Notes under the pieces: generated by a model | Databases searched by the model: none | Told to the model about the DNA's origin: nothing | The model's input: the letters and a program-made list of their open reading frames with translations, nothing else | Program-made: the position numbers and the translations under genes | Part shown: in pieces, positions 1 through 64,000 of the stretch | How positions within the stretch are numbered: position 1 is the first letter of the stretch | Layout of the letters: each line of letters opens with the position of its first letter | Assembly: GCA_045837725.1 (NCBI GenBank) | Contig: JBEWZL010000013.1 | Coordinates: 558,001 to 622,000 of the forward strand | Direction of reading: 5' to 3' | Source of the DNA: Vermamoeba vermiformis | Lineage: Eukaryota | Length of the DNA: 64,000 bases

Positions 1-281
1 ACCGAATCAATCGAGATTAACGTCCTGACTTTTGCCAAATGCGGAATCAATTAAATTAATATTAAATTAAATGAATTGCTGTCCCTCGTAGTAGCACTCT
101 TCAACGATAATATCATCGCGATTAAATAACCGGCATCAAATTTAAAATAAAGCGACCCGGAAAGTGAATGCAATATTATTATAAAATCGATGTATTATTG
201 TACGTTATTAATATACATTATAAATAATTGTTGTATTACGTAAACTCTTACGCGAGGTGGGCCAATTTGAATTCAAGTTTT

Positions 282-3001
282 CTAGTTCTTGCGCAGGTAC
301 TTGGCGATCTCCTCCATCGTCTGAATGAGTGAGATTTTAATGTATGGGGCTTGCAATTATTAATTTGTGCAACATACCGGTCTATCAGCGGGGTCTCTCT
401 TCCAGCACATTTCCATCACTTCTCGAAGAACTGGATCGCAGTTGTCAGGGATCGCAGGATGGAATGCTTCATCTCGAATCTTCACTCCAACGAACAGTTG
501 GTCTTCATCAGCATGTGGTTCTTTGCCCGCAACAATCTCCCAAACTGATACAAGAGTGTCAGAGCTGTTGACTTTGATCGTGTGACACGTGTTGTTCTTA
601 CCTAAAATGCCATAAGACCACACATCTGATTTGACACTGTATGACTTGTCTTTCAAGCTCTCGGGGGACTACGGTTAAATGGTAAGTATGAGTACGAATA
701 GTTATTCTAGCACGCCGTACCATCCATCGCAAGGGACCAACATTCGTCTTCGTCTTTCCTCTTGCTTCTTCGTCTTGAATGATGCGAGACATGCCAAAGT
801 CGGACACTTTTGGCTGACCTTCTGTGCTAAGCTATATATTAAGGTTAGTAAGATCGATCAGGTTTTATGCTAACGTACCAAAATGTTTCGTGCAGCCAAA
901 TCACGATGCACGATGTTATTATTGTGGAGGTGGATCAGTCCATATGCAATCTTCAATGCAAACTCTTTCCTTTTAGCGTCTGTGACGGCGCTCGCATTGT
1001 CAAAGACAAGTTTATCAAGACTTCCACCACCGCAAAACTCGAGCACAATGCACGGATATGCACCGTCGAGACTGACACCGAATGTTTGGACCAAGTTCGG
1101 ATGAGGAGCAATGCCAAGTGTCAGTTTTGCTTCAGCAAGGAATCCTTCCATGTCAGTCACTGTGTTGTTCACTTTGATTGCGACTTCTGCTCCTCGCCAT
1201 TCACTGAAAATCGAGGGTTAAAAATGACGATAAATCAGGGCGGTTAGATCGTGCTTACCCCAAGAATACTTTGCCGTAGCTTCCAGCACCAATCTCTTTT
1301 GTGAAAACAAGACTCTTGTAAGGGATGTGCATTCGCTTATCAATCTCCGACGGGTTGATTCCAGTTGGATTGATCTCCGATGCTCCAATGTCAGAGGTCT
1401 CAGTGCCACCTTCAGGAATGCTGTTGTATTGGCCACTCGCTCGACTCATTGCCGGGACGGTCGCGTACGCTGACGGTGCAATGCCTGTAGCGCTAGAAGT
1501 CGTTGTCATCGCAACGGCATCATCGCCGTCCTCAACATCGTCACTTGACTTGTGTTCTTTCTTCTTGGCTTGTGCTTTCTTGCCAAAGTAGATGCCAAAA
1601 AAGAGCGCTGCTGCAACTCCGACAACAGGGATGACAATCGCTGGAACGAGCACTTCAGGACCTGGTGATTTGGGAGCGTTGACAATGGCGTCAGTTGGTG
1701 GGTCTACTGGAGGTGCAACGGGCGCGTCTACTGGTGGATTGATCGGTGTGTCTACGGGAGGGTCAATGGGGGCGTTGATTGGAGAATTGACCGGTGGAGC
1801 TATGGGCGCAGTAGGAGGGATAGCAGCTATTTACGAATATCATTAATACTTATTTACCCACCTACTTGTTAATGCATTCGTTTTACTTACTGCACGTGAC
1901 TCCATCGCCCTCAAAACCAGCGAGGCAGGTGCAATTAACTTGACCGCCGCCAAGGTACGTGCAACTCGCGTCTGCGGAGCAGCCTCCGTTGTTCGTTACA
2001 CAAGCTACGCGAAGAGTGAGTATGACCAAGGACTAGTTTCGCTTGTTATCTGCGCTACGTACGCTCTGTAATATTAGCGAACCATCCCTTAAGAGTTCTA
2101 ACCGAGTAAATCGCGCCTGTTGAAGCAGTCCAACCAAAGTAGTACTCGTTTGGCGTGACTGGCACGATCACTGAAGGACCTGACGTGAAGATGTTTTGCG
2201 CGCCGTCAATCTTTATCTGCAGAAAGCGTAAGTTCAAATTATTGCAAAATAATAGCTAGGTCTTATTATGGCTACTTACTGTCCAAGTAGTATCCGCGCC
2301 ATTAGGTGCGTAATCGATCCTCATCGTATGACTTCCGACGCCCGGATTCGTGAGAGATTTGTATGTACATTCTGCAGTAGCTAGATAAATAAACGGCAGT
2401 TCGGCGGTATTGTTACTAAACCATATATTAACAAATAAAGACCATTTCGACCGTACTTACACTTGGCAAAAATAAACACGGCTAAATACCATATCGATAC
2501 CGATTGCCACCATATTAGATAAGTAAACAATGTTCCAAGAGCCGCCATTTGTTTGCTGAGCGTTTAAAAATGAATTTTTATCGCCGGTGACCACGAAGCC
2601 GAACCTGCAACAAATGATTATTAACCGTTACAAAAAAATTAATTCTAATTTTTTGATAAGAAAATAATGTAATGAATAACGATAGGAAGAATATTATTAT
2701 TTTTAAATTAACGTTGCACTTACGCTTCTCCATAACCATTAAGCCCGGTGCCTGAAACGTCGTAATTGATCGTTATTGAGAAACCTAGTGAAACGTCTTG
2801 AGGAATAGTATATAGAACTCGCGACATTTGACCACTTTGGTCGGCGGTGAGCTGAATTTGGCCGGATCCTTGAACCGCATCTCCAATAATATTGTAATTT
2901 GCCGAGGTAAGAACAGTTTCATCAATATCCAGGCATTTGATAGAGGATATAAATATTAATCCTATCACCAAAATGGTGAAGAGGTGTGGCAGTCTTTTCA
3001 T
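282..3001 (-). CDS. Receptor tyrosine kinase: signal peptide, L-type (legume-like) lectin, EGF, Pro-rich stalk, TM, kinase (multi-exon)
   Basis: Signal peptide MKRLPHLFTILVIG; lectin-like IQLT...GFSITINY...YYFGWTASTG; EGF CTNNGGCSADASC...CTCLAGFEGDG; TM VLVPAIVIPVVGVAAALFFGIYF; kinase IGAGSYG, VAIK, HRDLAARN, DFG, GPLRWM, SDVWSYG. Last exon TMEEIAKYLRKN*. Confidence 0.9.
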
Positions 3002-3408
3002 CTGCGCTTTGAATAAATAAGCGTAAATTTAAAATTGCCGTATTTGTACTGAACGGCCAAAAGCGGAAGGGAAAAAAAAATGTGGTCTTAGTATACTCTT
3101 CTACTAAGACTAAAGGAAGACTATATGATACTTGATTAGATAATAGTAAAAGTTAGAGCACTGCACGAATAAGCGAAACAATTTTTCTAGATCGGTAAAC
3201 AAATTTTCTGTTTCTAGCATGACCACAAATTGTGATTAAAAGAGATAATTTCAAGTTTAAAAAATCGAATTATTTTAAAGAAAAAGGCTGAAAAAGTTCG
3301 CGATCGGCAAAGCGGTTGATAAGAAATACAATTTTAACTAAACGGAAACCCGCTATAAATTTACAATTTAAATAATGCTATCTTACGGTGGCGCGCTCAG
3401 AGTATTTT

Positions 3409-6086
3409 CTAGTTCTTGCGCAAATGCTTGGCGATCTCCTCCATCGTCTGAATTGTAAGGTATTAAAACCAGTTGTTTGTAAGCAGGTTGTCAATAGCTA
3501 TTATTAACTATGTTTAGCATACCGGTCGCTCAGCAGGATCTTTCTTCCAGCACATTTCCATCACTTCTCGAAGAACTGGATCGCAGTTGTCAGGGATCGC
3601 AGGATGGAATGCTTCATCTCGAATCTTCACTCCAACGAACAGTTGGTCTTCATCAGCATGTGGTTCTTTGCCAGTGACAATTTCCCAAACTAACAAAATA
3701 AGGTCAGATCTGTTGAAATGGTACGTGTGACACGTGTTGCTTACTTAAAATACCATACGTCCATACATCTGATTTGACACTGTACGACTTGTCTTTCAAG
3801 CTCTCGGGGGCCTAAATAACAATTAATGTTTTGAACAGAGTTGACTAATTCTGGTTGTTCGTACCATCCATCGAACGGGACCAACATTCGTCTTCGTCTT
3901 TCCTCTTGCTTCTTCGTCTTGAATGACACGTGACATGCCAAAGTCTGATATCTTTGGTTGACCTTCTGTGCTCAGCTTTAAGGTGTCGTTAGCAAAGAAT
4001 CACTTTAGCAGTGAAAGCTCAAAACTACTTACCAAGATATTTCTCGCGGCCAAATCACGATGCACGATGTTATTGTTGTGGAGGTGAATCAGTCCATATG
4101 CAATCTTCAATGCGAACTCTTTTCGTTTTGCATCGGTGACAGTGCTTTCGGTGTTGGTAACCAATTTATCGAGACTTCCACCACCGCAAAACTCAAGCAC
4201 AATGCACGGATATGCACCGTCGAGACTGATTCCAAACGTCTGCACCAAGTTTGGATGAGGAGCAATGCCAAGTGTCAGTTTTGCTTCAGCAAGGAATCCT
4301 TCCATGTCAGTCACTGTGTTGTTCACTTTGATCGCGACTTCTGCTCCTCGCCATTCACTGAAAACCGAGCGTTAAGATCAATTGCAATCGAAGATAAGAA
4401 GCACGTTCATACCCCAAGAATACTTTGCCGTAGCTTCCAGCACCGATTTCCTTTGTGAAGACAAGACTCTTGTAAGGGATGTGCATTCGCTTGTCAATCT
4501 CCGACGGATTGATTCCAGTTGGATTGATCTCGGACACCGTTACAGCGATGTCAGACTTGTCACTTCGCACTGTCTCTATATTAGGAATGCTGTTGTATTG
4601 GCCATTAACTCCGCTCATCGAAGGCACAGTGCCGTAGTTGGATGGCGCGATGCCTGTTGCATTAGCAGTCGACGTCAATGCCATGGCTCCATCGCCATCC
4701 TCGAGGTCATCACTGTTCGCTTTGGTCTTCTTCTTGGCCTGTTTCTTCTTGCCGAAATAAACTCCGAGGAAAATGGCAACTGCAGCGCCTACTACTGGCA
4801 CTACAATGGCTGGCACGATAACTTCGATCTTAGGCCCTGGAGGGGTAGTGACTTGGCCCTGTGGTGTGTCTACTGGAACGCTAACAGGTGCGGCGACAGG
4901 TGGATCAATTGGCGTGTCAACGGGAGGAATAGGTACTGTGGTACATGATATTAATATGATTATACTAACATGAATAGGCTGCACTTACTGCATACGATTC
5001 CATCTCCTTCAAAGCCAGACAAACACGTGCATTTGACTTGACCGTTGCCAAGGTACGCGCATGATGCATCCGCGGAACATCCACCGTTGTTCGTACACGC
5101 TGCCAATGCGAGTGTTAGTAGATTTTGATTGGTTAATTCTTGCAAAGATTACGCACGTTCAGTGATATTAGCAAACCAACCAGTCAGTGTTTTGTTGGCG
5201 TAAGCGGTGCCACCATTCGCACCAACCCATGCGAAGTAGTATTCATTCTGAGTCGTAGGAACGAGAGGAAAAGTACCACCAGGATTAAACAATACTTGAG
5301 CACCGTTTACACTGACCTAAGGGACGTTGTTATTAAATTTGAAATTTGACTATTTTAATAATCTTACCGTCCAGACAGTATCGTTGCCCTTAGGCGAGTA
5401 GGAAACGACCATAGTATGACTTCCTGCGCCCGGAGTTGGATATGGACTGTTTGTACATTCAGGTGATGTCGCAGGGTCTGAAGGTAAATTCGTCGAAGGG
5501 TCGCTGTTAAAATAATTAATTAAATAAACATACGTTTTTTAAATTAAGTTCAAACTTACGCTTGGCAAAACACAATAGAACCGGTAACCATGTCCACAAC
5601 TATTGTCACCACATTACTTAGCGTAGCAATATTCAAGCCTTGTCCGGCTGATTGCATAGAATTTATAATTGAGTTTGTTTCGCCTCCAACTATGAAACCA
5701 AACCTAGGAAATTTAAATTTCGATTTATTACCGTCAATAAATCGAGATAAATTTTAATAATTATGCTTTGATAATAGATCTAATGAAATTACTAAAATCA
5801 ATTTTATATATTTTTACCCTTCGCCAAGTTCTGTCCCGGAAGAAGCAACGTCAAAATAGATCGTTACGGTGAAACCAGATGCAACATCAAATGGCACATC
5901 ATACAATGCTCGCCCTGCTGTGCTGGCAGTATCTGGAGTGAGCTGAATTGTATTTAAATCGGCGACCGCGTTATTAATGAGCGTGTAAGAGTTGAGCGTC
6001 AGAGTGGTTTGATCAATATCCACGCATTTAATTGTGGATAATCCCAGCACCAATATGGTGAGGAGGAACTGTTGCAATCCTCTCAT
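3409..6086 (-). CDS. Tandem paralogue lectin-EGF receptor tyrosine kinase (multi-exon)
   Basis: Same exon structure and motifs as 282-3001; kinase exons nearly identical in DNA, lectin exons clearly diverged; ends TMEEIAKHLRKN*. Confidence 0.9.
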
Positions 6087-6383
6087 CTGCACGAAATAAT
6101 GATTTTTTTCTTTCATTGACACGTGTCAATTTAAATTCCCAAAATAGTTTTTTGAAATTTTACGGAGTTAAAACGTGGGTCGAGGCCTAATATGCCGTAC
6201 AATAACTTACTACGATTGTATGTGGTTAGAAACAGGCTTTGATTTTTTGACTCACAAGCGGGAAAAATTGCCGACACCTTCTGAGAGAGACGTGTCTTCT
6301 GTTTTCATTCAAAATACACGTTTATTATGCAGCGAGTTATTGTTGCGCAAGTTATGACACAAAATTGTTTTGATCTGCTCGAT

Positions 6384-9300
6384 CTATTTTTCGATGTATT
6401 GCTTGTTGACCAAGCTGGCGTAGTGACCATTCTTAGCAATCAATTCTTGATGGTTTCCAACTTCAACAACTTGACCATGCTTCAACACAACGATTGAGTG
6501 GGCGTCTTGCACAGTTCTCAGTCGGTGCGCGATCACGAGGACAGATCGACCAACAGTAGCCTTGCTCAAGGTGTCAGCGATGGCAGCTTCAGACTCAGCG
6601 TCGAGGGAGGCAGTGGCTTCGTCAAGAACGAGGACACGTGGGTTTTTAATCAAAGCACGGGCCAAGCAAACTCGTTGTTTCTCACCACCTGCACGTGACA
6701 AAAATTGTTAGAGATCTGCTTGCGCTTTACTTTTTAAAGTTCGTATTGTTCATGTATGACTAAATATATTAAGAGTATAACTTACCTGAGAGCTTCAAAC
6801 CACGTTCACCAACGACAGTATCGTAACCTTCAGGCATGCGCATAATGTCATCGTGGATGTGAGCCATCTTGGCGGCCTCAACAACTTCTTGTGGTGTGGC
6901 GTTAGGACGACCGTAAGCAATGTTATAATAGATAGTGTCGTTAAATAAGACCAAGTCTTGAGGAACCACCGAGATGTTCTTTCGGAGCGAATCCAACTTG
7001 ACATCTCGCAGATCGTGACCGTCGAAAATGACTGAGCCATTCTCGGGATCATAGAATCTGTACAACAATCGAAGCAGTGTTGTTTTACTAATAAAATAGC
7101 AGTTAGTAAACGAAATTTCGGAATTAAATACGCGCATCCGTTTTTTCAACACTTACCCTCCACCGCTAATACCAACAATAGCGACCTTCTTGCCAGCAGG
7201 GATCTTGAATGACACGTCGTTCAAAATCTTCTTGTCTTCGTGGTACGAGAACGACACGTTTTTGAATTCAATGTCACCAACAGCGTTGTTAATTTCAACG
7301 GCGGTAGGCGAGTCTTGAATGGCCGGTTGGAGCTTCAACAACGAGAACATGGCGTCCATGTCAACGACAGCTTGGCGCAGTTCACGATAGACTGAGCCCA
7401 AGAAGTTGAGTGGCAAACTCAATTGGAACACGAGACCGTTGACCATGACCAGATCTCCGACTGTCAAGTTGCCGCCTTGAATGCCGTAAGCAGTCAACAT
7501 CATAATGGCTGAAAGTGCGCCAGAGAAAATCAAGTTTTGACCAAAGTTCAAGAACGACAATGAAGTTTGAGTCTTCACTGCTGCCTCGTTGTATTTGGCC
7601 AACACTTTGTCGTAGCGTTCAGTCTCCAGCTTTTCATTATTGAAATACTAAAAAATAAATCATTAGCACCGTTAGCCAAATATGGTAATTTCAATTAATA
7701 GGAGCTTACCTTGACAGTTTCGTAGTTCAAAAGAGAATCAATGATAACAGTAGCAGCTTCGTTATCAAGTTGGTTCATCTCTTTGCGGAACTTTGTTCGC
7801 CAGTTTGTGATAGCGAATGTGAATATGGTGTATAAAGTCAATGCTCCGAGCGTTACTCCGACAAAGCTCGATCCGAATTTCATGCCCAAAATAGTGCAAA
7901 CGAGACCGATTTCAAGGACGGTCGGGACAACGTTGAATAGCAGTGATGACAGCACGAATGAAATACCACTGTAAATACACTCGTTAAAATCGTCGACGTG
8001 TTTGCAAAGGGACAGATCCGGATCCGTTTTAAAGAAGACTTACCGAGTACCACGGTCAATAGCACGTGACAAACCACCAGTTTGACGAGATAAATGGAAT
8101 TTCATGTCCATTTGATGCAAATGATAAAATGTCTTTGCAGCCACTCGTCGAATAGCAGCTTGTGACACGCGCGAGAAAACAGCGTTACGAAGTTCTTGGA
8201 ACAACGAAGCACCTGCTCGAGCCAAACCATCTATAAAATACAATGCGTTATTATCATATCACCTCAACGTATCAAACTTCCAGCTCAAAAGATCCACGAT
8301 CCAAAAAATTGTAATGTGAGTTCAATTGCGTTAAATAAATATGGTGGTAGTAATACTATTAAACACATCAAATATGAGTGAATGATAACACTTACAGCCT
8401 ATTAATACAGCAAAAGGAATTGCTAGCAGAGCATCGCCTTGAACATTCAATGAATCGATAATATTTTTGAATAGAATAGGGACTTGAACGTTGAGTAACT
8501 ATACTATAATATTAGTACCGTATTATAATTGTTACGAATATTTAGTAAGGTGTACCTTTGAAACGACGAGCAAGCCAACGGCAACTAATACTCGCTTCCT
8601 TAGTTCAGGCGCATCTTTGGGCCACAAATGCTTTAAAAATACTTTTGTAACGTCCCATGTGCTTCTATAATACGAAATATAACATATAAGTAAGTTATCT
8701 AAATGAAACTTTGATAAAAATAGATCCGGAAAATCAGCCAGTACACGAGGCTAGTTACTCGATTAAAATCCCACAACCTCGCAAATATGACTCTATATAT
8801 GTCTTAAAAAAGATGTACGTACCCTCCTTGGCCTTCAGGCACGGTTGAATTTTGTTTTTCTTCTTCGTCATCTTTTTTTTCTTCTTTAGCTCCTTTACTG
8901 TCTTTACTGGCCATGCGTGCTGCTGCTTGATACACGCTAAACGGCGAGGCTTTGCCTACTGGTCTATTTTTAATCTCTTCTTCTTCTTTCTTCATTGACT
9001 CCTCAACGGATTTGTCGGATTTGGTTACGATAACTGGACCTTGACCGCTGCCTATAATGTCCATTTTTCGTTGTTTATCATTCTTGGGCTTTGTACATTC
9101 ACGCTATAATTTCAAAAATAAGAATTAGTAATCGGAGCAAAATGCAGATCCGCGTTACAAGTTAATTTACCAAACGAAACAATTACTATTTGCTCATATA
9201 ATCGGTAATTCAATAGTTATATTCACAAGGAATATCGATTCATGAGAAAGCAACTATTGTAAGCAAATAAAATTGCGCCGTGTCACATCCCAACACAGAA

Positions 9301-9685
9301 TATTTGTTGAGCGCAGAAAAAATATGTCGTATGTTTAATTATGATATATTATTGGCTTTGAATGTGATTTTAATTGATTTTAAGGTTAATCAATAAATAG
9401 ATAATTTACCGAAGGGCCACAGCAAGAGCTCGTGGAACTAGCGCGGACAAACGTGGTTTGTCTCCATTTATTCCGAATATTAGTGAAAAAATCTGTCTTA
9501 TTATTGGCCTTGTTTGGGGTGAAGCTGCTGTACGAACTGCCTAGAAGGGTGGATGTAGGCACTTCAAACTTGGAAAGGCTATAACTTGTGTTTCGCTTGC
9601 CATATAGAGTTGGCAATGATCCTACTAATTTTCTTTGGTGTAGGGCAACATTAGCCACCTTATGCAAGGAAGTAAAAAGGCTCAT
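6384..9685 (-). CDS. ABCB7: Mitochondrial ABC half-transporter ABCB7/ATM1
   Basis: [71 protein letters not shown]-rich N-terminus typical of a mitochondrial presequence. Confidence 0.93.
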
Positions 9686-10404
9686 CTGGGCAGATCGAGA
9701 AAATAAATACAAAAAAATAATGATTACCGGATCAATTAAATAAAAGACCCGATAACAATTTGGTATCGATCTGGTTCCTTGTGGCTCGTGTATAATGATA
9801 CTAAGATTGACACAACCGACGACGGTATTTTTCGAGGCGCGTGGAAACTGTTTTGACCAAAATTGGATTCACTCGTGCCTATTTTCATTTCTTCCAGAAC
9901 TACGACGACCAATATTCGAATGACCGAAAGTAAGAAAATACATGACCCACCATGTCAAGGTCAACGATTGCGATGAAAGCTTGGCGCCATTGCGGGCGGA
10001 TGTTGATCGACCGCTAGCATCACGCTCCATTTGAAAGGTACCACAAATGATTCTCATAATTAATAATTCCAAAAGTAAATTGGTCTCCTGCAATAATATA
10101 CTACTTTGCTACAGTGATGATTTTCAGTTCAGATTTAATCCACGCGTTTCAGAACTAACAATTAAATTAATGAATTTTTCAATTATCTAATTATCTATTG
10201 TTTTTACGCAAAGGAAGTCTTGAATTTTTTATCAGATAAATTCTTTTGATTTTTAAAAAACAACGGCCACAAGGACCTTCGAGCGTCAGAAAAGCATCAT
10301 CGCGCGAGTTATTACCCTTACCGTGCTTTAGCAATCAACGTGCTGCTAAGGCGATCGTTGTTTGCGGTGAGGTGTCAAGGCAGACATTGATCAGACTTGT
10401 CGAG

Positions 10405-10540
10405 CACCTGAGAGAGTGCGCATGTTGGCACCAAGTGCACGCCCGTCTCGCGCAAACGAGACTTGTCAGTGGCAAAACTCGAGATGGAGATTGCTGCAGC
10501 AAACAGCACAACAGAACGAACCAACTCCGTTACAAGCAGT
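10405..10540 (+). pseudogene. Relic fragment of the C-terminal region of the lectin-EGF surface protein family
   Basis: About 135 bp closely matching 12708-12846 and 15525-15633 (acgagacttgtcagtggca...gagatggagattgc...aacgaaccaactccgt) with small deletions that break the frame. Confidence 0.8.
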
Positions 10541-10945
10541 GGTCTGCGCATTGATATTTCTGGTACGCGAAAGTTTTTTCGTGTCCTGGTTTGAGAAATC
10601 GGCAGCATCTATTCTGATTACATAATCTTATTTTTTAATTGTATCCACATTAATTAATTACTGGCAATATGATACTATTAATTAATGACTTCAGATTTCA
10701 CCCGTTTGATATCAACGTACTTTCTTTTCTCCTTTTGTGCGAGCATTCAAAAGGAAGTCACGTAACCCTTTATAAGTTGAGTAGAGGTCAATTATGGCAT
10801 TAGTTATTAATAGCTGCACGAAGATTTTTCTCCTTTTTTAGTCAAACGTATCGTGTGATCCGTAATTAATGGCGGGCAGCAATTCCCTTTTGTTCATTTT
10901 GTTTTAACTTTTACTCGGACACCACACGAGAATAGACCAGATATC

Positions 10946-13123
10946 ATGTACGGTCGATTTTGTCTTTTAGTATCGCTTGTGGTGTTGTTCCTGGTTGCTG
11001 TCAGAGCTGACCTGGATCAATCGTCCATAACTAATGGCTTGTATACGACCACTGGCACCGCGACTGACTCGGGTGGTTTTATTCAACTGACCCCTTCTTC
11101 AACGAATCAAGCTGGTGTTGCACTTTACTCAGCACAACAAACGATCGCAAACGGATTTTCTACAACTTTCAGTTACACGTCGTCTGGCTGTTCTACGCCA
11201 TCTGGTGCTGATGGGTATGTTACATGTAATTATCCTATTTTGACTCCAATTAATTAAATCAATTCTAGATTCACGTTTTTGGTTTCACCCCTTCTCTCGA
11301 TCACGGGCTCACTTGCAACAGGCAATAGTCTCGCAATCGCTGGTGCTGCTAACGTGGCGGTAGTTGCATTTGATCTGTACAACTCAGAACTTCGCGTTTG
11401 CTCAGCGTAAGCCAAAGAGCAAAACAAAATCAAAGCTGCAATGACTAAGATTTCCGCTTTTAGTAATTCAATCACCCCGCTTTCCTGGGCCTCCAGTTGC
11501 GCAGTTGGAAACATTACGGCTAGTCTTAAATGCAGTGGCGCTCATACGTTGAAAATTGGGTTTTCTGCTCCGAGCAGCTGGCAAGTCTGGATCGACGGCA
11601 TTTCACAAGGCAATTTTACCAAGGACTTGACGAATACATTGACGATGGTTAATGGCATGGCTTATGTCGGTTTCACTGGCTCGACAGGAACGTACTACAT
11701 GCGCCAGCGAGTCACTTCGTGGACCTTGACATCCGCTACAAGTACGCTCAATTAATTCAATGCCTTATAGATACTCATACTATTATAGATTGTTCTGTAA
11801 ACAACGGAGGATGCTCGCTTGATGCTACCTGTGCCGTTGTTAGTGGTTCGACTCAATGTACTTGCAACGACGGATTTACGGGCGATGGCTACACGTGCAG
11901 TAAGTATACAACAGTGTTATATGAACGGCTTTTCTAATGAGCTGCTATAGCTGTCACTTCTCCACCTGTCAATCCACCTGTTGACGTGCCGCTTGCAGCG
12001 CCTGTCGAGCCACCTGTTAGCCCACCTGTCGATGTGCCAGTAGCACAACCTCTCGCTGAACGGCAGCACCTGTTTATGTGGCGCCACCCGTTGACGTGCC
12101 TATCGCTCAACCAGTTTCGGCACCAATGGCAACGCCCGTCACTCCGCCCACTGCTGTACCAATCACACCACCTGTCAGCACTCCTATCAATACACCAGTT
12201 ACGCCGCCAGTCACGCTGCCTGTACCAGTGAGCCCTCCAGTCAGCACACCAACAGCGATGCCAGTGATCATTCCAATCCTCGAGTGTTTCGATGACTTGC
12301 AGAACGGCAGTTTCATCGCGTATTTTGGATACAACAACACCATGGGCGAACAAGTCTCTGTGCCAGTTGGCTCAATGAACACATTTGGCAGTCCTTCGTT
12401 CATTGGTCAACCCACTTCTTTCGAGGCTGGTAGATCTGGTAAGTGAAACTAAGTGCTCGTTTTGTATTTGCATTAGACTAACAATTTTTGTAAGATTTCT
12501 ATCCGCAAGCAGCATTCGCGTACTTGTGGGATGGCAAGACACTGACATGGACTTTGACTTCGTACAGACTGACACTTGACACCTCTGACACGAGCAGAAA
12601 GTGTCCTTCATTTGCACGCTTCACTCTAACGTTCTACACTGAACGACAGTTGACTGATCAAGAAATCAACGCGATCTCACTGGGACTATCTAACACTCTT
12701 GGAATTTCACCTGAGAGAGTGCGCGTGTTGAGCATCAAGTACACGCCTGTCACGCGCAAACGAGACTTGTCAGTGGCAGAGCTCGAGATGGAGATTGCAG
12801 CAGCAAACAGCACACAACAGAACGAACCAACTCCGTCACAAGCAGTTCAGACTATAGTTGAAGCAGCAAAGAACACCACCGCGTTGAACCAAGTGCTTGA
12901 TCCAAACGGCACTTTGAATCTGCAAGTCCTTGGAGTTAAATCTGCACCAACAGGTGTTGAACAATCAGGCAGTGCCAGCAACGCCACTCCTAGCAACGAG
13001 CCTACCACAAAGACTCCTCGTGGATTGTTGACGGGTCAACTCGAATCTGGAGCCGACTCCCAAACTGAATACATAATGTTGCTGATTTCGTTTGCAGTTA
13101 TAACCTTTTTGGTAAGCGTGTAA
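10946..13123 (+). CDS. Kinase-less L-type lectin-EGF-Pro-rich surface protein with C-terminal hydrophobic anchor (apparent frameshift near 12061)
   Basis: Signal peptide; lectin motifs GFSTTF, GADGFTFLV, VAVVAFD, AYVGFTGSTG, VTSW; EGF CSVNNGGCSLDATC...CTCNDGFTGDG; PPV repeats; PILECF...YFGY domain; terminal hydrophobic stretch. Confidence 0.8.
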
Positions 13124-13378
13124 TATAGTGATAATATCGATGTAAATAATGATTGAAAACGCACTTCGTTGCTACATCCGAAAGCCGTTGCACGAATTTT
13201 TAGTTGGTGCAAAACAATTCAAATTAGATTACTCGTTCAAGTAACTCGTGAAGACATTCATTAAGACAATTTAATTCTCTATCGATTAATTAACTCGGCC
13301 ATTTGATTTATTTGCCAAATTTGTAGTTTTCGTCGCGTAATTTATAATTTTGTTTTTTTGCACCACATCAACACCACC

Positions 13379-15902
13379 ATGCAAGGCTCATTAAATCTTT
13401 TAATACTGTTAATTGCCTTGTTGGCTTCGGTTGTGACTGCCGACATCTCACAAACGACGATCACATCCGGTTACAATACATACGGCAATGGTTTAGTAGG
13501 ATCCGGTTATATTCAAATCACTCCTTCGCAATCACAAACTGCCGGTATTGTATTATATTCGACTCAGCAAACGGTTGGCTACGGATTTACCACGGAATTC
13601 ACTTACACAAGCACTGGTTGCTCTGGAGGTGGTGGGGACGGGTATGTTTACTTTCATAGTATTATATTACAAGTCATAGTAAAATAATACTGATTTGTTT
13701 TTTTTTATCAGTTTCAATTTCATCGTTTCTCCATCTACCTCTTTTTCGACCCTACAAAAAGGTGGAAGTATGGCCGTAGAAGGTCAAACAAACATTGCCG
13801 TTGTAGCTTATGATGGATATAAGAGCCAGCTGAGAATTTGCTCAGTGTAAGCGTTTCAAACGACATCTGTCATGATAATCTCCCGTTGGCGTGATTGAAA
13901 TTAATAATCATTTCCGCTTATGACTAATTTATCATGACTACAGGCCATCGGGTACATCATTATCATATAGTAGCAATTGTGTTTCGTCAAGTTTGGCCGC
14001 GATCAGATGCACCGGATCTTCGCATACCTTTAAAATTATCTACACGCCCAACTCCGCTTGGCAGGTAATATAATTAATACTCGATAACAATATGACTAAT
14101 AAATACTAGTTATGGGTTGACGGCACTTCTCAATCCCTTACTGGCCCGCAAGGTTTAACTGGCACGTTGACTTTGAACGCCAACTCTCAAGCTTATGTTG
14201 GCTTTGCTGGAGCTACTGGCGATGCATATATGGATCAACGAATCATTAGCTGGACGTTCACTTCAACGCCAAGTAAGTTTTTTTGTGGTTTCATGCCGGA
14301 TCCCTTCAGTTCATTTTCTGGTATTGCGACGTAAATTAGCAATTTTTATTAAGAATTGTAATCTCGCGTGGGAATAGTACTAATTTTTCCTAACTTTACC
14401 TTATTTGATTCAGCCTGTGCACTGAACAACGGCGGATGTGACACGAATGCAAACTGCTCAATCGTGGCCGGTTCAATCTCTTGCACGTGCAATAACGGCT
14501 ATACTGGCGATGGCTATACATGCTGTAAGTGCTCGAATATCTGGGATGACATGCAAGAATGACACCTGTCACTTGTAATTACCCGAGAGTCAATCCTGTC
14601 TACATGCTAACGCTCGTTCAGCCATTCCTCCCGTAGATCCGCCCGTCACTCCAATTACCACAGTTACCTTTTTTGCACCGCCAGTCGACCCTCCCGTATA
14701 CGTTGCACCACCTGTGGATCCGCCATCTACTTGCCCCTTTGTCTATGTGGCACCACCTGTGGATCCGCCCGTCTATGTTGCACCTCCTGTCGACGTGCCA
14801 GTCTCTATCCCGCCAGTAGATCCACCAGTCGTACCACCTGTTGCCGTGCCTGTCTCAGTACCAGTCTCAGTCCCTGTCGCCGTGCCAATCTCGGTGCCTG
14901 TTTCAGTGCCACCAATTAGTACTCCGATCGCTGTCAATCCCCCAATCGCAGTGCCGCCAGTCATGTCACCGGTCACTACTCCACCCGTACCTGTTCTAAC
15001 TCCCGTCAATGCACCTATGTCATTCGAAGTGCCAGTAGCGATGCCAGTGGTCATTCCAATCCTCGAGTGTTTCGATGACTTGCAGAACGGCAGTTTCATC
15101 GCGTACTTTGGATACAACAACACCATGGGCGAACAAGTCTCTGTGCCAGTTGGTTCAATGAACACATTTGGCAGTCCTTCGTTCCTGGGCCAGCCAACCA
15201 CATTCCAAGCTGGTCGTTCGAGTAAGTCCGGATCTGATTTTGTATTTGACAAGTTGTTCTAATTAGTATACATTAGATTTCTATCCTGATGTGGCATTTG
15301 CGTACCTTTGGAACGGCAGAACGTTGATTTGGACTTTGACTTCGTACAGATTGACACTTGACACCTCTGACACGAGCAGAAAGTGTCCTTCGTTTGCTCG
15401 CTTCTCATTGACATTTTACACGGAACGAGAGCTGACTGATCAAGAAGTCAACACTCTCGTGGAGAATCTTGCAAATAATCTTGGAATTTCAGTGGACAGA
15501 ATCATTGTGAAGAGCATCAAGTACACGCCTGTCACGCCTTCGAAAAAACGAGACTTGTCAGTGGCAGAGCTCGAGATGGAGATTGCTGCAGCAAACAGCA
15601 CACAACAGAACGAACCAACTCCGTCACAAGCAGTGCAAACATTAGTCGAAACATCGAAGAACACCACTGAACTGAATCAAGTGCTTGATCCAAACGGTAC
15701 TTCGGATCTGCAGTTCTTGGGCTTGAAAACTGAGCCAACAGGTGTTGAGCAGTCAGGCAATGCTGTGCCTCAAGCAGCTAAAGGAGATTCGCCCAGGTCA
15801 TTGTTGGGCAGTACTGCCAGCGTTCGCGTCGCTGCCTTGGATGTGACGCTGTTGTGGTGTTGCCTCGTAATTTTGTCTTTGCTTCATATTACCGTTAGGT
15901 AA
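13379..15902 (+). CDS. Tandem paralogue lectin-EGF-Pro-rich anchored surface protein
   Basis: Same architecture: [43 protein letters not shown] repeats, PILECF domain almost identical in DNA to the first copy, hydrophobic C-terminus. Confidence 0.85.
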
Positions 15903-16429
15903 ACTGATGCGCATGTAAAATAAAATTTAGTCTTCTCAAGAACGAACAGCTTAGCATTTCTAAAAACGGACTGGATGCCGCTAGCTTAATGTGTGATGCA
16001 ATCCTAAAGCAGTGCACGCAATGTTTTACCCGATCTATTCAACCAAAATCCCTTATCCCAACCCACATGAAACCCCGTTTTATTATTTTATAGTTTTGGA
16101 AGGAATCCACACGAAGTGGATCCGCAAAAATTTGACAACCTTCGTTGTCAGACCAGACGCACGGTTGAAAATAGTAAAAGGCGATTTTCAAATTCGCTCT
16201 GCGTTTGGCCTCGAAGTGGATGAAAGGAACAGAGCGCTGAAATTGTTTTTTTATGGCAACTGAGAGCGATTTTGTTTGTGGGACCTGCCATTGCCACGTC
16301 TGACTTTTTCCCCGCCAAATATTAATTTAAATTCCTAATGTACAGATGTACAAAATACGCCCTTATGCGCAGCAGTATATGAAGTCTGGATCTTGCCTCG
16401 TTTATTAACAAAAAAAATTGCTCAGCAAA

Positions 16430-19262
16430 CTATTTTCTTCTGTTTCTTTTCTTTCGCATTTCTTTTTCGCTGAGATTGCCTTGCTTTTCTCTGTAATTTA
16501 AATAAGAAAATTAGCACCGTAGTTCATTTTTCAAACTTTCAAACCCAGATCGAGATCCGATCGAGTCAGGTACTACTTACATCCGTTGCTGTTTGGTTTT
16601 ATCATGCTTCTTCAGCTTCTTCTGACGTTCATCGCTTCTGCCACTCCTAATCTCGTCTATATCGAGCATATGATCCTCCATGGCAAGCACTGCTGGCGCC
16701 GGATCGATAGCCAGATGATCCAACGAGCTCGCAAGATTTTTCTCGCGGCAGAGCTTACAAAGACACTCGTTAATTTCTCTGGCGTCCTGGCCATTAAAGT
16801 AGATATATTCAGGACCCTTGAGCTTGTGTCTGAGACTAATTACGTGGTGATAATAAATTCCGTTGGATCCTCTAATATCAATCACGTCCACCTTGTTGAA
16901 TCTTCTAATAATGTCCATAAAGTGAGGGTTATCAAATCCATACGTAAAAGTAACCATCTTTAGCGTTGGAAGTTCGCAGATCTCGTCCAAAAATAAAAAT
17001 TCGAACGCACCAACGGATCCGTTCAAGCTGAAGTATTCCAAATTAGGCATATTGGCTAATCCTACTGTCTTGTCATCAACTGCTGGGAATACACTTTGAA
17101 CGCTGAATTCCAAATGCCTCAAATTCTTCAACTTGACGATCTCCAAAAAGATGCTGTTGGCTGCTGTTTGAGTTTCTATTTTTAGCTTTACCAAATTAGT
17201 AAAGTCGCTCAATTTGGAAAATCTTCCCATAGTTCCGATATTCAAATTGAGTTCAGTGAGTGTGGCCATATTGAGTTGATCCAAAGTGTCGGGCAGATGT
17301 GGCACATCCGTTATTGTCAGGGACTGGAGATTAGGCCATACTTTGAAATTGAAATTATTATCAATTAGGCTTAGCGTTACTGCCTTCATCTGCGTCAGAT
17401 CTGATAGCCACGTGTACGATCCAGAGTTCGGGATGGACCTGTGTGCTGTTTCATAGTCTCTAAACCGTAAAGTTGCAAATGACGTCAATTTTGGCAAATT
17501 TTTCGCGTCAAAAAGCGTCAAATCATCGCTGATAACACCGCCCAAGTGTTCCAAACGCGTCAAGCTGGATAAATGCTGGGGTGATATTTCACTAGGCAAT
17601 CTATAATATAGATAATATTAATGTTAGTCTTAATAATCGATGGTTAAATTAGGTTTGAAAGAGGTCCTATTATAACGAAAGAAAAAACGGATTTGGATCC
17701 AAATTTTTTTTTTGCCTGCGACTGATTTACAAATGACGTATTCATTAAAGATCAAATAATATATTATCAATGCATATGATGGACTTACTCTAGGCGCTTC
17801 AGATTGGTCAGATGCGTTACATCGAGAAAACTAAACGGCAAGACAGAAATATTCTCTTGAAATGAGAGTGATTCCAATCCTGCAAATGAGTCTTGGTGCA
17901 GCCAAGTTTTAGGCAGGGAGGACCTCATGAAAACCTCCCATTCGACTTTAATAGTCTTCAACGATGCTACAAAAAAATAAATTAATTAAAATCTGTCTTA
18001 ACCGCCATAATTTAGCGGATAATGCATTATTACAAATAAGTTAATATTTTTCTAAGAAATTATTAGATGAATTATTCTTTAAATCTTACGAGGATATTCA
18101 TGGCCAATGAGTCTATTCAAAACACAAATGTCCGCAACGAGTGTTTGAAGCTTCGGGAAGCATTTCAAGTTATTAGGCGTGGTATTATAGACGAATAAGG
18201 TGTTCAAATTGCTGAATTTGTCGAATAACGGAGACCATTTGTTGCGAACTTCTAAGTAGCTACATCCAAAAAAAATTTAGTTTTTGACGTATAAAATAAG
18301 CACTCTAAGTATTAATATATTACCTAGTATGTTTTATGATCGCTCTTTTCCATTTCTTATTAACTTTCATTGGCGTAGTGTTGAAATGCCTCGATCCAGT
18401 GAACGAGCACATTAACGCAATAATTTCCTGTTCAAAAATTAAGATCAGCACTTAAAAAAGCATTAAATATATAATAGCAACGCTATACTGTAATTATAAG
18501 GAATGATAAGCTTGTGCGAGAAAATTTTTCTACCTCGGGCATGGAGGCCAAAGGACCCTCAACACAATCGATACCAAAGTGCCCAAGTTTGTCGCAATGA
18601 TAGCACTTCTTGACGGCGGGGAGCGCTTTGTTTGGCGCGAATTGGACGGTCATTCGTTTGCCTTGGTATCGCGTGCCATTGATGGACATTAGCGTCTTCG
18701 TAGCGACGTGTTTTTGCTCGTAAAAGACATAAACATAGCCTACATGATAATCGATTGGAAATTATGTAATAAATGACTATATTATAACGTGGTGACGTAC
18801 CTGATTTTTCGCAGTCGATGTGCGTGACGGCTCCAAAATTGGATGCTATCGGCAAAAATTGAGTCTTTTCAACGAATAAGGGAAGACCACCTACAATACA
18901 ATAATTAGATAAACTTAACCACATCGGCAATTACTTACTAAATTCTAAGCAATAGTAGCTCTGTTCCTCGTCATCACTCGAATCGTCATCAGATTCGTTA
19001 TTATTTCGAGTTTTCTGAATATTTTGGATTAAATACTGTATATTTAGATAGTAAATATTTATGGGTACCTTATTTTGAGTATCTTCGAGAATATCAAAAA
19101 TATTGTGGCTCTGAAAACCGCCGCCTCCTAGTGAAATATTACAATAAGACCAATAATAATAAATTTTAATTAATAAAAAGCCATAATAATGGTTGTGCTT
19201 ATTTATACAAGTGCTGCATAATAAATTTCAGACTAATCGCGAGATTACCTACCTTTTCTCAT
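16430..19262 (-). CDS. RRM, CCHC zinc knuckle, F-box, LRR protein with basic tail (multi-exon)
   Basis: Spliced translation: CLEFSGLP (RNP2-like), SGYVYVFY (RNP1-like), MSINGTRYQGKRMTVQFA; CYHCDKLGHFGIDC; LASMPEEIIALMCSF...VNKKWKRAI; LxxLxxLxL repeats; last exon EKEMRKKRNRRK*. Confidence 0.75.
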
Positions 19263-19483
19263 TTTGTCCGATCAAGAAATTTATTCGACAAAGCTGATCG
19301 TAGTCAGTACTGAATATTATATGATATTGTGGTCCACAATTGATGCATTAATGTTTTTTTTGCTCTAGTCGTTGCGCGGCATAAAAATTTTCACGTGTGC
19401 TCTTTTTTTCAATTTTCGTTCCGTTGGAAGACAAGCTCAACAAATAATTTAAATATTATTGTTGTATATTAGAGTCTGTATAT

Positions 19484-22058
19484 ATGATATCTATAAGATC
19501 ATTAGCGGTTGTCCTTTTTTTGACCGCTTTTTTGGTGGATGCCAATCAGACCCCTGCTTTAGAAGCTGGATTATGGTAGGAATCGATTCAATTAAATAAT
19601 TAATATATTTTAAGTAATTTATTTCGCATTTTAATCGAGCTAAATCTTAATTAACGGAATAAGAAGCATTTACTTTTGATTTTCTTGTTTATTGAAAAGA
19701 TATTATTTTATAGGCCGCTCCCCAAGTCCTTCTCTTTTGGCTCTGATACTGTATACTTGAACCCTGATAAATTTGAAATTCGCATGTCATTCCACAGCGA
19801 TTTAGTAACGGATGTGATCGGTCGATTTCATAACAGATTATTTTCTGGTGCAGCTGTAAGTATATATGATTATAGTTTATACATTTATTAATATGATATT
19901 TAGGTACCTTCTATTCAAATTCAATACCCTCCACCTCCCGTTTGGAACAATCAGAACGGAACCGGATCTGTAAACGCAGAAACTTCACCTTTCTTAGGAG
20001 GAATTCAAATGAAATGGGATTCGGATAGCGAAGATCTTAAATTAGGCGTCGATGAGAGCTATACATTGACAGTACCAAACGGTAAATACTAGCTCCAATT
20101 TTTTTTTTGTGGATTGAGATCTCGTTTGGTAGATCTGAGACACTAACGCTAATTTAATTACAGAAAATGGAGCATTCATCCAGCTCAATGCTAATAATAT
20201 TTTTGGTATTATGCGTGGTTTGGAAACAGTTTTGCAATTAGCTTTTGTCGAAGGTTTTGAAGAAGGCCACACAAATTTGGACGGCATTGCTCCATCTGCA
20301 AATTTCCTATCGATAAAAAATACACCAATCAGCATCGAGGACGCACCGAGATTTCCTTGGCGAGGAATGTTGATCGATACCGCTCGTCATTATTTCTCGA
20401 TTGAAAAATTGAAGCAGATCATAGATGCGTTGTCGTGGAACAAAATGAACGTTTTTCATTGGCACATTGTTGACGCGGAGGTACGTCCCGATAAGTTCTT
20501 ATTACCATATAAGGCAATGTCAGCTAAATTTAGCATCGTAGACTTTTCCTCTCGAATTAAAGTCCCGGCCTGAACTCGTTGAAAACAGTCGCTGGACCAT
20601 GGCCTCGACGTACTCGCAGCGTCAAATCAAAGAACTGACGCAGTACGCGTTGTACCGTGGTGTGCGCATCGTGGCTGAAATTGACACGCCGGGTCATACT
20701 TATTCTTGGGGCCGAGCCTTCCCGAACATTATTGCTAATTGCAGCAAATATATTTCATCGCGATCGATTACTTACCCGCAAATTAACTCCGTAAGTAACC
20801 AATGGAATTTTAAATTTTTTTTATGTTGCTGATCCGTTGGATCGAGCAGATCCCGCTCGACTTGACAAAGGACGAGACTTACGCAGTCCTTAAAGACGTA
20901 TTGCAAGAGACAGCTGCTCTGTTCAAGGACGATTTTATTCATTTAGGGTAAGCGTATAATACTATAGTTATGAGTTTTATTAACGTAAACTGCGCAGTGG
21001 TGACGAGCTGATCACAAAATGTTACGATGAGTTCCCCGAAATTAGACAGTGGATGCGTGATCATCACATGAATGACACTACTTACGTCGAATTGATTCGT
21101 TATTACCAAGAAAAAGTCATCCAGTACGTGCAAGAAAAGAACAAAAAGTTCGTTGTGTGGCAAGAAGCTTGGGAACATTTTGAAGGACTGCCGACGAATC
21201 CGTTCCCCGCAAACGGCGGTACGTAGTCAGACTGCCGGCTATAATAACAATATCGTATTAATATTATATGTAGGTACTATGGTGCAAGTATGGAAGGGCG
21301 AGAACGGACCGGTCGTGCAAAATCAATTGGAACAAATTTTGACCTCTGGTTACGCAGCTTTATTATCTTCGGGTTATTATTTGGACGTTCAGATCCCTAA
21401 TGTTAACCAAACGTGGTATCTTGCTCTTGGTACGGTCTGATCAAATTTTTAATCGAGGTTCTAATCTTATCCTGCAGATGTGTGGAAGAATTTCTATCTT
21501 AACGAGCCTCTGAGCGACGATTTGATGAATAAGTTGTCACCTGATCAACTATCGCAATTTAAGGGTGCTGAAGTATGGTGAGTATTATCCGGCTCTCATG
21601 ACGAAAATTATTGAAATTAATCGCATCCGCAGCCAATGGGGCGAACAAGTTGAAGAATGGAGTATTGATAAGATGTGGGCACCTGCGTTAGCAGCTTTTG
21701 AGCGATACTGGTAAGCCATATTATACTTTACTAGTGGGTAATATGGCTCACGTGGCATTTTTTTAGGTCTCCAAGATCCGTCAACGATCCGAACCAGGCG
21801 TACCCAAGATTGATCCGACAACGGTGCAGAATGTTACAACGAGGTTTAAATATTCAACCGCTTCGTCCAGATCACTGCTCAGTCTTTAGAAACCCGAAAA
21901 CGGAAGATACAATTAAGGGCTCATTCCCGACTTGGCTGATCGTGCTTGAAGTCATAATTTTTGCTGTAGTTTTGGCTGGTATGATTGCTGTGATCGTTAT
22001 TTATTATAAGAAGATTAGAGAAGTCAACGACACTCATTTTTCAGCTGTAATTGATTAA
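19484..22058 (+). CDS. Beta-N-acetylhexosaminidase (GH20) with C-terminal transmembrane helix
   Basis: Signal peptide then LWPLPK; GVDESYTL; IEDAPRFPWRGMLIDTARHY; NVFHWHIVD; EIDTPGH; spliced HLGGDE catalytic motif; TM WLIVLEVIIFAVVLAGMIAVIVIYY. Confidence 0.92.
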
Positions 22059-22269
22059 GGCCTAATAAAATGTTATATTTACCAATACAAGCTGTATCGT
22101 GTCTCGTAGTATAATAAAATTAATAAATCTTTTATGGAGGTGGAACGGAAATAGCTCCGCGGTGCCAAGTTTAAATTTTACGATTTATTTCATTATCAAC
22201 AACTCAAACAGTAATTAAATTGCAAGAACCTGATTCATTACATAATCACGATATATCGCTAGCAAGGCA

Positions 22270-22760
22270 ATGCTGTAAGTTTAACTCTTCATATCAAGCT
22301 ACGTTTATCAATTAAATTGTGTTGAATCTAAATTAAACAATATGTATAATTTTTGTCTAATAATTGTTGTATTTTTAGGCAATTTATTTCAGAGTTCCTC
22401 AAGCTTTATTGGATCGGTTTTTATTTATTTTTCGCGGCTGCAATAACAATCCTACTCGGCGTAGTGCTGTTTACTACATTCAAATCGATTATCCATAATT
22501 ATATTGAAGACGCTAAGGCTAGAAAAACGAAAGAACAGCTCATCCAAGACAAAAAAGAACTGCAGACAAAATCAAAATACCTCACAGTCATTCTAACAAT
22601 CATAATATCATCGTACATATTTGGATTTTCATTAATATCACTTGAATTTGTTACTCTCATTCCACCACTCATAACAATATTCGTGGGAGGAAAAGCGATC
22701 GGATTTGCTTGGAACGTGACCAAAGAGCGCATCAGCAGAGTTCAAAAAGCGTTCAAATAG
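22270..22760 (+). CDS. Small multi-pass membrane protein, unknown function
   Basis: ATG CT|gtaagt...ag|G CAA TTT splice; about three hydrophobic segments. Confidence 0.55.
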
Positions 22761-22799
22761 CATTATATAGATGTTGATAGATATTTGACCAGATTATTA

Positions 22800-24216
22800 T
22801 GGAAGAATGGCACAGGTTCATCACAAGCTCTAACTCCAGGCTTGGTCCAATCACAAAAATCTCGTCATCGGAGTTAATTCTTCGCTCTTATGATATGAAA
22901 ATCATAGCGATACAAGTAGTCATAGAATGATAAATGTCTCGCATAAGTTTGAGCACGGATCATTGAAAATCTCTTTGGTTGTCTTATCCACTAAGTACGA
23001 GAATATTCTATCTGCGGCCACATCTTGCTGGGAACATGCACGAGAATGATATCTTCCATAGATTTGCGTTTGGCCAGTCTCTGGTGTATCGTTGACAAAC
23101 ACATTAAATTAACTCTAGATCTTTGATATTCTACAGAAGTGGTACAGTTTATTGAAGCCGATCTTTCACAGACAGAAGTTATCACTAGATACGATAACTA
23201 GAATGAACGGTCCACAACACTGTCGCCTTGTGCTAACTTTGTTTGGAGGAGATTGGCAGTGGACATGCGTCAATCGGAGGAGTACTGGTAAAGGTGCGTT
23301 AGGTATCTGAGGCACTGGACAATGTACTGAACTTGTGGAAGTTGACGTCATTCCAAAGTTGAGTAAACGAAAATTTGAATGAAATTTCCTCGTTATACTT
23401 CCCGCTCCAATCACATTTGTTGAAAGTCTTGAGCGACAACGAGTGTCAAATGAATACAGATCATCCAGGGAATTTCAGTAATTTCAAGATGTCTGTGAGG
23501 CACGTGCGTTGGGTGAGGCGGGGGGTGAGGCAAAGCCCATTCCAAAATATCCTTCTTCGGCGGTCGATATAAATCCATCGTGAGCTCCCACGTTTCTGTC
23601 GTTACATTCCGCGAAAAGATGCCAATTCTTCCTGTTCTTTGGCCGTAATTATTGCTGTTTTCTAACGGCGCTGCAACAATCAATGTGTTTGCGTCGATGA
23701 AGGCCATATCAACTCCCAATGCAGTATTTGGTACATAGCCTATTGACAACGGAGTCACCACTTGTTGCAAGGTCCATTCGCCAGTTTCTGCATTTTTCTT
23801 GAAGATTGAGAATTCGCCGATTGCGTGCGTTGCGTCTTCAGGCTTGGCGTAGTTTGCCAGGGAGTATATCGGCGGCCGATTCACCACAAAGCTTGAAAGA
23901 GCTCTTTCTACCGGATGCCACGGCGCTGGCGGTTAAGTGGCCAATTGAGGGAACCAAAGCTCCAAATATTTTCCGTTAGTTATTGGCGTTGCTCCTGTAA
24001 TATTGAAATTTTGTGTAAGTAAATATGGCATGATTCTCCGATTGAAACGGTGTCTTGTAAATGTCTTCAGGAGCGCTGCGCGTAATATTGGGGATTGTTG
24101 AACGGGGGTAAAGTAAAAAGGTGAGCTGTAGTTCAATCGTTGACCAAACGACTTACCTCATGCGAATTAGACGTAGCCAATACTATACTAAGAATCGTAA
24201 AGAGTATTAGATTCAT
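22800..24216 (-). pseudogene. Degraded secreted FG-GAP/beta-propeller-like gene
   Basis: Signal peptide MNLILFTILSIVLA; repeat-like ALGVDMAFIDANTLIVAAPLEN...GRIGIF and, after a frame change, EEGYFGMGFA; several stops and frameshifts. 3' limit uncertain. Confidence 0.4.
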
Positions 24217-24466
24217 TGTTGATGTTTTCGATTAAATGGCCATTGATTGAAACGAATTGACATGCTATTGAATAATTTATAAGTCACCTCTGACGCTTGG
24301 ATGACCTTTTGCATTCTATCTCTATTTTTGTGTATATATGATAGATAGAGCTAGTTCATCGTCCTGTCTTGTCACAAAAAAATTAAGTTAGCGATACATT
24401 CGCGAAACGTTTCTTTTTTAATTCTACTACTAAGAGTCAACATATATATAATATATATACTACAAT

Positions 24467-25230
24467 ATGTCAGGTACGCCAATATTATATTTGAATGCTT
24501 GTAATAAGATGTAATTATTCTACGCAGATCATCAAGTTTCGCTTGGATCACTATGGACAAGTGTCTTGATCGCAGCCATTCACGGTTCTCTCTGTTTTTT
24601 GCTCGTAGGACACTATTTATTCGTTTATTTACCGAAACAGAGGCCTACACCCGTGCGTAGTAAGTAGATCTAATTTTCTAAAATAGCCAAAAAATATTCA
24701 TTGACCTCTTTTAATTTCGATTCACGTGTAAATCCATCAATATAAATGGTAATACCATGTATTAATATTGGCATAATTTTAATATTATTCTGCACAGAGT
24801 TCATTCGAGATCCTGAAATGGAAGCATTAGAAGAGGAACTTGAAGGGTTATCGAGTCAAGAACGACTTCAAAAAGAAATTCAAAAGCAAAAGAGATTAGC
24901 CATGATAAAATTTGGACAAAGATTATTCATTGGGTTTTTAGGTAGTAGCGTCGATCTGGATCGCATCCGAAATTTTGCTAAGCATTGCTTTTTTTAGGCG
25001 GCTTAATATCCTTCTTAGTCACATTCTTACGTATAGCCGTATTGATGGCTTCGGGGATGAATGCATTTGTCTGGTCTTCTTTTTTCGTCGCTGGAACAAT
25101 GGCACTAATCGTCAAATTTGCGGGTAAGTTGTAAAACCACAATAAGTATTATTAATATACCATATATCGATATTATATAATTGTTTTACTAATATATTAC
25201 ACAGCTACATTTTTAGAACAACAAAACTAG
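24467..25230 (+). CDS. Small membrane protein, unknown function (5 exons)
   Basis: Phase-consistent GT-AG splicing from MSDHQVSLG to ATFLEQQN*; about three hydrophobic helices around a charged helix. Confidence 0.65.
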
Positions 25231-25259
25231 AAGAAAAAAATTCAGAGTAGATCCGGTCA

Positions 25260-26881
25260 CTACATGACAATGCAGTCCTTTTTCTTATGATCGGAATGAC
25301 TATGATGACCCTTCTTATTATTATGACCGTCATCTTCTTCACGATTATTGTTGTTATTGTTTCCAATCTCTTTGCTATCTTGGCCTAACGCCGCGTCAAT
25401 CAGCCCTCGCCAAATAGTCAACATTGTTTTAATTTTAGCTTCATCAGCACTTTCTTCAATACGAAACTCGAATGGGCCATCTAAATATCAATACTCTCGT
25501 TAGAATTGTAACAAAATAAATCATAAAAATGGAATGCAAACTATCCGGATCTTACTTTCAATTATATTTTTATCGGCGTTCCAATTAAATAATGCGGAGC
25601 CTGCTGCTTCTCCCTAGTGATTATATTATTATTATGAGTTGAACAAATGGCGAGAATATGGATAAACGTACGAAAGGATTGAGTTCGACAATTTTGATCG
25701 TCTTTTCGTCGATCACGGCAAAGTCGACAATGTACGACTCAGCTTCAATTTTGTCCTTAATTTGCTCGTGGAACTCGATTACATGTCTATAAGGAGGTTA
25801 AGTTAAGACGAACATGAAATATTTCAGTGACTTACTTTGCGACCTCATCCTTGTGCTTGACCAAATTAGGAAAGTAACAGCTGGTGTAATATTGCGACAA
25901 TGCATTCAATTTCTTTTTGTGCACAATGCCTCGCAACTCGCCTTCAAGCGGAATATTGATAAATTCTCGGACAACAATGTGAATGCTCCATTCGCCAGTG
26001 TAGTTCAACGCCTGTTTAAAACGATGTCAGATTTTTTTTATCAAATTTATTGATGGATTTCTTACTCTAGTCAAATCGCCAATGATTCTAGCGCTGGCAC
26101 CGAATAGTTGCAAAGCTTCATCGGCACTAGCGACGCTCATACACCTCATAAAGGCTCTGCAAATGGATATTAATAATCGCTCCTAATGTAGCAAATGAAA
26201 TATTGGTTCCACGAAGAGATCCAACGACTTTCCATAAATAGAAATTTTGACGCTTACTTTCGCACGGCAATATGAATGTTATTTTGCGTCTTTTCTTCCA
26301 TACGATCAATTTCTTCTTTAATTATAGGCACAATACGTGAGCTCAACTTGTCAACTGCGTCTTTAGGCGACCTTCAGTAATAATTTAAGATTATGAAATT
26401 TCACCACATTTAGCTGAATACGATACCTTGTTGATAATTTGACGAATGCACGTTTGCCTTGCTTAACAAATTTTGAAATTGCTTCGTCGAGCCTCTATAA
26501 ATATTTATCATTAGAATTGCCGTTAAAAGCCTAAATAATTTAAGATCTTGATTTTACCGTCTTTAAATTAGCCAGATGATTTTTCTGCTCATCGTTCAAG
26601 CCCTTATTAGACCCACTTTTAAGCCAAGCTTCTACTTCTTCGCGAGAGAAATTTATAAAAAATGTTTCGAAAGTAACTTCGCGGATTTGGTCGTAGTATC
26701 GGTCCAAGTTAAAGGAGTACCAATACTTTAGTAAACTTTGCTTCTCTATAATTATAATTACATTAATAAGCGCATTTTGAACAAATCTAAACGATATTTA
26801 AAATTATCGCTAGATTTACTTGCCTTCTTCCGTGTTTCCAGGGATCGTTCCATCATCTAAAGTCATTAATAAAGTACCCAT
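25260..26881 (-). CDS. Cdc123/D123-like (R2K clade) ATP-grasp protein with C-terminal CaaX; absent from the ORF track
   Basis: Spliced translation AFVKLSTRSPKDA, IVVREFINIPLEGELRGIVHKKKLNALSQYY, YIVDFAV, IVELNPF, AGSALFNW, GPFEFRI; ends HKKKDCIVM*. Confidence 0.8.
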
Positions 26882-26987
26882 GCTGATGTTAGGTCTATTG
26901 TGGTTGCGTCTTACGAGTAAGCTGGTCAACTGACAAAATTAACAACACCAAATTAAGGGTAAAAAATCAGAGCTTTATTTGGCGGGC

Positions 26988-28121
26988 TTAAGCACTGTGC
27001 TTGATGTTCTTAGCAGCCCAAGTCTTCAAATCGGTCAAATTAGGATAAATTTTCTTGCATTCAGCGATGTTAGCGCTGTATCCAACCTTTTGGAAGAACT
27101 GGAACATCACTTTCATCTCGTGATCGAGCTTCTCGCAAGGAATTTCATGGAATTTAGTGGCGCCGAGAGCCTTAGTAAACTCTTCCATGGTAAGCTCGTC
27201 GCCTGCTACTTCCATGGCCTTATTTGGCAAGAGATCAGGTTGCTCGAGAGCGATCGCAGTGAAAGCACCAATGTCGTCAGTAGCAATGGCTTGAAGTTTG
27301 TCGGTAGGTCTCATGGGGAGAGAGAATACTCCGTCCTTAATAGTGTTGGGACCAAGGAAGTTTTCCATGAAGTAAACAGGACGGATGATCGAGTAGTGCA
27401 ATCCGGATGCGGCCAAGTACTTCTCTGTTTCGTATTTGCTCTCGAAGTGAGGAATCTTAGTATGCTTATCAGCTGCTCCGACGGAAGAGTAGACCAAGTG
27501 CTTCACTCCTGCGCGTTTGGCAGCGTCGATCGCGTTCTTGCCTTGACGAATCTCGCCGTCAGGGCCGATACCCCAGAAATTGACGACTAAATATACGCCA
27601 TATGCACCCTTGAATGCAGCTTCGAGGGAGGCAGGGTCTTCTAAGTCACCCTTGACGAGTTTTACACCTGATCGTGTCACGCGACGTAAGTATCAATTTT
27701 AAGGCATAAATGCAATTGCAAATAAAAGATCTTCAAGAATATGCTCTGTTTTGCTATAATAATTACCTTTGCTTTCCCATGCTTTCGCTTTCTCGAGATT
27801 GCGTACCAAGCCATGGACTAAAAAATTTTCAAAAATGTCAGAAAAAGCATCATCATCATTCGGAGCAAAAGTAATGGTAAACCAAACATGCGTTTGCAAT
27901 CGGCGTAAAGATCGCGATTTAGACTTCAAAAGAGTCAAATTTGAGTCAGAATCTGATGCGACTTACCTTCGTATTTGCCTCCTGCCAACAAGTGACGTGC
28001 GGTCGCTCCACCTTGTTTACCGGTGATACCAGTGACTACGACAATCTATTCGTAACAAAGAATCAGACAAGGGCATACGAGTTATTTGTAGGCAGATCAA
28101 TCTACTTACAGGTTTGCTCAT
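26988..28121 (-). CDS. NmrA/HSCARG-like NAD(P)-binding protein (4 exons)
   Basis: Spliced N-terminus MSKPIVVVTGITGKQGGATARHLL...VHGLVRN; VKGDLED, HLVYSSV, PHFESK, IIRPVYFMENF. Confidence 0.9.
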
Positions 28122-28726
28122 TTTCGATTACGGATTCGTTTGTGTTGTTTGCTGTTCGTTTGCTTAATCGATAAGACTTCGAGCTTTCGACTAATATTTT
28201 ATATCTTTGATCGTTCTGCCATGTGATTGTGTGCACAGTAGTTTCCATAATTAGTTCTACTTCTAAATCTGTTTGTTCTAGAAGTGCAGTACATTCGAGA
28301 GTCATTTCTTTCTTTCTCGAATATAGCACTATGCTTTAATTATAGTCTATCGCGCTCTGCTCCGATGTCAATCGGCCCTACTAAAATTTCAAGATGAGCA
28401 GCGCGAATTAATTTTTTACTATTAAAAAACATTAAAAATACGTCGACGGTAATAAATATAAGGGTTATTATTACCAAAAGTTAATTCGAATGACTACAAT
28501 TACATTCAATTTAAACACCCTACCATTTCAAAAGGATGCCATCTAGCCGTTGCCCTAATTTCCCAGCTTACGCGCCATTGTTTAACAATATAGCAGTATT
28601 ATTGAAAGTGATTCAATATTAATATAAAAGACCGCCATGTGTGCTTCAGTTTGAAAGATAACGCTATCAAACAATTTTCGGACTTCAAATTATTCTTGTT
28701 GATAGTGTACATAATATAATTTAATA

Positions 28727-29545
28727 ATGTCACAAGACGGTGCTGTAAGTTTGGAATCCGTATGTAATGCTAAGATAGAACAGCGAGATCTAACATCTGT
28801 GTAGAAAGTTAAATTCTCTTTGGAGGAGGTCAATAAAATTGTCAAAGAGGTAATAATATAATCTAATGGATTCAATAATATATACTGCGTACATGATTGT
28901 AGAAGCTGAATTTGAATTTAAAAGATATTTTTGTAATTTAATTTTTGCCAATTACACGCTGCTCCAATGCTGCATTTTATCGTTATAAATCAGTAATTTA
29001 TTTTTTTTGAATATTTTTTAATTTACTTCTGAATTTTAGAACGTCGAATCCGTACTTGTCAACCAAACTTACCACCCGGGCAAGATATCAGAATGGATGG
29101 ACGAAATTAACAATAAAATTCTCCAACGATTAGCAGAACAGCAAAAGAGCTTTAAATACGTTGGTAAGCCTTCTCATTGCTTTCAAATTCAAACTGGATG
29201 TGCACGTGCTCAGCTGACTCTACCTTCTTTACTAGTGAATAGTGTGCTGATGCAAAAGAAGGAATCGATTAATAATGGTTTGCACGTGAGCAGCGCGTGT
29301 TTATGGGACGTTACTACTGATGGTACGTGAACAAAAATACCGTTTTTGTCCCCGTGTCGGATCCTAACTTGACACATAATACATTGGTCTCGTAAATCTT
29401 TCTGAGTCATACCAATAATATATTATGATATTAGGCGAGACCTCCTAAAGCTAACGCAATATTATATTGAATAGGTGTGTGCACGTACCGATGGGAGAAT
29501 AAGACAATCTTGTGTATCACAAACGTTTTTGGATGTATGATATAA
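28727..29545 (+). CDS. DYNLT1: Tctex-1 family dynein light chain
   Basis: Spliced FSLEEVNKIVKE...FKYVVNSVLMQK...[35 protein letters not shown]. Confidence 0.88.
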
Positions 29546-29704
29546 GCTCTATTTATAAAACTTCTTTAAATATAACATTCAAATTAATATTCACAACGCA
29601 TAAATTAACCACAATCTATTGCTTAATAATTTAAAATATTTCCGCCTTTAGAAAATTTAAGATAAATGTTTGCAATTTTTTGTTTCGATGATAATCGGCG
29701 ACGT

Positions 29705-31553
29705 TTAATGCGTGATATAAGAGTGAAAAATAGTATTTACAACCGTTTCAAAGTTTGCTCCAGGGTGTGTGACATGCGATAAGATCTTGATCCAAAGTTC
29801 GCGCGGAAGCGTCGCCAGCGCTTGATGACTTCGTGCAATGTTGTGGGACAGAATGGCAACTTTGAATTGTGCTTCTGACTTGAGCTGTCTGTTACGCGTT
29901 AAAATTGGCTCGAAAGGACTTGATTCGAACGCAATCTGATCCAGCACATAATTATGTTCCAATTCTGTCATCAACTTGATACGCAATGCATCTTGTGTTA
30001 AAAACTCGTATTGATTAATAGAAATGTTGTTAATCGTCGTATTATATTTCAATCCTTCGCAAAATAATTCGATGCAATTGGCAGACTCCGGATCGCAATA
30101 AATTTCCATTTTTCTCAAAGTCGTGTTGCGAACCAGCATTTTTTTGACACCTGTCATTCCATCGACACCAAATTTCATGTCACCAATGTTAAGCTCGTGC
30201 AGCGAGGTGTTTTTGAGTAATGCGTCACAAATGTATTTCACACCTTCGTCTTGAAATGTGTTTGACATCAAATGAAGACTTCTAAGCACTGTATTATGTA
30301 CCAACAAATCAGCAATAAATTTGCACTGCTCGTCATTCACTCCTGCTCTCGTAAGGTCCAACGCGGTCAAACTTTTGTGATTTTTCAATGCCGTGCACAA
30401 TGGCTGGATTCCAACCAATCCACTATTGTTCGTAGTAGCCAGTAGTTTAAGCGTTGAATTGTGAGCTAAACCATCGCTAAATAGTTGATACTTTGCGTCA
30501 TCAAGTTCGCAAAAATGTAGCTCCAGTGCGGTCAAGCAGGTGTTCGTTTTCAACGACTCGCCAAACGCTCGAGCGCTATTCTCAGAAAATTGCGCTTTGT
30601 TGATATTAAGTTCTGATATTCTAATCTGATTATGACCTAGCGCCTCGCCAATCAGATCTGATTCCTTTGGACCGAGATGATGCAAACTAAGTTTTTCCAA
30701 TGTTGTATTGATTTTTAATCCTGCCACTAATTTTTCCATTTCTTTTGATGTTGCTGAGCTAAGCGGCGAGTAACTTAAAGTGAGATCCAAGATAGATCTA
30801 TTTGTTCCAAGAATTTCGCCGAGTTCTTGATAGCCATTAGGACCATATCCCCACAGCTCCAATACTTTCATTGACTTATGTGCTGATAATACGGGTACTA
30901 CTGGAGTCCAAAATTCCGCAGGCATGTGCTCGCCGAAAATTGTAAGGTGGATCAAGGATTCGTTTTTCAAAGCACATGCTAACGGCTCGCATTCTTCTGG
31001 TTGTATATCAAAAAATATTGTGATTTTTTGGAGGAGTTTTGTATATTGACACGCGCGCAAAACATCGTTGATATTCGCGTTTGGAGCTTTTCTGATCGAT
31101 AGTTGCCGGATGGAGCCTGATCCAACAGCTGCAGCAAATTCAGCCATATTTGATTGACTAAGCCCGCTTCCAAACTCTACTAAAGCAGTAACTAAGCATG
31201 GATGATCTCTAATAACGCTTGATAAGAAGCGCAGATCCTGCTCGCTCTTCAGGTGCCAACCAAGGAAGCTATTCAATAACAACGCATCGTGTATTAAGTG
31301 CCATTTATCCTCAGGAATATTGGTGACATTAAACATTTGGGCGTTTCTTGCCAGTTTGAAGGGTGCATTGCGTTTGAGGGCATCTTCGATCCGTTTAAAT
31401 TCAGGGAGCTAAGTTATAAAGTCAATAATTATTATAAAATACATACATATTCAATTCCTATTTGTCAATATAATTATAAATAGAAAAACGCAATTCAATA
31501 AATTTAGAAGTTTAGATCGATTTTGAACCAACCGGCGTTACCTTACTCTCCAT
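29705..31553 (-). CDS. RI-like (NLRC3-type) LRR protein with C-terminal F-box-like motif
   Basis: About 28-aa repeats LKxNTTLxxLxL; C-terminus LATLPRELWIKILSHV; two tiny 5' exons inferred. Confidence 0.85.
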
Positions 31554-31743
31554 CACAATCCGACTTGCCGTAATTAGTAAGTTTGCTAGTCCTTGACAAG
31601 GCGGATTCGAGTGTATTCCCAGGATTTGTGTTCTACCACAAATAATGGAATTCTGATTTTAAATGCCGTTGCGGGAAGACATTAAACTTTTAGTTCCCAC
31701 ACGTTGCACATAATAATAACACAAACCTCTATTATTACTTTAA

Positions 31744-32524
31744 ATGGAGCACGAGGAGATTGTATTGGATCAGAAACGCGATCCACGAAACAAAGGAACC
31801 AGATACGGAATCAAAGGACGAGGAACCATAAAATTTAATAAATATCAAGAATATAAGGAACGAAATTTTACAGGAGAGATGCAATTGACATCACCGGTGT
31901 CGTCAGTCACTGTCAGTTTGAAAAAAAGAAAAAATTGGGAAATTAGCCAACAATCATTCGATGGTAAGATAATTAATTACATATTCACCAATCATAATCG
32001 CATTATTTCGAATTTTAGAATAATCGCAACTTGTTGGATTTCGTCAACTAACCTCCCGAAATTTAGATAGCGATGTTACTACCCGAGTAGTTATTGCCGA
32101 ACGAAGTAAGAACCTACGTGATGCATGGGATCTCGAAAATAAGGTGCAACAAGAGAGGGAGGCACGATCCAAAGAAGAAGAAAAAGAAGACAAGCCTGAA
32201 ATCGTTAATGGCACGAATAGAAAAGGCTTTTTTGTACGAGAGAAACGAAGGCCTGGTAAAAAGGGCGTAGGCCGAAACACTAACAAATCTGATGGCGAAT
32301 CCAGCTCCAGCGAAGACTCATCTGACTCAGATCCAAACAACGAACAAAACGACAAAGAAGAAGTCGTCCTATGTATATTAAAAGCTCCTAGAAAGAGACA
32401 AGCAGATTTCTGGAACCAAGGCGACGGTGGTTGCAACTGCCGTGGATGCAGAGGGTACGGTGATAAGAACATGACTGCTAGAAACAGAAAACTTGTAAAG
32501 AAAGAAGCAATAGACCTGCTTTAA
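31744..32524 (+). CDS. Charged low-complexity protein of unknown function (model uncertain)
   Basis: Two coding-like ORF segments separated by a GT-AG intron; the obvious acceptor leaves an in-frame TAA near 32021; CNCRGC motif near the end. Confidence 0.4.
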
Positions 32525-32788
32525 TGTAATAATAAATAAACGTTTGAAATAGCGCTGCGCGTCGAATTAAGAATTTAAACGCGAGCATCATCTGTTTACA
32601 TACGAAGTAACTCCGGATTTTGTAGCAATAGTCTTCCTATTATATTCGCTTCCGATCTCAACTTTTGCTAGTTAATTCTAAAGGCGGTTGTGTTGGCGCT
32701 CAAAAAACAAAAAAATCGGTACGAAAACTACGACGAAAAATCTATTTTTATAACGATTCCCTTTTGAGAACAACACAAACCATTCAAA

Positions 32789-35218
32789 ATGAATAAGTTG
32801 TTCGTGATCGTTGCGCTAGGTTTAGTTGCCTTCTCATGCGCCATCAAGCCACTCAAGTTTGACGAATATCCTTTCCAACAACGCCACTTCCCTGAATGGG
32901 TGGATCGTGTTCCCGTTTCTAACGTACGTAATATAATATAATATTATACAGGAAATTTAACCATAATATTGCAATTAACGTGGGTAATATCTTTGCCAAT
33001 TTGATAGTTTTAGTTTAAAAAACTTTTGGCAGGAATGAATTAATTTATTTTGAAGCGAAAAATAATCACGTAATTTCGTATTCAGGGTTGGACCGAAGCC
33101 AATGTTGCCGTTCCTTCGGATGCCGAGATGCATCTGACAATTGCTTTGAAAATTCGCAATGCCGAGCAACTTGAGGTATTATAGTTACTATTTAACCAAT
33201 AAGTTGTACTAACGAGATTTCAGGCTAAATTCTGGTCTGTGTCCGATCCCGACAATTCTGACTACGGTAAAGACTTTGTTGCCTTTTCTGCAACAAAATT
33301 AACGTTATTGACAATTATAGGCAAATATATGACTTTGGAACAATTGGCCTCTTTGATTGCACCTTTGGACTCCGACATTGAAGTTGTTCGCTCATGGTTG
33401 AGATCTTACGGCATCACTTCGATGGAGAGTGTTGTCACCAAGGACTACTTGAACGTTGTTGCTCCTGTCAGCGTCGTCGAAAAGGTACGTTGTGCAAAAT
33501 ATTGTGATGTAATATGACTGGGCAAGAGAGCTGGTCATCCCGCAGCATGCGCACTCGCGATAAACTGATCTCTGATTCTCTTCCGTAGATGTTCCAAGTC
33601 TCCATTCGCTACTTCAAGAACACTTATCGCACCAACGAGGCAATGTTGCTGCGCTCTACTGTCCCCTATTCAATCCCCAAGCACTTGTCGAACTTGATTG
33701 ATGTTGTGTTCGGTATCACTACCTTCCCTGCCACTCGTCCCGTCATCGAAATGTCCAAGCGATCCGTTCAACAGTTCGGACCTAACGTTGACCCTATCGT
33801 CGTCAAGAAGACCATGCACATTGGCTCCTTCAATGGTACTGGTCGTGCTGACAACATTCAAGTAAGTGTGCTTGATACGATGCGGACTGTTATCTTACGC
33901 TTCTCTTTGATAGGCTGTTGCTCAATTCTTGGAGCAATACTACTCCCCCAGCGATCTCTCTCAGTTTTTCCAATCCTACAACTTGCCCAACAACGTAAGT
34001 GTTAGTACTCTAGTAACGCACGCGTGCTCACTATTTCTCGCAGAAAGTTGCTAAAGTCATTGGTCCCAACGATCCCACTAACCCCGGAATTGAAGGTGTG
34101 TTACTACTTTACCATATAATGCGCGTCTCTAACCGGTTACGCATAGCTTCATTGGACATTGAGTACATCATGGGTACTGCCACTGGAGTCAAGACTTGGT
34201 TCTACTACACTGCTGGTCGTCACGCACAACAAGAGCCGTTCTTGCAATGGATTGTTGGCGTTAACAACCAATCTACTTACCCTAATGTTGTCTCTGTTTC
34301 CTACGGCGACTTCGAGGCTTCGTTGTCGCTGAGCTACATGACCAAGTGCAACGTCGAGTTCGCCAAGGCGTAAGTTTGGAGACATTACATCTCACTATCA
34401 CGTGCTCATGTTGACGTAGTGGTGTTCGTGGTATTACCGTGATGTTTGCCTCTGGTGATTCTGGTGTTGGTTGCAATAACTGCGCCATGTTTGTTCCCAA
34501 CTGGCCTGCCAGCAGCCCTTACGTCACTTCAGTCGGCGGTGTGGTGCTTGACAGCGCTAGCCCCTTCCAAGTTGAGGGTGATTCGATCTCATCTGGTGGC
34601 TTCTCTAACGTGTTCTCCACTCCTACTTATCAAGTAAGGCTCCTTCGTGATCTATTGATATTCGTATTAATTGCGCGTGCAGGCCCAAGCTGTTCAAAAC
34701 TTCTTGAAGACCTCATCCAACCTCCCTCCTTCATCGTTCTACAACTCTACTGGTCGTGCCATGCCCGATATCGCTGCCTACTCCGAGAACGTTCAAGTTG
34801 CAGTCGGTGGTAGCTGGACTCCTGTTGGTACGGATCGAGATCCTGTAATTTGTTAGATCTCTAACAGTTTTATAGGTGGTACTTCTTGCGCTTCTCCTAT
34901 TGCTGCCGGCGTCATGTCATTGATCAACGAGGCATTGATGGCCAAGGGCAAGCCCACTCTCGGTTTCGTCAACCCTCTGATCTACAAAATTGCTGCTAGC
35001 AACTCTAAGGCTTTCTATGGTGAGTATCCTACGCATTAATTTATAGTTAAGTGCGAGACATTAACGTGTGCGCACTAGACGTTACTACCGGATCTAACCC
35101 TGACGATTGCTGCCCTGGCTTCCAATGCGTGCCTGGTTGGGACGCTGTCACTGGCTTGGGCATTCCAATGTTCGCTGAGCTTCGCGACGCCATCTTCAAG
35201 ACCTTGAACGTACTCTAA
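32789..35218 (+). CDS. TPP1: Tripeptidyl-peptidase I / sedolisin (S53) precursor
   Basis: Signal peptide; prodomain VSDPDNSDYGKYMT; EASLDIEY, SVSYG, ASGDSG, PASSPYVTSVGG, SGGFSN, GRAMPDI, GGTSCASP, GWDAVTGLG. Confidence 0.93.
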
Positions 35219-35513
35219 GAACTCCCATTGTGGATATTTTGGACTTGTGACTAGGACTTAGAAAATAAACCAGTTAAGAGCCATTCTTCCTTAAATGCTA
35301 ATTACCAATTACGGACTTAAAGAATTGCGCAGGCCTGCTGTCATTGTGAACTGGAAACTTGTTTGTAGTGATTTTTTTCGTTTTTTTTTTTTTGGGGTTT
35401 TTGGCCCCCCCCCCCCCTTTGGGCGCCCCCCCCCTTTCATTGAAGGGTGGTTGTGAGTTTTCTGTCCTTTTCGCGATTTTATTAACTGTTCGAATAGTAA
35501 AAGCACAAGCACC

Positions 35514-38500
35514 ATGGATCTTCTTCCTGAAGAGTGCCTTGATATTATTGTATCTTATCTCGACGCTGTCAGCTTGACACGATTGGGACTTTCTTCGACA
35601 CGTCTTAGATCGTAAGTTTTCACGTTTGTTTCGACAATTTCATTTATTTACTACTTAAACTATATAAATGGTTGCAAAATAGATATTTGCTATTGTCGTT
35701 AAATTGTCGAATTTAATTTTTATTTTTTTTTCAGTTCGTGCTTCTCGCCCCGCTATTGGACCAATGTCGATTTTTCAATTAGCAGTGCACATAATATCAA
35801 TTTGGAATTTATTACAAAATTACCGAAGTTCGCCACAGAACTACAGACTCTCAACATTCAAAAATGCGCGTCAATCAACTTGGATTCGCTAGTCCCCCTT
35901 GGTATGATCTTTAATTTGCAGAATCATTCTGATATATATTTTATAGTATTTCAATTCAAAAGCTTAGAGCTAATTAAGCACGACGGACAACACCGACTTC
36001 TGGATGAGACTGTTGCAGTCAACAGGATGCTTAATAACGCCGATAAATTGCTCGAAATGAGTAAAAATCGTGAAAGTGACCACGTTAATGACTATAGAAC
36101 AACAAAATTTGACAACGCAGGTAAGATTCTTTTTAACAAATCCAACATTTCTCGGATCTTACAACGTGTAAATAGTACGACAAGCCCGAGCACTATTATG
36201 GGATGCTTTGTACGTAGTTGTGGCCAACAAACGAGGCACCAAACATATTCTGAGGGAAGAAGCGAACTTCGACAGTACGTCGTACACCCACCCTTACACG
36301 GAACAATTCTGAGCTTAGACTAACATTTATATAATATAGACATTACTCATCCTCAAGAGAGTCTCGATCTCATTATTAAACGACTACGTGAGACTGAAAA
36401 TATGTTACAGCAACCTTTGAAATTATGGCCCAACACCCTCACGTACGAAACTTCTTTGATTCTTTTGTTCGACTAAACGCAAATTAATCCACCTTTTTCT
36501 TATTAGATGCAAGGCTGCAATCAACGGAACATCGTTCGTCAAAGATCCTCGCACGCAAAAAGTCTATCTCGCGTGTGCCGTGACCGGAGAGATTGTGCTG
36601 TGGGACTTGGCCACCAGATCAGTGTTCAAAGTGTTCAATTACATCGATTCATTTGATATTATTACCAAGAAGGAAGCAAAGAAGGCGCAACAGTTCAAAA
36701 ATGTGTTGCTGTTCAAGCACTCGGATCGAGTTTTATTGTTTGGAGGTACTTCGGTAGGCGCTGTTTGCTGGGACTACGACACAAAGAAAATAATTTACGA
36801 GATTAAAGTACCGATAAAAACTAGCGGGGGTTACACGAGCAAATATTGTAAGTCATATTTTAAGCTTCGTATCTTCGGATCTGACATTTTCCGGATCTTT
36901 TTAGATGCCCAAAACTGGGAAATCACTAACAAAGGCGAAGGCATATTAAAGCATCATGATGGAGCAATCTTGTTTGATCTTGGGACCGGCGAATTTGGAA
37001 AAAAGTTGAGCAAACCCAAAAAGACTCACAAAAATGTTTGGTCTTCATCGAATAACGGCTTGCTATTGACTGGATTAAAAAATGAAGATACCAATACACT
37101 CAAATTAGATATTTTCAACGTATTCACCGAAGAGACAAAACATCTCTTTAAAGTTCAGAACATGCCAGCTGAAGACTACGATGATATTGACGGAAAAATG
37201 CAACTCGATTGGTTTGAAGATCGGCTAATCGCTTTGCAAGCAGGTGATGGAGTTCATATATATCAAACCGAATCAAGTGATGGTAAAGTGTTATTAGCTT
37301 ATTTTCAAATTTCAATGGATCTAACCATCTTTATAGAACACAATTACAAATTGAGTTTAATCATCACGCCTAAGAAGAGAGTATTAGAAGTAAAGTTCCT
37401 TTCGAGCGAATTACTGCTCCTTGACAACGATATCTACAACGTGCGAACAGGTCAGTTGGTGACATTGCCGATCATTTCCAAATCATCTTTATTCAACCAA
37501 ATTTTGTATTTGCATAGGAGCTCTCGAGGTATCATTAGGAAATGGACCAATAGGCAACTTTGTCATTTACAGCCCCGAACTCAAGCTTGTTGTTCGAGTG
37601 CAGCACATCGGACTGGCCAACATCTATGACGTCGAGACAAAACAGAAAGTTGAACTAGAGCCGAGTGGCACGTAGTAGCTGAGACCTATTACCTGCTATA
37701 GAAATCCTAACGCATTTTGTTTTAGTCATGCCTTTGTGCGCCATTTCAAAGTTGACCGATGACACTGTTTTGTTGCACGGAAATAGCGGCGTCTTTGCCT
37801 CTATCATTAACTACCACGGGCGTAACTACGCTAAATGTATGTTGAATTATTCTATTATCATATTCTAACAGGTAATTAGTTGCCCTTAAAGAAAACAAAG
37901 TCCTCGAAACTGTTGACACGCCATTGCAAGTGTTGGACGTGTCTTCAGATGGCAAATACGCACTCGCTCAAAATGAGTGCTACTCTTGGAAAGAGAGACA
38001 CGACGTCATTTTTCGCGTGTTTGAAGTGGAGACGAAGACAGTTGTGTTCGAGAAGAAGTTCTTGGGCGATCTGTCACAGTCAGTCACTTGGTACGTCAGT
38101 GCAGTTGGTCGATTCATGCCAAAACATCCTAATCAAGTCCTATTGGCTCATCCTCAAGGTAAAAAAATCATTAAAAGTACACTAGCTTACGTAATGACGT
38201 TTACTGTAGCCGGCTTTCAAATCTTCGATATTTTCAGTGGAAAACTCGTCCAAGACTTTTCTGGCCCACCTTTTGACGGCTTAGACAATCACGTAAAAAT
38301 CAGCCCAGGCAAGTAATATTTTCATAATATTTATACTGAGATCTTGCAAGAAGTACTAATTCTTTGCAGATGAACGATACGTGCTGTACTATACCGTCCG
38401 TCGAAATATGGGCTGCAATGTAGTGGTAGACCTACTCGAGAGAAAAGTGTACTCTTTGAGCGGTCATACAACCAATGCCGATTCCATTGCATTTAATCCC

Positions 38501-39077
38501 GTCAATCCGAGTCAAGTTGTGACTGCTGGGTGCGGAATCAGAGTGTTTAACTTGCCTAGTACCCAAGTTGCCTTTTACGTCACAAGACAACTCGATGGAC
38601 TTGTCCAAACGGTTCGCGAACCCGAAGATGTATGCAATTGCTAATTCCCTGAAAACTATTTAAACTAACTCAACTCATTTGCAGCTTGTCTGTCTGAAAT
38701 TCTCACCAGACGGAAAGTACTTGGCCGCTTTGGACGCACCTTCACGAGGTCCCTGGGGTCTTGAGATTGTAAGTAGAATATTACTTTTTCGTATTTTAGT
38801 TGCACTTGGGACCTACTATCATCCATATTAATAGCATCATATTTAATGAATTACTATCGGATAGGCAAACACGCTAATTAGGGTGTACGAAACAACGCAA
38901 TTCACTCTCGTGTCATCATTTGACACCGGAGGTCAAGCACGAGCACTCTATTGGACCGATAATGAGCGCGCAATCGTTGGATTAGTCAATGGCGAACTGC
39001 TGACGTTGCAACTAGTAGTGAAAGAGTACTGCAAGCTGTTCCAGTACATTGTTCCTTCACAACGAAAAACCAAATAA
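35514..39077 (+). CDS. F-box protein with short LRR-like segment and long WD40-like propeller region (multi-exon)
   Basis: MDLLPEECLDIIVSYLDAVSLTRLGL; LQTLNIQKCASI; GEIVLWDL, LSGHTTNADSIAFNP, LKFSPDGKYLA. Confidence 0.75.
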
Positions 39078-39323
39078 ACCTAGCTTTTTTACAGTTAAAA
39101 TTTGATGGATGCCTAACTAGCGACAAGACAATTAAGACTTGCCCAGGTCGGATTTGTTGTTAATCATTGAACGACTAAAGAGTCTTGTACGACCCAACGT
39201 GACCGTATGTATGATTATGTGACAATTAATTGCTTATAATAAGATTGAATTATCGGTCGATTGGTCTGCATTTACGTGCCCTCAAGAACAATATTAAAAC
39301 TAATGAATCGTTAACTACAGTCT

Positions 39324-40277
39324 TTAATCATCTGCATACTCGTCGTAATCATCGACGTAATCTTCTTCTTCAGAATAATAGTCATCATTAGCACCATATA
39401 ACTTGCGCGGGGACGAGTCTGAATTATTAGCCTAGGTAATGCAAGTTAGGATCTGGAACAGATGCTTATGCTTTTATATTAAAAAATCATAATAAATTGG
39501 GTAATGGTTTAATAGCCAAATAAGGAAAATAATTAAATCAACTTACAACTGGACGACCGTTCCAAAGAGCCTTCAAATCGCCATCCACGGCAAATAGATC
39601 TTGCATCAGATTTTCGGGATCAAATTGTCTCTCATTGACGAGATCAATTTTAATGCATTCTAATCGGTCTATGATTTCGTTAACGGATTGAAGCGCGAAG
39701 GGATCGGATGACTTCAAACTTTCATTCTTAAACTTGTACAACGCTTCAGCATTAGCCATTAGTCGCATAACTTCTTGCGTAAAGAAACTAAAGTCTAGTC
39801 CTGATACGTCAAGCTCAACTTCTATTCATAGAAAAAAAGTCAGATCTTGATCGTGTTTTTCCAAGATCTCACGCCAACTCGTGTCATAGTTTTAGTACGA
39901 ACCTTCTGGCTTCTTCTTTGGAGGCTCTTCAAATATTTTTTCGTCACTGGTACCATCAGGGCGGAAATTATAATGTACAGCATGAAATTGCAGATTGCAC
40001 AATGGCTGAAGCGAATTAGATCTCTGATTCTCGGATATCACGCGTCATATTACTTACGCAATTAATCTTTACACGAGCCCATTCTTCAATACAATCAAAG
40101 CTATAATTGAATGGTTATTAGTCTCGTGAACGTTGGAAAAATATTTTTGAAAATGCAAAAAAAAATCGTTATTATTTCAGTCACTTACCAAAATTCGTGG
40201 CTACATTCGACTATAACAGAATATTGGCCTTGTTTAATAGGACTAATACAGATCGCACAGGTTTTGACGTTCTCCAT
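39324..40277 (-). CDS. C3HC4 RING-finger protein (putative E3 ligase) with acidic tail
   Basis: Spliced CAICISPIKQGQYSVIVECSHEFCFDCIEEWARVKINCPLC; ends EEEDYVDDYDEYADD*. Confidence 0.85.
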
Positions 40278-40646
40278 TTTTTCCTTCTAGTTTCTTCGAT
40301 TCTTCCTCCAAATGGTAGTAATAATATAACAATAAATAAGATTATATGCAACACTTATTGATCATGCATAAAATTGTGTTGTTAAGAATAGAGACAAGAT
40401 CTAATCCGGTTTTCTTGCAGCAAGCTTAGGTGCACAAAATAGCCTTCGTGTCCTATGAAAGTAGTCCTTAAACTAATTAAAGGACTACAAAATAAATATA
40501 ATACAAATAGAGCAGTTTGTCCTCTGCGGACAAGAGTGAAAAAATGCGCTTTCCATTTTTTTGTTTTTTAAACTGTTCCGAGCACGACGGCAGCTATTTA
40601 TTCAATAATTCAAAGTATATACTGTAAGAATAAATAGGACTTCACA

Positions 40647-42171
40647 ATGGCGGACAAAAATCCTGGTTTCTTTGATTCGGATGAGGAAGATGACGACTTT
40701 GTACCGCAAGGTAATTTAGATCAGTTAAATCGAAATATTTTTATATCTTATTTGTGTATATATACGCCATTTGCACCTTAAATTCCAATTTTTATGCCGT
40801 TTTCAAACAAAATTAGGAATAAGGTTTATTCACGAACTACGAAGGAATAATTAATCGAATTTACTAGCTACGTTATTACATATTTTAATATGAAGTAAAT
40901 TTTAAATTTATGCTGTTTTAGATGAAAGCGATGACGCGATCGAGCCGGATGAAGAAGAGCAAACTAATACAAACGCTCCTGGCACGCAGAAAAAAGGAAA
41001 GAAAAATACCAAGAAAAATACTTCAAGGTATGTACATTATACAATGCCTATTTTCATTACGAAATATTTCTGTTAATTTTAGTTTTTGAATTTGACCGTT
41101 ACACGAAACTATTCGTGACCTTTTCAAGTTTTTGCTTGCTTAATTTTTAATATTTTTATAAGGAGGAGGAAGGGCGGATTATATTTGAGCGATGAGGAGC
41201 CAGCTGAAGAAAATGAAAGCACAAATTTAGAACCGAAAGATGACACGCAAGATCCAACGAGCACTGACGGCAAATCTGATTTACAAACCACGACAAATAT
41301 CGATATATGTCGTATATATAATAACAATAATAATCCTTTGGCCCAATCCAATCCAGATCCGTCTCCAGCAAATGACGCAACCATGAACGAAAATCCTGGT
41401 ACTAATTCAACCGATAATTCGAAGAAAAGAAAATTAGACGATTTATGGGCTGAATTAAATAAGCCCGTAGCAAAGAAAAAAGCTCCGCCTAAGACTGTTT
41501 TGCCTTGGGCTTTTGCTCCTGCCGCACCCAAGACGAACGGCACTACAACCACAAATAATGATAATAGTAGTAGTACTAGTGTCTCGGGTCTAGAAGGTGA
41601 GAAGAAAGAAGTCACGATAAATGCAAATGAAATTCTCGGTTTGAACACGTCGGAAGAGAAGAAAGTTACCATCACACAAACATTCAATTTTGCGGGAGAA
41701 GAGGTGAAGTAAGTAATAGTCGACACCTATTATCAATATACAAAACCATATTTAATATTGCGTTAACTGGCCGCAAAAAAAACTTTCGAAAGATCTGGAT
41801 CAACCGTGGATCTTCAACACGAGTTTTACAACACACGTTATTTGAGTATAGTACTAATAGTATTAATATATAGGGTTACTAAGGAGGTCGATGCTAAGAA
41901 TGTTCCTATTGCCAAGGGCTCAAAAGGTCTCGAAAGCGTGCTGTCGAAAATCAAGGGTCAGAAAAAGATGACGTCAACGCAGAAATCAGCTCTCGATTGG
42001 AATCAATTTAAAGAAAAAGAAGGAATTGAACAAGAGTTACAACACGCTGCTAAAGACGGTTATTTGGAGAAAGTTGCGTTCATGGAAAGGACAGATCTTC
42101 GACAATTCGAGAAGGAAAAAGAACTACGCGATGAAGTGCGAAAGATTAATGCTAAGAAGCAAAGTAAATAA
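40647..42171 (+). CDS. CFDP1: Craniofacial development protein 1 / Swc5 (BCNT-C domain)
   Basis: Acidic N-terminus DSDEEDDDFVP; TFNFAGEEV; KSALDWNQFKEKEGIEQEL...KDGYLEKVAFMERTD. Confidence 0.9.
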
Positions 42172-42522
42172 GATAATAATAAACTGTAATATATTTTCAT
42201 TGATCCCGCATGGATCCGCTCAAACTATTACGATCTCGCATCCAACATTCTTTGCGACCTTAGAACCTTCCAAAATTATTCATGCTTATTAAGTTATTGT
42301 CATCAACAGAACCTTCTCGAAGATTGCACCCTCTCCAGCATTGTGTCTCAATTATTCGCCACGGGCCAATTTTTTTTGACCGTTTTTAGGCTCGCGGAAC
42401 GTGTGACCTCTCGTCCTTTCTTTTGTCCTCATTTCGGTACCACAAGAGGTACGTATATTAGTATTATTATAGTTGATGATATACAGCGATTAATTTTTGA
42501 TTATCACGATCCAGCAGTCACA

Positions 42523-45500
42523 ATGTCGAGATTAACCTCGTTAGCAAAAGTTTGCGGTTCGTTGGTGTCCCGAACGGCTCCAGCACGCGCTTCGTCGATC
42601 TTTAGCGCACGAAATGGTATTAGATCGATTAATTTTGTGGTTGGTTATTGAATAGTCTCGAATCTAATCTCACTTTTCGCAGTGTCGGCTAAAATTGCTC
42701 CTTCCGTGCAATCAGCTCAGGTAAATATTATATGAATAATTGAGATCTATTATATGCGGCTATTACAGTTGCCAAATCTTTCTTTGTATTTTTCATTAAA
42801 ATATTTTTCCAATCTCGGGAGTTAATCAATTATACCCTGCATTGTATTCCAATACTAATACTATGATTATAGACTTCTTTCATCCACAATAAAATGTCGT
42901 GTTTCTCAACGCGATCTTACTCATCGGGCGTTTTCGAGTCCCTCGACAAGTTTACCAAGAGACACATTGGATCTGGCAAAGAAGAAGATCTCACTTCAAT
43001 GTTGAACCAAATTGGATTAAAATCATTGGACGAGCTTACTCAAAAAGCCGTTCCTCCTCAGATTAGAACTCAAAATCCGTTACAAGTCGGTCCTGAGCGA
43101 GGTGAAACCGAATTGTTGAAGGACTTGAAGGCTACTGCTCAAAAGAACAAAATTTTGAGGAACTTTATCGGCATGGGCTATTATGGAACTATTACTCCCA
43201 ACGGTAAGTTTTTTTTTTCGACGGATTCTGTCGTGACCTCACAATCGAGTTAAGGCGTGAACATAATATTATTTAATTAAGCAATTTATTTTATGGCTTG
43301 ATTGCGCGATAATATCTTTTTTTGACCCACGCGACCTTTGGCGATCGGAACAACGCGCGCGATCTCAAGATACCCTTTCTAACCGTTCAATTTGCCCTTG
43401 TTAGTGATCCTTCGTAACATTGTTGAGAACCCTGCATGGTACACTCCTTACACTCCCTACCAAGCTGAGATCTCTCAAGGTCGTTTGGAATCCCTTTTGA
43501 ACTACCAAACTATGGTTGCAGATCTGACTGGTTTGCCCATGTCCAACGCCTCTTTGCTCGACGAGGCTACTGCTGCTGCTGAGGCCATGTTCTTGACTTA
43601 CAATATTGCTGGCAAGAAGAAGGATGTCGTTTTCTTCGTCTCCGTAAGTACTCGACTTCTTTACTTAAAGGACTTAAAATACGACAAATTTAACACTAAT
43701 AATTAAATATTAAACCGTATCGGTAACACTTGGTCATTATGTATTTACAAACAATTTTGGAGGAGCTCGTTACACAATCCGAAAGTTTCAGATTATTAAC
43801 GTAATTTATTTTCTAGGAACTCTGCCACCCTCAAACCATCTCAGTCGTCAAGACTCGCGCTGAATGGATGAACATTAAGGTCGTCGTCGGTGATCACAAG
43901 ACTTTGGATCCCTCTAAGCACGAACTTTGCGGTGTTTTGATTCAAGTACGTAATTATACTAATAATTTGAATATATGCACTTCAGTTACGACTTGTGGGC
44001 CTAACTTATTTACTAGTACCCCGCCACTGACGGTAGCATTCACGATTACAAATCGTTGGTCGAGAAGGTGCACGCCACCAAGGGTCTCGTAGTTTGCGCT
44101 ACTGACTTGTTGGCTTTGACTATGCTCACTCCTCCTGGCGAGTTCGGTGTTGATATTGCTGTTGGTAATGCTCAACGCTTTGGTGTTCCTCTCGGTTATG
44201 GTGGTCCTCACGCCGCTTTCTTGGCCACTAAGGTACATTGCAACTAACGCTAGCTCTTTGGTAGATTGACTAACATTGCGGATAGGACGAGTACAAGCGT
44301 ATGATGCCTGGCCGTATTATTGGTGTCTCCAAGGACTCCCGCGGTCAACCTGCCATGCGTCTCTCTTTGCAGACTCGTGAACAACACATTCGCCGTGAGA
44401 AGGCTACTAGCAACATTTGCACTGCTCAAGTCCTCTTGGCTAACGTCAATGCTATGTAAGTATCGAGAGAACTAGAGGTCAAGAACGTGCCCTAATATCG
44501 CGTTATAGGTACGCCGTCTACCACGGTCCTAAGGGTCTCCGCACCATTGCTGAGCACGTTCACAGCAAGGCCAACGTGTTCTCAGCTCACGTCAAGGAAT
44601 TGGGCTACAAGGTTGGTGAGGCTCCTTACTTCGATACTGTCCGTGTCGAATTGGCCAAGGGCTCCTCTGCTGAGTTCCAACAACTCGCCGTCAAGAACGG
44701 TATCAACGTCCGCGCTTTGGACAACAAGACCGTCACCATCTCTGTTGACGAGACTACCACCAAGGACGACATTGCCGCTTTGTTGAACGTCTTTGCTCAA
44801 GCCAACGGCAAGACTGCCAACGTTGCCGACAAGCTCGAAAAGGCTCAAACTAACGTCACGATCCCTGCCAACTTCCACAGAAAGAGCGCTTACTTGACTC
44901 ACCCCGTGTTCAACAGCTACCACTCTGAGCACGAGATGTTGCGTTACATCTTCCGCTTGCACAACAAGGACTTGGGTCTCGTCCACTCCATGATTCCTTT
45001 GGGCTCTTGCACCATGAAATTGAACGCCACTGCCGAAATGATCCCCGTCACTTGGCCCGAGTTCAACAGCATTCACCCCTTCGTTCCTATCGACCAAACT
45101 GAAGGCTACCAAAAGATGTTCAACGACCTCGAGCGTCAATTGGCTGACATCACTGGCTTCCACTCTGTCTCTTTGCAACCCAACGCTGGTTCTCAAGGAG
45201 AGTACGCCGGTCTCTTGGCCATTCGTCAATACCAAAAGGCTCACAACCAAGCTCACCGTGACATTTGCTTGATCCCCGTCTCTGCTCACGGCACTAACCC
45301 CGCTAGCGCTATGATGCTTGGCTTGCAAGTCGTCCCTGTTGCTTGCGATGAGGAGGGTAACATCGACGTTGCTGACCTCAAGGCCAAGGCCGAGAAACAC
45401 AAGGACAAGTTGTCTTGCATCATGATCACTTATCCTTCCACTCACGGTGTCTTCGAGGGTACCGTTAAAGATATTTGCAAGATCGTCCACGATAACGGCG

Positions 45501-46750
45501 GTCAAGTCTATATGGACGGTGCTAACATGAACGCTCAAGTCGGTTTGACCAAGCCTGGTAAGTTCGGATCTGGATGTCGTGCCACGGTCTGGTACTAATG
45601 CTTTGTAATTTCAGGCGATCTTGGCGCTGATGTCTGCCACTTGAACTTGCACAAGACCTTCTGCATTCCTCACGGAGGAGGTGGTCCTGGCATGGGTCCC
45701 ATCTGCGTTGCCAAACAGTAAGTAGAAACCAAAGCTAGAATGTTTTGCTTTTCGTTGCGGTTGGATGTTGTCGTTGCTGAGTGGGTCCAGAGGGCGAGGA
45801 AATCGCAAATCAACGTGGCACAGATGGTCGAGTGGTTCAAGACGTTAGTTTCAGGTACTAATCCAGGCAACTGGGCGTGGGTTCGAATCCCACTCTGTGC
45901 ACCATTTTTTTTGCCTTTTTCCTGCCCTGCTTCGCTCGTTTGCCTTTCTGTCTGCCCTTCCTAGTTCCCTCTCAAACAACGACAACACAACGCTACTAAT
46001 AGAGCTCAATTTTCTTTTGGTAGATCCGTTCCGTAGACTAACTTTTTTGTCAGTTTGACTCCTTTCTTGCCTGGTCACCCTGTCGTTAAGACCGGTGGTG
46101 CTACTGGTGCCGTCAGTGCTGGTCCTTGGGGTAGCAGCAGCATCTTGCCCATCGTCTGGGTCTACATTAATTTGATGGGCTCCGCTGGTCTCAAGAAGGC
46201 TACTCAAGTCGCCATTCTGAACGCTAACTACATGGCTTCGAGACTCGAGAAGCACTACAAGATTATGTACAGAGGTCAAAACGGCATGGTTGCCCACGAG
46301 TTCATTCTCGACGTCAAGCCCTTCAAGAAGGTCGGCATTGAAGCCGAAGACTTTGCCAAGCGTTTGATGGACTTTGGCTTCCACGCTCCCACCATGTCTT
46401 GGCCCGTCGTTGGCTCATTGATGATTGAGCCCACTGAATCTGAAAGCAAGGAAGAGCTCGATCGATACGTCGATGCTTTGATCTGCATCCGCGAAGAAGT
46501 TCGTGCCATCGAAGAAGGCAAGATGGATCCCAAGAACAACCCCTTGAAGAACGCTCCTCACACTATGGATATGGTCATGAACAGCAGCTGGGACAAGCCT
46601 TACTCGCGCGAACAAGCTGCCTTCCCCTTGCCCTTCGTTAAGGCCAACAAGTTCTGGCCCTCTGTCGGTCGTGTCGACAACACTTACGGCGATCGTAACT
46701 TGATCTGCACTTGCCCCTCTATGTCTGATTTTGAAGAGCCCAAGAACTGA
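42523..46750 (+). CDS. GLDC: Glycine dehydrogenase (decarboxylating), glycine cleavage P protein, mitochondrial
   Basis: [92 protein letters not shown]. Confidence 0.97.
45818..45901 (+). tRNA. tRNA-Leu(CAG), nested in GLDC intron 45718-46053
   Basis: Acceptor GCACAGA/TCTGTGC, D arm GTC/GAC, anticodon arm TTAGT-TTCAGGT-ACTAA, long variable arm CCAG-GCAA-CTGG, T arm GTGGG-TTCGAAT-CCCAC, discriminator A. Confidence 0.93.
45905..45913 (+). terminator. RNA polymerase III oligo-T terminator of the tRNA
   Basis: Run of T immediately after the tRNA and CCA. Confidence 0.75.
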
Positions 46751-46854
46751 GAGGATTAACATATAACGGTGAATTTGATATGCTCATTGTATTATTTTCT
46801 ATCGTGATAAAATAATTGCGAAGATATTCAATAATAATAACACAACTTTAATAT

Positions 46855-47792
46855 TTACAAACGCGAGATCTGAATCGTATTTTCGATGCTGCTTTTGATA
46901 TTTTCATAGATATATTCACCAAACGCTCTATATCCAAGCGGTGAGAAGTGAATGCCATCGCTGTACAGTTCTCTGTTGTGCACTTTTGTCTCGTTCCAAG
47001 CGTCAAAGTGCATGATGTCATTTGCAGGTATAACTTTCTTCAGCTCTTCGTTGTATTTTAATCTTCGATCGCGGAGCAAAACGTAATTAAGCTCGTCACC
47101 TATGGGAAGTGAAGCGAAGTACTTCGGTCAGCAATTTTTCGTCCAGATCTAGCCAGTTGTACGTACCATAATAAGGCAGCGTTAGTACCCAACACTTAGC
47201 TCCAGTATTATTAAATATTTCGTATATCTCTTTCAAGTTTTTGATGCTTTGAGTCAGATCTACATCGACATGCACCACGTCGTTGGTTCCGACTAATATC
47301 ACCACATGTGTATATGAATTATTTTGCGCAATTATTCTCGCTCGTTCTAGTACTTGATCAGTACGTTGTCCTGCTTTGCCCTGATTATCAATCTAAGGAA
47401 TGGCAGCTTTGTTAGAACAAACGGATCCCTTCAAGACGTCAAGGAGCTTACTATGAATTCTAAAGAAGGGTAATCAGCTTTCAATAGATGTGCTAGGTGA
47501 TCTGTAAAGGGCGCAAAGGTTATGATGTTATCGGCACGCATGTAACCTTCGATTAGACTAGCTCCTAAAAAGAATTCGTTTCAATTATTAAAATAGATGA
47601 TTTTAATATTATGAATATATTACCTAGTGCTAATATTTTAACTTTAGGGTTTTTTCCTTCTTGGATCTAATTTTTAAATGAATATTTTTTAAAAAAGCTG
47701 ATTTTTCAATTTACTGTTCGGTATCTCGGACTGACAGGGACTCCACGGTCTAATCTCGGACTTATTGGTATTGATGTAGTATTTAAGTTCAT
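46855..47792 (-). CDS. SGNH/GDSL-family hydrolase
   Basis: Spliced KILALGASLIEG (block I), NQGKAG, ILVGTND (block III), SDGIHFS (block V). Confidence 0.85.
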
Positions 47793-49420
47793 TATTTTCT
47801 TCGCTATCGACCATGCAGTTGTAAAAAGGTTTGTGATCAACCACATCCAACTATCTTCGCCACCTAATCAATTAAGAATCGATTATTCTTATTGCAGAAG
47901 CTTGCTATGTGGTCAGTATTTCATCAACAGTCGCTGACAGAAAAGTTGATCCAAAAATTTTCTCCTGTACGACAACGTTCAAATTTATTTGTACGATACT
48001 ACACTATCATACATAAACATTATAAATGTAGTCGATTGGATATCTCGCTGAAGCTAGCTTAGAAGATCAAGGACAAGAGGATCATAGCAAGAGGCACAAC
48101 AGACCAAGAGAAGCGAGTGCTGCTGTTAATGTAGTACTTGTACTTCAAGTTTGAGTTACGCTCGCAGTCAGAGCCAGAGTCCGAGACACGAGTGTACACT
48201 TCGTTGGCGCCGTAGTCGTACACACCGTACATGTAGTCGGCATATGCGAGAGCAAGAACGTAGCCACCATGGGACTGGCCCGCATAGTCTTCATAGTAGT
48301 CGATCCAGCAGAAGGCGTTGTTGTAGTAGCAGTAGCTTTGGAATACAAGGTCGAGTCAACACAAAACTGAAATCCAACAAAAAATTCAAAAGCGGTAGTT
48401 CTCACTGTATATGTTATGATTACTTACCCATCAGAGTAACCCTTGACGGCGATTTTGTTGGTGCTGGTGGTGTATTCGTAAGAACCCTTCAAGTTACCTT
48501 CGCTGTCGATGCAGATGCCCCAGTTGGGAGTGGAAGTTCTGCTGATCTTACTAGCCCAGTTACCAGCCATAGACTTGCCTATTATAGGTATACATTAGCA
48601 TTAATTCGAGATCGCAAGCGAGATTAAAATTTGGGTTGAACGGATTCGTACCAGTGTTGGGGTTGTTGGCGAAGCAAGAGAAAGAAGTGGGACTGGCATT
48701 GTCATATCTAGCCAAAATTCGGGGACCGAATTTGTAGAATTGAATGGTCTTATCGTCGTAAGCCATGCGAACTGATCAAATCCGGTTAGCTAACCGCAGC
48801 AGATGCGCAGAGCTTGGAACTTACTTTCGACCAAATCGTCAGTCAAGCGGGACATCGTAAGGTCACCCTTGTTTTGAGTGCAGCACTTGGTGGTATTGGT
48901 AGCGGCCACTTGGACAGGGTATTCGTACCAGATTTGAGTGTCCCACCATTTGCCGGTAACGGTGGTTCCATCAGCAGAGAAGGAACCTTGGAAATAGTAG
49001 GTTTCGTACATACCCTGCATAGAAACGATCATGTTAATTAAACCTCCATTAACGAATCCAGTAAATCATTTCATTTAGCCTTTTAAGTTGCGTCAAATTA
49101 AGGACAAAGTCGAAAGTACAGTAAAAAAGCTGATGTTATTAATTGATTCTGTTTTGTTCGATTTCTCGTTCGTATTGTACCGTAAATCCGGACAAATAAT
49201 TATTAACTGAATAATTTCTAATTACCTGCAGAGTACTGTTGTCAGAGGTGGTGCACATGTTCATAGTACCATCATTGAAGGTCCATTTACCGGCCCAGCT
49301 CATAGGAGTGAAGTCGGCTTGAGCGAAGCAGATCGCTGCAAGAACGACGCAAGCAAAAAGTCTAGCGTTCATTTGTGTACTTATGTATCACTGTGATTGA
49401 GGTAAATAAATTGCAATTAC
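47089..49420. repeat. Segmental duplication, copy A
   Basis: Aligns collinearly with 49865-52249 at high identity, including introns and intergenic DNA. Confidence 0.92.
48059..49372 (-). CDS. Secreted, probably GPI-anchored Cys/aromatic-rich surface protein, copy A
   Basis: Signal peptide MNARLFACVVLAAICFA; two internal repeats starting WAGKW and MAGNW; ends NSSTRFSWSVVPLAMILLSLIF*. Confidence 0.8.
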
Positions 49421-49495
49421 GTTTTAGTTGATATACGTTTGTATACGTTACAAACGTCATTTTGGCGGGAGTTCTCGAACGCGCCAAATGAAAGC

Positions 49496-49826
49496 AAGTC
49501 GCGCGACACGTCCTTTCGAACGACTGTAGCAAATGTGGTATATTTCGACGGCCATTGGGAAGCTATGTCAATTAATTAGCTCGGCGGGCGCTACCAATAT
49601 TTCCTTATTTGGTAAAATTACCTCGTCTGGTAATAGTGGAATATTATTGGATAACTGCATTGAGTACGCGAATATAATTTCAATTAACATTTTTGTTGCC
49701 GTTCCACCTGCACAAATAAGCATATTAATATCATATACTATATCGCTATTATCATATCCTCATAATGAATTAGTATTAGGGTGTCGAAATGTAGCGGATC
49801 AGATCCCGTACCTTTCATTCTAGAAG
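49496..49826 (-). pseudogene. Duplicated internal fragment of the GCKR-like gene
   Basis: 331 bp near-identical to 53426-53756. Confidence 0.92.
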
Positions 49827-49864
49827 CCAAGTCGCCATTCTGAACGCTAACTACATGGCTACTG

Positions 49865-50571
49865 AAGCTCATCACCTGTTGGAAGTGAAGTACTTCGGTC
49901 AGCAATTTTTGGGGCCAGATCTAGCCAGTTGTACGTACCATAATAAGGCAACGTTAGTAGCCAACATTAGCTCCGGTATTATTAAATATTTCGTATATCT
50001 TTTTCAAGTTTTTGATGCTTTGAGCTAGATCTACATCGACATGCACCACGTCGTTGGTTCCGACTAATATCACCACATGTGTATATGAATTATTTTGCCC
50101 TATTATTCTCGCTCGTTCTAGTACTTGATCAGTAAGTTGTCCTGCTTTGCCCTGATTATCAATCTGGGTAATAACAGCTTTGTTAGTACTCTACAGTACA
50201 AACGGATCCATTCAAGACGTCAAGAACCTTACTATGAATTCTAAAGAATGATAATCAGCTTTCATTAGATGTGCTAGGTGATCTGTAAAGGGAGCAAAAG
50301 TTACGATGTTATCGGCACGCATGAAACCTTCGATTAGACTAGCTCCTAAAAAGAATTCGTTTCAATTATTAAAATAGATGATTTTAATATTATGAATATA
50401 TTACCTAGTGCTAATATTTTAACTTTAGGGTTTTTTCCTTCTTGGATCTAATTTTTAAATGAATATTTTTTAAAAAAGCTGATTTCAATTTACTCTTTGG
50501 TATCTGGGACTCACTGGTACTCCACCGTCTAATCTCGGACTTAATGGTATTGATGCAGTATTTAAGTTCAT
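49865..50571 (-). pseudogene. 3'-truncated copy of the SGNH hydrolase
   Basis: Same exons as 46855-47792 but the last exon reads GDELQ* at the junction, losing the catalytic DGIH block. Confidence 0.8.
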
Positions 50572-50851
50572 TATTTTCTTCGCTATCGACCATGCAGTTG
50601 TAAAAAGGTTTGTGATCAACCACATCCAACGATCTTCGCCACCTAATCAATTAAGAATCGATTATTCTTATTACAGAAGCCTTGTTATGTGGTCAATTTT
50701 TCTTCAACATTCGCTGACAGAAAGGTTGATCAGATCGAATAAGCCAAATTTTCTCCTGTACGACAACGTTCAAATTTATTTGTACGAAACTACACTATGA
50801 TCATACATATATATTATAAATGTAGTCGATAGATATCTTGCTGAAGCTAGC

Positions 50852-52201
50852 TTAGAAGATCAAGGACAAGAGGATCACGGCGAGAGGCACGACGGACCAA
50901 GAGAAGCGAGTGCTGCTGTTAATGTAGTACTTGTACTTCAAGTTCGAGTTACGCTCGCAGTCAGAGCCAGAGTCCGCGAGACGAGTGTACACTTCGTTAG
51001 TGCCAAAGTCGTACACACCGTACATGTAGTCGGCAAATCCGAGAGCAAGAACGTAGCCACCAACGGACTTGGTGCCAGCAAAGTCCTCATAGTAGTCGAT
51101 CCAGCAGAAGGCATTGTTGTAGTAGCAGTAGCTTTGGAATACAAGGTCGAGTCAGTACAAATCCGAAATCCAAATCCAACGAAAAACTTCGAACGCGATT
51201 GTTCTGCTGTAATGTTAGGATTACTTACCCATCAGAGTAACCCTTGACGGTGACGTTGTTGCCGTAGCCGTTAATGGCAGTGTATTCGTAAGAACCCTTC
51301 AAGTTACCGTCGCCGTCGATGCAGATGCCCCAGTTGGGAGTAGCAGTTCTGCCGAGCTTGCTAGCCCAGTTACCAGCCATAGACTTGCCTATTGTACGTA
51401 AGCATTAGCATTAATTCGAGATCGCAAGCGAGATTAAAATTTGGATTGAACGGATTCGTACCAGTGTTGGGGTTGTTGGCGAAGCAAGAGAAAGAAGTGG
51501 GACTGGCATTGTCATATCTAGCCAAAATTCTGGGACCGAATTTGTAGAATTGAATGGTCTTATCGTCGTAAGCCATGCGAACTGATCAAATCCGGTTAGC
51601 TAACCGCAGCAGATGCGCAGAGCTTGGAACTTACTTTCGACCAAATCGTCAGTCAAGCGGTAGATCGTAAGGTCGCCCTTGTTTTGAGTGCAGCACTTGG
51701 TGGTCTTGGTAGCGGCCACTTGGGCAGGGTATTCGTACCAGATTTGAGTGTCCCACCATTTGCCGGTAACGGTAGTTCCATCAGCAGAGAAGGAACCTTG
51801 GAAATAGTAGGTACCATACATACCCTACATAGAAACGATCATGTTAATTAAATAAATGAATTAACCTCCACAAATAATTAATGAATCCAGTAAATCATTT
51901 CATTTAGCCTTTTAAGTTGCGTCAAATTAAGGACAAAGTCGAAAGTGCAGCAAAAAAGCTGATTCTATTAATTGATTCTGTTTTGTTCGATTTCTCGTTC
52001 GTTTTGTACCGTAAATCCGTACAAATAATTATTAAACAAATAATTTCTAATTACCTGCAGAGTACTGTTGTCGGAGGTGGTGCACATGTTCATAGTACCA
52101 TCATTGAAGGTCCATTTACCGGTCCAGCTCATAGGAGTGAAGTCGGCTTGAGCGAAGCAGATCGCTGCAAGAACGACGCAAGCAAAAAGTCTAGCGTTCA
52201 T
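50852..52201 (-). CDS. Secreted, probably GPI-anchored surface protein, copy B
   Basis: Same exon structure as 48059-49372; the reading frame appears intact, with in-frame loop indels. Confidence 0.8.
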
Positions 52202-52448
52202 TTGTGTACCTATTTAGCACTGAGATCGAGGTAAATAAATTGCAATTACCTTTTTGATTTTGTTTAGCAATTTTTTGGACCAATTGCATTGCGGGATGCC
52301 GGAATTCCAATTACTGTCGATAGGCTCTAACAATATAAATGTGCATTAAGTAGGCCCACTGAGAATAAGAACGTTAGTTGAAGGGCTTTGGGCACTTACC
52401 GCACGTTGAAACGGATCAGAGAATCCGGATTTCGAAAGTTTGAGCTTT

Positions 52449-55393
52449 TTACTGTTTTACAATTTTGATCAGAATATTTCGAACGATAGGATCTTCGTCT
52501 AGAGCCCTTTTCGCGTCTTGAACTGTAGCAAACTGCTTCGAGGCTAACAAAATTGCGAGTGGTACGACTTTCTTCTTTTGGAAGGCGATCTCGTATTGTT
52601 TTGAAACAGGCAATTGTCGAATTTCATCGGTAACATCGTCTAATCCATGTATAGACTTAAGTAAGCACGTTGTAGCGAATTCAAGATCGACTCCGGCCAC
52701 ATCCGCAACAATTTGAGCAGATCTATAGTACAACTTGTTGTTGCTGATAGTCAGATCGATCATTCGATTATGCCACACTTTGCCTTTCAGCACGTGGGCA
52801 CCGGTGGATATAGCATTTAACGCCCACTTGACCGAACTTTCGAGCAATCCTGGCAGCTGCAGCGCGAGGTCAAATGAGGGTAGTTGAAAATCTACAACGA
52901 CTTTAGCGTGCGTGCGGAGATTAGCGAGTGCTGAACTGAAGTGCGTGGATTTGGTTTGATGGCGCCAACACAGCAGCACGACGTTGACTTGTGTTTGACT
53001 GACTGTTTTTTCGATGATGTTGTGAAGATTTTCCGCTGATTGACCCTGAGCGTATAATACGACGAGGAGGTCGTTGGAAGTCAGTTGGGGTGCGTGGTAA
53101 TTGAGAAAATCTCGGTCGGAGATCTTGTAACAACTATCCACGTGACTCATGTTGCCAGCTCGATTTCCAAAAATGGACCATCCTCCACTAACAAAGCCTC
53201 TAATATCATCAAAATGAGCGCCATATGTCGGAGGACACTCCGATGCGTCGGTCAATCCAAGAATAGAAATCGATTCTTCGCCCAAATAAAACACGTGACC
53301 GTTGTTTTTCAACGCATCACCGGCCAACTGCAAATATAAAAATTAATTAATACCGTCGTGATGCATATTTGCAGATGCGTCGTTTTATACCTGTACAACT
53401 TTGGACAAATCTTCTTCGGCCAAATAAGTCGCGCGACACGTCCTTTCGAACGACTGCAGTAAATGTGGTATATTTCGACGGCCATTGGGAAGCTAAATGA
53501 ATTAATTAGCTCGGCGGGCACTACCAATATTTCCTTATTTGGCAAAATTACCTCGTCTGGTAATAGCGGAATATTATTGGATAACTGCATTGAGTACGCG
53601 AATATAATTTCAATTAACATTTTTGTTGCCGTTCCACCTGCACAAATAAGCTTATTAATATCATATACTATATCACTATTATCATATCCTCATAATGAAT
53701 TAGTATTAGGGTGTCGAAATGTAGCGGATCAGATCCCGTACCTTTCATTCTAGAAGATCCAGTGACAGCTTCAGGGCCTAGAACAGGTGTCACCAAAAAG
53801 TGACGCCCGCTTCCAACGCGATTAGCGAGCTCTGTAACTATAGTTTTCATTGTAGGTATTTGTTCGTTTTCGGATGCAGGTCCAAGTGGCGTTGTGCCGT
53901 TGCGGATCCAGCCTTCTAACGGAATATTTCTTGCCGCCTTCGGGTCATTAAATCCCATAAGAATAGTAGTGCATTGAGAATCGACCTAAAAAGCATTGTT
54001 AATAACCAGATCCAGCTCCATAAAAATGACAAAATTATAGGTATGATCGAGATGTTCTTATCATATTTGAAGTATGTTATTCAATCGTTGATGACTTTAA
54101 TATAAAATACACTAATACTAGGAAATTTCAGTCAGATTGAAAAATTTCTGTTTTTAATCTTGGAGATAATTCAAAAGATTTGGTCTACTAATATAGTAAT
54201 ATCCAGCAATGATATAAATCATTCAACTATACGACACGATCTCGATCGTACGGACTCAGCGTCAAAATCATTTCGTAAATTGACCTGATCCGACAGAAAA
54301 ATCGAGTGTTGGCAAAAAATCAAATAAAATTCAGCTAAATATAGATTAACGAATTATTATTCGGCTAAATTCAATGAGCGAAAGATTGCCCCTAATTTTC
54401 AGTATATAAATCGGTATAGCAAAAGATTACCTCTGGCGTATTCAAGATCCAATTGATTTGTGATCCGACGTAAGGCGCAGATAATCCACAAGTGATGCCG
54501 ATGAATATAATATGAGCATAGGACTTGCTGTTGATTAAGTTGCGCAGATCCGCTACTGCTTGAAAAGTGTCGTCTTCGGCGGCTTCTTGACTCTTAATTA
54601 AAGCTAGATCATTGCCAGCCATCAAATATCGGAACTCTATGTTCATATTATATCGTTCTGATAGCTGTATAACAAGTTAATACCTATTTATATCCGATTC
54701 ACAAGAAAAACCCACATCCGAAATTTTCTACAGTAAATACTGGGGTCTGGGCTTATAATGATTGTAAAATTCCGCAATAATTTCGCATTTGTAACAGAGG
54801 AATATTTTGATAGGGTGTTAATATGCAGTATGAAATTGTATTGAATAAAAAACGGTTTTGGATCGTAACAAAAAAAAATTTGCAACAAGATCTGCGGTTT
54901 ATAAAATAATAATACGATAATTACCTTATTTAGACTACGGGCACAAAAGAATGCTAGACGCCCGCTGGTTCCCGCGCCAGTCATGACCGCCAATACTGGT
55001 TTATTGGCTAATCCGATTTTTTTAAATTAGTTACAGTAAATTATTTTGTATAATATTAGAATAATATGTATTGTATTAAATACGTAGGAATCGAAGTAAT
55101 ATTCTTATTATTGACACTTATTGTTGACACTTTTAATAATTTCAGGTCAAAAAATGTAAAATTATTATATTCTTACCTTTATGCTTAATATGTGTATATA
55201 TTGACTGACATAATGCTTCTAAATTATCTAGGAACGGTTTATCATTAACTGAATCAAAAGTCTTCCATCCACTGAAGATTTGAGCATCAGTTTGCCTGAG
55301 CAATCTTACAATGCCTCGAGCACCTGCAATATCCAAATCCTGCGTGAGAGGATTGGATTGCTCGGTGACTACAGGTATTGCAGCTGTTGTCAT
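52449..55393 (-). CDS. GCKR: Glucokinase regulatory protein-like (tandem SIS domains, MurQ/GCKR family)
   Basis: VTEQSNPLTQDLD...IVRLLRQTDAQIF, GAGTSGRLAF, GITCGLSAPYV, GFND, GPEAVTGSSRMKGGTATK, FDDIRGF, KWALNAISTGAHVLKGKVWHNRMIDL. Confidence 0.87.
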
Positions 55394-55978
55394 AATAGCT
55401 GCTTGCGGGATAAAAATATCCCAATTGAATTTCGATCTGTTTCTTTTACCCCGTGGCACTCGGACCACAACTCATATAAATCGGTCAATAGAATTTATAA
55501 TCATTGGTATGTAATGATAATTAATGATATTGGTGTTTATTTAAACAATTTAAATTGATCTTTTTTGATCGTCGTGCATCTTGCAATCCTCACCTTGCAA
55601 TAATTTGATTTCAAGCGAAAATAGGTTAATTAGAAATTAAAACGACTAACAGTATATTTTTTAGAGTAAATAGGTTTTAGTGGTAACCTTGAGTCACTGC
55701 CTAGATGCCCGCAAAGAATTCAAAGTGACCGCGCACTAATCTACACCTAATATTCGAATCTAAGTATTTGAGAAAGTCGTCGATATGGAAAGTTCCGAAC
55801 GGATTTACTGGGGACCTCAGAACAGTCTCGTGCGGCTATGCTGACAGCGGTAAAAATCACGAGTGCTTGGCCCTACAACATATTATTATTAAACCGTGGC
55901 TTTGTGGTGGTTTTGCCACGACGATTGCAATGTCATAATCGTAAGTAACAAAGTGACGTTTATTGAATAATTGGCATA

Positions 55979-57178
55979 TTAATAGCTGTGCTTACAAGGG
56001 CATCCATTCGCGTGCAAGTATTCACCAATTTCGTCGCTCATATACGCAACATCGCAGGCGAGTGCGTGCCACGGACAGCCATGTTCGTGCGCGTATTTGA
56101 TGCAGTCGAGTGAGCCATAGAACGCTGCACCTAAGATAGTCTCAGCGTCCCAGGGACACTTGTTCTCGTGCAAATACTGCAGGATTTTAATATGCCCATG
56201 TCTGGCGGCGTCTTCGCACGTTTGTTCGTTCCATTCACAGCCGATTTCGTGCAAATATTGAAGCACGTGCAAGTGACCGGATCTCGCGGCCAAGTTACAC
56301 GTTGTATAGGACGATTGGATGCCGTTATCGTAAAAATAACGCACTAGATGCAGGTGTCCTGCAGTTATTGCTGCGTCGCAGTCAGAGGAGTTGAAAGTAA
56401 TGCCGTTTTGATGAAGGCAAATGACGCTCTCCAAAGATCCGGATCTCACTGCCGCCGTGCTGATTTCCCATGAATTGGCAAGAGTTAGCGGGACGTTGTC
56501 GAGTGCAAGCTTAATACATTCGATATTGCCTGCGCTCGCCGCTTCTTTTGCCGCATCCAAAACGACTTTGTAACCGTCTTTTACGAGCTGTTTAAACACT
56601 TCAAAATGTCGGTTTCGCACTGCTGTGAATGTGATTAATTCACTGACTCTACAGCCAGCTTGTACTGCATATTTAAAGCAGTCGTAGTGTCCACCAGTGA
56701 TTGCTCCCGTTGTAGTGTCTAGATCTCGAGAGCATCCATTGTCAATTGCGTACTTTAAGCAGTCCAGATGGCCTCTAGATGCAGCCTTTTTGCATACTTT
56801 CGCATTCCACTCGCAGCCATTTTCGTGCACGTATTTCAGGCACAATAAACTGCCTCCTTGCGCGGCGTTCCAGGCGGTTTTTTTGTTCCAAGGCGATCCG
56901 TGTTCATAAGCGTATTTTAAACAATTAAAATAGCCTCTGTAAGCCAAATAAGAGCATAATAAATCCTCTGGTTGCAAATCCGGGTCTTCTCCAAACAGAT
57001 CGTCTTCTAATTTTGCGTATCTCGCCAAATAAGCTCTGCAGAGTTGGTATAAATGCTTTGACGTGCATTTAATAAATGCAAGCTCCCATCTAATGACCGA
57101 AGCAGGCGTGTAGTAGCCACATGATTCTTCGTTTAGCCAGTCAAACACTGACATCCACACATCATCCGGTAAATCCAT
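55979..57178 (-). CDS. F-box-like plus ankyrin-repeat protein (GCPW-type repeats), uninterrupted ORF
   Basis: MDLPDDVWMSVFDWL; repeats AAxxGHLxxLxYxHExGCxW. Confidence 0.88.
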   Translation of the reverse strand: MDLPDDVWMSVFDWLNEESCGYYTPASVIRWELAFIKCTSKHLYQLCRAYLARYAKLEDDLFGEDPDLQPEDLLCSYLAYRGYFNCLKYAYEHGSPWNKKTAWNAAQGGSLLCLKYVHENGCEWNAKVCKKAASRGHLDCLKYAIDNGCSRDLDTTTGAITGGHYDCFKYAVQAGCRVSELITFTAVRNRHFEVFKQLVKDGYKVVLDAAKEAASAGNIECIKLALDNVPLTLANSWEISTAAVRSGSLESVICLHQNGITFNSSDCDAAITAGHLHLVRYFYDNGIQSSYTTCNLAARSGHLHVLQYLHEIGCEWNEQTCEDAARHGHIKILQYLHENKCPWDAETILGAAFYGSLDCIKYAHEHGCPWHALACDVAYMSDEIGEYLHANGCPCKHSY

Positions 57179-57564
57179 CTCTATTCTGAATATGACCTAC
57201 AAGGCATTAATAATTAGAAATATCCAATATTATTCAATTATGTCGCATTCAAAAAATCGATTAAAAATTCGAGAATAGTATGTCACGTTGCAAACTATTA
57301 AAGTTAATCAATAGATGATTAAAATTATTAGTAATTAATAAAAAGCTACCCGTTAAGTAGCGGAAAGCGTGAAGGGAAATAAACTATTATTGGCATACCC
57401 TTCCTGGTTCCTATTAAATACAGTTAAATTATCCTTAGTTAACAAGTGTTGATACTATTATTGAGGGAAAAAAAAGTCGTTGTTGGCCCTCGTCCAAAAT
57501 AACGCGCCCTGGTTCAATGGTAATGACTTAAGTCGCCGGATTTTAGCAACTGAAGGGTTTATAA

Positions 57565-59420
57565 CTACTTATAAGATTTAAAAATATCTTGAACAACGTT
57601 ATCAAGCGGTTCCACGCCAGGGTGAGTGACGTGTGACAAGATCTTGATCCAAAGTTCGCGTGGAAGCATCGCCAGCGCTTGATGACTTCGTGCAATATTG
57701 TGGGACAGAATGACAACTTTGAATTGTGCCTCCGACTTGAGCTGTCTGTTGCGTTTCAATAACGATGGCACATTCTTCATTCCTCCTCGTACCGGATTTA
57801 TCGTTGTCAGTGCGTAATTGGTTTGCAATAGCTGAGTGATTGTGCTTTCAACCATCGGTACTTCGTCATCAAACAAACAACCGAGGCCAATGTGGGTTAC
57901 GCTGGTGTTTTTTCTGAGTCCGTCGCATAGTACGTCAAGGTTTCTTGCACTATCGAATTTGCACCCAACTGCCAAATGACGAAGGGTGGTGTTAACTTCA
58001 AGCATATTAGCAACACTCTGCAATCCTTCAAAGTCATATTGGTGTCGTCCGCAGAGAAGATTGAGTTTGCGAATAGTTTTGTTCTTCATCATAGCGTCAC
58101 TAATAATTACAAGCATTTCATCGGTAAGTCTTAGAGCTAACGATAAATTTGTCAGTGATGTGGTTGCTCTGATTAAATCTGCTATCAATTTAATGTGCTC
58201 AATATGGAATTCTAAATTCGCAAGTTCAATGCTGTCAAGCTGTTCGTTGTCTTCAGAGCGTCACATAATGCCTTTAATCCTTCAATATCTTCCTTAACAC
58301 ATATTATCCTGAGACTTTTCAAAGTAGAATTATGCTTCAATCCTTCGGCCAAAGGCGTGCAACTGAAAATTTGTGGCAAAGCCAAGTTCGTCAAGCACGT
58401 GTTTGTTTTCAACGCATTGCCCAGAATTGTAACTTCGTCTTTTTGCATTTCGCAAGAAACATCTAAGTTTGAAATTTTGATTTGATTGTGAGCCAGTGCG
58501 TTGAATAACAACTTGGGAGCTTGATCTGTTTCTAGGCTCAAATACAAACTCTTCAAAGTTGTATTGACCTTCAACCCTGATAATACGAGCTCCATATCCT
58601 CGGCAGTAGTATCGTCTTCAAGTGACAGCGATAACTTCTCGAGTATTTTGTTCTCGCTGAGAATTTTGTTGACATAATGACATTGACCGTTCGACACACA
58701 TAAGGTCAATTCTCTCATTGACGGGTGGCTTGATAAAATCGGAGTGATTAATGTCCAGTATTCTGCTGTAGCTACTTCCTTCAATGCGAAGTAACTTTTC
58801 AGCTGATTGTTCTGAAGTGCATCCGCTAACGCTTGGCATTCATCCAACGTCGCTGGCTCGAACGGAATCTTCAATTCTTCTAATGTTTGTAAATGTTGTA
58901 GTGCTTGTAGAATACTGCTGAGATTGATGTCCACGCCGGCGTCCTTCCGCAGAAAAATTTTACGGATGCGACTTGCCCGGATTGCCGTCGCCAATTTATC
59001 TAGATTTTCCTTGTCCAAATTAGTATAAAAATCGAGGCTAGCACTCGCAGGATCTTTGTGTTCTCGAATGACATTTGAAATGAAATCCACGTCTTTGTTG
59101 TTGCGGATTGACCACAGAATCGACTTTTCACGCAATAACATGTCGTGAAATAAGTGCCATTTGTCTTTCGGTATGTCTTGCAATTTTATTTTGTCATAGC
59201 ACCAGGGATAGAAGCTGAATGGACCGTTGTGGTTTAGTGCTTGCTGAACGTCGTTTATAATTGGAATGTCTGCCTTTAAAATAATTAGCAGCTTCCCTAT
59301 CGGAGTATTTTAAAATATTTTAAAATAAAACTAATTATTAGACTCAGTTATTCTCCGGTCCCATGGGAAAAGACCGAAAATTAATTTGCTTAAATGATAG
59401 CTTACCTCGTCGCTCTCCAT
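57565..59420 (-). CDS. RI-like LRR protein with C-terminal F-box-like motif, paralogue of 29705-31553 (frameshift near 58224)
   Basis: LKVNTTLKSLYL-type repeats in two ORFs that join after a one-base correction; C-terminus LAMLPRELWIKILSHVTHPG; 5' exon MESDE. Confidence 0.8.
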
Positions 59421-59566
59421 CCTCAGTTTAGTCGAGCTTTTTACTAATTTTATCTACTTGGTTTGTAGCAACCGTTGTAAGTCGTTGTGGATCCACAACG
59501 TAAATAAACAAAAATAAAAACAATTTTTTGTGGAGATCAACCACAAGCTTCAAATCTTTGTCAAAA

Positions 59567-61247
59567 ATGGAAGTAAATCCGTGAGTATCAATAATATAGA
59601 TCGTAGAGCTGAAAATAACGTCTAACGCCGCCTCTTTAATAGATCTGAAAATCAGTTTTTCAGCAATAAGGACACGTTCCTCAATATGACTATTTTTCTA
59701 TCGATGAAAGCTATATATAGAATGCGTTGCGTGTCTAGATTATTTAATTTATGGCTATCTGATCTACAAAATAATATTGCATGGAAAAAGAAAATTCAGT
59801 TAATGTTTCCTGATTCATACGAAGAGATATTACAGAATCCATTCGGAGATCAAATGCAAAGAGTATTGAAATATGATTCATTTGTAGATGAAGGACACTT
59901 TGTATCGTATTTTTCAGATCCTTTACGTTGCGAACGAAACTGCTATCAGATCGTGTATCAAATTCCTTGGCTCACTGATACATTTTTAATTGCTCTCGAA
60001 GAAGTTATTTATTTATATAACGCAGTCTCAGCCTCAATACTAGCCAATTTGAAATTGCAGTTTTCAAATTATGACGTGTTACTTAATATCAAAGGTACGA
60101 TAACAATATATATGGCTATTTTTTAACCTTTTGGAATTTATAGACCATAAAATTGGGTTCTTAGAACCAGATGATAATATCCTGATAGTGTATCGCTTAG
60201 AGAACGGATCATTCATTCATGAACGCACCGAGACATCACCTGATTTCATAAATCTTTTACGACAAATTTATGGCGACTATGTGATAGAAAGAGAAGATTT
60301 TGCAACAGAAGTGTCGTATTCATTCCGTTCAATATCAAAGAACGAACTAGCAAAGAAAATTTCATTTCCGGCCTCAGAGTGTTTTGAAGAGTTATCAGCG
60401 TTGGATCCAGTTATATACATTTGCTATCAAGACACAAATTATGCAAATTACTTCATTTGCGAGCTTAATTGCATCACTCAATGTGAACGGCAGTTGTATT
60501 CGAGCAAATTGAAAGTTTGCGTTAGTGATGGTGACCAAGGAATTCAGTCAATTAAACTGACAGAAAATGCACACGGAAAATATTTGAAGATTTATCAATG
60601 TGGATATAAAGACTATTATGTGGAAATATTCGATCTGACGCACCACAAAGTGATTTACTCCGGAAAATTTTACGACGAATTCGATCAGCAAGCGCGAGAA
60701 TTTTGGTCGAGTTTGACGTATAATCCCGGAACACCTTATTTCAGCGTTGCTGGTAAACATTTGTTCATATTTTATCTATCGGTTTAGTTCTAACGTTAAT
60801 CTTGTCTCAGATCACGTCTTAACCGTCCAAAAATTCGATCTTGCGAATACGAATGTATCCCACAAAGATGCAAAGGTCGAAATGTACTATACTTATGACC
60901 AACCACGAGATTTTTTGGGATCGCATTCAATAAGCAAGATGAGGTGGCTAAACGAGGACATTTTGACGTTCAAATATAGCAAAGATTCTTTCCGTTTAGC
61001 ATCGTTCAAAAAGCCAATGATTCGCCAAGTGTTTTTTTCGATAAAAAGATGCAACGTCATTGGCCAAATCGAAGAAGATGTGAAGGATGTTTTTGTCGAT
61101 GGAGACAACGTATTCTGCTTCGCTCGGACTGACGAGATATACCATATTCAGTTGGATATGTCATACGTGGAAGCAAAAACTAAGAAAAGGAAGCTTTTGG
61201 AGGTCGCTGACGAAGATACTCAAATCGCCAAAAAAGCGAAAAACTAA
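59567..61247 (+). CDS. Divergent F-box-like protein with beta-rich region and basic C-terminal NLS-like motif
   Basis: KDTFLNMTIFLSMKAIYRMRCVSRLFN..W resembles an F-box; three ORF segments joined by short introns; KTKKRK...KKAKN*. Confidence 0.55.
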
Positions 61248-61360
61248 TAAATATTTTCGGATGTGCTTACAAGATGCATTTGTCCAACTACACTCGCGTA
61301 CGGTCCTTAAATTTGTTGATACAAAGAGCTAATACCACAAGTACCAGTCATTGGTTACAG

Positions 61361-63078
61361 CTAAGCAGTATAATTTATTGCGCCTTTTTGATGCTGGATC
61401 AAACTGCTGTACTCATTCGCTGAGCCTAAATTATCAGTACTTCCACCAGTCGTTTGTCCCTCGTTGATCTTACGGCCATTATCTACAGTATCCTTTCGCT
61501 TACAACAAGAGCAGCACGTCTCTGCTAAGAACTCTCGCGAAGGATAAACGAACGCATCCAAAAAGCCCTTAAGTGACAATGAGTTAGCACAAACGTAATT
61601 GCATAATATAGCATTAGAAATTGAAAAATATTTACGTTATTATCATTCAATCGGTCAATTGTATTTGCAAAACGGATTCGATCCGAACATTCGATTTGCT
61701 TAACGAGACTTACTTCGAGTGGGAATATCGTAGCCTGCAATAGGAACAGTATGAAAATCGATTGCTGTGAAATAGTGTTCTGAACACGGTTCACTAAGGC
61801 TGTGTAACGGCAAATTAGTCGAAATCTTGTTTCGAAAAAGAAATACTAATTCGTACCTGGCAAGTTGGTCACTATAGAGACTAATAAGAACATTAATAAG
61901 CGCATATAAGCCTTCTTTTTCACGAATGACATGTATCTGTTGACTTGACGCATAATTTTGAAGTAGACTATTATGTTGTAAATCCAGATCACCATCAGCG
62001 GGATATAATACATTGATGCACGTAGCATCGGGTGGTCATTGTTGATCCAACACCTGTGATAATATAGCACAATCAGATTGAGAATGATCATAACGGAACT
62101 TAAGACCGATCTTCAAGAATGTCGCGAGATTGTCTTATTGAATGTAATTACCATGCAATTTTGTCTCCTGGATTTCCTTTACCAAAGCCGTGCATAAGAA
62201 ATATGGCTATAATACTAAGAAGTGGAACTCCAAAGCCGACAATAATCGATCCGATTAAAACTTTTCTTAGCTTCGTGTCTGGCCATCCTTTACTAATACC
62301 CTGTGATATTATGTTAGTATTTATAGCATACAGTAATATATTTAAGCCATTTGCGGCAAAGAGAGTCAAAGTGAATCCGATCTGTTTTTGGCTTACCAAA
62401 TGTAAATACGTTGCTATACAAGATGCCCACAAAATTGATGCGAAATCGAAATATTGCGTCGAGCTAGCCTATTATAATAGAGTTTAAGTATGATTGTCGC
62501 AAAATAACAAAAATGAGATTCTCGTTGGTAATTTCGAGCGATTGTTCCGAGTTTGATTAAGAAGTACCTGAATAAGGCATAATATGCTATCAGGTTCATT
62601 ATCCATCCTCCAATATAATACACTAATGACGCCCGTCAAGCCTTTGCCCATATTTGATACACTAAAGTAAATTTTCCGTTAGGCCCGATCCGTATTAAAA
62701 AAATTATTATTGCATAGAAGTAGGTCATATAATTATTATCTAATATTCTATTAAAGTTTGACGGTATGACTTACCATAAATAAAAAACGAGAGATCGACC
62801 ACTTTGACCCTTCTTACTGCACAAAAATAAGATGATAACTACAAATGCGCCTAATGCGCCCAAACAGCTCGAAATAACTCGGCCAAGCCTAAAATAAGCC
62901 GATCAGATCTCGCGTGTTGCAAAATAATTTTTGTTCTTCTGCACGCGTCGACAAAATAATATACATGCTTGATTTTAATAATAAATAAATAATTTGTTTG
63001 TGAAGTAGATAATTATTTGTTGCAGGACAATTTCACCTACCGAACTATTTCGATCTCGTGATCTGTCAAATCAGGCAT
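61361..63078 (-). CDS. cAMP-receptor-like (cAR/Crl, GPR157-like) 7-TM GPCR
   Basis: SSCLGALGAFVVII, QYFDFASILWASCIA, AWCWI, YYIPLMVIW, RLLMFLLV...LPALVNRVQN, PLEGFLDAFVY. Confidence 0.82.
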
Positions 63079-63220
63079 TATCGCTGTTTAACTTGATAAG
63101 GATTTTATACACACGCAGACATTATATTATATAGATACTGTTGGTTCTGATCAAAAATATTAAAATTAATGCACGTTTGTCCTCGTTACTATTTTTTGCT
63201 CCTTTCCCAAGCGAACACCA

Positions 63221-64000
63221 ATGATGAGTAATATTAAAATCTATTGTATATTGTTATCTATATTATGTATATTTTGGTAAGTATCATCTGCTTTCAGTGA
63301 TACTAGTAATTATGGCTGATCGGCATCTCTTTTAGCCTTGGCGTGCGAAGTGACGAGGATCAACAAAATTACAGCGTAAAAGGCACTATTAAATTTCATA
63401 TTCGAGGCAATGATAGCTTTCACGTCACACCTGAATTGAAGAAGAAAGCTTTAGATGATCTTCGAGTGTATTTGTCTGGCAACGGACTTCACTTCACCAC
63501 TTTGGCGAAAAAAGATGCTTCATTCTCATTGTATCCAATTATACGCTTTATAATAATTTTAAACACGACTCAAATTTTTAAAATATTTTTGCAATATTAC
63601 TTTCCGGATTCAGCCAGACAAATACTACTTTCCGTGATAATATTGTATATTTACTACACGTTATATATTTAATTGATTATTTCCTTGACTCTTTTGCAGT
63701 GACAACGTACCAAGCGGCAATTACATATTGGAAGCGGCCTCCACCATCTTTGATTACCCTCCGGTACGTTACTTAAGGATATTAAAAGCAAACAATAGTA
63801 TTTACGAGGCATTTAGCTTAAAGTCGATGTTGGCGTCAAGAACAAAGGCAAGATCCGTGCCAAAATGCTCGATGATTTGTCAGCTCCTTACCCGATCTCC
63901 ATGGAACCTGTTGGCCGATTGAACTACTTCGAGGTAAGCCTAAGCAATATGTTGTATTATTATAATGTCGTGATCTAATTGCGTTGTTTGTTGTAGGAGA
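63221..64000 (+). CDS. EMC7: ER membrane protein complex subunit 7-like (runs off window end)
   Basis: Signal peptide; KKDASFSFDNVPSGNYILE...FDYPPLKVDV...GKIRA...YPISMEPVGRLNYFE. Confidence 0.75.

Follow-up and report, generated by a model that had tools for sequence, protein, structure and literature searches.

A tandem family of lectin-EGF surface proteins in Vermamoeba vermiformis, with predicted tyrosine-kinase-type receptors and kinase-less anchored paralogues

Plant L-type lectin receptor kinases combine a signal peptide, a legume-lectin-fold ectodomain, one transmembrane (TM) helix and a cytosolic kinase, and conservation of their canonical sugar-site residues is often poor. Two genes described here, g1 and g2, share this arrangement, and the sugar-site residues are likewise poorly kept in the lectins of the window, the whole 64,000-nucleotide stretch of DNA analysed. 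The nearest clusters by protein-language-model features are plant L-type lectin receptor kinases (score 0.90, all Streptophyta). The g1 and g2 products differ from the plant receptors in linking the lectin to the membrane through an extra EGF domain and a Pro/Val stalk, and in a kinase that carries HRDLAARN and P-x-R-W and finds its nearest listed structures among animal tyrosine kinases (TKs), not RLK/Pelle or IRAK kinases. Since this kinase differs in type from that of plants, the likeness would be convergent, and from its sequence the g1/g2 architecture looks to have been assembled independently of the plant receptors, as an earlier note on this DNA had proposed; the TK signatures and the listed nearest structures, all tyrosine kinases, point the same way.

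Receptor kinases with GPI-anchored, kinase-less partners are known from plants (CERK1 with CEBiP/LYM) and from animals (RET with GFR-alpha). By analogy, g1 and g2 together with their kinase-less neighbours g3 and g4 may present a similar arrangement, with a signalling receptor and anchored proteins of matching ectodomain on the same surface; the domains of g1 to g4 are unrelated to LysM or GFR-alpha.

Within Amoebozoa, the texts of genome surveys report about 167 TKs in Protostelium aurantium, the majority probable receptors whose ectodomains interact with proteins or bind polysaccharides (PMC5804921), three single-TM consensus TKs in Physarum (PMC4758236) and seven protein tyrosine kinases with TM domains in Acanthamoeba (PMC4053784). 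As these texts describe them, such receptors resemble the predicted g1 and g2 products in crossing the membrane once and in carrying a TK-consensus kinase in a non-animal lineage. An ectodomain of L-type lectin plus EGF, or kinase-less anchored paralogues, is not named in the survey passages compared here. The lectin-EGF combination itself appears new against those passages, but its novelty is tempered because the text of PMC5804921 already reports amoebozoan receptor TKs with polysaccharide-binding ectodomains. The Acanthamoeba castellanii protein L8HDD6, described in the text of PMC10880599 as having a legume-lectin domain, filamin repeats and a TM segment and recovered by beta-1,3-glucan affinity, is comparable by domain content alone: like the products of g1 to g4 it comes from an amoebozoan, belongs to the membrane and has its legume-lectin domain at the N-terminus, but filamin repeats replace the EGF and stalk, and a kinase is absent.

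Gene structure and divergence of the family

All four genes contain introns and were modelled by our own splice modelling with manual fixes. The receptor kinase genes g1 (282-3001, minus strand; 11 exons, 700 aa) and g2 (3409-6086, minus strand; 11 exons, 683 aa) have the same domain order of signal peptide, L-type lectin, EGF_3, Pro/Val stalk, TM helix, juxtamembrane region and TK-type kinase, and the mRNA-derived relative P0009 is colinear with both. The kinase-less paralogues g3 (10946-13123, plus strand; 6 exons, 598 aa as modelled) and g4 (13379-15902, plus strand; 7 exons, 672 aa) run from signal peptide, lectin, EGF_3 and stalk into a two-part C-terminal module and a hydrophobic tail. 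Gene models, Pfam matches and relatives thus agree with the earlier note on four genes with signal peptide, L-type lectin, EGF and Pro/Val-rich stalk, as do hydropathy and the models on two kinase-less genes ending in other domains and a hydrophobic anchor; every element of that note was found at the positions it gave. By hydropathy, an N-terminal signal-like segment is present in all four genes, g1 and g2 have a single internal TM helix with basic residues after it, and in g3 and g4 the sole other membrane-type segment is the hydrophobic tail at the extreme C-terminus. The hydropathy threshold is also passed by the g2 lectin and the g4 Pro/Val stalk.

Five intron positions and phases (2, 2, 0, 1, 1) are common to g1 to g4, the third being absent in g3, which points to one duplicated cassette behind all four genes. 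The EGF exon is phase 1-1 in each, in keeping with the shared EGF intron positions noted earlier, and contains six Cys and the NNGGC motif in 4/4 cases, g2 included. Pfam EGF_3 matched the three EGF exons tested with E values of 4e-13 to 7e-14 (g1, 1891-2004, minus strand, 3.8e-13; g3, 1.2e-13; g4, 6.5e-14). Pro makes up 26-35% and Val 11-24% of the stalks, of which that in g4 spans 164 aa. RNA-type contigs of run X5, which are 95-99% alike to the window and have junctions at or no more than 3 letters from modelled boundaries, skip introns 4, 5, 6 and 8 of g2, introns 3 and 5 of g3 and, in one contig, intron 6 of g4, so that g2, g3 and g4 are all covered by spliced contigs.

Divergence differs between modules. 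The g1 and g2 kinases share 93% identity (dN/dS 0.09), their lectins 46% (dN/dS 0.31); between P0009 and g1 the kinase is 90% identical and the aligned lectin pieces 37-47%. The modularity proposed earlier is confirmed: P0002 and P0005 combine this kinase module (67-78% identical) with ectodomains of unrelated kinds, and in P0029 the C-terminal anchor module accompanies a lectin without EGF.

We consider it probable that g1 to g4 form a tandem, lineage-specific surface-protein family of TK-type receptors (g1 and g2) and kinase-less anchored proteins (g3 and g4), in which one lectin-EGF-stalk cassette would have been duplicated and then joined to two different membrane-attachment modules. In g1 and g2, predicted single-pass TK-type receptor kinases, the Pro/Val-rich stalk would space the lectin fold and EGF from the membrane; in the most likely mode, a multivalent ligand would bind the lectin domain and cluster the receptors, the clustered kinases would phosphorylate juxtamembrane Tyr in trans, and these phosphorylated residues would recruit phosphotyrosine readers. 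The g3 and g4 products would carry a like ectodomain on a longer stalk, followed by a beta-rich module, an SEA-like membrane-adjacent domain and a GPI-signal-like end, and are most likely surface lectin-type adhesins or binding proteins. That they serve g1 and g2 as modulating co-receptors or decoys is conjecture, as is a role in prey recognition.

The C-terminal module and the relation between the gene pairs

The C-terminal module of g4 (15104-15902, plus strand) comprises a beta-rich part, an SEA-like alpha/beta part, a Ser/Pro linker and a tail that, from its pattern, looks like a GPI-attachment signal; the g3 equivalent, with a similar tail, lies at 12321-13123 on the plus strand. The module is rare, with 25 relatives among 1.84 billion representatives, of which 23 end in a hydrophobic tail. 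In the model of P0033, residues 140-265 form a beta-alpha-beta-beta-alpha-beta arrangement (pLDDT 85-96), and the nine best VIA matches, drawn from Trop2, SorCS2, CELSR1, PCDH15, IA-2 and Gpr126, are membrane-adjacent ectodomain modules with Z of 8.0-8.9, a range (8-9) that the tool describes as common for models without a clear match. The mucin-16 SEA domain scored Z 6.8, and Foldseek gave no match at E<=0.001. The second half of the module thus models as an SEA-like fold, with Z in the grey zone. It would share with the SEA/MAD ferredoxin-like domains of mucins, IA-2, PCDH15, Gpr126 and Trop2 both this topology and a membrane-proximal extracellular position beneath a mucin-like stalk, but it differs from SEA in matching no Pfam family, SEA included, in lacking the G/SVVV autoproteolysis motif, and in having instead a conserved Lys-Arg in the beta2-beta3 loop (24 of 25 rows).

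It is quite possible that g3 and g4 stand apart from g1/g2 signalling and are surface or wall glycoproteins in their own right, for instance adhesins or coat proteins, with an old ectodomain cassette in common and a proximity that merely reflects tandem duplication. Lectin identity across the two pairs is only 27-33%, synonymous sites being saturated, most relatives of the anchor module have no lectin at all (P0032, P0033, P0039, P0046, P0049), and a housekeeping-type ABC transporter gene lies between the pairs; a functional link is favoured only by the analogy with receptor kinases and GPI-anchored proteins elsewhere.

The lectin fold and its ligand

The g1 lectin domain (exons 1-4, mature part; 2063-2935, minus strand) is assigned from a sub-threshold Lectin_legB match on exon 4, from relatives and from the family profile A6. 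Of the domain search suggested earlier, EGF_3 and PK_Tyr_Ser-Thr were found, but single lectin exons of the window score 11.9-23.9 bits (g4 exon 4, 23.9), under the Pfam Lectin_legB cut-off of 26.3. That cut-off is passed by P0001, whose lectin is 37-47% identical to that of g1, and by P0009 (28.5-28.6 bits for the two, profile positions 16-237 of 250), and P0029 reaches 45.1 bits, with legume-type lectins as 13 of its 13 PDB matches. Profile A6, which includes pieces of all four window genes, had 74 PDB matches (E<=0.01), and all 60 of those listed are legume/ConA lectins, led by pea lectin at 43.8 bits. Searched alone against the PDB with phmmer, the P0001 ectodomain gave 11 weak matches with no lectin among them, whereas its model does match legume lectins (E 2e-7, TM 0.44-0.51 over ~220-230 columns), at the low confidence of a mean pLDDT of 59.5, the other four models being at 35-44. 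Together, relatives, profile and model support an ectodomain of L-type lectin plus EGF in g1 to g4.

The loop of legume lectins that provides the Ca/Mn ligands and the Asn for sugar binding aligns as short and unconserved in the window lectins. The pea-lectin residues that we take to be metal and sugar ligands lie in E-F-D, F-Y-N, W-D-P...H and A-D-G-F. In the alignment, g1 to g4, P0001 and P0029 all lack equivalents of the E-F-D Glu, the F-Y-N Asn and the W-D-P...H stretch, and of these residues only the Asp of F-D is kept in all. The conserved Asp of A-D-G-F is replaced by Glu in g1 and g2; this Asp of D-G-F and the Gly-rich loop after it are retained in g3, g4, P0001 and P0029. The fold is thus supported from sequence and model, but the canonical site is poorly conserved, and the glycan-sensing system described earlier is at most putative.

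A lectin fold without sugar binding, with a protein, a nucleotide or another small molecule as ligand or a mainly structural role, is accordingly conceivable, if somewhat doubtful. Several plant L-type lectin receptor kinases reportedly bind extracellular ATP or NAD+, and the altered loop, the Asp-to-Glu change in g1 and g2 and the P0001 ectodomain's lack of pairwise similarity to any solved lectin fit such a ligand. Against it stand the fold and family signal kept in both subfamilies, purifying selection on the g1-g2 lectins, the site remnants retained outside g1 and g2, and the glucan recovery of the Acanthamoeba legume-lectin membrane protein described in the text of PMC10880599.

The kinases and the integrity of g3

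Exon 6 of g1 (1259-1826, minus strand) encodes stalk, TM helix (~aa 330-358), a juxtamembrane region with three Tyr and the start of the kinase with its Gly loop, and exons 7-11 (282-1203, minus strand) encode VAIK, HRDLAARN, DFG, PLRWMSPE and CWKRDPADRP, with a PK_Tyr_Ser-Thr match of E 2.2e-22 on exon 7. The TM helix and HRDLAARN noted earlier occur in both genes; the literal GPLRWM occurs in g1 only, the P+1 loop reading PLRWMSPE there and PVRWMAPE in g2. P-x-R-W-M-x-PE and CW..P..RP are present, and VAIK, DFG and the Gly loop are intact. The kinase is complete and has no C-terminal tail, and the juxtamembrane region, with its three Tyr, spans 95 aa in g1 and about 95-100 aa across the two genes. 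Inspection of the activation segments of g1 and g2 found no Tyr, which suggests regulation unlike that of most receptor tyrosine kinases. P0001, whose kinase is 90% identical to that of g1, has 2130 solved-structure matches at E<=1e-10; the 60 listed, which score 138-196 bits, are without exception true tyrosine kinases (among them EGFR, the Src-Abl ancestor, ITK, CSK, Eph, Abl, Lyn, Hck, Lck and JAK), with no plant RLK or IRAK in these 60. Motifs and nearest solved structures support a putative placement in the TK group, and the tyrosine-kinase signatures of the earlier note hold.

TK-like motifs can occur in dual-specificity kinases, and Dictyostelium TKLs that phosphorylate tyrosine set a precedent for kinases that resemble TKs without being TKs. 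That g1 and g2 are TKL or dual-specificity receptor kinases outside the TK group, TK-like in a few motifs, is nevertheless unlikely. The N-lobe exon alone scores MLK4 at 41.2, TAK1 at 37.5, LRRK2 at 37.6 and SLK at 39.2 bits, close to the 41-52 bits of the best tyrosine kinases with that exon, the activation-loop Tyr is missing, and in Physarum all tyrosine-specific residues are kept in only 4 of 29 InterPro-called tyrosine kinases, according to the text of PMC4758236; the whole domain, by contrast, finds only tyrosine kinases among its listed matches and carries HRDLAARN, P-x-R-W-M-x-PE and CW..P..RP.

A last-exon fragment of a g3-type gene lies 400 nt upstream of g3 (10405-10540, plus strand), confirming the relic of a further copy reported earlier: it is 91.4% identical to g3 12708-12846 over 139 nt (blastn, E 2e-51) and contains a frame break, tblastn matching it in two frames. 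Over the remaining 48 kb of the window, tblastn found no further copy. Splicing of the g3 stalk is ambiguous at 11900-12066, where the open reading frame list holds two overlapping Pro/Val-coding frames; use of the nearest acceptor (exon start 11951) takes the Pro/Val frame into another frame, with a stop at 12231, and the C-terminal module is in frame only with a 167-nt intron (11900-12066). That stop, the overlapping frames and the adjacent relic would suit a decaying g3 or one with a secreted isoform, but this is improbable given X5 contigs that span 11341-12960 (depth 11-32) and lack introns 3 and 5, and a last exon constrained against that of g4 (dN/dS 0.11-0.38).

Four genes with a common ectodomain

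Five intron-rich eukaryotic genes occupy the first 16 kb of the window; their introns measure 45-170 nt and begin with GTAAGT-type donors. Two of them, g1 (282-3001, minus strand, 11 exons) and g2 (3409-6086, minus strand, 11 exons), encode a lectin-EGF-stalk ectodomain followed by a transmembrane (TM) helix and a kinase, and two, g3 (10946-13123, plus strand, 6 exons) and g4 (13379-15902, plus strand, 7 exons), are kinase-less paralogues ending in an anchor module. The fifth gene encodes an ABC half-transporter (6384-9868, minus strand, with ABC_membrane and ABC_tran domains) and separates g2 from g3. Our models of g1-g4 were built by a dynamic programme on codon usage and splice sites, followed by manual correction. 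Independent support comes from P0009, a database relative of the g1/g2 type that is apparently mRNA-derived (a contig of ~2.2 kb for 694 aa) and is colinear with g1 and g2 along its entire length. In sequencing run X5, spliced contigs 95-99% like the window lack introns 4, 5, 6 and 8 of g2, introns 3 and 5 of g3 and intron 6 of g4, with splice joints that coincide with the modelled boundaries or differ by no more than 3 letters; the same run confirms 8 introns of the ABC gene. Because these contigs skip introns, transcription is shown for close relatives of g2, g3 and g4; X5 coverage of g1 is too thin for judging its transcription. None of the listed runs with matching sequence is recorded as RNA, and the raw-read runs X21-X23 (34-39 reads each) are uninformative on expression, their reads being mostly partial matches over conserved kinase motifs that continue into unlike sequence, with the ABC gene likewise barely covered. 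The four-gene lectin-EGF cluster proposed in the earlier note is real, its gene models being backed by both P0009 and the spliced X5 contigs.

All four products begin with a signal-like hydrophobic segment, continue into a domain of ~210 aa and a single EGF domain, and pass into a Pro/Val-rich stalk (26-35% Pro, 11-24% Val) whose length is 44 aa in g2, the shortest, and 164 aa in g4, the longest. The EGF exons of g1, g3 and g4, the three that were scored, score 49.9-52.3 bits with EGF_3 (PF12947), whose cut-off is 28.5 (E-values 4e-13 to 7e-14), and six Cys together with NNGGC are found in the EGF exons of all four genes, which bears out the EGF assignment made from sequence. Intron positions and phases are likewise common to the four genes, as had been claimed, the one exception being a third intron missing from g3. 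The first two cassette introns are in phase 2 (after G-E/D and after C-Q/S), the third is in phase 0 before an I/L-x-V/I-D/N-G strand, and the EGF exon is flanked by phase 1 introns on both sides. This shared intron pattern indicates that the cassette was duplicated as one unit, and the EGF exon, being of symmetric 1-1 type, is compatible with exon shuffling.

Assignment of the N-terminal domain draws its whole-domain evidence from relatives and profiles, as Pfam scoring of the window was performed exon by exon. Single lectin exons of the window matched Lectin_legB, Lectin_leg-like or Lectin_L-type_dom (PF00139 / PF18483) at the expected profile positions with 11.9-23.9 bits, below the cut-off of 26.3. 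The g1/g2-type relatives P0001 and P0009, 37-47% identical to g1 in the aligned lectin pieces, exceed the Lectin_legB cut-off of 26.3 with 28.5-28.6 bits, in an alignment that spans positions 16-237 of the 250-position profile. The g3/g4-type relative P0029 is above it as well at 45.1 bits, and its 13 PDB matches are all legume-type lectins. A profile combining P0001, P0029 and the well-aligned pieces of all four window genes (A6) matched 74 PDB sequences at E<=0.01, of which the best 60 are all legume/ConA lectins, and pea lectin scored 43.8 bits with A6 vs 30.1 bits with P0029 alone. A phmmer search of the PDB with the P0001 ectodomain alone returned 11 matches, all weak and none a lectin.

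The proposal that these domains adopt a ConA-like fold was upheld by an AlphaFold model of the P0001 ectodomain, a relative rather than a window protein, with a mean pLDDT of only 59.5 and a pTM of 0.58. Foldseek gave 342 matches to this model at E<=0.001 (top E 2.4e-7, TM 0.44-0.51), and all of the matches listed are legume lectins except the bacterial cell-surface protein YwfG at rank 23. Judged by these profile matches and by the predicted fold of the relative, we regard membership of the N-terminal domain in the legume-lectin fold family as established. The Ca/Mn loop and sugar-binding Asp-Gly-Asn triad of legume lectins are not preserved, either in an alignment to pea lectin or in A6, a feature that marks sugar binding and not membership in the fold family. 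Across these alignments, the Asp of the F-D motif is retained in all six sequences. No counterpart is seen for the Glu preceding F-D, for the Asn of F-Y-N or for the W-D-P...H stretch, and A-D-G-F keeps its Asp in g3, g4, P0001 and P0029 but has Glu in that place in g1 and g2. The missing residues are what we take to be the Ca/Mn ligands and sugar-binding Asn of legume lectins. Because the residues of the site are poorly kept, sugar binding is no more than possible.

Kinase and anchor modules

Hydropathy predicts a receptor-type order for g1 and g2, with signal peptide, ectodomain, single TM helix and cytosolic kinase. The hydrophobic segments fall at aa 3-28 and 330-358 in g1 and at aa 4-25 and 307-336 in g2, where one extra call inside the lectin is a beta-strand false positive. 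Behind the TM helix come Lys-rich stop-transfer residues, then 95-100 aa of juxtamembrane sequence containing three Tyr, and lastly a complete kinase whose C-terminus lies 12 aa past subdomain XI. GAGSYG, VAIK, HRDLAARN and DFG are all intact in both kinases. Tyrosine kinases are separated from other kinases by an HRDLAARN-type catalytic loop, a P-x-R/K-W P+1 loop and a CW..P..RP motif. HRDLAARN, noted before in both genes, is present in each (aa 564 in g1, aa 547 in g2) and fits the pattern HRDL[AR]A[AR]N. The GPLRWM also ascribed to both stands for g1 (PLRWMSPE) and needs correction for g2, which reads PVRWMAPE; both versions fit P-[IVL]-[KR]-W-x-x-PE. Subdomain XI reads CWKRDPADRP in g1 and CWKKDPAERP in g2, in keeping with CW..P..RP.

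The kinase of P0001, 90% identical to that of g1, scored 228.8 bits with PK_Tyr_Ser-Thr vs 181.2 with Pkinase, and every one of the best 60 of its 2130 PDB matches (E<=1e-10) is a genuine tyrosine kinase, with no plant RLK, IRAK or TKL kinase among these 60. The N-lobe exon alone is non-discriminating, with MLK4, TAK1, LRRK2 and STE20 kinases scoring nearly equally. Taken by motifs and nearest solved structures, the g1 and g2 kinases appear to be of the tyrosine-kinase type. Their activation segments contain no tyrosine, and any phosphotyrosine docking sites must therefore be juxtamembrane. A Y-N-S-I/L-P or Y-Q-N-I/L-P motif recurs in this region in g1, g2 and the database relatives P0009, P0003 and P0004. 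Among more distant members the kinase and juxtamembrane module is 67-78% identical, with E-I-D-K-R-M/L-H-I-P-Y conserved, and in P0002 and P0005 the same module is joined to ectodomains of ~400-490 aa without any Pfam match; these two represent further receptor types of the family.

In place of TM helix and kinase, g3 and g4 carry a module of ~250 aa that matched no Pfam family and for which 1.84 billion representatives yielded only 25 relatives. Most of the 25 are short and lack a lectin; P0029 joins its lectin directly to the module with the EGF absent, and P0046 and P0049 have a dictyostelid-like, Asn/Ile-rich composition, the sole pointer here towards an amoebozoan setting. In a structure model of the anchor-module relative P0033, the beta-rich first half, which starts at a conserved I-P-I-L-E-C, is poorly modelled (residues 70-107 at pLDDT <50), and the second half forms a beta-alpha-beta-beta-alpha-beta arrangement at pLDDT 85-96. 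Foldseek returned nothing for the anchor-module model at E<=0.001. The top matches of an exhaustive VIA search were Trop2, SorCS2, CELSR1, PCDH15 MAD12, IA-2 and the Gpr126 SEA region, all membrane-adjacent ectodomain modules, at Z 8.0-8.9, a size common for models without a clear match; the mucin-16 SEA domain reached Z 6.8.

A feature-atlas match of the module to a SEA cluster at 0.77 serves as a lead only. At E<=0.1, neither the g3 and g4 exons nor six relatives matched SEA (PF01390), and where an autoproteolytic hairpin would read G/S-V-V-V, the module has K-R. Since VIA Z values in this range are ambiguous, we describe the module as SEA-like, by shape and by position, rather than as a SEA domain. 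Lys-Arg occupies the beta2-beta3 hairpin, the place of self-cleavage in true SEA domains, in 24 of the 25 rows of the family alignment A2 that cover the loop (window 12708-12760 and 15514-15570), and this conserved pair could plausibly be a dibasic processing site. The C-terminus of g3 reads ...ESGADSQTE followed by a 17-aa hydrophobic tail, and that of g4 is similar. Such a tail follows small residues at the extreme C-terminus of g3, g4 and 23 of the 25 relatives, the two tail-less ones being short pieces, and may be described as a GPI-signal-like pattern.

Age of the gene pairs, the relic and the g3 stalk

Lectin identity is 46% between g1 and g2, 51% between g3 and g4 and 27-33% across the pairs, and the two gene pairs are old. 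Divergence is uneven along the genes: the kinases of g1 and g2 are 93% identical (dN/dS 0.09, dS 0.40) and their lectins 46% identical with a dS of 1.6, while in g3 vs g4 the synonymous sites of the lectin are saturated and the anchor module has a dS of 0.41-0.67. This unevenness points to the swapping of ectodomains or to 3' halves having been exchanged later. The lower dS of the 3' halves in both pairs could reflect later gene conversion or recombination, or constraint. Intron identities of 64-84% between g1 and g2 equal the noise level of the global aligner and are uninformative on gene conversion. The MAFFT alignments A1, A3 and A8, made of many mixed exon fragments, were visibly misaligned and were excluded.

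The relic of a further copy reported at 10405-10540 was recovered as a 91.4% match to 12708-12846 in g3 (139 nt, E 2e-51). It contains a frame break and no other gene remains flank it; it is a recent partial duplication of the last exon of g3. The stalk of g3 has two overlapping Pro/Val-coding frames (window 11900-12066). If splicing uses the acceptor closest to the EGF exon (exon start 11951), the Pro/Val frame slips register and meets a stop at 12231, and only a 167-nt intron at 11900-12066 holds the anchor module in frame; this joint is not among the splice joints listed from the X5 contigs. A defect, an assembly indel in the repeat and a secreted isoform are each possible.

Relation to known receptor kinases

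By overall protein features, plant L-type lectin receptor kinases form the nearest large clusters, and all of these are from Streptophyta. Like g1 and g2 these are lectin receptor kinases, but their kinase is of the RLK/Pelle type, with a catalytic loop of the HRD[IL]K..N type, whereas the kinase here has tyrosine-kinase signatures. An RLK/Pelle-type assignment fails for g1 and g2, whose loop is HRDLAARN, with no plant RLK or IRAK among the best 60 PDB matches of P0001. Descent from plant lectin receptor kinases was rejected on the ground of this different kinase type, seen in both motifs and PDB matches. Because the kinase type differs, the likeness to the plant receptors is convergence, and the earlier suggestion of an independent assembly is upheld on the same two grounds.

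Receptor tyrosine kinases are documented in Amoebozoa, with 7 TM-bearing PTKs in Acanthamoeba (PMC4053784) and 3 consensus tyrosine kinases with a single TM in Physarum (PMC4758236). Affinity to beta-1,3-glucan recovered an Acanthamoeba membrane protein with a legume-lectin domain (PMC10880599). A search of the literature on legume lectin or Lectin_legB with tyrosine kinase returned plant or unrelated papers only, amoebozoan architecture figures and supplements lying outside it, and the exact architecture may already be tabulated in such survey figures or supplements (PMC4758236, PMC5804921). Weak evidence for rarity comes from word-based homologue searches, in which the last exon of g4 found no match among longer proteins and the lectin-EGF part of P0009 found its own cluster only. 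Scanning metagenomes with the kinase alignment yielded 5 contigs, whose length of 1.2-2.5 kb is insufficient for judging whether the cluster is conserved.

We treat glycan sensing by the cluster and a co-receptor role as hypotheses. In one further reading, which we consider improbable, an amoeboid eukaryote would have arrived, separately from plants and animals, at a surface pattern-recognition system of its own: lectin-fold receptor tyrosine kinases would signal through phosphotyrosine, and the GPI-anchored lectin paralogues, borne on a SEA-like module cut at the conserved Lys-Arg hairpin, would serve as co-receptors or shed decoys directed at the same microbial or self glycans. If true, it would be a convergent counterpart of the plant pairs of lectin or LysM receptor kinases and receptor proteins, with a true tyrosine kinase. 

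Receptor tyrosine kinases have long been held an animal hallmark and lectin receptor kinases a plant speciality, and both ideas come together here in one protein outside animals and plants. The locus offers a clean case of convergent receptor design through domain shuffling, signs of which are the phase 1-1 EGF exon, the one kinase module combined with several ectodomains, and the anchor module, which is found both joined to a lectin and lacking one. As a single ectodomain is present in signalling and in matched non-signalling form, the cluster also makes a tractable system for surface reading by a phagotrophic cell. This value is tempered by surveys in which amoebozoan receptor tyrosine kinases whose ectodomains bind carbohydrate are already numerous, and by the apparently degenerate sugar site.

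Elsewhere in the window, long single-exon ORFs encode leucine-rich-repeat proteins at 16577-17617 (minus strand, LRR_14) and 29705-31408 (minus strand, LRR_6, ribonuclease-inhibitor type), and an ORF at 52449-53342 (minus strand) resembles the second SIS domain and C-terminal lid of glucokinase regulatory protein (GKRP-like). Further genes encode a GH20 hexosaminidase (20139-20573), an NmrA-like protein (26988-27692), glycine dehydrogenase (44444-46750) and an ankyrin-repeat protein (55979-57196).

What the first reader, a model, noticed from the sequence alone, without database searches (positions are those of the whole stretch)
16430..19262. RRM plus CCHC zinc knuckle fused to F-box-LRR: candidate RNA-binding SCF adaptor
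Seen: phase-consistent splicing gives an acidic patch, an RRM, CX2CX4HX4C, then directly an F-box-like motif (LASMPEEIIALMCSF...VNKKWKRAI), a long LRR and a very basic tail. The knuckle and the F-box start share one exon, so the fusion is not a splicing guess. Known: RRM plus knuckle is the RNA-binding module of SRSF7/9G8 and ZCRB1; F-box-LRR proteins recruit substrates to SCF ligases. I know of no described protein combining them. Inference: a ubiquitin-ligase adaptor targeted to RNA or RNPs (splicing, ribosome or viral RNA surveillance).
Basis: partly seen in the sequence, partly recalled or inferred. Interest (0 to 1): 0.72.

Follow-up and report, generated by a model that had tools for sequence, protein, structure and literature searches.

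The report
RRM–knuckle protein fused to LRR
This is a real, expressed gene of an unidentified microbial eukaryote that joins an RNA-binding-type module (a divergent RRM plus a zinc knuckle) to a long leucine-rich-repeat domain through an F-box-like linker, so it may couple RNA recognition to protein ubiquitination, but the F-box itself is not yet proven.

Summary
My final model has 10 exons, all GT..AG, and encodes 657 aa. Spliced RNA contigs from two studies confirm 7 of 9 introns, including the junction that joins the knuckle/F-box-start exon to the next exon. The other 2 introns are supported by transcript-derived proteins of relatives. It is one transcript, not two genes.

Domain calls differ in strength:
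- **CCHC knuckle:** exact pattern, a hair under Pfam's cut-off, identical in a relative.
- **LRR:** solid.
- **RRM:** divergent. Pfam RRM_1 is the best family but sub-threshold (E 0.053). All 36 of 36 weak PDB hits are RRM proteins, several full-length and in register.
- **F-box:** motif-level only. There is no Pfam or PDB support, and my strict consensus pattern failed. The whole domain spans a splice junction, so it could not be given to the family or fold tools.

The family is very narrow: 3 fragmentary relatives among 1.84 billion proteins. It is under purifying selection (dN/dS 0.15). Six literature searches found no description of this architecture. The SCF-adaptor reading is plausible (about 0.4) but unproven. 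A U5 snRNA gene lies directly downstream, and this is conserved in a relative.

The parts
19253..19262 (-). Exon 1: start codon ATG plus 7 bases. The 5' UTR reaches at least 19335.
   Evidence: model; joint 19126|19252 in X2, and record 11 extends to 19335. Relatives P0011 and P0012 start with the same Met-Arg-Lys-Gly.
19069..19127 (-). Exon 2a: N-terminal region.
   Evidence: joints 19126|19252 and 19014|19069 in X2..
18939..19014 (-). Exon 2b: acidic patch (Asp/Glu/Ser-rich) and the start of the RRM beta-1 (RNP2-like 'CLEFSG').
   Evidence: the 54-nt intron 19068..19015 is spliced in X2. N-terminal 49 aa have pI 4.24; this stretch aligns to the RNP2 of Tra2-beta.
18801..18890 (-). Exon 3: first half of the RRM-like domain.
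   Evidence: joint 18738|18800 in X1 and X2. P0012 and P0010 read contiguously across the exon 3-4 boundary. The intron before this exon (18938..18891, 48 nt) is read through in X2 record 10 but spliced in P0012.
18534..18739 (-). Exon 4: RNP1-like 'GYVYVFY', the second half of the RRM-like domain, the CCHC knuckle (18564..18605), and the start of the F-box-like motif ('LASMPE', from 18551).
   Evidence: one stop-free ORF; zf-CCHC 20.4 bits against a cut-off of 20.8. Air2 knuckle E 0.0027. P0010 is 85% identical over this exon.
18324..18427 (-). Exon 5: the rest of the F-box-like segment (ending '...VNKKWKRAI...').
   Evidence: joint 18426|18533 in X2 and in 4 raw RNA reads of X23; joint 18259|18324 in 2 contigs of X1. 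No Pfam hit and no PDB F-box hit. The post hoc two-block signature matched in 4 of 50000 shuffles.
18090..18259 (-). Exon 6: first leucine-rich repeats.
   Evidence: joints 18259|18324 and 17966|18090 in X1. LxxLx[LIVF] segments.
17789..17966 (-). Exon 7: leucine-rich repeats.
   Evidence: joints 17966|18090 (X1) and 17600|17789 (X1, X2).
16581..17600 (-). Exon 8: main LRR solenoid (to about 16817), a Cys-x-Cys-x2-Cys patch, a conserved acidic motif (16661..16705), and the start of the basic tail (from 16648).
   Evidence: LRR_14 E 2.8e-10, 39.9 bits against a cut-off of 40. AF2 LRR core blocks at pLDDT about 80-93, C-terminal third below 50; 46 Foldseek PDB matches at E<=0.001, and every row listed is an LRR protein; relatives P0001 (58%) and L001 (70%); dN/dS 0.15.
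16430..16490 (-). Exon 9/10 (last): Lys/Arg-rich tail and the TAG stop at 16430..16432. It follows a 90-nt intron (16580..16491).
   Evidence: There is no RNA coverage in this species. The spliced tail is present in the relative's protein P0003. In L001 the GT..AG boundaries and the tail are conserved while the intron interior has diverged with indels.

Best explanation
One expressed 10-exon gene encodes a 657-aa protein. In order it has an acidic N-terminus, a divergent RRM, a canonical CCHC zinc knuckle 8-9 residues later, a roughly 40-residue F-box-like segment, about 14 leucine-rich repeats, a conserved acidic C-terminal motif and a Lys/Arg-rich tail.

The most likely function is an RNA- or RNP-associated substrate receptor of an SCF (Skp1-Cul1-F-box) ubiquitin ligase:
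- The RRM plus knuckle dock the protein on an RNA.
- The F-box-like helices recruit Skp1.
- The LRR solenoid holds the protein that is to be ubiquitinated.
- The basic tail probably acts as a nuclear localisation signal or an extra RNA contact.

Shown: the gene structure, a single spliced transcript, the domain order, conservation under purifying selection, and a very narrow distribution.

Inferred: RNA binding, Skp1 binding, any ubiquitination, and nuclear location.
For: **Single transcript.** Junction-spanning contigs from two studies confirm 7 of 9 introns. They link exons 2b/3-4-5 (X2 record 10), 5-6, 6-7 and 7-8. Four raw RNA reads of a diverged homologue show the same exon 4-5 joint.

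**Relatives.**
- P0012 reads from the start Met through the acidic patch, RRM, knuckle and 'ASMPE'.
- P0003 carries the spliced tail.
- L001 conserves the terminal intron boundaries and the tail.
- dN/dS is 0.15.

**Knuckle.** The C-x2-C-x4-H-x4-C pattern is exact. Pfam zf-CCHC scores 20.4 bits (window) and 19.8/20.7 bits (relatives) against a cut-off of 20.8. The best PDB hit is the Air2 knuckle at E 0.0027. The motif is identical in the window and in P0012.

**RRM.**
- Pfam RRM_1 is the top family on the 76-aa stretch (E 0.053, profile positions 5-69 of 70).
- All 36 of 36 PDB phmmer hits at E<=10 are RRM proteins. Tra2-beta and U2AF65 align over the full length with RNP2 and RNP1 in register.
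- The nearest Atlas clusters carry RRM_1, but at a score of 0.82, which is a lead only.

**LRR.**. SKP2 (rank 24) and COI1 (rank 44, highest query TM-score at 0.42) are among the structural matches.

**F-box-like segment.** It sits directly N-terminal to the LRR, as in FBXL proteins. It has the two signature blocks (hydrophobic-Pro-x-Glu-Ile-Ile, and later Val-x-Lys-x-Trp). The post hoc two-block pattern matched in 4 of 50000 shuffles.

**Precedent.** An F-box protein that binds mRNA and Skp1 is known: T. brucei CFB2 (PMC8051951, passages read).
Against: **F-box.**
- Pfam finds no F-box or F-box-like family at E<=10 on the exon-4 or exon-5 translations.
- PDB phmmer with the 34-aa exon-5 piece returns only a chance hit to ribosomal protein L33.
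- My strict consensus pattern, written before looking closely, did not match. One expected hydrophobic position is displaced, and there is a one-residue insertion before the Val-x-Lys-x-Trp block.
- The two-block pattern was written after seeing the sequence.

**RRM.**
- It is below Pfam's gathering score (13.8 bits against 20.7).
- It was not reported at all on the whole of P0012 at E<=1.
- No single PDB hit is better than E 0.013.
- By the alignment, the RNP2-like stretch has Glu at the second position, where I recall the RNP2 consensus as aromatic.
- AF2 on P0012 failed (pLDDT 28.8), so the fold is untested.

**LRR.** The structural matches are generic. Internalin A ranks first.

**Caution from print.** S. 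pombe Pof8 was called a putative F-box protein and is a La/RRM protein. Its F-box could not be confirmed by profile searches (PMC5805746, passages read).

**Intron retention.** In this species the only contig across the 48-nt intron retains it. So at least some mRNAs would not encode the acidic N-terminus fused to the rest.
Confidence: 0.4

Rival explanations
1. An RNA-binding LRR scaffold with no SCF function. The RRM and knuckle bind RNA, and the LRR recruits a protein partner to that RNA or RNP. The 'F-box-like' segment is merely a helical linker or N-terminal cap of the LRR solenoid. The combination of an RRM-type domain and an LRR is known from mRNA export factor NXF1/TAP and from the U2A'/U2B'' pair (recalled, not tested here).
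For: No profile or PDB support for an F-box, and the strict pattern failed. The RRM, knuckle and LRR each have some independent support. The Pof8 precedent shows a mis-called F-box in an RRM protein.
Against: The Pro-x-Glu-Ile-Ile and Val-x-Lys-x-Trp blocks occur at the spacing and position typical of FBXL proteins, directly before the LRR. The post hoc two-block pattern matched in 4 of 50000 shuffles. The F-box could not be tested as a whole because it spans an intron.
Confidence: 0.3
2. An ordinary F-box/LRR substrate receptor whose N-terminal RRM-like and knuckle module no longer binds RNA. Instead it serves as a protein-protein docking or regulatory domain, as UHM-type RRMs do.
For: The RRM is divergent (Pfam 13.8 bits). 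The RNP2-like stretch lacks an aromatic residue at the position where I recall the consensus having one (alignment).
Against: The RNP1-like octamer keeps both aromatic positions. A canonical knuckle follows directly and is fully conserved. The RRM-knuckle exon is 85% identical in a relative. The tail is strongly basic (pI 11.35).
Confidence: 0.15
3. An artefact: two neighbouring genes or a read-through joined by a splicing guess, or a decaying chimeric pseudogene.
For: The 48-nt intron is retained, with an in-frame stop, in the one contig of this species that spans it. Relatives' proteins P0010 and P0012 run into intron 4 instead of splicing it.
Against: - All other junctions are seen spliced, including exon 4-5 in X2 and in raw reads.
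- The complete ORF is open.
- Relatives conserve both ends.
- dN/dS is 0.15.
- There is no second copy in the window.
Confidence: 0.04

Closest known systems
FBXL-type F-box/LRR substrate receptors of SCF ligases (Skp2, COI1/TIR1). The nearest architectural analogue is KDM2A/B (FBXL11/10), with a nucleic-acid-binding zinc finger upstream of F-box-LRR (recalled).
   Same: A roughly 40-residue F-box-like segment sits directly before a long LRR solenoid. SKP2 and COI1 are among the structural matches of the LRR. A nucleic-acid-binding-type module lies N-terminal to the F-box position, as in KDM2 (recalled).
   Different: The F-box is not recognised by Pfam or PDB sequence searches. The LRR matches internalin, SDS22 and SHOC2-type repeats at least as well. 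The upstream module is RNA-type (RRM plus CCHC), not a DNA-binding CXXC. There is no detectable sequence homology to any named FBXL.
RRM plus CCHC-knuckle RNA-binding modules: SRSF7/9G8, ZCRB1 (U11/U12-31K), RBM4/Lark.
   Same: An RRM is followed within a few residues by a single C-x2-C-x4-H-x4-C knuckle. The RBM4B RRM (2dgt_A) is among the weak PDB hits.
   Different: There is no RS domain. The RRM is divergent, and similarity to these proteins is not significant. No ZCRB1 or SRSF7 structure is among the 36 hits. The module is fused to about 500 further residues that these proteins lack. The spacing comparisons are recalled, not tested.
RNA-binding E3 ligases and F-box RNA binders: RING-type MEX3, Roquin and CNOT4 (recalled); T. 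brucei CFB2 (PMC8051951).
   Same: They share the concept of RNA binding and ubiquitin-ligase recruitment in one polypeptide. CFB2 binds mRNA and Skp1 through its F-box (passages read).
   Different: The known cases are RING proteins, or an F-box protein (CFB2) without a canonical RNA-binding domain. Here canonical-type RNA-binding domains would sit on an F-box/LRR receptor.
S. pombe Pof8 ('putative F-box protein', LARP7-like La/RRM telomerase subunit; PMC5805746).
   Same: It is an RRM-containing protein with a reported F-box.
   Different: The Pof8 F-box could not be confirmed by profile searches. Pof8 has a La motif and no LRR. It is a warning rather than a relative.

Membership tests
RRM (Pfam PF00076 RRM_1) | Profile match at or above Pfam's gathering score. 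| tested here: not met
   On the 76-aa stretch of P0012, RRM_1 is the best family but scores E 0.053 and 13.8 bits against a cut-off of 20.7, covering profile positions 5-69 of 70. It is not reported on the whole of P0012 at E<=1. It is not reported on the window's exon pieces, where the domain is split by an intron.
RRM (Pfam PF00076 RRM_1) | RNP1 octamer and RNP2 hexamer in register, about 30 residues apart, within a domain of about 75-90 aa. | tested here: met
   All 36 of 36 PDB phmmer hits are RRM proteins. The Tra2-beta and U2AF65 RRMs align over query residues 4/5-73/74, with the RNP2-like and RNP1-like stretches opposite theirs. The RNP1-like stretch keeps its aromatic residues. The RNP2-like stretch has Glu where I recall the consensus as aromatic.
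RRM (Pfam PF00076 RRM_1) | Beta-alpha-beta-beta-alpha-beta fold. | tested here: inconclusive
   AF2 on P0012 with a 6-row alignment gave mean pLDDT 28.8 and no usable model. The Atlas feature search points to RRM_1 clusters at 0.82, below the level that counts.
CCHC zinc knuckle (Pfam PF00098) | C-x2-C-x4-H-x4-C spacing with an aromatic residue after the first Cys and Gly-His. | tested here: met
   Read directly from the sequence. Identical in the window and in relative P0012. The best PDB hits are Air2 and retroviral nucleocapsid knuckles, best E 0.0027.
CCHC zinc knuckle (Pfam PF00098) | Profile match at or above the gathering score. | tested here: not met
   20.4 bits (window exon), and 19.8 and 20.7 bits (P0012, P0010), against a cut-off of 20.8. 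The misses are 0.1-1.0 bit.
F-box (Pfam PF00646 / PF12937) | Profile match over the roughly 45-residue three-helix domain. | tested here: inconclusive
   No family at E<=10 on the exon-4 and exon-5 translations taken separately. No F-box chain in the PDB search with the 34-aa exon-5 piece. The strict consensus pattern did not match. The post hoc two-block pattern matched in 4 of 50000 shuffles. The domain spans intron 4, so the whole domain could not be given to the family tools.
F-box (Pfam PF00646 / PF12937) | Binding to Skp1. | not testable with these tools
   No Skp1 of this organism is available (no genome is held), and the spliced protein cannot be handed to the complex predictor.
Leucine-rich repeat solenoid | Tandem LxxLxL repeats forming a curved beta/alpha solenoid. 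| tested here: met
   LRR_14 E 2.8e-10, 39.9 bits against a cut-off of 40. The AF2 model shows regularly spaced strands, with core 10-residue blocks at pLDDT about 80-93. Foldseek gives 46 PDB matches at E<=0.001, and all rows listed are LRR proteins by title.
FBXL subfamily (F-box immediately followed by LRR) | A confirmed F-box adjacent to the LRR. | tested here: inconclusive
   Adjacency is met: the F-box-like segment is aa 142-181 and the LRR starts at about aa 182. The F-box itself is unconfirmed, as above.
SR protein SRSF7 / ZCRB1 orthology | Significant sequence similarity, plus an RS domain (SRSF7) or the ZCRB1 C-terminal region. | tested here: not met
   Neither protein is among the PDB hits. 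No Arg-Ser repeat region is visible in the model printed; the tail is Lys/Arg-rich (19 K+R of 42 residues).

The most novel reading that the evidence does not exclude
This would be the first F-box/LRR substrate receptor that carries canonical-type RNA-binding domains. It would be an RNA-addressed SCF ligase adaptor: the RRM-knuckle reads a specific RNA, possibly a spliceosomal or other nuclear RNP given the conserved neighbouring U5 snRNA gene and the NLS-like tail. The LRR would then present a protein of the same RNP for ubiquitination. The retained small introns, one carrying a stop, would give SR-protein-like autoregulation.
Probability: 0.25. Interest if true: 0.7.

Novelty: new variant of a known kind. 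Interest (0 to 1): 0.45.

Why it matters
The RNA-binding ubiquitin ligases I can recall are almost all RING proteins. The one F-box protein I found in print that binds mRNA, T. brucei CFB2, has no recognisable RNA-binding domain.

A receptor that joins an RRM and a zinc knuckle to F-box-LRR would show that cullin-RING ligases can also be addressed to RNPs through classical RNA-binding modules. It would offer a compact natural model for RNA-dependent substrate selection.

If the F-box proves false, this remains a lineage-restricted RNA-binding LRR scaffold of moderate interest. It would also be one more warning, after Pof8, against motif-level F-box calls.

Tried and rejected
1. **Hand-counted exon coordinates** were off by a base or two. 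The model was out of frame, and Pfam rejected the reference. The model was still out of frame. One search gave the correct coordinates, after which Pfam rejected one mis-phased reference and accepted the corrected one.

2. **No whole genome is held** for this window. So there was no paralogue or Skp1 search beyond the window. A tblastn of the model against the window found no second copy.

3. **Full-length relatives.**
   - The word-index search for longer proteins found none with the LRR exon or the knuckle exon.
   - The exhaustive HMMER search found 9 proteins at E<=0.001 among 1.84 billion. Three are true relatives and all are fragments. The other six have E 1e-6 to 8e-4 and 29-32% identity. 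I read two of the six (P0005, P0006), and both are generic LRR proteins.

4. **Related loci.** The second scan returned one locus, L001, which holds only the 3' end of the gene at a contig edge.

5. **PDB search with the retained-intron reading of exon 3** gave 3 unrelated weak hits and no RRM.

6. **AF2 of P0012 failed** (pLDDT 28.8). No fold search was made on it.

7. **Atlas on the LRR exon** gave only generic LRR clusters.

8. **The raw-read runs X21 and X23**, laid, mostly hold a diverged homologue (90-95% alike; 0.86-0.91 of what was laid runs on unlike). They say little about this locus beyond the exon 4-5 joint.

9. **Earlier findings of this scan:** nothing for this place, sequence or words.

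10. **No complex prediction with Skp1** was sent. No Skp1 sequence of this organism is in hand, and the F-box spans an intron.

11. **Organism.** I considered and dropped an insect origin. The neighbouring genes are kinases with proline-rich repeats, RNI-like LRR proteins and ankyrin proteins, and relatives appear only in environmental and Logan data. That points to an unannotated microbial eukaryote, possibly fungus-like, but the organism was not identified.
Full report
**1. Is the observation there?**

The feature lies on the minus strand. A stop-to-stop ORF list and a scripted model give a phase-consistent chain of exons. It runs from the ATG at 19262 to the TAG at 16430, with GT..AG at every junction and short introns of 48-188 nt.

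- an Asp/Glu/Ser-rich patch
- RNP-type motifs
- an exact C-x2-C-x4-H-x4-C knuckle
- 'LASMPE' six residues after the knuckle, in the same stop-free exon (ORF 18483..18761)
- the continuation ending '...VNKKWKRAI' in the next exon
- a long leucine-rich region
- a Lys/Arg-rich end

**2. Transcript evidence**

I laid two runs of assembled contigs (X1, X2, from different studies) and two raw RNA runs on 16100..19600. The X1 and X2 contigs skip introns with CT..AC ends on the + strand. That is GT..AG on the gene's strand, so they come from spliced RNA.

| Intron | Length | Evidence in this species |
|---|---|---|
| 19252..19128 | 125 nt | spliced in X2 |
| 19068..19015 | 54 nt | spliced in X2; new, in frame, inside what I had taken for one exon |
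| 18938..18891 | 48 nt | read through by X2 record 10 (see below) |
| 18800..18740 | 61 nt | spliced in X1 and X2 |
| 18533..18428 | 106 nt | spliced in X2, and in 4 raw reads of X23 from a diverged homologue |
| 18323..18260 | 64 nt | spliced in 2 contigs of X1 |
| 18089..17967 | 123 nt | spliced in X1 |
| 17788..17601 | 188 nt | spliced in X1 and X2 |
| 16580..16491 | 90 nt | no coverage |

That is 7 of the 9 introns of the final model. X2 record 10 alone runs from the acidic patch through the RRM exons and the knuckle exon into the exon that completes the F-box-like motif.

Two introns are not confirmed in this species.
- The 48-nt intron 18938..18891 is read through by X2 record 10. That puts an in-frame TAA at 18933..18931, followed by an ATG at 18924.
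- The terminal intron 16580..16491 has no coverage.

The final model has 10 exons and 657 aa.

**3. Relatives**

An exhaustive HMMER search with the 346-aa LRR exon found 9 proteins at E<=0.001 among 1.84 billion. Only three are true relatives, and all are fragments: P0001 (58% identical), P0002 and P0003.
- P0003 ends with the spliced form of the basic tail.
- P0001 ends at the unspliced stop.

A metagenome contig, L001, holds the last 198 codons at 70-71% identity. It keeps the GT..AG of the terminal intron, while the interior has diverged with indels. It encodes an almost identical tail. Over 197 codons, dN/dS is 0.15, with dS 1.29 and so near saturation.

A search with the knuckle exon found one cluster. 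Its members are informative.
- **P0012 (175 aa)** starts with the same Met-Arg-Lys-Gly. It runs through the acidic patch and has the exon 2-3 junction spliced exactly as modelled. It continues through the RRM, an identical knuckle and 'ASMPE', and then runs into intron 4.
- **P0011** retains the 48-nt intron.

So both unconfirmed introns are supported by relatives. Retention of the small introns is seen in both species.

The scripted model matches P0012 over residues 1-147 and P0003 over residues 562-657.

No full-length relative exists in the collections searched. No second copy lies in the window.

**4. Domain by domain**

*Knuckle.* The pattern is exact and conserved. Pfam scores are 19.8-20.7 bits against a cut-off of 20.8. 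The best PDB hits are Air2 and nucleocapsid knuckles (best E 0.0027). I accept it.

*LRR.* I accept it as well, but it is generic.
- LRR_14 scores E 2.8e-10, at the cut-off.
- The AF2 solenoid has a confident core (10-residue blocks at pLDDT about 80-93), and the C-terminal third is below 50.
- Foldseek gives 46 PDB matches at E<=0.001. Internalin A is first, SKP2 is at rank 24 and COI1 at rank 44.

*RRM.* I call it a divergent RRM.
- It is split by an intron in the window, so I tested it on P0012.
- Pfam reports nothing on the whole protein at E<=1.
- On the 76-aa stretch alone, RRM_1 is the top family, but at E 0.053 and 13.8 bits against 20.7.
- A PDB phmmer search of that stretch returns 36 hits at E<=10, and all 36 are RRM proteins. 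Several (Tra2-beta, U2AF65) align over the full length, with RNP2 and RNP1 opposite the query's 'CLEFSGL' and 'GYAYAFYE'.
- The Atlas points the same way, but below its meaningful score.
- AF2 failed.

*F-box.* This is the weak link.
- The two exon pieces give no Pfam family.
- The exon-5 piece finds no F-box chain in the PDB.
- A strict consensus pattern that I wrote beforehand does not match.
- A looser two-block pattern matches in only 4 of 50000 shuffles and nowhere else in the window's six frames. However, I wrote it after seeing the sequence.
- The position, directly before the LRR, is what FBXL proteins show.
- The domain spans intron 4, so it could not be submitted whole.

I put the chance that it is a true Skp1-binding F-box at roughly 0.6.

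**5. Surroundings**

- A U5 spliceosomal RNA gene lies at 16103..16217 on the same strand, about 210 nt past the stop. The same arrangement is present in L001. This may be plain synteny between close relatives.
- Upstream, on the other strand, starts a gene that looks like a family-20 hexosaminidase. That is my reading, not tested.
- Other neighbours are ordinary eukaryotic genes.
- No genome is held, and the organism was not identified.

**6. Mechanism and comparison**

The best reading is an RNA- or RNP-associated SCF substrate receptor (0.4). Its main rival is an RNA-binding LRR scaffold whose 'F-box' is only a linker (0.3).

The closest known kinds are:
- FBXL receptors, with KDM2A/B as the nucleic-acid-binding analogue (recalled)
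- the RRM-knuckle modules of SRSF7, ZCRB1 and RBM4 (recalled; RBM4B is a weak hit)
- RNA-binding E3 ligases and T. brucei CFB2 (PMC8051951, passages read)
- as a caution, Pof8, whose reported F-box could not be confirmed (PMC5805746, passages read)

The literature searches turned up no protein combining an RRM or knuckle with F-box-LRR. The papers holding all the terms are gene lists, judged from their titles and abstracts in the search listings only. An InterPro architecture query could not be run, so the architecture may still be catalogued.

**7. Verdict**

This is a real, expressed, constrained and lineage-restricted gene with an unusual domain order. The fusion is proven. The ubiquitin-ligase link is not. 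I rate it a new variant of a known kind, of moderate interest.

Noticed in passing
window 16103..16217 (-); L001 916..1030 (+): A U5 spliceosomal snRNA gene (RF00020, 68.9 bits) sits about 210 nt downstream of the gene's stop codon on the same strand. The same adjacency is present in the relative's contig.
   Followed up: partly
window 19015..19068, 18891..18938, 18428..18533 (-): Three small introns of this gene appear retained in assembled transcripts. The 48-nt intron, which carries an in-frame stop, is retained in this species (X2) and in relative P0011. The in-frame 54-nt intron is retained in P0011 and P0012. Intron 4 is retained in P0010 and P0012. This may be regulated intron retention or merely incomplete splicing.
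   Followed up: partly
window 45818..45904 (+): A tRNA-Leu(CAG) gene lies between two ORF pieces of a glycine-cleavage P-protein gene. Piece 44444..45598 has a Pfam GDC-P hit. Piece 46037..46750 was not scanned; its assignment is my reading of the ORF. The tRNA is probably inside an intron of that gene.
   Followed up: no
window 29705..31408 (-) and 57565..58260 (-): Two RNI-like LRR ORFs end with nearly the same C-terminal stretch, including an F-box-like 'LPRELWIKILSHVTHP' motif at the C-terminal end rather than the N-terminal end. Pfam reports LRR_6 on the first and nothing on the second. This looks like a local gene family.
   Followed up: no
window 12494..13123 (+) and 15267..15902 (+); 1255..1830 (-) and 4355..4984 (-): There are two pairs of tandem paralogues. 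One pair is a secreted or membrane-type ORF with no Pfam family. The other pair is proline-rich-repeat, single-pass membrane ORFs that run into what looks like a kinase glycine loop (my reading).
   Followed up: no
window about 19486..21500 (+): The divergently transcribed upstream neighbour looks like a family-20 beta-hexosaminidase with a signal peptide. This is my reading of the ORFs and was not scanned against Pfam.
   Followed up: no
window 16334..16567, 17153..17503, 18323..18673: Raw RNA reads of runs X21 and X23 lie here at only 90-95% likeness and run on into unlike sequence. So an expressed, diverged homologue (a paralogue, or a different strain or species under the same label) exists and shares the exon 4-5 splice junction.
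   Followed up: partly
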